DNA of 42,196 bases from Guillardia theta CCMP2712. Lineage: Eukaryota; Protista; Cryptophyta. The position numbers were made by a program, and so were the translations under genes. The notes below the pieces were generated by a model that had not been told where the DNA came from, made no database searches, and worked only from the letters and a program-made list of their open reading frames with translations. The stretch is from positions 1-42,196 of the forward strand of contig NW_005434574.1 of NCBI RefSeq assembly GCF_000315625.1, read 5' to 3'. Of the stretch, positions 1-42,196 are shown piece after piece. Numbering within the stretch: the first letter of the stretch is position 1; each line of letters opens with the position of its first letter.

Positions 1-50
1 GGAGGAGGAGGGAGGGGGGGGTGGGTGGGGGGTGGGGGGATCTCGTTTAC

Positions 51-307
51 CTGAAGAGCTTGTTCATGAGATCCTCAAGGTTTCCAACTCTTGCCGCCTC
101 CCAGATAGATTGCTTCCCCAGCCCCTTCCTGTTCTTCTCCTCCTCCGCATGCTCCGCCATACGCTGGTTAAACAGATTCTTCCTCCTGCTTGCCCGCCAG
201 CTTGGCTCGGACTTGAAGAGCTGGTCGATGGACATGTGCAAGAGATCTTGTACGCCATCCTCCTCCTCCTCCTTCCTCTCACCCTTGCTCGTTTCAACCC
301 TCCTCAT
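51..307 (-). CDS. Partial gene, 5' or internal exon; possible ankyrin-repeat protein continuing beyond the window start
   Basis: Reads ...KQSIWEAARVGNLEDLMNKLF and ends at a CAG|GTAAAC donor at 50. IWEAARVGNL resembles the start of an ankyrin repeat. Confidence 0.35.
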
Positions 308-442
308 GGCCCCTCCTTGATTCCTCAGCTGCTACAGACCCTCCTCGATCTAGCCTATCCCGATCTCCCCCCTGCTCCCTCTAGATGCCCCGCCTGAAGC
401 AGCCTAGTCCTTGCCCTTGCCCTTGCCCTTGCCCTTGCCCTT

Positions 443-476
<34 letters not shown>

Positions 477-1213
477 GCTGCCGAACCAACGGCTCCTTCC
501 TATGCTGAAAAGTATATCGGGGCCCTCATCCCCCCACACCCCGAGCTCTCGAACCGAGCCCGCGCAGTGAGATCATCCTACCCCCCTCCTACCCCCAAGG
601 TAGGAGCCAATTACCCCCCTAGTATCAGGACCTACCCCCCTACCTACCCTCCGCAGATTTGAGTAAAACGTTATCGATGGGATTAGCGGGAGAATGGCGG
701 CGAGGGGCATGACGACGATGAGGACGACGACGACGACGATGACGACGATGAGGAGGACGACGATGAAGAGGAGGAGGAGGACAGGCTGATAGAGGAACGA
801 CAGGAACAGATCGATACTTGCTAAGGTGAAAGACGCTCGCGCTGCTCTCGTTCCTCTGTGCACGTGTTCGAATGCGTCCCTGGGCCTTCCCACGCGCCCT
901 GCGCCCTGCGTACTGTTCCTGCATCAGAGACGTGCGATGTCGAGGAAGAGATGTCATTGTTGTGCTGTGAGAGAGGAGGGGCTGAACGTCTCTGTGCAAG
1001 TTCTTGGTGGTAGGAGTGTGGTAGACGAGTGCTTTTACAAGATCGGAATTTTGAAGTCCCCAATTGTGAGTTTGTGTTTAGCTAGACATTCTCAGTCGCT
1101 AATGTGCCTTGATCCATATTGCTTTTTTCCTGTCGTCTGACATCTCTCCTTTTTTCCTCCTCCTTCCTTCTTCCATGTGCAGATTCCCACAATTGAAATT
1201 CATGCTGCTCGAA

Positions 1214-1599
1214 ATGGCAGCAAGGAGCAAACTAATTTTCCTTTTCATTTCTTCCATGATCTTTTGGGGTATTCCCTCCGCTACGTCCTCTCCTTTCATG
1301 AGAGTGCTTCCAGATTGTCCTGTATCACATCAACTCTACCTCCCCGAGCACAACCCCATGGCAGCCATTGACCATGGGCCGCTGCCGTCCCCGAGTCAAC
1401 AAGGTTCTCAAGCGCCTCTGCTCGCTATTGTGCTGACCCAGCATGATGCAGCGCCCGGAGCCCTGCGACTGCGAGGAGGCTCGCTGTTCGGGTCCGCGAG
1501 CAAAGACATGCAAGGTCAAGGTAAGGACACGAGGCTGCTGGTTGTTGCTACAGGACCCTGTTGCTCCTCCAGGATCCTGCTCCTGCTCCTGCTCCTGCC

Positions 1600-1634
<35 letters not shown>

Positions 1635-4600
1635 CCCTGCTCCTTCCTACTCCAGGATCCTGCTCGTGCTCGTGCTCGTGCCCGTGCTCCTGCTCCTGCT
1701 CCTGCTCCTTCCTACTCTAGGATCCTGCTCCTGCTCCAGCCCCAGGATCCTGCTCCTGCTGTGCCTGCACCTTCGCTCACCACTCGTGTGCTTCTTCTGC
1801 TTTGATGCCTCCATGCTCAAACGTGCCTGGTCTCCCTGCCCATAGAGTAAGACTTGAATGTGCAGATGCTCAGAACCCCAACGCTGCTCCTTCCGGGGGA
1901 GCTTTTTCTAGTGGAGGTGCGAAGGAGGGGGAGGAGGAGGAGGGGGAGGAGGAGGAGGAGGAGGAGATGCTGCTGCTGCTGCTGGTGGTGGTGGTAGAGG
2001 AGGTTGTCATTTGAAGGCTGATGAGACTTCAGGAGCATTTGGAAGTGGAGCTTTTGGAATTTCAAATCCTAGTGCGAACAATGCTGCCTCATCCCCCTTC
2101 TCCTTCGGGCAAGCTGGAGGTCAGCTGAAATGCCTACTACTTCCTGCCTGCTTGCCTGTCTTTCTATCCCTCCCTATCCCTCCCTTTCCCTCCCTCCCTT
2201 TCCCTTTCCCTCCCTCCTTTTCCCTCCCTCCTTTTCCCTCCTCTTGTTCTCTGACTCCCCTATGTCAGGTGGGGGTTTCAATGCTGCGAGCTCGCAGCCG
2301 CCCTCCTTCGGCTTCGGGAGCTTCGGAGGCTTCGGTGGATCGCCGAGCATGCAGCCTTCTACTATGACGCCAGCAGCAGCAGCACAAGCTGCTCCTCCCA
2401 GCAGCTCGTTCATGTTCCCTGCAACATCAGGAGGAGGAGGAGGCGGGCAGAGCTTTCCTTCCTTTGGGTTCCATCCCACGACGGACTCTACTGGCGCAAG
2501 CGTCCCCCCCGCCATGCCGGCTACCCCGCAGCCACTGAAGTCTCCCTTCAACGCTGCTCAAGGTCTTGACTTGCCACTCCTCCCCTCGCTTTCTGCTGAC
2601 CTGCTGTCAGGTGTGGCTGGAGATGCTGCAGGGCCCGGCAGTTTCGGGCAGACGATTGCGCTACTTCGAGAGGACAACATGGAGACTTTCTTGTCCTCAA
2701 ATGCTCGACCAGTGAAAGCTATCCTTTTCACCAAGAAGACGGTTCAGACTCCTTCTCTCCTCTCCTCTCCTCTCCTCTCCTCTCCTCTCCTCTCCTCTCC
2801 TCTCCTCTCCTCTCCTCTCCTCTCCTCTCCTCTCCTCTCCTCTCCTCTCCTCTCCTCTCCTCTCCTCTTCCTTCTATTTCCTCCCTCATTCCCTCCCTGC
2901 TGCTCCTTCTCAGCTGATCTCTCACACCAGGAGACTCCGGCGGTCTGGCAGCGAGTCTTCGACGCTAACAAGGAGGAGTGCTTGTTCGGAGAGGTGCGGC
3001 ACACAGAGCACAAACTCTTGTCGCAGTTCGGCCTCCACGAGGATCAGCTCCCCAAGGTGATGATGCAGCTGGCCTCGGGGTCTTGCGTCTTCTACGAGGG
3101 CACCAACAACTTCGAGCGCATCAACGTGTTCGTCAAGTCAAACTCCCTCAAGTCCCTCACTGACCAGCCCGGCGCTCCCGGTGGCCTACAGACGCCATCG
3201 GCTGGCAGGGGACTGACCGGCGTCGGCCTCGGCTCGCTCTTCGGCTCCGTGCCTGACAGCAAGCTTCCTCCTCCCCTTCAGCAGGCTCCAGACCCAACCA
3301 GCTCCCCGATCCCAGCCGCACACCCCCCAGCTGACGCGCAGCAGCTCGGCTTCGCCTCCCTCCCGCAAACTCCGGCCATGAAGTTTGGGAGCCAGGCAGG
3401 ATTTCAGCTCACCAGCGAGCTGGACACTCCGATGCTGCATGGGAGAGCTCCTGCTCCTACTCCTGCTCCTGCTCCTACTCCTGCTGTTCGAGAGGAGGGG
3501 CTCCGAGCTCCGAACTTCGAGCTGGGCAGCTCGCCCTTCTTCTCCTCCAAACCCTTCCAGTCGGTTGTTTCCGACCAGCAGCAGCCCATACAGCATCGGG
3601 CAAGGGACCCTCCCGTAGTGGCTCACGAGCGGGAAGAACGGGCTCCTCCAGCTCCAGCTCCAGCTCCAGCTCCAGCTCCAGCTCTAGCTCCAGCTCCAAC
3701 AGTAACTCCGAGCTTCTTCTCGAGCGATCTTCGGCCCTTGCAGGAGCAAGGCTTCCAGCAGCCTTCTCGGGCAGGCGCGGCTGCAGCAGCTGACAACCAG
3801 GTGAAAGAGTCGCAGGCGTTGACAGTTAGCGGGGTGAGCAAGAGTTCGATGAGCGCTGAGATGGAGGAGGAGCACTGGAAGTTGAAACGTCTCGTGCTCC
3901 AGCACCCACTCCACCTCCCCTCAAGGTTGGAGCTCGCGGAGTTCCTTGCGTATCAGACACAAGACTTCGAGGCTGCAGATGAGGTAGGGGAGAGGAGAGG
4001 AGGGCAGGGGAGGAGAGGGGAGGAGAGGAGGCGGGATGGGATGGGGCGGAGAAGTATCTCCTTGAGCTGATGGTGTGGGGCAGGAGTACGACCGGGCTAT
4101 GGAGCTGGCAGAGAGGAACGAGGACGAGGACGGCAAGACGCATGTGCTCTGCTCGAGAGCCAACTTCCTCTTCATGCAGATGGGCAACTTCACAGGAGCA
4201 GAGTCTTGCTACCGGGAGGCCCTCGACCTGCACCCTCGAGACGTCACTCTCTGCTACAATCTCGGGCTCATGCTTGACTCCCAGCAGCGCTACAAGGATG
4301 CCGAGAGGATGTACAAGCGCGCCCTGAGGATCGACCCGCTGCACGCGCCCACCCTCGTCAACTATGCCGTGCTGCTGCAGGAGGAGCGCGGCGACAACGA
4401 GCAGGCAGAGGCCCTGTACCGCACGCTCCTCTCCTCCTCCTCCTCCCCTCCCGTCACCGCCCTTGTCAACTTCGGTCGCCTGCTCGCCGGGGTGAAGCAG
4501 AACCTGACGGGCGCCGACGAGATGTTCCAGCGAGCCCTGAATGCATCCCCCAGCTGCCTCCCAGCCCTTGTGAGCCGAGCTGAAGTCCAGCTGGGGATGG

Positions 4601-7600
4601 GGGAGGTGGAGACAGCGGAGGAGTGCCTGCAGGCGGCGTTGCGGAAGGCGCCCAAGGACGTGGACGCTCTGTGCGCATACGCGGCTCTGATGGAGAGAGA
4701 GTTCGAGGACACGGAAGGAGCGGAGAGGATGTACAGGAAGGCTCTGTCAGCGTGCTCGGGAGGAGACAGGAGGAGGAGAGTGAGGGTGCTGTGCCGGTAC
4801 GCGGGGCTGCTGGCGTCGGTGAAGCAGGACTACAAGCGAGCAGAAGAGCTTGTGGAGGAGGCGCTGGCGATCGACCCGTCGGTCAAGGGAGGAGTGAAGT
4901 TCCTGGAGATGGTTCGCAGTAAGCAGCTGGTGGGACGAGCGTTGCCCCCCAGCCTGAGCTCGCACGTCTCACTACCTCAAGGAGGAGCAGCAGGAGCAGG
5001 AGGGGAGGGAGAGGTCGATCTGGATGCTATCATCGAGTGGTTCCAATCCGCTTGCTCGTTGGAGTGCGAGCAGGCAAAGTCGCGATGGGGCAGAACAGAG
5101 GAGGAGGAGGCGAAGGAGGCGATAAGGCGTATAGAGTTGTATGCCAGCCAAGCTCTGGAGAGGATCAAAGCTGTCGACAAGGTCACATGCTCTCTCCCTC
5201 CTCCTCTCCCCTCCTCTCCTCTCCTCTCCTCTCCCCTCCCGTCGCCTCCCCTGCACTGCACCGCACTGCTCTGCTCTGCTCTGCTCTGCTCTCCTAATCT
5301 GGCTGAGCAGGATGTGAGAGTTCGTATCGAGGAACTCAAGGAGACATGCCGAGCGGGTAAGGGAGGAGGAGGAGGAGGAGGAGGAGGAGGAGGAGGAGGA
5401 GGGAGTGAGCTAATCTTCTTGCAGTTGACAAGATGAGACAAGAAAGGAAGGAGGAAGAGAGGAGAGAAGAGGAGAGGAGACGTGAGAGGAAGGAGGAGGA
5501 GAGGAGAGAAGAGGAGAGGAGACGGGAATGGAGGCAGGAGGAGAGGAGGGAAGAGGAGAGAAGGCAAGAGGAGAAGAAGACTTCGAATCCGTTCTTGTCA
5601 TCTCCGAGGATCAATCAAACGGATCACTCGACGGGTCTTGGCAGTCTCTTTGGCTTCAACTTGAACCCGTCAGCAGCAGCAGGAGCAGGAGCGGCAGCAG
5701 CAGCAGGAGCAGGAGCAGGAGCGGCAGCAGCAGCAGCAGGAGGATCGAGAGGCACCGCCGGCTTGTTCCCCATGCCAGACAAGGCTCGTGTGGAGGAGGC
5801 AGCGGCTGCTCCTGCTCAAGGTGGGCATCTTGTTTACAGCTCGATGGATGACGAAAGCCCGCAGGATTCTTCTTCTCCTCCTCTGGTCAACCTCCTCCTG
5901 CTCCTCCGTCCTTCTCTTTCTCCTCCTCGTCTGTCCAACAGGGAGCGCCGCTGCTTGTACAGGAGGGCTTCTGGGAGGAGGAGGGAGGAGAAGGAAACCC
6001 TGCCAACTGCGCTCCTCTCCTGAACCGGAACAACTTCTTCCTGAAAGATCCGTTTGTGTCTGGTGTGGTGGAGATCGGAGCAGAGAGGAAGAGGTACTCG
6101 ATCTAATCTGCTCTCCTCCCTCCTCCCTCCTCCCTCCTCCCTCCTCCCTCCTCCCTCCCTCCCACCTCTCCTCCCACCTCTCCTCCCTCGTTTCTCCTCC
6201 ACTTACACCTTCTCCTTGCTTTCCTTCCAAGCTTCTCCCCTTGACTTCCTACTTCATTACTCTCCTCCCTCTCCTCTCCATACATCCATTGCTCCCTCTC
6301 GCTCCCTCTCGCTCTCTCGCTCCCTCATCTGACTTCCCTCTTCCTCAGTGTTCGAAGCTCCTCGGAGGCTCTCAATGCTGCGAGCATGGCGCGTGTGAGG
6401 ACGTGGGTGGAGATCTCGGGAGGGTCGCAACTGAAGGTAGCGGAGAAGAGGAGGGAGGAGATAGCGGGTGAAGGGAAGGAGGAAGGGAGAGGAGGAGTGA
6501 GAGGAGGAAGGGTAGAGGAGGAGAGGGGCAGGAGGCGGGAGGCAGAGAAGGAGGCAGGGAGGAAGGAAGAGGAAGAAGAAGAGGAGAGAGGAGGGGAGGT
6601 TCATTGACGTGAGTGCTTTCAGTCGCTGCCACAACCTCAAGCTCTTCCTGAAGGAACTCGAATCCTTCAGGCAGATGCAGGTGAATAGAGGGGAGGAGCA
6701 CCCAGGGGAGGGGAGGGGAGGAGGAGGGAAAGGGAGGAGAGGAAAAGGGAGGAGGAAGAGCAGGAGCACGAGGAACACGACCACGAGAAGGAGGTGGAGA
6801 GACTTTGGTGTGAAACTGACGGTTATGACAGAAAGGACGTTCAAGAACCCTGCCTTCCGGGAGAGTATGGTGCGGATACTCAGCAAGGTAAGACACGAAG
6901 ACATGAAGATGGAGGAGGAGGGGGGAGCAAGGGGAATGAAGACGAGAGTGGGTAAGGAGGGAGAGGAGGGAGACAGACAGCAGGTAGGGGGAGCAGGAAG
7001 GAGGGGAAGCTTTACAACGATGGGGAGGAGGATGGTGACGTGAGGTGCAGGTGGCGGACGGAGACTACCATCAGGGGTTGGGCTACGTAGCAAGCTTCCT
7101 GCACCTCTACCTCTCCGAGGAGGAGGTCGCGCGTGTCCTCGTCGCTATGGGGAGAAGCGAGAAACATGCCAAGGGATACTGGAAGGCGAAACCAGAAGCC
7201 TTCGCGCGAGACGCCATGGTGTTTGAACGCCTGCTTGAGGTTACTAGACTCCCTCCGTCCCTCCGTCCCTCCGTCCCTCCGTCCCTCCTCCGTCCCTCCT
7301 TTCCCCTGACTCGCTCGCCTGCAGCAAAGGGACCCTGAGATCGCTGCTCGCCTTCGATCAGCTGGAGTTGTACCGGAGGCGTACGCGCAGAAGTGGTTCG
7401 TGGTGAGTAGAGGGTCTAGAGCTCTCGAGCCGCAGCTAACGGGCGCGGCAGGGGCTGTGCGTGCACGTACTTCCCTTCAGGTACCTGATGGACCTCATGG
7501 AGCGATACTTGCAGCGGGGATGGACGTACATCCTCCGCTTCGGGCTGGCCCTCGTGGAGCAGCTGCGGGGGAAGATGAAGCAGCTGGCGCCGCACGACTC

Positions 7601-9008
7601 GTCGAAACTTCTGGCGCTGCTGCGGCTCGATCCCAACTTTTTCCCCGACGACTCCTCGGACGCGTTTCTGGAGATTCTGAGCAGGGCGGAGAAGATCGAG
7701 CTGAATGAAGGAGAGATGGAGAGGATGCGGTCAGAAGAGATGAAGAAGCTGCAGGAGAAGCTGCAGGCTGTGAGAGAGCGAGAGCAGCAGATGCAGAACG
7801 AGTCGGGGGACGAGGAGGACGAGGAGGACGAGGAGGACGAAGCGGCTGAAGTAGAGGAGAGGAGGGAGAAGCTTGCAGTGACGTCGGACCAGGAGGGGAT
7901 CAGGACAGGCGAGGAGGAGGAGGACGTGCTGTTCTCCAGGAGGTCGAAGATGTTCCGCTTCAACGACGAGAAGAAGGAGTGGAAGGAGAGAGGGCTGGGA
8001 GAGCTCAAGCTCTTGCTCAACAGGAGGACGGGAAGGATTCGCGTCTTGATGAGGAGGGAGGAGACTCTCAAGGTTTGTGCCAACCACGTGGTGACCAAGG
8101 ACCTGGAGCTTCAGCCCATGGCAGGGACGGACAAGGCCTGGACTTACTTCACCGCCGACTACTCGGGGATCAACGAGATGGGCGAGTACACGGGAGAAGT
8201 TTACACGGAGCTCTTCGCCTTCCGGTTCAAGGACCCGCAGGCGGCACGAGACTGGAAGGACGCGGTTGAGAAGTGCAAGGCTGGGGACTTGTCAGGGTTC
8301 TCGAGGAAGGACGCGATGCTTGACCGACCCAAGAGAAAGGAGGAGCCTGACCTGGTGGACGAGAGACAAGTGGCTGGAGTCGGGGCGGAAGAGGGAGAAG
8401 ATGGCGGAGGAGGAGATGGCGCAGCAGCAGGGATCGAGAGAGGAGGAGGAGGAGGAGGAGGAGGAGGAGGAGGCATCGACTTCTCGGTGCTCCGAGGCTT
8501 CGCCACCAGCGAGATGGGCAGCGGCAAGGCCGAGGAAGGAGACGAGCAGATGGGAAACCTCACTGCTCAGCTGGGAAGTTCTTTCTTCTCCCTCTCCCCC
8601 AAGCAGACACCCAGCAGCGGCGGAAGCTGGTCTGACCTGAACGCTTCACAGGTGTCAGATCTCAACTCGGTCCTCAACTCCTCCGTGTTCAACCCCTTCC
8701 GCCTCTTCAATAGCAGCTCCTTCACCCCCTTCAGCTGGCAGAATCCCCCAGCTCCCTCCCGCCTCTCCAATCCCTTCGCTGAGGGCGCGACGGACGAGGG
8801 GACGTGGAGGTGCGGGTTGTGCTGGACGACCAACGGCAACTCGAGCAAGTGCGTCGTTTGTGGGGCCCCGCAGGAGGAGAAGGCAGAGAAATTCTCGGCG
8901 ATGCCTGACAAGAGTTCGTCATGGGGCTTCGGGACGAGGAAGAACAATGTGCTGGAGGAAGTGGAGGAGGAGGAGGAGGAGGAGGAGACGGAAGAGTCGG
9001 AGGACTAG
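1214..9008 (+). CDS. ~1880-aa Nup358/RanBP2-like multidomain protein: signal peptide, LRLRGG, FG-rich tracts, thioredoxin-like, TPR, TBC (RabGAP fold), RanBP1 domain, RanBP2-type zinc finger
   Basis: Phase-consistent GT-AG model, exons 1214-1520, 1866-1916, 2033-2119, 2269-2562, 2611-2741, 2931-3983, 4084-4918, 4982-5181, 5311-5356, 5425-5885, 5942-6093, 6349-6436, 6623-6680, 6832-6887, 7051-7239, 7325-7402, 7452-9008 (5643 nt). Motifs: TPR (AESCYREALDLHP, AERMYKRALRIDP), TBC ILQADAERTF and DYHQGLGYVASFL, RanBD TGEEEE/WKERGLG/RVLMRREETLKVCANH, zinc finger WRCGLCWTTN..CVVC. Confidence 0.8.
2752..2867. repeat. (CTCCT)n intronic microsatellite
   Basis: Pentamer run inside intron 2742-2930. Confidence 0.9.
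6623..7700 (+). other. TBC (Tre-2/Bub2/Cdc16) GAP domain within the large gene
   Basis: The Arg-finger motif IxxDxxRT appears only after splicing intron 6681-6831 (RILQADA|ERTFKNP). Gln finger YHQG; downstream PEAYAQKWFVGLCVHVLPF and ILRFGLAL. Confidence 0.85.
7896..8280 (+). other. RanBP1-type Ran-binding domain within the large gene
   Basis: GIRTGEEEEDVLFSRRSKMFRF..KEWKERGLGELKLL...RIRVLMRREETLKVCANH...DKAWTY...ELFAFRFKD matches the RanBD consensus. Confidence 0.92.
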
Positions 9009-9984
9009 TCTCTTGAGAATAAAGTTTCAGCTGGAGAACATGAGAGGAAGGCTTGAGAGGAGGGAACGCTGAGGGGAAGCAGACAGAAGAGGATACGATA
9101 GGTGACAGGAGTCGAGGAGGTTGAAAGAAAGCGAAGGCTGAGAACAGGGAGAAATGTAAGAGCGATCCAGGAATGGAGGAGCAGAGATTAGTGAGGAGTC
9201 AGGAAGAGGAGAGGAGAGGAGAGGAGAGGAGAGGAGAGGAGAGGCGAGGAGAGGAGGGAGGGAGGGGAGGGGAGGGGAGGAGGGAGGAGGAGAGGAGGAG
9301 GAGGGGAGGNNNNNNNNNNNNNNNNNNNNNNNNNNNNNNNNNNNNNNNNNNNNNNNNNNNNNNNNNNNNNNNNNNNNNNNNNNNNNNNNNNNNNNNNNNN
9401 NNNNNNNNNTCTGCAAGAGTTCCACATTGGACGTCAGATATAGTGCACAGATATAATAGCAACATCATAACCATGATTGTGAACGAAGAAAAGTTTACAA
9501 CAACCCAAGATAGATGCAAGATGTCCACATGAACATTCAGATGGGTTCCTTTATTCGGAGATGTTATTTTCTTAGTACACCAGGTCCCGGCGCATCCACG
9601 AAATGACTACAGGGTCCATGCGTCATAGGGTTGTGCTCGTGAAGTTCGGACTTTGTTCACACGCTTGAATTCAGGAGAGGAGAGGAGAGGAGAGGAGAGG
9701 AGAGGAGAGGGGTCAAGAATTATGTTGTGGGGAAGGAAAAAGTATGAACTTTGTGGGAGAGAAGTCGTGAAGTATGGCAAGGAGAGGAGAGAAGAGGTGA
9801 AGCGTAAAGACAGAAAGGAAAAGTCAGGTACCTTTACGTGTAGTGAGTTATGGGAACAAGGAAATGTTTACAAAGTGGAAGGTGAGGAGGGTCTGAGGGG
9901 AGGGGAGATTGGTAGGAACCAAGCAGAGTCAAATGTAGTGAGGTACAGGTACAAGTTTGATACACAAAAGAGGAAAAAATGTTT

Positions 9985-11880
9985 CTACGACATGCTCCAG
10001 ATGGACTGTCCCGAGCTCAATCCCAGCTGGTCCAGCACCTTCCCCTCGAATGTCCCGAGGGACTCGAAGACCGGGTACGTCCCAAGAACGTCTCCGTCGT
10101 CCCAGATCTCACCCGAGAAGGAGACGATGTTCTGAACCTCGAGAGGATGGAGAGGCATCGACACAGGCACGAAGGAAGGATTGCAAGCACAAGAGTAGCG
10201 TCTTGATGAGGAAGAGAGCCTGCCGAGGGCGTGAGGAGGAGGACAAGGAGGAGGAGAGAGGCTGACCTTAGATCGCTGGTGATGAGGAACTTCTCGTACT
10301 TGAAGCGATCGCATCCGTCAGAGGACAAGATGCCCTCATAGAAGAATCTCTCCGACTGAGCCAAGTTGTTGGAAGTTGCATCCTTCATGTCTTGCTCGGA
10401 GTGGAGCCAGATGCTGCGAGCACAAGCGTGAGTTTCTTCACTTCAAGAGTCTTCATCTTCCTACCTCCCATCCTCCAGGGGAACCGCCATGCCCGTCACG
10501 ACGAACGACGACTTGATAATTCGCTGCATCAACAGGCTCTCAACCCTGAACCTGTTCTCCTGGATCGTGAACACTTTCACTGGGACCCCGACAAGGTTGT
10601 ACTGGCCCTGGAAGGAGCCTCCTTTCGTCCTCTGAGCCACGAACCTCTCCTTGATACTGAGCGGGTCCGTCATGGAGTCTCGTCCCCCGCTGTGGAAGTC
10701 GTCGAAGGGGTTGGACATGCTACTCTCCACGTTCAACATCTGCGTCATGGCGTCTTGAATGATCTGCTTGCTCTCGTGCGGCCCCGTCGAATGCACCTTG
10801 CTCGTCAGCTTCTCGATTATCCCTGCTCCGAAGAGCGAAGGGCCCGACTGGTTCTGCCCTCCGTTCTCGATCCAGTAGCCCTTGTCTTCCACGCACTCGT
10901 AGTCGCAAGACTCATCGGCCGTCACGTTAGGCATGATCCTCGTCAAGGCCCGGTCCATGTGCTCGCTGCCAAGAGGCAGCGGCCTGACGACCCACATGCT
11001 GAACAAGAAAGCTTCCTTGGTCATCTGAGAGAAAGCGATCCTTGCCGGCATCAAAACTCGGCTGCCATCCTTGTTGAACATTCTGGGAAACAGCACGTCA
11101 GGGACAAGACGCGCAATCATCGTCAACTCACTCTAGCGAGATCATGAAAACTCCTTGTTCATTCTTGTCCGCGTCCGCGCAGTTCTTGGTAGCACATCTC
11201 AACGTGTAGCTCTCCTTCTCGCTCAGGAACTGGCAGAGGTTCTGCCCCACAAGGAGCGAACCAGGGTTCGACCCCGTGCAGCCAGCCAGGTCCACCAGCA
11301 CATCGTTCCCGATGAGCATCTCAATCATGGTGGTGTTGGAGCTCAGGATGTTGAAGGAGGCGTCGAAAGAAACAAACCCAGCTCCAGGGCACTTGACAAG
11401 ACTCTCCCGGTAGGTCTCAGGAGAGACCAGCTCTGGGGAGGGGGCTGAACCAGGCCTTCTGCCAGCACTGAAAGAGCCGTCGGTCTGACCAGGGTTGTTG
11501 GAGTGTTTTACACTCTCCACCACCGCTTGTAGAACTTCATTGAGAGTCCTTGGCCTGAGAGGAACAGAGACATCAGCCAACAAAGAGCTAGACCTTCGTC
11601 CCTACCTGAGTTGCTGCTGTTTTGTCTTGTTTGCCTGATTGGACACCAGAGAGTCGAGAGTCTTGATCAGCGTGTTGATCTTGTCACGTTTTCGTCTCTT
11701 CTTGTCACGGTCATCATTTCGTCGCTTTGCCTGCATCTCAGCCACGGGCTTGGGCTTACGCCCTCGTTTCTTGGGTACCACGACGGGCATGCAGAATGTA
11801 CCGTCTTGGACGTTTGGCTGAATGGAGATCGCTGGCAACGGGGCCCTCGATCGAGGCATTGTCTGATAGAAAGCAGACAT
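9985..11880 (-). CDS. bHLH-PAS transcription factor
   Basis: Exons about 11880-11606, 11554-11132, 11082-10465, 10413-10267 and terminal exon(s) ending at 9985. AT-hook/NLS KKRGRKPK; basic helix KRRNDDRDKKRRKRDKINTLIKTLDSLV spliced to RTLNEVLQAVVESVK; PAS-like GFVSFDASFNILSSN...LVGQNLCQFLS; PAC-like MFNKDGSRV. Confidence 0.75.
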
Positions 11881-12179
11881 GGGAAGGTGTACTTGCGAAA
11901 TCTTGGAAAGTTGAAAAGAGAAAGGCGAGGAGAGAAATTTGGCCGGGAGGAGGCTGGAGTAGGAAGGGGCAGAATTTGAAAATGCTCACGGGCTCTGCGC
12001 TTCGAGGACAGAACAGTGCTTCAGGAAGGAGCAAGGGAGAGAGGAGGGGATGAGAGGATGAGGGAAGATGAGAAGGAGTAGGGAGGAGGAGGAGGGGCTT
12101 GAAACCAGCAACTGCAAGATAAGAGCAGCAGCAGCAGCAGCAGTTGTTGAGGAGAGGGGGAAGAAAAGCTTGCATACTT

Positions 12180-14140
12180 CCTGGGGTAGGGGTAGGTACC
12201 CTCTTTCTGAAGGTGGTGGGGTGGGGTGGAACTGGGGGGTGAAGCAGGTAGGGGGTAAGGGGTACTAGCTAGTGAGGGGTCAGATTATCTCCAGGCCGGT
12301 GGGGTGCACAATCACCCTACCCCTCCATTTCGAATTTTCCTCTGTCAAAAGGACCCTTGACCGGTACTTGCATACAATGGTCATTTGATAGTAGGTAGGG
12401 TACTAAAAACACCAACAGTACCCCGTTGTTTAAACTAAGATCAACTAAATTCGAGGGGTCATAAACGGTTGACTGTTCAAATACTTACAAGATGATAGGT
12501 AGGGTAAATCACCCTACCCACTAATCAAATCTTATCTTTAGACCCCACCCCAGCACAAATGACTAGACGTCAGACCTCTTGACTACCCCCACGTTCCAAT
12601 CTTACACCCACCCACCCACGATTCAGGTTGTCCTCCGACTTCGTACCCCCACCCCCCATCCTATCAATAGGACCCCACAGATATCCATAGCTACTTTTCC
12701 CCTCATCTCGATCGCTGGCACTCCCACCCCACCCCCTCTTTTCCCCTACCAAGATGTGCCTCCTGATCACCCACCCACCCTTGCCACGCCAAGCCTCCAT
12801 ACACCACCCTACCCTCATGGGATAGCATCTGTGAGCTGACCAGGCACCACCTACCCCTCTGACGTACCCGAGGTTTTATCAGTATTGCTCCGGTGCAACG
12901 AAGTTTGAAGGCCTTTGGACCCATGCTGGTTGATTACCCCACCCCTATCTTCCAGCATCGGATAACCCCACCCACATCGATATGCACGAGCCCTTTTCAC
13001 TTGTTTGCACCTGGACCCGGGAGGGTCCTGGGGGTGGGGAACAGGAGGGGAATTTGATATGGCAGGTTGTTAGGAGGTAGGGGTGGGTATGAGAAGACCT
13101 GTGTTGGTACCAAGGTTGAAGAGGATTAGGGGGTAGGGTCATGAAATTAGACGTGCGGTAGGTGGGGTGTTGAAGGAGTGGGTAGTGGGAGAGAGGTAGG
13201 GTCCGCTACCACCCTCCTATCTTGAGGACAATCTTGGGCAAAACCATTGTTGACTCCTTGAGATGCGAGGGTGGGGTAGTCCGACAAGGAATGGAACGTT
13301 GCGATACAAGAACGTTCCAAAAGATTGAGTCGGAGATACTACCCATGGTCATTCACTAGGGTGCAAGGGGTGTAGAAAGAAAACAATTTTCGAACGTTTC
13401 GTTTTTCAAATCGCTTCATGAAATAAAATCAGAAAAAATAGTTAAAAGTGGTTTTATTTTGTTTTTCTTCGTTCGCGGCTCCAACTCATCAATTCGCTGC
13501 CATTCTTGACGGCAAGCGGCGCATCCCCTAGAAATTAGCTACATACCACCCCCTTCTTCCCCATAAAGTACCCCCACCTTCGTACTTCTCTCCTCACAGC
13601 AAACGATCGGGAAGGTGGAGCATCTGGACGATGATGTGATAGGGGTGGTAGTGGATAACCCCCTATCTCCATAGGGGTACAACGAGCTAAATAAGGGGTT
13701 AGCATACAAAGTGCGCAAGGGGTACGTTGGAACTTGGGGAGATATGTTTGGGAAAAACCCAGAATTTTAAGTGAAAGAAGGGGTAGTTGTAGTAGAAGAA
13801 GGGGTAGTGGTGGGGGAGTCTGGGTGAACTGTCAATCATCCCTCAGAAGATAAGACCAGATGTTCTAAAGATAAGACTCAGTTTTTTTCAAAAGATAAGG
13901 TCATATCTGTAGGGTCCTAGTTACCCTATGACCCATCTATACCTTCTGCTGCCGATACAATCTGAGGAGTATTCCGGGAAAGGTTCGGGGTTGATGAACG
14001 GGGGGTGGGAGTGGATAAAAGATACTGTACCGCATTTTTACCACATTCCTTCTCATTCTTTTTTTGTCACAACCTCAAAGTACCCACCTTTTATCACCAT
14101 ATCTCTCTGATTTTCATGGGGTGGGTACATTGTGCATCCG
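12180..14140. promoter_or_regulatory. Non-coding intergenic DNA dense in TACCCC/GGGGTA-type motifs
   Basis: Many ctacccc, accccacc, ggggtag and gggtagg words in alternating strand-biased blocks; no credible ORF. Confidence 0.4.
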
Positions 14141-15304
14141 GATTTGGCTGTGTTTTGGTATTTTCTTTGACCCAACGTGACCTTGACGGATCAACCGGAG
14201 GCTCCGGTCAGCAGGTCACGGTACAGACTGTCGACGTGTGCGCTTTCTTTTTTTCTCAGGGGCACCTTTGACTAAAACTTTGATTTCCAAGTCTCGGTCC
14301 TAGGATGCCTATACCTCTCAGGGCTACTGGCACTACCCTAGGCCCCCGGTGTTGGGTGTTGGGACAAAGTTACCGTGTCCTCGTCCCCGTACTGATTTTT
14401 AACTTAACTTTGAGTACAACTTTTTAACTTAACTTACTTTGAGTTGCACCCATCAGGCTTCAAAGGCTTGGCCCAGTTTCATCCGGGCGAGTCACTGAGT
14501 CGGGCCGGACGACCCCGCGGCGATGGGACTCCGAAGGCCCCCGTGACTGTGACCGAGTCGACGGCGGCCCTGCGCCGGGCCGCCGGGGGCCGGCCCGTGA
14601 CTCCGACGCGGCGGTGCCACTGCGGCACCGTGACTCGGAGGGACGGTTACTCGGGCCACCGTGAGGCCGGGGCGGCCCAGACTCCCGATCACCTGAGACG
14701 GTCGGCCGGATTCGCCCGGCGGCGGACTCAGAAACGGTCGGCGGCTCAGTAGCCTGTGGCAGATAAACCGTAACCGTTGAAAGGCTTCAAGTTCAAAGTT
14801 GATTGAATCTTAGTGGGCGGGCCGCCGGCCCCGGACCGGCGGTCCGAGCACACCGTCGGCGGTTCAGTCGTGCCACGCCGGCACTGAGTCACCGTCACTC
14901 AGTCCGACCACTGTGACGGTCGGCCGATTCCGGTACGGTCGGTCCGTGTGACCGTCGGACTGAGTGCTGCGCCGAGGCTCATAACGGGCCGGTAGGATGG
15001 ACTACCGTAGTAGGCTAGTTGTATGCAGTACTTGAGTTGAAGTTACTGACTGTTGTAGCCTTGTAGGGGGCAGGTAGGCAGTGATTGACATCTGGGATAT
15101 GATAAGCCTTCACTGAGAGTATCGTGGGGGAGCCTGGGAGGGAGCTGGGGAGGGAGAGGCTGGGGAGGGAGCGAGACTGAGGACTGGAGGTGACCCCCGG
15201 TGACACTCAGTCTGCCAGGCTTCACCAGGGGTGCGGCCCACGGCCATCCTGTTGCCGCTGTGCACTGCAGCAGAAGTGCGAGCAGACGCAATAGAGAAGG
15301 CACC

Positions 15305-15790
15305 TGTAATGAATATCCGTTCATGTACAGTAACAGTGTAATGAATATCCGTTCATGTACAGTAACAGTGTAATGAATATCGGTTCATGTACAGTAACAG
15401 TGTAATGAATATCCGTTCATGTACAGTAACAGTGTAATGAATATCCGTTCATGTACAGTAACAGTGTAATGAATATCGGTTCATGTACAGTAACAGTGTA
15501 ATGAATATCGGTTCATGTACAGTAACAGTGTAATGAATATCGGTTCATGTACAGTAACAGTGTAATGAATATCGGTTCATGTACAGTAACAGTGTAATGA
15601 ATATCGGTTCATGTACAGTAACAGTGTAATGAATATCCGTTCATGTACAGTAACAGTGTAATGAATATCGGTTCATGTACAGTAACAGTGTAATGAATAT
15701 CCGTTCATGTACAGTAACAGTGTAATGAATACAGTAACAGTGTAATGAATACAGTAACAGTGTAATGAATATCGGTTCATGTACAGTAAC
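15305..15790. repeat. 32-bp minisatellite TGTAATGAATATC[C/G]GTTCATGTACAGTAACAG
   Basis: 13 full units from 15305, two 20-bp deleted units at 15721 and 15741, and a final 30-bp unit. No spacers. Confidence 0.95.
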
Positions 15791-15921
15791 AATCCCTCAG
15801 TTTGGGCAGGGCTAGTCTGGGCTGACTCGGATATCAGTGACTAGCTCACCAGGAACGGTATGATGCAGGCAGATCAATACTGCCACCGACGGTAGCGACG
15901 GCTAAATTCCTTGAAGGCCCC

Positions 15922-18900
15922 ACGGCTACTCAGCTGGGCTATCTGGTGAGCATGTCGCGCCATAGCACGTAGTTCTTGGATCCCTCCTGGTACTGCTCGT
16001 AGAGCGACAGCAGATGTACCTGCACCTCACTCGTCAACGCCCCCCCCCCTCCCCCTCACAAACAGCAGGACAGCAGCTGGGGGCGGGCAGCGTCTTACCT
16101 GGAGCTCGCAGATGTGGGTCTCAGCCATCTTGAGGTCCCACTCGCTGACCGGCAGGAACTTACACTGCTCCTCCTCGAAGACCCAGCCCACCTCCAGGTT
16201 GATCGACAGGTTCCGGTACGCGTTCTCCGGCTCGTAGTAGCGGCTCGAGTCCGAGAACCTGTTCTTGACGCGCACGATGCGGAACAAGGGCTGACTTGAA
16301 GGAGACTGCTGCTGCTGCTGCTGCTGCTGCTTCCCTCCTCTCCGCTCCTGCTTGGTGCCGATGACGGAGATGCTCTCGAGGAACGCCAGCAGCTGCTCCA
16401 CCTGCTCCAGCTGCTCCACCACCACAGTCGCTCGCACAAGGTCGGTGAGGCAGGCAGAGTCTCTCCCATAGATCCTGACGCACTTCTGGATGGCTCGCTC
16501 GGGCTGCTTGATGGGCCCTCGCACGAAGATGAGGTTGTCCCACGTGTCCACCCTGACCTCTCCCCTCAGAGAGGCGCGCTTTAGGAAGCGAAGCTCGGGC
16601 CTGAGCTGCTGCTCGCCGTGAGAGACGGCTGGGTGGGAGGGGTTGAGGTCATGGCAGAGGTTCTTCTTGAGCAGGTCGGCCAAGAACTCGTGGAAGTGAT
16701 CGTTGACGCTCGAGGCTTGCCAGAAGAGCTGACCGAAGTTGTTGGTCTGCTGGCGGACCTTCCCCTTGAAGGAGAACCTCCCTACAGGCTCCAGGAAGAG
16801 ACTCCGAAACCTCCAGCTCCTCGTCATGGTCGCAGCAGCGAAGCAGGCCCGATACTCCCGGTCGACCGTCTGCTCGATCCTCTCGGTCCTCGCGATGAGC
16901 CTCGTCACTATCGCCTGGTTGGCTGGCACTTGCAGCAGACGAGACCACTGCTCGGCATACTTCTTCTTGTCGCCATTGACTCTCCTCGACGCTTTCTTCT
17001 TGATGCTCCACTTGAGAGTCGTGCAAGTGAAGTACGCAAACCAGAACACAAGACCTGAAGCCAAGTTGTAGAACGCTCTCAGCATCGAAGCTTGAGCAAA
17101 GTGTACTGGCGCCAGCACAAGGCACTGCTGCACCCCAACAAGCGCCATGAACTTCACGATCAGGTCCTGACGGTTGACAAACAGGTAGGCCATGACAAGC
17201 ATGAAGGGAGCGAGGGAAAAGTACTCGAACAGAAACCCCCGCGTCAGGCTCTTGTGCAGCGTCCATGGCTCGGTCTTGTCATGCCAGCCCCCCAGCAGCT
17301 GGACTATCTCCGTGAGGATCTGACAGAAGGTTTGGAAGATCTGAGCCTTCAAGTTCAAGACAGTCGTGAGGTAAGCCTGGTGGGGGGAGTTGTACCTGGC
17401 GTCATACACTGCCTTGAGCCACAAGGCTCCCTTGATCACACCACAGGGCCAGTGTAGGAAGACTATACACCATGCTGGTGTGGATCTGTTAGTAATGCCG
17501 TACCATGAGTGCATGGGCTCTGACATGGACCTGAATGTCTGAGATGTGCAAAGAAGTCCGTAGAAACAGAACAAGGTTTGGAAGTAAACTTTCGACAAGA
17601 TGATCTCTGTGGCGCTCAAGCTCGACCAGGCGGTGAAGACAGGGACCTTGGAGTCGTTGAACTTCTCTAGCCTGTAGTTCATGTCCTTGGCTCGCATGTC
17701 TCCTCTCAGATGCTGCACCGCCAGCTGCAGCTCGATCCGCTTCCCCACAGACCCTAGACTCTCCAGCGAGCACGTGAGGCTCTCGCAGTCCTGCTGGTCC
17801 AGTTTTGCCACATGCTCGAGCGAGTAGAGCCCGTTCTTGGAGAAGACGCGGGCAAAGCAGATCAAGCCGTTCTCCCGCATCCACTGCAGCAGCTCGGCTC
17901 CCTGAGGCCTCGAGAGCTGAAGCTGCTGGATGCATTTCTTGGTGACGATGTTGCTCAGCAGCTTCGACACCTTCATCATAAGCTCCCTCTCGTCTCCTGT
18001 CGCATGCGCCTTCTTGAACTGCCCGATCTGCTCCTCCAGCAGCTTGTTGCAGTCGCTCAGCTCTTTCGCCCACAGCACCAGCATCTCCACGTACTGCAAG
18101 ACACTCGCGATCTCTCGCTGGCACGAGAAGTCACCGGCGTGGACGCTCTTCTCGGGGATCACTCCGGGCAGGTGCTTGTGCTTCTTGGCGTAGGCGACGA
18201 CCTCGTGCAAGGAGGGCTTCATGAAGTCTTCTTGGAACACAAAGTCAGGCCAGCCGTTGGACAGCCCGTGCAGCTTCACGTAGGAGAAGTAGTCATAGTC
18301 GAGGTTGATCGCCGGCAAGATCTTCTCCCCTCCAGCCCCCCTGCCGTCCCTCCTCGTGCCGTTGCCGGTCGCTTGCTCCGAGCTCCAGGGTGACGCGGGC
18401 AGGTGCGGGAAGGGCGTCCAGGTCGAGTCTGAGGCGGTCTTGAGGTTCTGCTCTCGCAAGAGCTTGGCCTTGAGCGCGAACCACGTGTCCTCTGAGCTCA
18501 CAGCTGCCTCCGAGCTGGGCGTGGGGTTGGCGCTTTCACAGGGGCTGTCGTTGTCGCAGAGGCTCTGATGAGCCTGGCTCTCTGCTTGCGTCGCGCTCGG
18601 CTCGGCAGCAGGAAGCCAGAGGCTGCAGCGGGGCTGCGAGTCGTCGGGCGGGCAGTAGCTGACGGAGAGGATGGGGTCGAGGTGCCAGGAGGAGCTCTGA
18701 TCGAGAGCTTCCTCCTCGTGCATCATCGAGGCTGAAGCAGCCAGACACGCGAAGAGATCGCTATCCGGCGACGAGTAGGAGCCTCCAGACTCTGCCACGA
18801 AGGGCGAGCACAAGGCCCCGTCCAGACAGTCATCGGGTGACTCGCTCTGACTGCTCCGCTCGCGCAGCATCTTGTCGTGGAGATCCTTCCAGTACTTGTG

Positions 18901-19882
18901 AAAGGCACCGTTGGAGTGCGACTCGACCGCGTTCCTCGACGCTCGGTTGTCTACCGTGATGGGGTTGGGCAGCCTCGGACCGCAGAGCTTGGGAAGGCCC
19001 TCGGCGAGCTTGTCGCCGGAGAGAGGACAGACCTTGCAGAGGATCACCTTCTTCCCGCACTGGCATTGCCCGATCTGACTGAAGTGCTCCATCGCGTGGC
19101 TGATCTCCCGGTCGCTGCTTCGCCCGAGCATCAGCTTGCAGATCGCAGGCGTGAGGACGTTGGACGAGCGCCATTGCGAAGGGCTGTGCTTGCACTTGTT
19201 GTCGTTGCTCCTGCTCGACGGCTTTCCTGGCATGCTCGTCGCCGCTGAAGCTGCAGGAGCGACCTAGGAGGAGGGAGCGACCTGCTTCCAGAGCTGCCGA
19301 GATGACCTGCAGAGCAGGAGCGTCAGGGGGCGGAGGGTCTCGAGGCGACGGTGGCAGCAGAGCATGAGAATGCGGCAAGGGGGGAGCGGAGCGGGGAAAG
19401 GAATGAGCAGGGGAGGCAGAATGGAGGGGAGATGGCGTGTGGGAGTGCTGGCCATCCTTCACAAGAGCAAATCAGGCACGAGCTGCAGGACCGCAAGGAG
19501 GGGTGCACAGGCTGAGCTGGGAAGATGGCGGGTGGGAGGGAGGAAGTAAGAATGTGGGGAGGAGAGGAGGATAGGGAGAGAAGAGGCCTCAAGGCATCCC
19601 AGATCGTAGGGAATGATCCAGCAACCAGCCTGACCGCATCTAGGCTTTCAGGGAGCGAGCGCTGAGAGGGTATGATGGCTCAAACAGACGGAAAAGAAAC
19701 GTCAAGAGGAGCCAGTAACAGCTACAAAGCTCAAGCGCTCAGACGATGATGATGGCAGAAGGAAACACGAGGGACCTCAGGTAAGATGCAGCATCACATA
19801 CAGCAGTAGCGAGAAACATGCTAGCTGGCCGAGGGAGAGAATGGAGAAAGAAAAGCAGAAACACAGGTAGGTGAAGCGCGAG
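15922..19882 (-). repeat. Inverted segmental duplication, left arm
   Basis: Reverse complement matches 21347-25296 apart from scattered substitutions and an 11-bp indel in the 5' non-coding part. Confidence 0.95.
15939..19233 (-). CDS. Zinc finger / S74-like tail-fibre module / SAM / multi-TM / RelA-SpoT-like nucleotidyltransferase protein, copy A
   Basis: Long ORF plus intron 16020-16098 and last exon VHLLSLYEQYQEGSKNYVLWRDMLTR*. Motifs GPIKQPERAIQK, LTDLVRATVV, RVKNRF, AYRNLSIN, ICELQVH; SAM-like ELLQWMRENGL..FARVF.KNGLYSLE. Confidence 0.8.
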
Positions 19883-19938
19883 CGAGGTGGAGGGTAAGGA
19901 GCAGGAGGTGTTTGTGATGTTGGAGAAGGATGAGGACT

Positions 19939-19939
<1 letters not shown>

Positions 19940-20010
<71 letters not shown>
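19940..20010. repeat. (GCAGGA)n microsatellite in the spacer of the inverted duplication
   Basis: Perfect hexamer run. Confidence 0.9.
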
Positions 20011-21346
20011 GCTTTACACTACTCTTGTTCATTCCGGGGAACGCACTTATCTTTACTACACGTTCTTTTACTTAACTTTCGTCTTATCTTCACCTATAAT
20101 GATCCCCGGAACTTCGGAACCCCCGGCCGCCGGCCCGTCACGTCCGGGTCACCAGGCCAAGTCAGGCTCTCATCCGATGATCGTATGCCAGCCGTCACGG
20201 TGCCAGCCTGTCAGTTGGCGCCGAGTTAACAAACTTGAAAACTCTCCCAGTGTAAAACCACTGAGACGACGGACCCGGGCCTACTCCGCGGTTTCAACCA
20301 GGCGGCAATGTAGCACAGAGACCAACTTGAAGAGACCTTCCTAGCCGTCTTGCTAAGACGATCTTCTCATGTCCGATCTGGATGCTTGGGTTTCAAGTTT
20401 GGCACATCCTAGCGTACAGTCTATCTCTCATGTGCGGGGCCTCAGTCACGAGTCCCGACGGTAGTTCCGAAGGAGTCCGATCCGAGGCTCCGGACTTGCC
20501 AGCCTTGAAGCGGCTTTCAGTGACTCCGAAAGTTAACTGAGTTAACCCGGCCCTTTGAGGCGCGGCGGCCTCAGCCGTCGGCACAGACCGTCGGACGACG
20601 GCGCCGAGTACTAAATGAGTAGTACCGCCGGAGTCACAGGTACGGTAGGACTCCGGAAGTTCCCGAGTCCCGGCCGCCCGGCCCGGCCCGGCCCGGGATC
20701 ATCGGATCCGGGACCGTCAGACTGAGACTGAGATCCGAGACGATTCCGAGTATCGGGCCGGTGCCGCGGCCGGGCGCCGAGCAGCGGCCCGGGGCGGGCC
20801 GGGCAACGGCCGGGCCCGGCAGGCGCCGCTCGGGAGTCAGCTGCAGACGTTGACTCAAGTTTAGCGAAGTTAACCTACTAGGGTCCGTTTGCTGGTCATT
20901 TCTTGAATTATCCAAGGGGTTGCATCTCTGTCATATGTTCATGTACAATATGAACCATTTGATCAATCAATGTAATATTGACATTATATATTGAAAATTC
21001 AGAGAATATTTTGAGAGAAATTTTCATAATGGTCAAAATTTATCTCTCATTTGACCCCCTATGAAAATCTCCTCACGAAAGATCCACCCCACCCCTACAG
21101 CCTTCAGGTCCGCCTTGCCAAGAAGTTTCTCACCCACATCACTTGGATTGAATACCACCCCATCTTTTGACTGTATAAAGCAGGGTCCAGGAGGTAAGGG
21201 GTGGTACCGTAGACTGCTGGTTCATGGCGCAGCAGCCGCCTTGCTAGGAAAGGAAGCGACTACAGCTCCAGCAGCTGCTTCCTGCCCCAAACCCTCTCCA
21301 GCACCTTCCTGTCCCTCATCCTCATCCTCCTCTTCCTACTCCTGCT

Positions 21347-24300
21347 CTCACGCTTCACCTACCTGTGTTTCTGCTTTTCTTTCTCCATTCTCTCCCTCGG
21401 CCAGCTAGCATGTTTCTCGCTGCTGCTGTGTGTGATGCTGCATCTTACCTGAGGTCCCTCGTGTTTCCTTCTGCCATCATCATCGTCTGAGCGCTTGAGC
21501 TTTGTAGCTGTTACTGGCTCCTCTTGACGTTTCTTTTCCGTCTGTTTGAGCCATCATACCCTCTCAGCGCTCGCTCCCTGAAAGCCTAGATGCGGTCAGG
21601 CTGGCTGCTGGATCATTCCCTACGATCTGGGATGCCTTGAGGCCTCTTCTCTCCCTATCCTCCTCTCCTCCCCACATTCTTACTTCCTCCCTCCCACCCG
21701 CCATCTTCCCAGCTCAGCCTGTTGCGGTCCTGCAGCTCGTGCCTGATTTGCTCTTGTGAAGGATGGCCAGCACTCCCACACGCCATCTCCCCTCCATTCT
21801 GCCTCCCCTGCTCATTCCTTTCCCCGCTCCGCTCCCCCCTTGCCGCATTCTCATGCTCTGCTGCCACCGTCGCCTCGAGACCCTCCGCCCCCTGACGCTC
21901 CTGCTCTGCAGGTCATCTCGGCAGCTCTGGAAGCAGGTCGCTCCCTCCTCCTAGGTCGCTCCTGCAGCTTCAGTGGCGATGAGCATGCCAGGAAAGCCGT
22001 CGAGCAGGAGCAACGACAACAAGTGCAAGCACAGCCCTTCGCAATGGCGCTCGTCCAACGTCCTCACGCCTGCGATCTGCAAGCTGATGCTCGGTCGAAG
22101 CAGCGACCGCGAGATCAGCCACGCGATGGAGCACTTCAGTCAGATCGGGCAATGCCAGTGCGGGAAGAAGGTGATCCTCTGCAAGGTCTGTCCTCTCTCC
22201 GGCGACAAGCTCGCCGAGGGCCTTCCCAAGCTCTGCGGTCAGAGGCTGCCCAACCCCATCACGGTAGACAACCGAGCGTCGAGGAACGCGGTCGAGTCGC
22301 ACTCCAACGGTGCCTTCCACAAGTACTGGAAGGATCTCCACGACAAGATGCTGCGCGAGCGGAGCAGTCAGAGCGAGTCACCCGATGACTGTCTGGACGG
22401 GGCCTTGTGCTCGCCCTTCGTGGCAGAGTCTGGAGGCTCCTACTCGTCGCCGGATAGCGATCTCTTCGCGTGTCTGGCTGCTTCAGCCTCGATGATGCAC
22501 GAGGAGGAAGCTCTCGATCAGAGCTCCTCCTGGCACCTCGACCCCATCCCCTCCGTCAGCTACTGCCCGCCCGACGACTCGCAGCCCCGCTGCAGCCTCT
22601 GGCTTCCTGCTGCCGAGCCGAGCGCGACGCAAGCAGAGAGCCAGGCTCATCAGAGCCTCTGCGACAACGACAGCCCCTGTGAAAGCGCCAACCCCACGCC
22701 CAGCTCGGAGGCAGCTGTGAGCTCAGAGGACACGTGGTTCGCGCTCAAGGCCAAGCTCTTGCGAGAGCAGAACCTTAAGACCGCCTCAGACTCGACCTGG
22801 ACGCCCTTCCCGCACCTGCCCGCGTCACCCTGGAGCTCGGAGCAAGCGACCGGCAACGGCACGAGGAGGGACGGCAGGGGGGCTGGAGGGGAGAAGATCT
22901 TGCCGGCGATCAACCTCGACTATGACTACTTCTCCTACGTGAAGCTGCACGGGCTGTCCAACGGCTGGCCTGACTTTGTGTTCCAAGAAGACTTCATGAA
23001 GCCCTCCTTGCACGAGGTCGTCGCCTACGCCAAGAAGCACAAGCACCTGCCCGGAGTGATCCCCGAGAAGAGCGTCCACGCCGGTGACTTCTCGTGCCAG
23101 CGAGAGATCGCGAGTGTCTTGCAGTACGTGGAGATGCTGGTGCTGTGGGCGAAAGAGCTGAGCGACTGCAACAAGCTGCTGGAGGAGCAGATCGGGCAGT
23201 TCAAGAAGGCGCATGCGACAGGAGACGAGAGGGAGCTTATGATGAAGGTGTCGAAGCTGCTGAGCAACATCGTCACCAAGAAATGCATCCAGCAGCTTCA
23301 GCTCTCGAGGCCTCAGGGAGCCGAGCTGCTGCAGTGGATGCGGGAGAACGGCTTGATCTGCTTTGCCCGCGTCTTCTCCAAGAACGGGCTCTACTCGCTC
23401 GAGCATGTGGCAAAACTGGACCAGCAGGACTGCGAGAGCCTCACGTGCTCGCTGGAGAGTCTAGGGTCTGTGGGGAAGCGGATCGAGCTGCAGCTGGCGG
23501 TGCAGCATCTGAGAGGAGACATGCGAGCCAAGGACATGAACTACAGGCTAGAGAAGTTCAACGACTCCAAGGTCCCTGTCTTCACCGCCTGGTCGAGCTT
23601 GAGCGCCACAGAGATCATCTTGTCGAAAGTTTACTTCCAAACCTTGTTCTGTTTCTACGGACTTCTTTGCACATCTCAGACATTCAGGTCCATGTCAGAG
23701 CCCATGCACTCATGGTACGGCATTACTAACAGATCCACACCAGCATGGTGTATAGTCTTCCTACACTGGCCCTGTGGTGTGATCAAGGGAGCCTTGTGGC
23801 TCAAGGCAGTGTATGACGCCAGGTACAACTCCCCCCACCAGGCTTACCTCACGACTGTCTTGAACTTGAAGGCTCAGATCTTCCAAACCTTCTGTCAGAT
23901 CCTCACGGAGATAGTCCAGCTGCTGGGGGGCTGGCATGACAAGACCGAGCCATGGACGCTGCACAAGAGCCTGACGCGGGGGTTTCTGTTCGAGTACTTC
24001 TCCCTCGCTCCCTTCATGCTTGTCATGGCCTACCTGTTTGTCAACCGTCAGGACCTGATCGTGAAGTTCATGGCGCTTCTTGGGGTGCAGCAGTGCCTTG
24101 TGCTGGCGCCAGTGCACCTTGCTCAAGCTTCGATGCTGAGAGCGTTCTACAACTTGGCTTCAGGTCTTGTGTTCTGGTTTGCGTACTTCACTTGCACGAC
24201 TCTCAAGTGGAGCATCAAGAAGAAAGCGTCGAGGAGAGTCAATGGCGACAAGAAGAAGTATGCCGAGCAGTGGTCTCGTCTGCTGCAAGTGCCAGCCAAC

Positions 24301-25296
24301 CAGGCGATAGTGACGAGGCTCATCGCGAGGACCGAGAGGATCGAGCAGACGGTCGACCGGGAGTATCGGGCCTGCTTCGCTGCTGCGACCATGACGAGGA
24401 GCTGGAGGTTTCGGAGTCTCTTCCTGGAGCCTGTAGGGAGGTTCTCCTTCAAGGGGAAGGTCCGCCAGCAGACCAACAACTTCGGTCAGCTCTTCTGGCA
24501 AGCCTCGAGTGTCAACGATCACTTCCACGAGTTCTTGGCCGACCTGCTCAAGAAGAACCTCTGCCATGACCTCAACCCCTCCCACCCAGCCGTCTCTCAC
24601 GGCGAGCAGCAGCTCAGGCCCGAGCTTCGCTTCCTACAGCGCGCCTCTCTGAGGGGAGAGGTCAGGGTGGACACGTGGGACAACCTCATCTTCGTGCGAG
24701 GGCCCATCAAGCAGCCCGAGCGAGCCATCCAGAAGTGCGTCAGGATCTATGGGAGAGACTCTGCCTGCCTCACCGACCTCGTGCGAGCGACTGTGGTGGT
24801 GGAGCAGCTGGAGCAGGTGGAGCAGCTGCTGGCGTTCCTCGAGAGCATCTCCGTCATCGGCACCAAGCAGGAGCGGAGAGGAGGGAAGCAGCAGCAGCAG
24901 CAGCAGCAGCAGTCTCCTTCAAGTCAGCCCTTGTTCCGCATCGTGCGCGTCAAGAACAGGTTCTCGGACTCGAGCCGCTACTACGAGCCGGAGAACGCGT
25001 ACCGGAACCTGTCGATCAACCTGGAGGTGGGCTGGGTCTTCGAGGAGGAGCAGTGTAAGTTCCTGCCGGTCAGCGAGTGGGACCTCAAGATGGCTGAGAC
25101 CCACATCTGCGAGCTCCAGGTAAGACGCTGCCCGCCCCCAGCTGCTGTCCTGCTGCTTGTGAGGGGGAGGGGGGGGAGCGTTGACGAGTGAGGTGCAGGT
25201 ACATCTGCTGTCGCTCTACGAGCAGTACCAGGAGGGATCCAAGAACTACGTGCTATGGCGCGACATGCTCACCAGATAGCCCAGCTGAGTAGCCGT
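21347..25296 (+). repeat. Inverted segmental duplication, right arm
   Basis: Near-identical to the reverse complement of 15922-19882. Identity stops 17 bp after the stop codon (GAGTAGCCGT). Confidence 0.95.
21985..25279 (+). CDS. Zinc finger / S74-like / SAM / multi-TM / RelA-SpoT-like nucleotidyltransferase protein, copy B
   Basis: Intact ORF with intron 25120-25198 and stop at 25277-25279. Five amino-acid differences from copy A; extra in-frame ATG at 21979. Confidence 0.8.
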
Positions 25297-26350
25297 AACG
25301 ATTGGACCTTGTGATGCTTGTGCGTGTATGCTGAAGTTTTATCAGCTCACAAAGTTAAGCTCAGCAAACTGAGATACAGTTGTATTGGCTACTGCGGCAT
25401 CACAAAGTCCGAAACTGCCCGCGGTCGCTGCGGCCCAGTAAGGCTGCCACTGGGCCACGTTACAAGTGTGCTGCTACCCAGCCTGCGCTCAGCCTCGGAG
25501 CCCGCCGGGGCTGCCAGTCGATCATGGCGGACTCTCACCGGCCCCGCTGGCCATGCCGCATGTTCACCCGGGGCCGGCGGCGTCTTTTCTCTTCTCGCCG
25601 TATCAGTGGCCGTCAGGGTCAAGCCTCCTTTACTCTCCTGGTTGTGAACGGTCCTCGTACTATACTAACTCTGCTTAACTTTGAGTAAAAATAGAAGGCT
25701 TGGAGCCTAGGCTGCTAGTCACACCGCGCGGCACCGTAGTATCAAGTTCAGCCGCGGTCAGTGAGGTCACTGACGGTCACTGAGCCCGCAGGGACCGGCC
25801 GGGCCCCGCCGGTTGAGCCGGTCGCCACCAAAGTAGTACGGTTAAGTAGTAGTGCTGACGGTAATACTCTTTATTGACTGAAAAAGAAGGGCAAACCGGA
25901 GCAAACAAAGGAGGGAAAGAATAGAGGCCACAAACCCGCCTCAATAAAATACTAGGAAAGGAAGGAGGCAGAAAACCGCTGCAAGCGACGGCACTGCCGC
26001 ATGCCGTGACGACAAGCAGGGGAACAAGGATCAGGACAAAGAGCAGAAGCGCAAGGCTCCTGCGAGGAGGACGGCAAGACCCATACGAGAGCGATACTGC
26101 CGAAACAGGCGAGCACGCAAACGATGAAAGCCAGGTTCCGAAGTTCCAGGCTGTGTCCCTGCTAGCACCCGCCCGGGCCCGCCCGGCTGAAACGTAGAAC
26201 CCCACTAGTTCTATGATTCAATGATTACCAAGTAATTCTGTCTTTTATGTAATTATATTCAATTAGCTGAGGCAGGCTTGAATTTTCTATTCGCTTCAAA
26301 AATAAATAATTTTAAAGAGCAATTGACAAAAGGCGAATCACGAGGGCGGC

Positions 26351-28192
26351 ATGGCGACCAAGAAAGGATCGCAGGCGTTGCGCATGTACGTGTCGAAGAT
26401 ACGACAGGCGGTGAGGGAGGGGAAGGTAGAAGATGGTCTTGCTCTCCTGCGCGAGATGCTCTCCCTCGGTCATCAGCCTCCTTCCTTCGTCTTCTCTCAT
26501 GTCCTCTACCTCCTTGAGACTCAGGGGCCTTCGAGGTTCGGGGATGTTCAGGAGCTCATGAAGGTCATGAAGGAGCAGAACGTGCAGCCGGAGGAAGCGT
26601 TCTTCACTACCCTCATTCGCTTCCACCTGGCCATGGGAAACCCTTCGAGCGCGAGGGAGGTGCTGGGGGAGATGATGAAGGCTGAAAATACTCTGCCGAA
26701 GCGAAGGACGTTCCTCCCAGTGCTGGAGGCCGTCTGCGAGGGCGGGAACGAGGAGGAGGCGTTCAAGATGCTGACACTGATGCGCGAACTTGGCATCGTC
26801 ATGGGGGAGTCCGAGTTCATCTACCTGGTCAAGCTCTGCTCGTTCGATTACGCTCGCCATCGCATGCCAGAGGTTCTGGAGGAGATGAGGCAGGTGCTCT
26901 ACGGCATCCAGCAGCCTCTGGCGGAGGAGCTGAGAAATTGGTTTGAGAAGACGCACAACGTGAGCACGGGACGCATCACTGAGTTCGGCATGTGCTCCGT
27001 GTGCCAGGCGCGCCTTGGCATCGTGGATGTCAAGGAGGAGCAGGTTGCACGGATGTGCGAGGATTTAGAGAAGATGATTCAGTTGGATCTTGACGGCAAG
27101 AGCAACAGCCATGAGCTCGCACTCCAGGACAACGTCTTCCGCACGGGGACGCCGCAGGGGTTGAGGGGAGGAACGCACTTCAAGACGTTCAAGGCATGGC
27201 TGGAGAAGAATGGGCCATGGGATGTGATAGTCGACGGGGCCAACGTAGGATACTACGGCCAGTCAGGGAACCAGAGGAGGGACCTACAGCTGAACTATCA
27301 TCAGATAGACCGAGTGATCCGCTCTCTGCAGAGGAGAGGACATAGCGTTCGGGTGTTGCTGATCCTGCATGCTCAGCATATCAAGAAGGCACGTCACAAT
27401 CCAGACGCGCTGAAGATGGTAGAACGGTGGTTGTCGGAAGGAATCATATACGTGACACCATCTGGTATGAACGACGACTGGTTCTGGATCTATGCTGGGC
27501 TGTGGAGCACAAGGAAGCTCAAGTCGACGCTGATCCTCTCCAACGATGGCATGCAAGATCACCATTACGCGCTGGTGGAAACCTCGAGGAAGTTCGGGGG
27601 GGAGGTGAACAGCAAGAGGATGATGGCAGACACTATCAGCTACCACAAGGAGTTCCTTAAGTGGAAGGAAAGGCACTGGGTCACCTACGAATGGTCCCGC
27701 TCCGTAGGAAGGATAGTCTTCAACTTCCCACTCCCCTACTCCACGTGTATCCAGGGCAGTCTGGCCCAGCCTTCCCCATCCTCCTCCTCCTCCTCCTCCT
27801 CCTCCAAGTTGCAGGCCCGCAAGATTGACCAGCTGATCACGTCTGCTCTCAACACAAAACTTGAGGACGTGACGTGGCATTTTCCAATCGCAACATCGAC
27901 TGAGGAAGAGTTGGAGGATGTGCCGAGGAGCAGCAAACACAAAGAACCTTCGGACCAGCTTCCTTTCTCTGTCACTAAGTCCTCGACCTGGTTATGCGCT
28001 GCTTCCAGGAGGAAATTCAGCAGCATCGCAGCCCCCTATAGACAGACCTCCTCCTCCTCCTCCTCCTCCTCCTCCTCTTCCCCTTCCCTACGTCCCTCCC
28101 TGCTCTCTCCCCTTCGTCCCCTACCCTCCTGCATCGATCGGAATTGGGCAGTCTTGAGGAGCAGCGGGAGTAGCAGGAAGATGATTATGTAA
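26351..28192 (+). CDS. PRORP: Protein-only RNase P (PPR repeats plus NYN metallonuclease)
   Basis: N-terminal PPR-like repeats (EAFFTTLIRFHLAMGNPSSAREVLGEM, RRTFLPVLEAVCEGGNEEEAFKMLTLMRELGI). Zn ligands CSVC...WHFP...WLC. NYN acidic motifs VIVDGANVG, TPSGMNDDWFW, SNDGMQDH. Termini uncertain. Confidence 0.9.
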   Translation: MATKKGSQALRMYVSKIRQAVREGKVEDGLALLREMLSLGHQPPSFVFSHVLYLLETQGPSRFGDVQELMKVMKEQNVQPEEAFFTTLIRFHLAMGNPSSAREVLGEMMKAENTLPKRRTFLPVLEAVCEGGNEEEAFKMLTLMRELGIVMGESEFIYLVKLCSFDYARHRMPEVLEEMRQVLYGIQQPLAEELRNWFEKTHNVSTGRITEFGMCSVCQARLGIVDVKEEQVARMCEDLEKMIQLDLDGKSNSHELALQDNVFRTGTPQGLRGGTHFKTFKAWLEKNGPWDVIVDGANVGYYGQSGNQRRDLQLNYHQIDRVIRSLQRRGHSVRVLLILHAQHIKKARHNPDALKMVERWLSEGIIYVTPSGMNDDWFWIYAGLWSTRKLKSTLILSNDGMQDHHYALVETSRKFGGEVNSKRMMADTISYHKEFLKWKERHWVTYEWSRSVGRIVFNFPLPYSTCIQGSLAQPSPSSSSSSSSSKLQARKIDQLITSALNTKLEDVTWHFPIATSTEEELEDVPRSSKHKEPSDQLPFSVTKSSTWLCAASRRKFSSIAAPYRQTSSSSSSSSSSSPSLRPSLLSPLRPLPSCIDRNWAVLRSSGSSRKMIM

Positions 28193-28285
28193 GATGCTGC
28201 TTGTTCGTTTGGCTTCCTGCCTTTGTTCCTGCCTTCTTGCTTGGCCTCCTTTCCCTCTGACTTGCTCTACTCTCAATGCTTTCAT

Positions 28286-28331
<46 letters not shown>

Positions 28332-29000
28332 ATGTTGTATTGTTCTGCCATGCACTCCTCCTCCTCTTCCTCCTTCCCCTCCTCCTCCTCCTCCTCCTCC
28401 TCCTCCTCCTCCTCTTCCTCCTCCTTGACTTGCTCTACGTGTGGTTCGCTTGCTCTCACTCGCTCGCTCCCCCTCTCCTCTCTCTCACCTATCACGCAGG
28501 CAGGGGATGCGTCATGTACAGCCCAACTCAACACTCCTCCTCTCGCTCCGTCGATCATGGATGCTGTGCTCCAGACTGGTCTGAAGACGATGACGAGGAC
28601 AGAGCAGCGAGAAGAGAGATGCTGGTGTTGTCCAAGGAAAATGAAGCAGATTGATGTCACAGGAGGAGGAGGAGGGGGAGGAGGGGGAGGAGGGATGGGG
28701 ACAGTCGCTCAAGTATCTGTTCCCATGTGCGTTTCATTGTGTTTGACGTTATCACCGTAAAATTGTTTCTCCTCCTCCTCTCCCTCCTCCTCTCCCTCCC
28801 TCCTCGCCTCATCTCATCATTTCTCCCCCTTGCTCACTTTTGACTCACTCGTGTCTCCCCGCTTTGTCTCCTCTCTGCTCCTTTTCCTCCCCTCTCCTCT
28901 CCTCCCCTCCCCTCTCCTCCCCTCTCCTCTCCTCTCCTCTCCTCTCCTCTCCTCTCCTCTCCTCTCCTCTCCTCTCCTCTCCTCTCCTCTCACTTCCTCT

Positions 29001-32000
29001 TCACTTGTCCGTCAGCGCTCGGTAGCCCTGCCAGCCGACAGGGGCAGAGCCGTCCGCCCTTCCCTCCTCCTTGATGACGTTGAGCAGAGCAAGCGTGGGG
29101 CCGTCGCTGGGGTTCTCCTGGAAGCAGGAGAGGAGGTGAATTCTGGCCTGCCGCCAGTCAGCGTTGGCGCCTCCCTCCTCCCCCAGGTAGTTCTTCATCG
29201 CCTTCCTCCACTCCTGCCGGAACTTTTGGGTGGTGGAGGGGGCGAAATACTCGAAGAACTCTTTCGTTGTCATCTCGGGATCTAGAGCATGGGAGGGTCA
29301 CATGGGAGGAGCAGAGGGAGGAGGGAGGAGGGGGACAGAGAAGGAGAACGGAAGGTAAGGGGGAGGGGCGGAGGAAGAGGAGCGGCGGTGAACGGAGGAC
29401 GGAGGGAGGAGGAGGAGGAGGAGGAGGAGGAGCGGCGGTGAACGGAGGACGGAGGGAGGGGGAGGGGGAGGAGGAGGAGGNNNNNNNNNNNNNNNNNNNN
29501 NNNNNNNNNNNNNNNNNNNNNNNNNNNNNNNNNNNNNNNNNNNNNNNNNNNNNNNNNNNNNNNNNNNNNNNNNNNNNNNNNNNNNNNNNNNNNNNNNNNN
29601 NNNNNNNNNNNNNNNNNNNNNNNNNNNNNNNNNNNNNNNNNNNNNNNNNNNNNNNNNNNNNNNNNNNNNNNNNNNNNNNNNNNNNNNNNNNNNNNNNNNN
29701 NNNNNNNNNAAACAACCTCAGGCGGAAGTTGAGAAATCAGGTTGCTGCCAGCTGACAGCTCGTTGAGTTTCTTGCAGGAGGCGATGGAGGAGGGGATCCT
29801 TGCGATCTTGTTGTTGCCGACCGACAATGAAGACAAATTGCCTTCGTCGTCGCACATCAGAGAGGAGCAAGAGGAGGATAGGGAGGAGAGAGAAGACAAA
29901 CAGAAGGAGAGGAGACTGACCTTGACCAGTGAGGTCAGGGAGGATTGAGAGCTGATTCTTGCTCAGCTGAAGGTCCGCGAGCTCTACGAGTCAATGTCAA
30001 ACTTGAGTTGAGCGAGACTTGACGACCGTTGAGAGCAGTCAAACTCGGCAACTCAGTTATCTTGTTCCAGAACAAGGCTAGCCGGGTCAGGCTGCTCAAC
30101 CCTGACAGGTCTGGAACCTGAGAGGGGCATGAGAGGTAAGCAAGGAACGCAGGATTAGGAGGAGGAGGACGAAGACACTTGGAGGAGGAGGAGGAGGAGG
30201 AGGAGGAGGAGGAGGAGGAGGAGGAGGAGGAGGAGGAGGAGGAGAGGACGAGGAGGAGGAGGAGGAGAGGAGAGGAGGAGGAGGAGGAGGAGGAGGAGGA
30301 GAGGAGAGGAGAGGAGGAGGAGGAGGAGGAGGAGGAGGAGGAGGAGGAGGGGAAGCGAAGAGTAGTAGTAGTAGTAGTAGTAGGAGGAGGAGGAGGAGGG
30401 CAAGGAGTAGGAGCAGTAGTAGTAGTAGTAGGAGGAGGAGGAGGAGGGCAAGGAGTAGGAGCAGGAGGGAAGGAGGGAAGGAGGGAAGGAGGGAACCTGA
30501 GCTGTTTGCTGCACTGAAGCTCGAGGATAATCCTCACGTAACTCTTCAGTGCTGAATCAGCGACATCGTGAACAGCCACTTGCCCCTTGGGCTTCCAAAC
30601 CAGCTGGAGAGCATACGTCAGAATCCCTCCCTCCCCCCTCTCCCCTCCCCCTTCCCCCGTCCCTCCTCCCTCCTCCCTCCTCCCTCCTCCCTCCTCCCTC
30701 CTCCCTCCGTCTCTTACCAAGAACGCATCTCCAATGTTCTTGTTCGGAGCCCCGAAGTTCTCCTTGGTTGCCGTATGCACTATCCTCGCCACGTCGTTGA
30801 CGAGCTTGACGATATCAGCTCTCAGAACTTCAGTGCAGTCCGTGAAGTTTCTGATGTCGCAGAAGCCGAAGATGGCGTTCACTACTTTCCCTCCTTTTGT
30901 TGTGTCCATGTTCCCATCCTTCATGCTCGCAGAGATGATTTTTGCTCCCGCCTCTCCGAACCCGAGCTGCAGCAGGTTTCCTATCCTCACGATGGCGTTT
31001 TCGACCTCGTACGCTCTCTCCTCTTTGAGAACGTCGTGGAGGTTTCCCAGAGGATCTTTCATCAGAAGCTCCAGGGAGTGAACGATTCTTGCCATGGGTC
31101 CTGAGGAGAGCGTGAGGGAGGAGGAGGAGAGGAGGAGGGGAGGAGGGGGAGAGGAGGAGGAAGAAGAGAGGAGGAGAGGAGGAGGAGAGGAGGAGGAGAG
31201 GAGGAGGAGTGGAGGAGAAGAGGAGGAGGAGAGGAGGAGGAAGGGGATCAATTGCCACCATAACATCCTGATAATTTCTTACCGACAAGTTCTCGACGCA
31301 TTGAGGCAGAGAGAGTGAGAGCAAGAAGACAAATAATCTTGAACAACGTTGTCATTGTCAAGTACGACAAACACAACGCAAATCACCATCAAGATGCTCA
31401 GAACTGTCAGCAAGTTCCCAATCTGTCAATCACCAAGTGAGGAATACATGTACATTCAAACTCGTACAAACTCCGCCCCCCCTCCCCCCATGGCAACAGC
31501 TGATCCTAACAAACATCCATGATTAACTCACCGCAGTATCCTGAACGTCACTGAGGATAGAAACGTGCATCACTCCCGTACCGTCTCCAAGAGGTAGATC
31601 GCTGAAAGAAATTTCTGACCATGATCGTGGTCGTTGCCGATAGTTGAGGTATTCCTTGTCATTCCCATACAATACAATGTTGCTCAGTTCGAGGTATATC
31701 AGAGGCGTTCCAGTCGTTGCGTTGACATCAAGGCTCTGTTGAAAGGAAGAGAGCAGAGGAAGGAGGGAGAGGAGGGGGATACCAAGGGGGAGATGGAGGT
31801 GCGNNNNNNNNNNNNNNNNNNNNNNNNNNNNNNNNNNNNNNNNNNNNNNNNNNNNNNNNNNNNNNNNNNNNNNNNNNNNNNNNNNNNNNNNNNNNNNNNN
31901 NNNGGAGGGAGGAGGGAGGAGGGAGGAGGGAGGAGGGAGGAGGGAGGAGGGAGGAGGAAGTAGGAGGGAAGAAAGAACAGTCAGACTTGCGCATCAAGAG

Positions 32001-33938
32001 GATCAGCTGACTCACCGTGACCAGATCTTGAAGCATCGTTGCCTTCCAACCTTGCAAGCACGTCTCGTCAACCTCTGCCCCTCCTCTTCTCACGCATGGC
32101 GCCAGCGTCGCGCTGTATCCTCGCATGGCGAGGAGGAGGCACTGGGAGGGCCTAAAGGAGTAGGCGGCGGAGAGAGAGAAGGAGAGCACAAGAGTGACAC
32201 CAACTGAGATGACAACATGCATCGAGATGTACGTGTCCAGCTTCTTGGCCAGCTCGGAGACTGAGTTGTCGCCGAGCTCGTTGTCAAACTGTCCAATCCT
32301 CTTGTTCCTCAGCCTGTTGATGCGGCTCAGGAGCTGAAGGATACGAATAATTCGCGCGACTCGAGCGCCTGCGCTGGCAGCCCTACCGCTCCTGGCAAGG
32401 TCAGAGACGTTCTTGCCGATGTTGAGGATATCAATGCCAACCATGAACCAAATAACGTCGGGGAGGAGGGAGAGAAGAGAGATAAGGTCAAGCCAGAAGT
32501 AGAAGGAGGAGAGGTACTTGGGTTCCCACCGCATGCGGAGGAGGAAGTCTACGAGGAAGACGAAGAAGCATGCGAAGTTGACAGAGAAGATGGCGCGATC
32601 GAGGAAGAGAGGAGGGTTGAGGAGGATGTAGACGTCGTCCCCGCACAAGATCCACATGGTGCAGATGATGTTGAGGTAGATGACACCCTTGGACTCGAGA
32701 AAGTTCTCAATCTTCACATCTCGTTCGCTCTTTGCCTTCTTCTTCTCCTTCTCAGCGCTTGCCACATCGTCCTTCTTGCTTGACACAGCCTCCATCTCCT
32801 CCATATCATCGGAATAGACCGTCGACCAGGCCGTGTCTCGTTGCTGCTCAAACTTGCCGCTCATCCAACCATCACTCGAGTCTGTGCTGAAGCGCTTCTG
32901 CAGGCGAGGAGGAGGAGAGGACGGATCTTCGGGAGACACCTTCCTCCCCCTGACGAGAAGACTCTTGAATCTCGTCTGGAACGATGAGAGTAAGACGAGA
33001 GGGGGCGGGAGGGGGCGGAAGAGGGCGGGAGAGGAGAGGGAGAGAGAGAGAGAGAGAGAGAGGGAGGGAGAGGAAGAGGGAGAGAGAGAGGGAGAGAGAG
33101 AGGGAGAGAGAAGTGGGGGAAAAGGGAGAGCAGGAGAAAGGAGAAGGAGGGGAAAAGGCGACTAATGAAAGAGAGATGCAACAATTGAAATCGATCACCG
33201 TAGAAAGAATCAATGCTTTGTTCTGCATAATGCTCTTCGATTTGCTTATTTGGAATGCAAGCGCTTTCCTCCTGGTACCAGACAGAGCTCTCATTCCACA
33301 TCGACTAATTCTCCACCACACGGAACACACCATAGCATAGCATAGCATAGCATAGCATAGCATAGCACACCTCTCACAACCGTATACATCATCACATCAA
33401 TCTTCACAACTACAAACCTTCTCTAACAACCATGACGACACTTCATCTCTCAAGACATCATGACATCTTCCGCTCTCACGTGCTTGTCCTCTTGCTATCA
33501 CCTTTGCGCCTCTTGTGTCGCCCACCATAGCGCCCTGGTCCACCGCAACCTCGCAATCTGACTCTTGGTAAGCGCAGCAGCAGCATGGTCGCCTTCGGTG
33601 GACTCCTCTCCATCTAGCGCTGCTTCAGCATGCACGGGACTGAGCACGAGATAGCATGTCAGATCAGTTCACAATGCTCGAGAAGCTTTCTCATCATCAC
33701 ACCTGAACGCAGGTTTTCTGCTTGTTGGGATTTCAATCACGGGAGCTGTCGTCGGTGGAGGCACAATCTGCCCCACCTCAAAACTCGCATGATTGTACAA
33801 GGAATCATCTTCGACGTGATTGCACGAGTTATCTTCCTCGTACTTGTCTCCCTCTGTCTTCGGATTCAAAGATTCGTTGCGAGAGTCACGTCGCAGTGGC
33901 GGGAGAGGTTTGAGCTTCAAGGAAGTGGATTCCGGCAT
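29001..33938 (-). CDS. Class III adenylyl cyclase with N-terminal ion-channel-like (S1-S4) membrane domain, alveolate ACalpha type; incomplete in this assembly
   Basis: FYFWLDLISLLSLL, S4-like LARSGRAASAGARVARIIRILQLL, LLQLGFGEAGAKII, IFGFCDIRNFTDCTEVL, GAPNKNIGDAFL, C-terminal WQGYRALTDK*. The second half of the catalytic domain is not visible (gap 29481-29709). Start codon uncertain. Confidence 0.8.
29710..30117 (-). CDS. Three leucine-rich-repeat exons (gene fragment)
   Basis: Spliced: VPDLSGLSSLTRLALFWNKITELPSLTALNELADLQLSKNQLSILPDLTGQGNLSSLSVGNNKIARIPSSIASCKKLNELSAGSNLISQLPPEVV, i.e. LxxLxLxxNxL repeats. Confidence 0.75.
30160..30490. repeat. (GGA)n/(GTA)n low-complexity tract
   Basis: Long GGA run with two GTA-rich sub-blocks, lying between the cyclase and LRR exons. 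Confidence 0.9.
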
Positions 33939-34272
33939 TATGGTCAGGGTGGTTCTAGCGCTCAGGGGAGCGGGAGCACAAGCTCAACAAGAGCTCTGAG
34001 ACGACCCAAGGTGTGCATACGACATGCCATCAGCGCAACTTCATCATCGCCTCGTCAATGCAAGATTGCAACGAAAAATTGTCATGTGAACTCAATCCAA
34101 CGATGGCATCCAAGGTAGACCTGACCGTCCGAATGGGAGGAAGAGAAGAATCAGGGAGAGGAAGGAAAGTTAGCTTTGAAAACAGGCAGAACAGAACAAA
34201 AGGAGGAGAGAAATCTAAGGCAAGCTCAACCCTGTCTGTTCATCAACAAGAAACTAGACCCTGCTACACTGA

Positions 34273-34333
34273 TGCCCCTGCCCCTGCCCCTGCCCCTGCC
34301 CCTGCCCCTGCCCCTGCCCCTGCCCCTGCCCCT
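34273..34333. repeat. (TGCCCC)n microsatellite
   Basis: Perfect hexamer run. Confidence 0.9.
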
Positions 34334-34689
34334 CAAAGAATCGAAGCTTCCGCGCTATTCACCTCTCAGCCGTGTTTCACTTGCCCATCTTCTCGAGACA
34401 TTCGTACTATAACAGTTGCACTAGAACTGCTAGTTTCGTCTTCCTTCGACATGTTCTAGATCCCAGGGGAACATCCCAACACGTACCCGGCCTTCAGTCT
34501 CCATGTCGTGCCTCTCGAACACGCTTCCATTCTCCTCTTTAAAGCCGCTCTACACTCAAAACGCTAATGTTTTCATCTCGAACCACCATGATCAAAACCT
34601 CTTTCCGCTCTCCTCTCTGGTTCTTCCCCTCCGTCGCCAGCGCTCAACCCTCCCGCAGGCCTGTCCCTGGCAAGCCATTCAACAATATC

Positions 34690-35510
34690 CCCATCCATAC
34701 ACTACCCCCTCTCCCTTATTGACCCACCTTTGCTGACCTTTCACCCCACCTCTAAACCCCTGTACCCCATAAATTGCTTATTGGTTTAAGTTAACCCCAT
34801 TTTTTCAAGTCAAAATAACCCCTTAAAAGTACACAATTGGTGTCTGACCCCACCTTTCAAACAGACCACCCCCTTGCAAAATGGCACACCCACTCACTCA
34901 ACACACACCATCCACCCTACCCCCAAACACTCCTACCACCCCCAGTTTCCTTTCAAGAAGCGTACTACCCACCCTCTCAACTTCACTGAAAACTACCCGT
35001 GGCACAAGCTTGGAGATATTTCCCCGGCCCCAACATGGAAACCTTCAATACCACCGGTCATTTTGACTACCCCCACCCCTACTGTACCCTTGCTAACCCA
35101 GCGTCTCGTCGTTTGACCACCCCCTCATGTATGTCAACACCCCGTCCCCTCCTAATCGTCTCTGATCTCAACCCCCTGAATCTTTCTTTAACCCCTCCTT
35201 GGATGACCCCTACCCCTTCCAATCCACCGACACCAATTGTTCTCCACCCCTCCCCTCCCCTCCTCCTATTATTGTTTAGGACCCCACCGACTCGATGGCA
35301 GGTTAGCACCATTACCTTACGTCTCCTTGTGTACCACCCCACCCTGTTCTTCCACCCCCACCTAGTTTCAAAAATATTGGTTGGGTACTACCCCCATAAA
35401 GAGAAGTCATTAGGAGATAAAACTACCCCTACAAAAATTACCCTACCCCTCAGATAGTTTGTTGCACTACCCCCAGGTTCTCTCTTTGCTGTTTTGTTTG
35501 ACCACCCCCC
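34690..35510 (+). promoter_or_regulatory. Intergenic block dense in C-rich TACCCC/ACCCC motifs
   Basis: Strongly strand-biased recurrence of ctacccc, taacccc, gacccc; ORFs here are Pro/Thr-rich by-products. Confidence 0.4.
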
Positions 35511-35753
35511 CGGGGCTCTACGTCCCGGGACAACCAAAATATTCCCAGATTCTGAGACCATTCATGTATTTCTGATAGTTAATTTCAATATTTCAAACAC
35601 ATTTTCTGTATTCATGAATTGTTTTAAAAGCTCGTAAATTAGTACCGTAAAGTACCTACCCATGACGTTTGAAATAAAACTTCAGTAAATGGAGGGGTGG
35701 TTGATAGCAACAGATTTTTTTTTCCACGAAGAAGTCGCCCGTCTGCGGTAACA

Positions 35754-36278
35754 ATGGACGAGGAGCATGAGGAGAGGAAGAAAAGGAGTAGGAGCGGGAA
35801 GTTCAGCAGGGAGGGGGGAGCCTCCCAGGTACAGGGAGTGCAGGAGGTACAGGGGGCACAGGAGATATAGGGGGTCTAGTAGCAATGTCAGGAGCACCAG
35901 CACCAGCACCAGCACCAGCACCAGCACCAGCACCAGAACTAGCACCAGCACCAGCACCAGCACCAGCACCAGCAGGACAATACCACCAACAACCCAGCTG
36001 CAGGAGATTCTGCAAGGGCATGATGAGCATGAGGGTTGGAAGAGAGGTATTACCAGGATGAAGCTGGAAGGAACAGAGCACAAGAGAAGGAGAGGAAAGA
36101 AGAGGAGAGGAGAGGAGACAACGGGATCAATTTGTTTAGCGTTCGATATCAAACGAGTCATGCAAAGGAAATGATGCAGAAGACCTTGGAAGATGCTAAT
36201 TCAGAGATCTTAGAAGACATCGGGTACAGTTTAAGACTTTTAGACAAGGTGAAGGATTTCATTGGACCGAAGGATTGA
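35754..36278 (+). CDS. Hypothetical spliced gene
   Basis: ATG at 35754 (MDEEHEERKKRSRSGKFSREGEPP) followed by a CAG|GTACAG donor, a repeat-filled intron and short exon-like blocks; no recognisable domain. Confidence 0.2.
35893..35974. repeat. (AGCACC)n microsatellite
   Basis: Hexamer run with one variant unit. Confidence 0.9.
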
Positions 36279-36978
36279 AGGCACGTCAGCTGTTATCCAG
36301 ACATGTTGTTATCAGCTTTTGGAGCATTGCACCCTCTTGATCGTCTTGGCGGTGCTTTCTTCGCTCATTCCAGCTGAGTTTGGAATCGGATGTCATGCAA
36401 TCAGATAAAATCAAAGCTCAAGATCAAATCTTTCCTCGCGAGTTGCGAGAGGATGGCGGATGGTAGTATGCAATATTGAGCATCATTCAAAATAGCTGTC
36501 GAGTGGTAACACACCAGTTTGTTGTATTCTATGTATTAGTACACTGAAACTTGGAACGATCAGTCGCTGCAAGATCGATTTTGTGTACTAGATTGAAGTC
36601 TGATTGTTGAACGATTGTCTCTTACCTAACAATTGATGTTTACGTCAAGAGATGTGGAACTTCGAACATCGCAATGTTCAAGAGTTCTACATAAGTCTTT
36701 GAACAATGTCAAACTAAATGTTGTAAGTTGCTTTATCTTCCATTTTCATCGCTGTCCTCTGACAGCGTCTGCCCTCCTTCGGCGCGACCTTTGTTGTAGT
36801 AGATACTACGGAGAGAGGGATGAGCTCGAAGATCGTCTTTGATGTAGAGGATCAGGGAGAAAGTGCAAAGTGAGTAGGAGGAAGGAGGAAGGAGAGGGAG
36901 AAGGGGAGAAAGCAGGTGCACAAAGAAAAGTTCGACTGCGACAAGATTTTTCGATCATCATAGCAAGCCATTGCCAGC

Positions 36979-39256
36979 TCATCTTGAAGATCTCAACGAT
37001 GGTCTCTCGAACGCTGCAATGATCAGCCGAAGGAACAAGACGATGGCAAACCCGGCAAACGCTCCCCTGCCACCAGAGCCGTCAGGGCACAGGGGCAACG
37101 CACGAGCAGGCAAGGATGAGACCCGAGGTGCGCAACGTGGTTGACCCCTGCTATGCCTCCCTTGGCTGTGATAGCAACTTCCATCTTGAGCTTCTCCCAC
37201 ACCTTTCCCGACGAGTCAACCAGGAGCCCTGCCCTCCTCCCTCCTCTCAATTCCAGTCCCTCTCCGTACTCCCTCGCCCTCTCTCTCCTTTTTCCTCTCT
37301 CTCCTCCTTCCTCCGTCCTCCTCCGTCCTCCTCCGTCCTCTTCCGTCCTCCCAACCAAAGTCACTCCCCCTCCTCTCCTCCCCACTCCCTTCCTCTCCCT
37401 CNNNNNNNNNNNNNNNNNNNNNNNNNNNNNNNNNNNNNNNNNNNNNNNNNNNNNNNNNNNNNNNNNNNNNNNNNNNNNNNNNNNNNNNNNNNNNNNNNNN
37501 NNNNNNNNNNNNNNNNNNNNNNNNNNNNNNNNNNNNNNNNNNNNNNNNNNNNNNNNNNNNNNNNNNNNNNNNNNNNNNNNNNNNNNNNNNNNNNNNNNNN
37601 NNNNNNNNNNNNNNNNNNNNNNNNNNNNNNNNNNNNNNNNNNNNNNNNNNNNNNNNNNNTTCCCTATTCTTGCCCTCCTACTGTCTGTCTCTGCCCCTGT
37701 CTCTGTCACTGTCTCTGTCTGTCTCGCCTTCCATCATCACCTATCCTCAATGTTTCCGCACCCTTCTGCCTCCCTTGCCCTGCAACGTCTCCCCCCCCCT
37801 TTGTTCAGCGGTTCCTCTACAAGATCAACCGCAATGGTAAACAAGCCGAAGACAGCTCCGCTAGCTCCTAGCCCGAGGGTAGAGGACGGCAAGAATATGA
37901 TGCTGGCGACATTGGCAAGGATCTGAGTGACAAGTCAACAGGGCAGGAGCATGAAACGTCTGCTCACCCCGCAAAGTGCGTAGCAAAGCAGAAGGCCCCA
38001 GCCCCCCATCTCCTCCTCGACCAACTGCAGCCAGCTGTAACAAGAGCAAGGCTTCTCCATTCACGCTGTACCTTCCCAAAGACCAGGAGAGGGAACAGGT
38101 TGCTACTCAAATGCTGCACAACATGTCAGGATCCTTAGAAGCAACTTCGTGGCGGCGGGCTACTTGGGCATTGGCATGGCAGAGGGTGGAGGTGAAGTAC
38201 TGATGAAGCTGCGGGTGCATGTGGTTGAAGTACAGCCCGCTCATCTGCATGCTGAAAGACCAATCATGCGATCTTACAGCAAACAAGGGAGAGGTAGTCC
38301 AACGTTGAGAACTTGTCCAGGACGAACATTAAGACATTGACTGCTACCAGCACGAAAACCTGATAACAGCGTGTGCAGAAATCAGATACAAGGAGAGCGA
38401 ACTTGAAGCAACCAAGAATGTGTTCGTTACCATGAAGCACTTCTTTCTGCTCTGACTGCCGCCTTCGGTAGAGAGAGCAGAGAGTCTCTTGAGGGAGAAT
38501 GCTCTGGCAAGACCTGACATCTCTTCAAACCTCTCCACACCTCGACGGAAAAGAGAAAAACACAACTCACCGAACGAGCTCAACTAATGAGTTCGAAGAA
38601 GAGACGGCAGAAACAAAACATCATCGTCATTCGCTATTCGCCATCATCACATGGATCAGATCTTTACATGTAAGCTTCTTTGAGAAGACTTGGCTGCTGG
38701 CGATGGAAGGGATGTGGAGGATCTTTCAGAACCTGCCTCATTGTATCAGAAGAGGACCTTACCGCAACATGATACGATCTCTCTTCTATCCATATGATCT
38801 CACCACTACCACCACCACCATCGTCATCTCCACCATCATTATCCTCATTGCCATCTCCTCCTCCTCCTCCTCCTCCTTCACCACCACCATCAGCCTCAGC
38901 CTCAGCCTCATCATTCTCATCCTCACCCCCTTCCTTTCCATCCTGCTCCTCACCCTCCTCTTCCCCATCCTCTTCCTCCTACCCTCTATCTCCATGATCA
39001 TCCACCACCTCCACCACCACCTCCTCCTCCGTATCATACCCTTCATGCTGGCATCGAAGTGCGGGATGGAGCATACTAGAGTGACTGGTCTTGTCCGGAT
39101 CCCAAGGCCGAGCTCGGGTGCTTGCACACCGATGGGGGATCTGAGCACAAACGCAGAGCAGTCCCGAGGAACGATGAGTAGGAGGAAGCATGAAGTGATG
39201 AAGGGTTGAAGCAGGGAGGAGGGGGAGGAGGGGGAGGAGCGGTATCGATTCAGCAT
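36979..39256 (-). CDS. Plastid-targeted rhomboid protease, RBL11-like
   Basis: Spliced pieces: presequence MLNRY...CFLLLIVPRDCSA|FVLRS; VFVLVAVNVLMFVLDK; LHQYFTSTLCHANAQ|HLSSNLFPLLVFGK|LVEEEMGGWGLLLCYALCG|ILANVASIIFLPSSTLGLGASGAVFGLF (GASG at 37857-37868); GVNHVAHLG|GAFAG. One exon presumably lies in gap 37402-37659. Confidence 0.85.
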
Positions 39257-40143
39257 GAACTGTATGCCTGACTGTAATGCTGTAGAGAGATCCTTGCTGA
39301 TGCAAAGGAGGGATACGATCCGACTAGGTAGGGGTACTTCTATTACCCACACCAAGTGAGTAAATGGTTGGGAAAAGGGTAGGTAGGGTCATAATTTCTG
39401 AGGGTTACGTCTGTTCGGTGCAATGGAGGCTGCCCGCAAAGATGGGGTGGGGGTGAGGGGTGGGGCCCTTTACAAATCCTTTATAACATGTTACCAACAA
39501 TTCCACTCACCAAACTTAAGTAAATATATTCTTAGTATTTATTTATTTATTTATTTGTTTATTTATTTGTTTATTTGTTTCTTTATTTGTTTGTTTATTT
39601 GTATGATATTTTGTAGGGTAGAAAACAGCTGGATGGTACAGTTTTATATCTTGTTTTTAAACGAGGAAGTTATCCTAGCAACACCGGGACGGACAATTAG
39701 ACCTTTATACCTCCGACCTTTGTGTACGAGGCAGTACTATATTTTAAAACATATTATATTTTGTATGGGTAACACTGGGTGTAACAAATACGTTGGTACA
39801 GAATTATATTCAAAACTACTGTTATAAACAGATGAGTTCTCTATAAAATATATGTAGGAATAAATGGGATATAAATGTAAAATTATTTTATGCTTCACAA
39901 CTCCTTGTGGACGTGTAGGGTTATCAAAAGATGCTAGGGGGTGGGGTCTAAGGGATATAGATTTTGTGAGGGGTAGGTATCAGTACTACCCTACCATTTC
40001 CATACCAAAATCCCTTCATAGTACGGGTATTCCATCATGCTCACCCCTACTCAAATGACCCCTACCCCATTGTCTGGAACTTGACACAGTACCCCACGTC
40101 GCCGCTACCCCCGTTGGCACCCACATCGGCCGCCTCAATCGCC

Positions 40144-40670
40144 ATGCTCAGGGCAGCTGTCGTGATGGGCGTCATGGCGACAAGCAGCGCGTTTGTTCCC
40201 AGGTAACATGCAGAGGATGGAGAGAGGAGGAGGAGGAGGAGGCGAGAGCGAGAGTGGCGTGGAAGAAGAGAAAGATGGAAGAAGAGAGGGGGGCATGGGG
40301 AGGACGGAAAGGGGGCGAATTGAGCATTCCGGCCGAGGATGTAGATGCGGAAGAGATGCAGGTAAGGAGTAGGCTCGTACTAGTGATCCGACATCAAGAG
40401 ATTCAAGGCGATATCATCCCTGTCCGAGCTTCAAGGAGGCTCGAAGAGGAGGGAGAATGTGTTGAGGGAGAAACGAGGAGGTAGACGATAGTTGAGAGCC
40501 GAGAGCAGAGGGAAGGTGGATGCAGAGAGGGAAGGGAGAGGAGGACGCAGGTACGACTTCGAATCCTAATATGTTATGATTGCAGCAGCATTTCTCCCTC
40601 TCCCCTCGCTCTCCGTGCGTCAATCACTGAAGCTCCTTCCAAGGCTTCTCCAACTACTCGCATGACGGGG
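40144..40670 (+). CDS. 5' exons of a plastid-targeted preprotein, truncated by a gap
   Basis: Exon 40144-40202 MLRAAVVMGVMATSSA|FVP (ASAFAP-type) splices in phase 2 to 40586-40670, SSISPSPLALRASITEAPSKASPTTRMTG, which is transit-peptide-like. Confidence 0.65.
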
Positions 40671-41253
40671 GTTAGTTAACGTGTCTGGTTCTTGTTCCCC
40701 TCCTCCTCCTCCCTGCCTTTGCTCCTCCCTCCCTCCCTCCCTCCCTCCCTCCCTCCCTCCCTCCCTCCCTCCCTGCCTTCCTCCCTCCCTCCCTCCCTGC
40801 CTGCCTTCCTCCCTCCCTCCCTCCCTCCCTCCCTATCGACGGCAAGGGTCTNNNNNNNNNNNNNNNNNNNNNNNNNNNNNNNNNNNNNNNNNNNNNNNNN
40901 NNNNNNNNNNNNNNNNNNNNNNNNNNNNNNNNNNNNNNNNNNNNNNNNNNNGTGAGGGGATAGGAGGGTCCTCTACCATGGGTCTCTGGGAGTATAGGAC
41001 CCAACCGTCAGCTTCTCTTTAGAAACGCAGGGGTCCTCACTAAGTTTACTGGGTGACGGTGGGGGATTACTAACCCTAGTCAACTCCACACCGGCTAGGG
41101 GATTCTCGGTCCACTCCATGCTTCAGTGTACCATCGAGGATACGCCTCCCCTCCTCCCATATCTCCACACCCTCCTGTCGTATTGTGATGGACAGTGCCA
41201 GGTTCCCCTAGCCAAGAAGAATGCTCTCCAGAAGAATATGAGCAGTGGAGCAT

Positions 41254-41289
<36 letters not shown>

Positions 41290-41425
41290 TCCCGATTAGT
41301 CCCCCTCCCCCACCCCGGGGGGGGGAAAAGGCAATGGGAAGGATGAGTACCGTTCAAATAGCCCAGGGATGCCATCAGAGTTGAGCGTGAAAGGAGAATT
41401 GAGGAGGAGCGAAGGACGAGGACGA

Positions 41426-41460
<35 letters not shown>

Positions 41461-41684
41461 GAAGAGGGGGGGGGGACGAGGACGAGGACGAGGACGAGGA
41501 GAAGGGGGTGGGTGGATCTCTGTGTGTATTGTAGAGAGGAGTATTTCAAAATCCTTCTCCCCATCCTTCTCCTGTTTCCCCCTTCCTGTTCCTTCTCCTG
41601 TTTCCTCCTTCCTGTTTGCCCCTCCCTCCTTGTCGTTGCTGTCCTGCTTTCCATCGTTTCTCTGAAACGCCTTCTTCCTTCAGG

Positions 41685-41868
41685 TCCTCACAGTCCAGAG
41701 GCTGACCCAGGGGATGGGCGAGGATGAGATGAAGAAATGGATGACAGCACGAGGCTACAAGTAAGAAGTTTGTTGAGCTCAGTCAGTGCATAACAAGAAC
41801 AATCTTGCAGGAATTCTGTTCAGAATGAGATCTTGCGCCTGTCGGGTACTCTTAGGGAACATGGCTGA
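41685..41868 (+). CDS. Terminal exons of a hypothetical protein
   Basis: VLTVQRLTQGMGEDEMKKWMTARGYK, a GTAAG..GCAG intron, then NSVQNEILRLSGTLREHG*. Confidence 0.35.
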
Positions 41869-41956
41869 ATAGAAGGTGATAAAGTCTGCCGGCAGGTGAA
41901 ATCAAGGCTGGGAGGATCAGCCTGCCTTCCTGGGCTCGCATGGTGAGAAGCGACGG

Positions 41957-41992
41957 GATGATGATGATGATGATGATGATGGAGATGATGGA

Positions 41993-42086
<94 letters not shown>

Positions 42087-42092
42087 ATGATG
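41957..42092. repeat. (GAT)n microsatellite
   Basis: Long trinucleotide run; source of the spurious poly-H and poly-M ORFs. Confidence 0.95.
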
Positions 42093-42196
42093 ACAGTTCA
42101 CACTGATTGTTCTTGTAGATGGAGGATGCTGTGGCGCTTGAGAAGAAGTCAGCTGCAAGTTCTGTAAGTGCGGCAGGGAAGGTTTGACTTTCTTGA

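What the first reader, a model, noticed from the sequence alone, without database searches (positions are those of the whole stretch)
1214..1520. Signal peptide plus ubiquitin-tail LRLRGG presequence: nucleoporin possibly imported to the periplastid compartment/nucleomorph
Seen: exon 1 reads MAARSKLIFLFISSMIFWGIPSATSS..., then ~60 residues, then GALRLRGG|SLFGS (LRLRGG at 1463-1480, aa 84-89) directly before the first FG-type motif. Known: LRLRGG is the ubiquitin C-terminus cut by deubiquitinases. In complex red plastids a signal peptide followed by a non-Phe residue directs proteins to the periplastid compartment through the ERAD-derived SELMA system. Inference: a Ran-cycle protein has no role in the ER lumen, but it would in the remnant red-algal cytosol around a cryptophyte nucleomorph. 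This may be a host-encoded nucleomorph pore/RanGAP component matured by a DUB-like protease.
Basis: partly seen in the sequence, partly recalled or inferred. Interest (0 to 1): 0.85.

Follow-up and report, generated by a model that had tools for sequence, protein, structure and literature searches.

The report
Periplastid-type leader on a Ran-binding nucleoporin-like protein
A cryptophyte alga's only large FG-repeat, Ran-binding, Nup358-like protein starts with the same leader (signal peptide, spacer, ALRLRGG) as proteins shown to enter the compartment holding the relict second nucleus, so it is a testable candidate part of that nucleus's unknown pore or Ran system.

Summary
RNA-type contigs from three studies split "exon 1" with two in-frame mini-introns of 45 and 48 nt. 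These remove GIPSATSSPFMRVLP (the supposed cleavage site) and GSQAPLLAIVLTQHDA. The hydrophobic start (MAARSKLIFLFISSMIFW) and ALRLRGG|SLFGS remain.

The genome is a cryptophyte: 87.1 Mb in 669 contigs, with 23 phycoerythrin-alpha hits, probably Guillardia theta. So a nucleomorph is expected.

The bare hexamer is not rare. The context is what matters:
- All six G. theta periplastid (PPC) proteins localised by GFP fusion in the ASAFind 2.0 supplement end their leaders in x(LR)LRGG. Two of them read exactly ALRLRGG.
- Genome-wide, 10 of 19 other ALRLRGG sites lie 25-65 residues after a Met plus hydrophobic start. Background is 2-5%, p about 3e-9.
- A metagenomic ortholog has a likely first exon with a 14-residue hydrophobic start and ALRGG.

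The other two RanBD genes, RanBP1-like and Nup50-like, lack such leaders.

Best reading (about 0.6): a PPC-targeted Nup358-like protein. Cleavage by a deubiquitinase and a role at the nucleomorph pore are inferences.

First readers of this scan noted LRLRGG leaders elsewhere in this genome (s1-430491, s1-433748). No searchable paper describes the motif.

The parts
673..825 (+). 5' UTR exon with a cluster of upstream ATGs. The uORF from ATG 694 encodes 31 aa (MAARGMTT...), so it ends at 786 and its stop codon is 787-789. An in-frame TAA for the main ORF lies at 821-823.
   Evidence: RNA-type contigs join 823/825 to 1181/1183 in three runs. ATG and ORF listing on the spliced sequence.
1183..1268 (+). 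First coding exon. Start codons at 1202 (weak context) and 1214 (G at -3, G at +4). It encodes MAARSKLIFLFISSMIFW: basic n-region R4 and K6, then a 12-residue hydrophobic core at 1232-1267.
   Evidence: Best 9-residue Kyte-Doolittle mean is 2.58, inside the 2.33-3.58 range of the other ALRLRGG leaders that pass the 2.3 cut-off.
1269..1313 (+). In-frame mini-intron of 45 nt, GT..AG.
   Evidence: Joint seen in X3, X4 and X9. Splice sites checked.
1314..1403 (+). Spacer (transit-peptide-like) exon: (D)CPVSHQLYLPEHNPMAAIDHGPLPSPSQQ. Contains the internal in-frame ATG at 1358.
1404..1451 (+). In-frame mini-intron of 48 nt, GT..AG. It removes GSQAPLLAIVLTQHDA.
   Evidence: Joint seen in X3 and X9. 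Splice sites checked.
1452..1520 (+). Exon with the end of the leader, APGALRLRGG (ALRLRGG = 1460-1480), followed directly by the first FG unit, SLFG (1481-1492).
   Evidence: The same heptapeptide ends the leaders of G. theta PPC 14-3-3 and cyclophilin.
1866..3977 (+). FG-repeat region (14 FG dipeptides in the first 608 residues) in exons 1866-1916, 2033-2119, 2269-2562, 2611-2741 and 2931-3977. A thioredoxin-like domain is embedded in it (2611-2741 plus 2931 to about 3170).
   Evidence: Joints; spliced ORF; FG count. Thioredoxin_6 is a weak match only (E 0.0037 for the ortholog, 0.19 for the window piece). This stretch is collinear with L012.
4084..5220 (+). TPR domain.
   Evidence: Pfam TPR_1 E 1.3e-22 plus many related TPR families.
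7045..7260 (+). Exon of a TBC/RabGAP-like domain.
   Evidence: PF00566, E 8.4e-05, 22.8 bits, below the 25.2-bit cut-off. The ortholog's called gene carries PF00566.
7899..8279 (+). Ran-binding domain (RanBD1).
   Evidence: PF00638, 129-132 bits.
8805..8870 (+). CX2C...CX2C zinc-finger-like motif (WRCGLCWTTNGNSSKCVVCG).
   Evidence: Seen by eye. PF00641 is not met in the window. It is met in the ortholog P0139 (30.1 bits against a 27-bit cut-off).

Best explanation
The gene (about 673-9008, + strand) encodes one large protein of a cryptophyte, built from FG repeats, a thioredoxin-like domain, TPR repeats, a TBC-like domain and a Ran-binding domain. Its first 58 residues are a periplastid-compartment (PPC) targeting leader of the kind this species uses for other cytosol-type proteins. 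The proposed route has four steps. (1) A short signal peptide (MAARSKLIFLFISS...) takes the nascent chain into the chloroplast-ER lumen. (2) The roughly 40-residue spacer, which probably has no aromatic residue at its first position, carries it across the second membrane through the ERAD-derived SELMA translocon. (3) The leader ends in ALRLRGG, a copy of the ubiquitin C-terminal tail, and is cut off there, most plausibly by a PPC deubiquitinase. The mature protein would then start at SLFGS. (4) In the PPC the FG and Ran-binding protein acts at the nucleomorph envelope, as a pore-associated Ran-binding factor. Shown here: the transcript structure, the open reading frame, the domain content, that the organism is a cryptophyte, and that this leader belongs to a statistically real leader class shared with PPC proteins localised by GFP fusion. 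Inferred: actual import, the cleavage site and the enzyme, and the function at the nucleomorph.
For: The organism is a cryptophyte: 23 hits to cryptophyte phycoerythrin alpha, in an 87,145,349-bp genome of 669 contigs. The spliced transcript keeps the hydrophobic start and ALRLRGG in one ORF, closed upstream by a TAA, and ATG 1214 has a good context. In the ASAFind 2.0 supplement (PMC12136025), all six G. theta PPC proteins localised by GFP fusion end their leaders the same way: EF-1alpha ..SPSMLRLRGG|GKEKHH, 14-3-3 ..VFALRLRGG|VDGE, RRM1 ..SSPLRLRGG|F, cyclophilin ..PQALRLRGG|G, Ubc8 ..IPLRGG|A, ugg-t ..MSLRGG|A. sCdc48 (..CMRLRGG|N) does too. In EF-1alpha the motif abuts the canonical mature start GKEK; that this is the canonical start is my own knowledge. 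Genome-wide, the ALRLRGG pattern has 32 hits against 10 for the control. Ten of 19 other strict sites have a Met plus hydrophobic start 25-65 residues upstream in the same frame, against a background of 2.3-4.7% (p about 3e-9). Two more are known signal-peptide proteins whose signal peptide lies in an upstream exon. Class members include SAP-domain and ankyrin proteins, that is, cytosolic or nuclear types. After splicing, the distance from Met to the motif is 51 residues, the same as in 14-3-3. The ortholog locus L012 is collinear from the thioredoxin-like domain to the RanBD. It has an upstream ORF MRNFFLLAVACASS.CFAV...YRALRGGYE followed by GTATGC, in phase with the FG exon. That ORF is intact and free of indels in three relatives. 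The other two RanBD genes in the genome, RanBP1-like and Nup50-like, have no such leader. PPC leaders tolerate acidic residues (PMC12136025). A PPC deubiquitinase, ptDUP, is localised in diatoms, and the G. theta PPC ubiquitin precursor itself needs cutting after RGG.
Against: There is no localisation or N-terminal proteomic data for this protein. SignalP, TargetP and ASAFind could not be run, so the signal-peptide call rests on hydropathy and analogy. After splicing, the region after the hydrophobic core (DCPVSHQ) has no textbook AXA site. The spacer is net neutral and has one lysine, and from memory SELMA import is reported to need lysines. An in-frame ATG at 1358 with a fair context, plus a uORF-rich leader, could give a leaderless cytosolic isoform. 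The gene is single copy, and a survey found no signal peptides on host nucleoporins of cryptophytes (PMC6411479). That survey found no Nup358 and so did not score this gene. No RNA shows that the L012 first exon joins the FG exon, and the L012 organism is unidentified. Whether the PPC has its own Ran could not be checked.
Confidence: 0.6

Rival explanations
1. Dual use. The same gene gives a PPC-targeted form from ATG 1214 and a leaderless cytosolic form from ATG 1358, by leaky scanning or reinitiation after the uORFs. The cytosolic form would serve the host nuclear pore.
For: The gene is single copy. Seven upstream ATGs lie in the 5' exon, and ATG 1358 (CCCC ATG G) is in frame downstream of the hydrophobic core. 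The reference list of PMC12136025 cites Gile et al. [quoted passage not shown] That this works through alternative start codons is my recollection, not checked here.
Against: The L012 first exon has no second Met. ATG 1214 has the better context. The contigs show no alternative 5' end, though contigs drop rare forms.
Confidence: 0.15
2. An ordinary host cytoplasmic-filament nucleoporin. The hydrophobic N-terminus is not a working signal peptide, and ALRLRGG is a chance or non-targeting element.
For: The domain set resembles cytosolic Nup358/RanBP2. Host nucleoporins of cryptophytes generally lack signal peptides. LRLRGG-like hexamers occur about 250 times by chance in six frames. The c-region after splicing is not canonical.
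Against: The joint pattern of start, spacer and ALRLRGG is about 10-20 times over background and is tied to verified PPC proteins. It recurs in the ortholog. RanBP1-like and Nup50-like host genes already exist without leaders.
Confidence: 0.12
3. The N-terminus inserts the protein into the ER, outer nuclear or chloroplast-ER membrane, or releases it into the ER lumen, without crossing SELMA.
For: Charges before the hydrophobic core (R4, K6) and an acidic residue after it fit an N-in orientation. A thioredoxin-like domain of PDI b-type, weakly matched, would suit the ER lumen.
Against: Twelve to thirteen hydrophobic residues are too few for a membrane span. RanBD, TPR, TBC and FG repeats have no known lumenal role. 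The leader class is PPC-associated.
Confidence: 0.06

Closest known systems
Guillardia theta PPC-targeted proteins with bipartite leaders (14-3-3, cyclophilin, EF-1alpha, RRM1, Ubc8, ugg-t, sCdc48; Gould et al. 2006, as compiled in ASAFind 2.0, PMC12136025)
   Same: A short signal peptide, a spacer of about 15-75 residues, then x(LR)LRGG directly before the mature, cytosol-type domain. The heptapeptide ALRLRGG is identical to that of 14-3-3 and cyclophilin, and the Met-to-motif distance is the same as in 14-3-3.
   Different: The passenger is a very large FG, TPR, TBC-like and RanBD protein, roughly 1,800-1,900 residues by my estimate, a class not reported in the PPC. The leader is split over three mini-exons. 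The signal-peptide c-region is less canonical. Nothing has been localised.
Nup358/RanBP2 (metazoan cytoplasmic-filament nucleoporin)
   Same: TPR, FG repeats and a RanBP1-type Ran-binding domain, plus a RanBP2-type zinc finger (Pfam-supported in the ortholog). The top hits of the RanBD region are multi-RanBD, RanBP2-like proteins of 35-46% identity.
   Different: One RanBD (two in the ortholog) against four. No SUMO-E3 or cyclophilin domain was detected. An FG and thioredoxin-like region precedes the TPR. A TBC-like domain is inserted. It has an N-terminal secretory-type leader. Nup358 was reported absent from cryptistans.
RanBP1 and Nup50/Nup2 of the same genome (L010, L011)
   Same: They share the RanBD.
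   Different: They are short proteins with no hydrophobic start and no LRGG leader. They look like the host's cytosolic and basket factors.
Ubiquitin and ubiquitin-like precursors cut by deubiquitinases after LRLRGG
   Same: The identical six-residue tail. The PPC ubiquitin of G. theta is itself made as a leader, UBL(..LRVRGG) and ubiquitin fusion that must be cut after RGG. A PPC deubiquitinase, ptDUP, is localised in diatoms.
   Different: No ubiquitin fold precedes the tail here: Pfam finds nothing in 1214-1519. The peptide is a tail mimic, not a UBL.

Membership tests
Cryptophyte PPC-targeted preprotein (bipartite leader) | N-terminal ER signal peptide | tested here: inconclusive
   Basic n-region and a 12-residue hydrophobic core (KD9 2.58), within the range of the class. 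SignalP was not available. The c-region after splicing is not canonical.
Cryptophyte PPC-targeted preprotein (bipartite leader) | Transit-peptide-like spacer whose first residue is not aromatic | tested here: inconclusive
   If the cut follows ISS, as the alignment with the L012 start suggests, +1 is Met. The cleavage site is not determined.
Cryptophyte PPC-targeted preprotein (bipartite leader) | Leader ends in x(LR)LRGG before the mature domain. This feature is empirical, derived here from the six GFP-localised proteins. | tested here: met
   ALRLRGG|SLFG at 1460-1492, compared.
Cryptophyte PPC-targeted preprotein (bipartite leader) | Experimental localisation in the PPC or nucleomorph | not testable with these tools
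   Needs a GFP fusion or immuno-EM.
Nup358/RanBP2 | TPR, FG repeats and RanBD | tested here: met
   Pfam TPR and PF00638; 14 FG dipeptides in the N-terminal 608 residues.
Nup358/RanBP2 | RanBP2-type zinc fingers | tested here: inconclusive
   PF00641 is not met in the window, only a CX2C..CX2C motif. It is met in the ortholog P0139.
Nup358/RanBP2 | Four RanBDs, SUMO-E3 (IR) region and C-terminal cyclophilin domain | tested here: not met
   One RanBD and no cyclophilin hit in the ORFs scanned. So it is Nup358-like in build, not a member.
Ubiquitin-like proteins | Beta-grasp fold before the LRLRGG tail | tested here: not met
   No Pfam family in 1214-1519. About 50 residues of low-complexity spacer precede the tail.

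The most novel reading that the evidence does not exclude
The nucleomorph, currently described as a nucleus without a canonical pore complex, receives a host-encoded FG-repeat and Ran-binding protein. This protein, like all six G. theta PPC proteins localised by GFP fusion, is matured by a periplastid deubiquitinase cutting after a built-in ubiquitin-tail mimic (xLRLRGG). The SELMA import route would then carry its own processing site for the presequence.
Probability: 0.3. Interest if true: 0.9.

Novelty: new variant of a known kind. Interest (0 to 1): 0.78.

Why it matters
How the nucleomorph exchanges molecules with its surrounding cytoplasm is an open question. Genome and transcriptome surveys found no nucleoporins directed to it and concluded that it works without a canonical pore complex (PMC6411479). 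A host-encoded protein with FG repeats and a Ran-binding domain that carries a PPC-class leader gives that question a concrete candidate, testable with one GFP construct and one antibody.

Separately, the x(LR)LRGG ending looks like a general, easily scored mark of cryptophyte PPC leaders. It is present in all six GFP-localised cases and is strongly enriched genome-wide. It suggests a processing step at a ubiquitin-tail mimic. I found no description of it in the searchable literature. If it holds, it would improve PPC proteome prediction and link presequence removal to the ubiquitin machinery of SELMA.

Tried and rejected
- **Read laying on 500-6400:** I laid 500-2750 instead, so joints beyond 2742 come only from loose ends and ORF logic.
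- **Raw RNA run X20:** gave no reads, so it is no test.
- **The search of protein representatives with the RanBD ORF:** the list was dominated by multi-RanBD animal-type proteins. Only P0139 was an ortholog.
- **Two homologous-protein searches with the G. theta FG and thioredoxin-like ORF:** both blank, because of low-complexity words and the length window. The third search and the metagenome scan found only the L012 lineage at 94-100% identity. No independent third ortholog was found, and no Goniomonas or MMETSP comparison was possible.
- **L012 against L013-L016:** they are 86-92% identical in introns as well, too close to mark exons by conservation.
- **tblastn of the G. theta leader on L012:** no significant match to the hydrophobic part. 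I found the L012 first exon by reading the ORFs, so its link to the gene is an inference.
- **Ran in this genome:** two degenerate patterns for Ran gave nothing. Papers on cryptophyte nucleomorph genomes gave no statement on Ran or importin. gsp2 is reported only for chlorarachniophyte nucleomorphs.
- **Literature on the motif:** searches for LRGG or RLRGG with periplastid or cryptophyte terms gave nothing. Felsner 2010 and Moog 2011 do not mention the motif. Gould 2006 and Curtis 2012 are not held, so prior description there cannot be excluded.
- **Rejected: the hexamer is remarkable on its own**.
- **Rejected: the leader is a ubiquitin-like domain**.

Full report
**Observation**

The window is eukaryotic, with GT..AG introns full of simple repeats.

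The single read-laying run had to avoid a repeat at 2755-2868, so it covered 500-2750. The raw RNA run X20 gave no reads. Contigs of three RNA-type runs from three studies (X3, X4, X9) gave the same joints. After shifting each joint to GT..AG, the structure is:

| Feature | Coordinates | Length |
|---|---|---|
| 5' exon | 673 or earlier to 825 | |
| intron | 826-1182 | 357 nt |
| exon | 1183-1268 | |
| mini-intron | 1269-1313 | 45 nt |
| exon | 1314-1403 | |
| mini-intron | 1404-1451 | 48 nt |
| exon | 1452-1520 | |
| intron | 1521-1865 | 345 nt |
| exon | 1866-1916 | |
| intron (from record coordinates; its row was dropped at a repeat) | 1917-2032 | 116 nt |
| exon | 2033-2119 | |
| intron | 2120-2268 | 149 nt |
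| exon | 2269-2562 | |
| intron | 2563-2610 | 48 nt |
| exon | 2611-2741 | |
| intron | 2742-2930 | 189 nt |
| exon | from 2931 | |

Both mini-introns are in frame. They remove GIPSATSSPFMRVLP, the supposed peptidase site, and GSQAPLLAIVLTQHDA.

The protein read from the mRNA starts MAARSKLIFLFISSMIFWDCPVSHQLYLPEHNPMAAIDHGPLPSPSQQAPGALRLRGGSLFGS. ALRLRGG is residues 52-58. The frame is closed upstream by TAA at 821-823. In-frame ATGs are at 1202 (T at -3), 1214 (G at -3 and at +4) and 1358. The 5' exon carries seven upstream ATGs.

**Organism**

The window's genome has 87,145,349 bases in 669 contigs and 23 matches to the cryptophyte phycoerythrin alpha family. From memory, that size and contig count fit Guillardia theta CCMP2712. 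The match of locus L036 to the ASAFind entry gt_96401 supports the species. So the refuting condition "organism has no nucleomorph" does not apply.

**The gene**

Pfam finds TPR (4084-5220), a TBC fragment (7045-7260, below the cut-off) and a strong RanBD. The spliced N-terminal 608 residues hold 14 FG dipeptides and a thioredoxin-like domain that is only weakly matched.

A zinc-finger-like CX2C..CX2C lies at 8805-8870. PF00641 is not met there, but it is met in the ortholog.

The genome has only three RanBD loci. The other two read as a RanBP1-like protein and a Nup50-like protein, both without a hydrophobic start.

**Is LRLRGG meaningful?**

Alone, it is not. A degenerate LRLRGG pattern has 353 genomic hits against 255 for the reversed control. 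In context, it is.

The supplement of ASAFind 2.0 (PMC12136025) lists the G. theta PPC proteins used for its PPC matrix. All six that were localised by GFP fusion in Phaeodactylum end their leaders in the same motif, directly before the conserved mature part:

| Protein | End of leader and start of mature part |
|---|---|
| EF-1alpha | SPSMLRLRGG, then GKEKHH |
| 14-3-3 | VFALRLRGG, then VDGE |
| RRM1 | SSPLRLRGG, then F |
| cyclophilin | PQALRLRGG, then G |
| Ubc8 | IPLRGG, then A |
| ugg-t | MSLRGG, then A |
| sCdc48 (assigned by homology) | CMRLRGG, then N |

Some diatom PPC proteins show LRGG or RGG as well (Der1-1, TrxH, sCdc48).

I then searched the genome for ALRLRGG, which ubiquitin (VLRLRGG) cannot produce. 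There were 32 hits against 10 for the control. In the first 30 loci there are 20 strict sites. Of the 19 sites other than this gene's:
- Ten have, in the same open frame 25-65 residues upstream, a Met followed by a 9-residue stretch with mean hydropathy of at least 2.3.
- The background over all frames of the same loci is 2.3-4.7%, which gives a binomial p of about 3e-9.
- Two further sites are the cyclophilin and a fructose-bisphosphatase-like protein, whose signal peptides lie in an upstream exon.
- Members include a SAP-domain protein and an ankyrin protein.

This gene passes the same test. After splicing, its Met-to-motif distance is 51 residues, the same as in 14-3-3.

**Ortholog**

The only ortholog reachable was P0139, on an 18.9-kb freshwater metagenome contig (L012). 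It is collinear with the window from the thioredoxin-like domain through TPR and TBC to the RanBD.

Upstream of its FG exon lies an ORF, at 900-1088: MRNFFLLAVACASSCFAVTCGGG...GYRALRGGYE, followed by GTATGC. It ends in phase 0, and the FG exon after CAG at 2019-2021 starts in phase 0. It is intact and free of indels in three relatives, where changes such as C to F keep the start hydrophobic.

Both proteins thus have a 14-residue start ending in SS, a spacer of about 40 residues and ALR(LR)GG near the exon end. No RNA proves the join, and the organism of L012 is unknown.

**Mechanism**

Shown: the transcript, the ORF, the domains and membership of a real leader class tied to PPC proteins.

Inferred:
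- Entry into the chloroplast ER by the signal peptide.
- Passage through SELMA.
- Removal of the leader at the ubiquitin-tail mimic.
- Action at the nucleomorph envelope.

The deubiquitinase idea has indirect support:
- The motif sits at the junction between leader and mature part.
- The PPC ubiquitin precursor of G. theta needs a cut after RGG.
- A PPC deubiquitinase is localised in diatoms and has been proposed to mature imported proteins.
- PPC leaders tolerate acidic residues, so the net-neutral spacer is no objection.

**Against**

- No signal-peptide predictor could be run.
- The c-region is not canonical.
- ATG 1358 and the uORFs allow a leaderless form.
- The gene is single copy.
- A PPC Ran could not be confirmed.
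- Irwin and Keeling (PMC6411479) found no signal peptides on host nucleoporins. They reported no Nup358 in cryptistans, so they did not assess this gene. They state that how a nucleomorph pore is built is unclear.

**Novelty**

The leader type is known. Its x(LR)LRGG ending is not described in any paper I could search. Two key papers are not held. First readers of this scan noted LRLRGG leaders elsewhere in this genome. A PPC-directed FG and Ran-binding protein would be new.

**Verdict**

The best explanation has confidence of about 0.6, and interest is high.

Noticed in passing
G000 loci L020, L022, L023, L028, L030, L031, L035, L036, L039, L041 (and L019, L043): This genome has a leader class of signal peptide, then a 25-65 residue spacer, then ALRLRGG. 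Its members include a SAP-domain protein (L030), an ankyrin-repeat protein (L039) and basic, nuclear-looking proteins (L031, plus L044 with the variant AFRLRGG). These are candidate PPC or nucleomorph cargo.
   Followed up: partly
window 2611-2741 and 2931-3170; L012 2532-2879: A thioredoxin-like domain sits between FG blocks. The Pfam Thioredoxin_6 match is weak (E 0.0037 in the ortholog). It is 40% identical between the two lineages, with invariant TPAVW, LPKV and NF.RI.VF. It is unusual in a nucleoporin-like protein.
   Followed up: partly
window 694-789: The 5' UTR exon has seven ATGs. The longest uORF (MAARGMTTMRTTTTT..., 31 aa) begins with the same four residues, MAAR, as the main ORF.
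   Followed up: no
window 1269-1313, 1404-1451, 1521-1865, 2563-2610, 2742-2930: Five of the eight introns mapped here have lengths divisible by three and no in-frame stop. Genomic ORFs therefore read straight through them, which misleads reading from raw sequence.
   Followed up: yes
L012 1320-1345, 1540-1560, 1985-2015: The introns of the ortholog contain interstitial telomere-like (TTTAGGG)n repeats and a duplicated 3' splice-site segment.
   Followed up: no
L012 6579-7100 compared with window 7872-8141: The ortholog has a second RanBD between TPR and TBC, and its RanBP2-type zinc finger lies before the last RanBD rather than after it. The domain order is not fixed in this family.
   Followed up: partly
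PMC12136025, supplement file 19 (gt_155024): The PPC ubiquitin of G. theta is encoded as signal peptide, spacer, a degenerate ubiquitin-like domain ending in LRVRGG, and then ubiquitin. This implies that cleavage after RGG takes place inside the PPC.
   Followed up: no
window about 9290-9410: A run of N (an assembly gap) lies just downstream of the gene's 3' end.
   Followed up: no
runs X8, X15, X18: Freshwater and lake metagenome runs hold up to 38% of the 31-mers of this stretch. That is odd for a species I recall as marine, and could reflect contamination, a spike-in or a very close freshwater relative.
   Followed up: no

Follow-up and report, generated by a model that had tools for sequence, protein, structure and literature searches.

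A putative membrane-tethered, SAM-bearing RelA/SpoT-type pyrophosphokinase of Guillardia theta with sequence affinity to the bacterial toxin Tas1

Among the RelA/SpoT homologues (RSH) of eukaryotes, those known are the (p)ppGpp enzymes of plastids, Mesh1, which is a hydrolase, and a small number of 'divRel' synthetases that are still unplaced (PMC3153485). A 2022 review states that neither pGpp nor (p)ppApp has ever been reported from plants or algae (PMC10107265). In Pseudomonas aeruginosa, Tas1/Apk1 is a (p)ppApp synthetase toxin of the type VI secretion system (PMC8118318, PMC10083569); it is secreted, bears a PAAR delivery domain and has a cognate immunity protein, Tis1 (PMC10083569). Surveys of Tas1/Apk1 homologues have been limited to bacteria (PMC10083569, PMC12691689).

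The locus described here lies in a 42,196-nt stretch of the G. theta CCMP2712 genome (contig NW_005434574.1; hereafter, the window). The best overall explanation, to which a probability of roughly 0.6 may be assigned, is that it encodes a SAM-bearing membrane RSH synthetase, Tas1-like and controlled by oligomerisation. The gene and its duplicate are arranged as follows.

21985..25279, + strand: whole CDS, from the ORF, splice sites and transcript contig L001; encodes the 1071-aa protein P0001
21985-25119, + strand: exon 1, aa 1-1045
25120-25198, + strand: intron, 79 nt, GT..AG, between the ExQ motif and the last helix
25199-25279, + strand: exon 2, stop codon (25277-25279) included
15939-19233, - strand: second intact gene copy, head-to-head (tblastn 99.2%), with its intron at 16020-16098
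19497-21721, no strand: intergenic region between the divergent copies; its outer parts, 19507-19882 and 21347-21722, are inverted repeats (repeat search)

Every element that an earlier note on this DNA had listed for the gene at 21985-25279 was found where it had been placed. The ORF on the + strand extends over 21973-25191, and the ATG at 21985 was taken as the start codon; it is common to both copies, whereas for the ATG further upstream, at 21979, the second copy has ACG. The intron boundaries can be read in the sequence (ELQ|gtaag...gcag|VHLL), and the second copy has kept the intron, differing there by 2 substitutions. Contig L001, a transcript of 3548 nt, skips the intron and is colinear with the window over 21910-25122 (100%) and 25190-25530 (99.4%); because it matches both exon stretches, transcription and the splice are confirmed. 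The spliced protein sequence used below is that of this natural transcript and of the database protein P0001 (1071 aa).

The recent duplication that had been proposed is borne out by the second, inverted copy: the two arms (15922-19496 and 21722-25296) show 17 differences in 3575 nt and flank an intergenic region whose unique core measures about 1464 nt. An assembly artefact was rejected as the origin of the duplicate in view of the 17 differing positions together with the 100% match of L001 7-3219 to the + strand copy. Neither CDS has internal stops, and their codon differences are 8 synonymous and 5 non-synonymous, which would be consistent with purifying selection on both copies and so favours the best explanation given above. 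None of the neighbouring eukaryotic genes (PRORP) is related to a toxin/immunity system.

The protein may be divided into the following modules.

22012-22374, + strand: Cys/His-rich module, candidate Zn-binding, aa 10-130; 69% identity to the paralogues P0003/P0004
22375-22896, + strand: Ser/Pro/Asp-rich low-complexity linker, aa 131-304; 31% identity to paralogues
22897-23199, + strand: S74-like module, aa 305-405; GWPDFVFQxD...HLPGV...
23200-23307, + strand: long helical, coiled-coil-like connector, aa 406-441; 91% identical to P0003
23308-23559, + strand: predicted SAM domain of five helices, aa 442-525; AF2 pLDDT 60-85
23596-24204, + strand: membrane region of six predicted helices, aa 538-740 (hydropathy scan)
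24205-24474, + strand: juxtamembrane helical hairpin and linker, aa 741-830, with the motif Y759-x3-W763
24475-25279, + strand: RelA/SpoT-type (RSH SYNTH) pyrophosphokinase domain (putative activity), aa 831-1071, intron-interrupted
24709-24711, 24775-24777, 25000-25002 and 25111-25113, + strand: key codons for K909, D931, Y1006 and E1043, respectively

The C-terminal domain is an RSH synthetase (Pol-beta-like nucleotidyltransferase) fold, as judged from its predicted structure. The AF2 model of aa 741-1071 is confident (pLDDT 89.6, pTM 0.89). Its best structural match in VIA-align is Bacillus subtilis SAS1 (5ded; Z 13.5, rmsd 2.6 Å over 153 residues), and ranks 1-25 are all RSH synthetases (RelQ, RelP, Rel, CapRel, SpoT, Tas1 and RelA), the next fold being TdT at Z ~7. 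Foldseek agrees, with RelQ, RelP and Tas1 as top matches in the PDB, and also finds the RSH family among viral proteins. The earlier note had offered to abandon its RelA/SpoT assignment if the domain did not model as this fold, and the assignment stands. The homology is likewise upheld by a family profile built from 28 short relatives, which matches Tas1 (E=1e-8), RelP (6e-4) and RelQ (0.014) in the PDB, in an alignment covering K-x3-[S/R]-x3-K-x2-R, the catalytic Asp, GYR and ExQ. Pfam RelA_SpoT (PF04607) did not match P0001 or its C-terminal part; the relatives score 13-23 bits on this model against a gathering cut-off of 27, and the miss reflects the limited sensitivity of the model and does not speak against homology.

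The motifs KQPERAIQK, LTDLVR, AYRNLSIN and ELQVH are read in the translation as reported before, and the His of GYxSxH and the RT of ExQxRT are, as also reported, absent from P0001. The residues that correspond to the Mg2+-binding Asp (D931) and the catalytic Glu and Gln (E1043 and Q1045) are all present and align to the RelP motifs; across 82 relatives the Asp and Glu are conserved at 100% and the Gln at 99%. The acceptor-stacking Tyr (Y1006) and the ATP-phosphate cluster (K909, R913, K917 and R920) are present as well. In FaRel2, substitution of the Mg2+ Asp (D90G) or of the stacking Tyr (Y128A) is inactivating (bioRxiv 10.1101/2021.04.30.441581). P0001 keeps all of the 100%-invariant residues in the 82-sequence family alignment, but deviates at two nearly invariant positions (G1005 to Ala and H1059 to Ser), and the paralogues P0003/P0004 are without the stacking Tyr and the adjacent Arg. 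Because of these deviations and losses, the subfamily of P0003, P0004 and P0001 may have altered or reduced activity.

Membrane anchoring, which had been proposed for this protein, is supported by the hydropathy scan, with hydrophobic helices at aa ~538-740 and predicted spans at ~541-563, 587-607, 620-647, 666-686, 690-712 and 720-740; helix 3 is amphipathic, and the count of six comes from hydropathy alone. By charge count, the inside flanks and loops total about +10 and the outside loops about +3, and KWSIKKKASRRVNGDKKK lies right after the last helix. Hydropathy and charge together suggest a six-helix topology with the N- and C-termini both inside. Since the three predicted outside loops have only 7-23 residues, there would be no ligand-binding ectodomain, and the term 'receptor' that had been applied to this protein is not retained. 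Profile matches to voltage-gated sodium channels (E ~0.007-0.1) fall on the membrane-helix and low-complexity stretches and were rejected. A multi-helix membrane block just before the enzyme domain characterises the family and is present in 95 of 153 representatives. In the hairpin that follows the membrane region, the AF2 model has helices at residues 2-27 and 30-62 of the domain model (pLDDT 84-97), and Y759 and W763 are conserved at 89-92% across the family.

No hydrophobic segment precedes aa 544 in the hydropathy scan, and therefore neither a signal peptide nor a bipartite plastid leader is predicted, in agreement with the reported lack of a plastid presequence. An HD hydrolase domain, also reported as lacking, was not found in P0001 by Pfam search. 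With leader and HD domain both absent, a reading as a plastid RSH was rejected.

The SAM domain, which the earlier note had seen as SAM-like, is supported by its predicted fold. In a Foldseek search of the PDB, all of the top 50 matches to this region are SAM domains (target TM 0.69-0.83, rmsd ~2.0-2.3 Å), among them EphA7 (3h8m; TM 0.69, rmsd 2.0 Å, 65 columns); the E-values are weak (≥ 0.06), because the query model was one of 540 aa. Pfam SAM models did not match P0001; Pfam SAM_2 matches one family member, and P0002, P0003 and P0050 are named 'SAM domain-containing' in UniRef. Taken together, the modelled fold supports the assignment of aa 442-525 to the SAM fold.

The remaining N-terminal modules are less readily modelled. 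AF2 on the N-terminal half with 6 sequences was poor (pLDDT 41), and only the SAM part was usable. The Cys/His cluster (CQC, CKVC and HSNGAFH) is present in the translation, and 6 Cys and about 5 His, including CQC-x7-CKxC, are conserved in the paralogues, the C66 genes included. The label 'zinc finger', however, is less secure than the cluster itself, as the conservation is confined to cryptophyte paralogues (only 7 matches in the G. theta genome and none elsewhere) and the model has a pLDDT below 50; sequence searches of Pfam, the PDB and the ESM Atlas gave no match to this module. The Ser/Pro-rich linker was rightly noted in the translation; in the AF2 model it is mostly without secondary structure (pLDDT 24-39). 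The S74-like module is 87% conserved between paralogues, occurs in only 4 copies in the genome and is shared with P0158, a secreted repeat protein of bacterial type, whose C-terminal 88 residues align with it at 40% identity across 84 aa (pairwise E=9e-14); it has no family in Pfam, PHROG or NCBIfam. The proposed coiled coil agrees with the long AF2 helices at 370-412 and 415-441 (pLDDT 46-61). The whole ORF and five pieces of it matched no Pfam family, and neither P0001 nor its pieces gave a match in PHROGs or NCBIfam. The sole match of the N-terminal 540 aa among PDB sequences, of DeoR type, is at chance level (E 0.87).

The gene is no singular novelty: its very large algal family counts at least 121 domain matches in the G. 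theta genome and 2306 clusters worldwide. No description of this family was found in the literature, and the standard domain libraries also miss it. The family is large and recently duplicating, and its N-terminal modules vary among members. For one of these, P0050, a TIR-like N-terminus (starting with FHFFLSYRVSTEEE) was considered and is unsupported by Pfam or PDB sequence search. Because the family is huge, recently duplicating and variable in its N-terminal modules, a role in stress, conflict or cell fate fits better than a housekeeping one.

Under the reading preferred here, the SAM and enzyme domains would both be cytosolic, and oligomerisation at the membrane through the SAM domain or the coiled coil would control activity. 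The enzyme would move pyrophosphate, the beta and gamma phosphates of ATP, onto the ribose 3'-OH of an acceptor, with D931 binding Mg2+, E1043 and Q1045 serving in catalysis, K909, R913, K917 and R920 holding the ATP phosphates and the acceptor base stacked on Y1006. The acceptor would most likely be an adenine nucleotide, giving (p)ppApp, and the output would be either a nucleotide signal or a local to global depletion of ATP. A point against this reading is that HD_4 hydrolase domains are found at only two loci in the genome, both within long RSHs, and that no obvious cytosolic enzyme that would degrade the signal was found.

Two other activities may be considered for the same fold. A cytosolic (p)ppGpp synthetase acting on GDP/GTP like RelQ/RelP, and giving a non-plastid stringent-type signal, would agree with the best structural matches (RelQ/SAS1 and RelP, Z 12-13.5) and with the alignment of the GYR and ExQ motifs to RelP. 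It is nevertheless unlikely: the sequence affinity to Tas1 is some 10^4-fold above that to RelP/RelQ, the motif variants specific to Tas1 are common to the family, and the GYxSxH His and ExQxRT RT are those found wanting above. Somewhat less probable again is a tRNA 3'-CCA pyrophosphokinase of the CapRel, FaRel2 or PhRel2 kind, whose activation would prevent the aminoacylation of tRNA and bring translation to a halt. Enzymes of this kind use the same Asp and Tyr, the structural matches include CapRel (Z 10.0-10.5) and FaRel2 (Z 6.7), and an effector of translation arrest would suit a role in conflict or abortive infection; against this, the toxSAS families are no closer in sequence than Tas1, and membrane tethering would be a poorer fit for a macromolecular substrate such as tRNA.

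The least probable of the alternatives is that the RSH-like domain is catalytically dead or regulatory, serving to sense nucleotides or as a scaffold within a membrane complex whose function lies in the SAM domain and coiled coil. Conservation between paralogues is indeed 85-91% in the S74-like, coiled-coil and SAM unit, compared with 55-56% in the enzyme domain and 27-30% in the membrane helices, and the two deviating positions of P0001 and the missing Tyr of P0003/P0004 point the same way. The retention of every invariant residue, the Mg2+ Asp and catalytic Glu among them, and the excess of synonymous over non-synonymous change between two recent copies argue against it.

The SAM-bearing membrane synthetase remains the preferred reading. 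The gene is expressed, its product is non-plastid, and the RSH domain appears catalytically complete. Given such a gene within so large a family, alarmone chemistry of the bacterial type may take place in eukaryotes outside the plastid. Should the family prove active, one may ask whether signalling or defence in eukaryotes makes use of (p)ppApp-type nucleotides or of ATP depletion through pyrophosphorylation; the family would then also show how a bacterial toxin fold has been taken into service by a multigene family of eukaryotes. A wider scenario may be put forward tentatively, though it is rather doubtful: cryptophytes and other marine protists would have taken up a (p)ppApp synthetase of the Tas1 type, which bacteria use as a toxin, and built from it a very large family of membrane-tethered cytosolic enzymes. 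The SAM-bearing members of that family would be oligomerisation-triggered effectors, ATP-consuming or (p)ppApp-signalling, in a system for antiviral, stress or cell-fate responses comparable to SARM1 or to abortive infection in bacteria. If true, the eukaryotic cytosol would thereby have its first (p)ppApp pathway.

SARM1 is a SAM-scaffolded enzyme that consumes a metabolite, NAD+. The likeness to P0001 is an analogy of architecture only, a SAM oligomerisation domain joined to an enzyme that could consume a central nucleotide, NAD+ in SARM1 and possibly ATP here; the catalytic fold of SARM1, however, is TIR, unrelated to the RSH nucleotidyltransferase, and there is no evidence for octamer formation or a death function in P0001. 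The canonical long RSHs of plants and algae (Rsh1-4) have a synthetase domain of the same superfamily as P0001. The canonical RSHs of G. theta are at two loci, C47 and C24, which combine HD_4 and RelA_SpoT and are the only loci found by the Pfam model. In contrast to Rsh1-4, P0001 is without the HD hydrolase, a signal/transit leader and Pfam TGS/ACT, and RelA_SpoT is not detected in it by Pfam.

RelQ/SAS1 and RelP/SAS2 (5ded, 2be3, 6fgk and 6ewz) share the fold over ~150-160 residues (Z 11-13.5, rmsd 2.5-3.5 Å), and the catalytic Asp, Tyr, Glu/Gln and phosphate-binding Lys/Arg align. These are soluble, single-domain bacterial tetramers that make (p)ppGpp, whereas the domain of P0001 is tethered to a predicted six-helix membrane region. 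P0001 also differs in having Arg for Ser in K-x3-S, an Arg after the catalytic Asp two positions earlier, neither the His of GYxSxH nor the RT of ExQxRT, and a long insert with a poly-Gln run.

Unlike Tas1, P0001 is eukaryotic, intron-containing and a membrane-anchored multidomain protein with a SAM domain, and a delivery domain (PAAR or MuF) or an immunity partner was not found by Pfam or among the neighbouring genes. RelQ/RelP (Z 12-13.5) rank above Tas1 (Z 9.4) in structure, but Tas1 ranks first in sequence: Tas1/Apk1 (6ox6) is the best match to the family profile among all solved structures (E=1e-8), and it has the highest identity among the structural matches (23%) despite its Z of 9.4. 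Tas1 and the family both carry PIK-x2-ERA-x-QK, DL-x-R and GHK-x-Y-x2-WR, with the His of GHK being Ser in P0001, which reads GSKNYVLWR. The comparison with RelQ, RelP and toxSAS that had been suggested at the outset is thus shifted: among solved structures, the closest characterised relative of the enzyme domain, as measured by sequence, is Tas1/Apk1 and not RelQ/RelP.

The DNA of the window is nuclear and belongs to the cryptophyte Guillardia theta, and the database proteins closest to the open reading frame (ORF) under study are those of G. theta itself, namely GUITHDRAFT_122765 (P0002; 96-98% identity) and the paralogue GUITHDRAFT_101652 (P0003). The gene is read as follows:

21973-25191, + strand: ORF
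25120-25198, + strand: intron of 79 nt (GT..AG), with its boundary at ELQ|gtaag
After the intron, + strand: exon 2, reading VHLLSLYEQYQEGSKNYVLWRDMLTR, with the stop codon at 25277-25279

A naturally occurring transcript, contig L001 (3548 nt; JGI sample 3300017164), matches the window at 21910-25122 (100%) and at 25190-25530 (99.4%). The gene is therefore transcribed and its intron removed, the latter as an earlier note had assumed. All analyses of the spliced product are based on L001 or on the database protein P0001, which has 1071 aa, starts with MPGK (start codon at 21985) and provides the numbering used here. A stop codon lies in frame immediately 5' of 21973, and genome and L001 are colinear over it. 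Therefore, the N-terminus of P0001 is complete.

The C-terminal domain of P0001 is predicted to have the fold of the RelA/SpoT homologue (RSH) synthetases. Modelled by AlphaFold2 with 82 relatives, aa 741-1071 reach a mean pLDDT of 89.6 and a pTM of 0.89, and the leading Foldseek matches in the PDB are RelQ, RelP, Tas1, SAS1, Rel, and FaRel2. By VIA-align, the model is closest to SAS1 (5ded; Z 13.5, rmsd 2.6 Å, 153 residues), followed by RelQ and RelP (Z 11-12), CapRel (Z 10.5), and Tas1 (Apk1), the (p)ppApp synthetase toxin of Pseudomonas aeruginosa (Z 9.4), which has the highest identity (23%). Outside the RSH folds, TdT ranks first, at Z about 7. The viral structures that resemble the model are phage RelA/SpoT and Tas1-like proteins. 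The domain therefore models as the RelA/SpoT fold that the earlier note had proposed, and the refuting condition set by that note, a failure to model in this way, does not hold. What that note saw in the sequence at 21985-25279 is confirmed and its structural interpretation holds; the function that it gave is a hypothesis.

The catalytic residue set of P0001 appears to be complete, as judged from the 82-sequence alignment. K909, R913, K917, D931, R934, E1043, and R1066 are invariant in this alignment, and R920, Y922, N991, R1007, and Q1045 are conserved in 95-99%. P0001 keeps all of these together with K990, R992, Y1006, H1040, C1042, and Y1062, and deviates only at 1005 (Ala; Gly in 95%) and 1059 (Ser; His in 91%). 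Its Asp and Tyr are the counterparts of D90 and Y128 of FaRel2, to which roles in Mg2+ coordination and acceptor stacking, respectively, have been assigned; substitution of either one inactivates FaRel2 (bioRxiv 10.1101/2021.04.30.441581). In P0003 and a further family protein, P0004, Tyr-Arg is replaced by Leu-Lys and R992 by Tyr; therefore, part of the subfamily has drifted at the active site.

Upstream of this domain lie six hydrophobic or amphipathic helices:

aa about 541-563: helix 1
aa about 587-607: helix 2
aa about 620-647: helix 3
aa about 666-686: helix 4
aa about 690-712: helix 5
aa about 720-740: helix 6

A hydropathy scan of P0001 found no hydrophobic segment N-terminal to aa 544. 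A signal peptide or plastid leader is therefore absent, in agreement with the earlier reading. The flanks on the inside sum to a net charge of about +10, KWSIKKKASRRVNGDKKK lying directly after the last helix, against about +3 in total for the three outside loops, which are short (7-23 residues). This difference indicates an N-in/C-in topology, in which the SAM and enzyme domains would both be cytosolic. The earlier designation of the protein as a receptor is unsupported, because P0001 has no ectodomain beyond these loops.

The AlphaFold2 model of the N-terminal 540 aa, with only six sequences, is poor (pLDDT 41) and usable solely at aa ~440-525 (pLDDT 60-85). With this segment, the 50 best Foldseek matches are all SAM domains (EphA7, EphB2, BICC1, p73, tankyrase, and Caskin), with target-normalised TM of 0.69-0.83 and rmsd of about 2 Å. 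P0001 is thus modelled with a SAM fold, as had been suspected from the sequence, and UniRef names P0002, P0003, and the family protein P0050 'SAM domain-containing'. The Cys/His module (aa 10-130) is conserved in the paralogues, as well as in two short genes arranged head-to-head on contig C66; it has no relatives elsewhere, and AlphaFold2 gives no confident model of it. It may be a zinc finger. The two short genes (L003, G000:C66:219500-228500; ORFs 2693-3517, - strand, and 5233-6255, + strand) contain only this module and the 'EDMWFHTKAEILRQQNLNTAVD.SWRPFP' helix, also present at aa 248-275 of P0001. Neither ORF encodes SAM, membrane, or enzyme parts; therefore, the Cys/His module also exists on its own, either as an entire protein or as a separate exon. 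A further module was delimited as follows:

22897-23199 (aa 305-405): S74-like module, with the motif GWPDFVFQEDF..PSL.EVV.YAKKHKHLPGV...

It is 40% identical (pairwise E 9e-14) to the extreme C-terminus of P0158, a bacterial-type secreted protein of 889 aa with a signal peptide and tail-fibre-like repeats. It has no family in Pfam, PHROG, or NCBIfam, occurs only four times in the genome, and is 85-87% identical between paralogues.

Identity between P0001 and P0003 by region
Cys/His module: 69%
Linker: 31%
S74-like module: 87%
Coiled coil: 91%
SAM domain: 87.5%
Membrane helices: 30%
Juxtamembrane region: 43.5%
Enzyme domain: 56%

By these identities, the unit of S74-like module, coiled coil, and SAM domain is the most constrained part of the protein.

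The family is large and has recently been duplicating. When the 87-Mb G. theta assembly is searched in six frames with the domain profile, at least 121 matches appear, many of them as pairs within one long ORF; further members come from MMETSP and EukProt transcriptomes and from ENA, Logan, and JGI assemblies. At least three hydrophobic segments lie directly upstream of each enzyme domain in 95 of 153 representatives, and two-domain proteins are ordered TM-NTase-TM-NTase. Therefore, a membrane block plus a Tas1-like domain is the conserved unit. The N-terminal additions vary: at least eight G. theta loci have SAM, and among environmental members a protein kinase domain and a HEPN domain of DZIP3 type occur. 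One such environmental member, P0098 (1443 aa; ENA metagenome scaffold L004, gene 2743-7074), is represented by 14 near-identical sequences and has the kinase domain linked to the unit of membrane block and Tas1-like domain. P0050 (GUITHDRAFT_113953) combines SAM, membrane helices, and the Tas1-like domain; its N-terminal FHFFLSYRVSTEEE looks like the beginning of a TIR domain, an assignment unsupported by the Pfam and PDB sequence searches. With the Pfam models RelA_SpoT and HD_4, no more than two loci, both canonical long RSHs, are recovered from the genome. One G. theta family member is labelled 'RelA/SpoT domain-containing' in UniRef, so part of the family is visible to automatic annotation.

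The gene itself lies within a head-to-head inverted duplication:

15922-19496 and 21722-25296: arms, with 17 mismatches in 3575 nt
19507-19882 and 21347-21722: extension of the inverted repeat, leaving a unique core of ~1.46 kb

The coding sequences of the two copies differ at eight synonymous and five non-synonymous codons (Q86P, P189L, L699V, L712F, and Q885K), and in both the frame stays open and the intron is retained. Across the repeat (7-3219), L001 shows no difference from the + copy. Contig C424 carries a third near-identical copy, and P0003 is on C8. Tas1-like domain matches form local arrays and inverted pairs on several contigs (e.g. C30:477356-529490, C206:46645-57045, and C49:431953-454981), which points to tandem and palindromic duplication as the usual route of family expansion.

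Two other ORFs of the window gave domain matches:

26351-28192, + strand: neighbouring ORF without introns (613 aa), a protein-only RNase P (PRORP 3e-32, PPR_long 7e-21, NYN domain)
31731-32939, - strand: ORF of 403 aa matching Pfam Ion_trans (voltage-gated-type cation channel; 8e-9), probably a single exon of a larger channel gene

In the 2011 RSH survey, eukaryotes are represented only by unplaced 'divRel' synthetases from a few of them (PMC3153485). Eukaryotes are unmentioned in the 2020 toxSAS paper, and the Tas1/Apk1 surveys searched bacteria only. According to a 2022 review, pGpp or (p)ppApp had not been reported in plants or algae (PMC10107265). In fungal NLRs, RelA_SpoT is among the previously reported N-terminal effector domains.

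P0001 would probably move pyrophosphate from ATP onto a 3'-OH, the acceptor most likely being AMP, ADP, or ATP, which would yield (p)ppApp. Its catalytic side would be cytosolic, and its activity would be controlled by oligomerisation through SAM or the coiled coil. The role might lie in signalling (stress, conflict, or cell fate) or in ATP depletion. Alternatively, the domain may synthesise (p)ppGpp, pyrophosphorylate tRNA CCA, or be non-catalytic.

No Pfam family is found for P0001. A plain sequence search of the PDB gives Tas1 only, below threshold (E 0.73), with VRGPIKQPERAIQKCVRIYGRDSACLTDLVRATVVVEQ aligned to Tas1 279-316, and a three-sequence profile improves this match to 3.7e-4. Against 1.84 billion cluster representatives, the same profile finds 2306 proteins at E≤1e-3, 790 at E≤1e-10, and 102 at E≤1e-30. 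A profile from 28 short family members matches, among solved structures, Tas1 (1e-8), B. subtilis RelP/YwaC (6e-4), and S. pneumoniae RelQ (0.014). By these searches, Tas1 is the nearest characterised relative of the enzyme domain. The RelP alignment covers all synthetase motifs, including the catalytic Asp:

Synthetase motifs of the family and of RelP
VK-x3-R-x3-K-x2-R in the family, RVK-x3-S-x3-K-x2-R in RelP
GYRdL in the family, GYRSLH in RelP
ElQ in the family, EIQIRT in RelP
gHkrY in the family, EHKIY in RelP

The C-terminal GHxRYVxWR of the family has its counterpart in GHKYYEDWR of Tas1.
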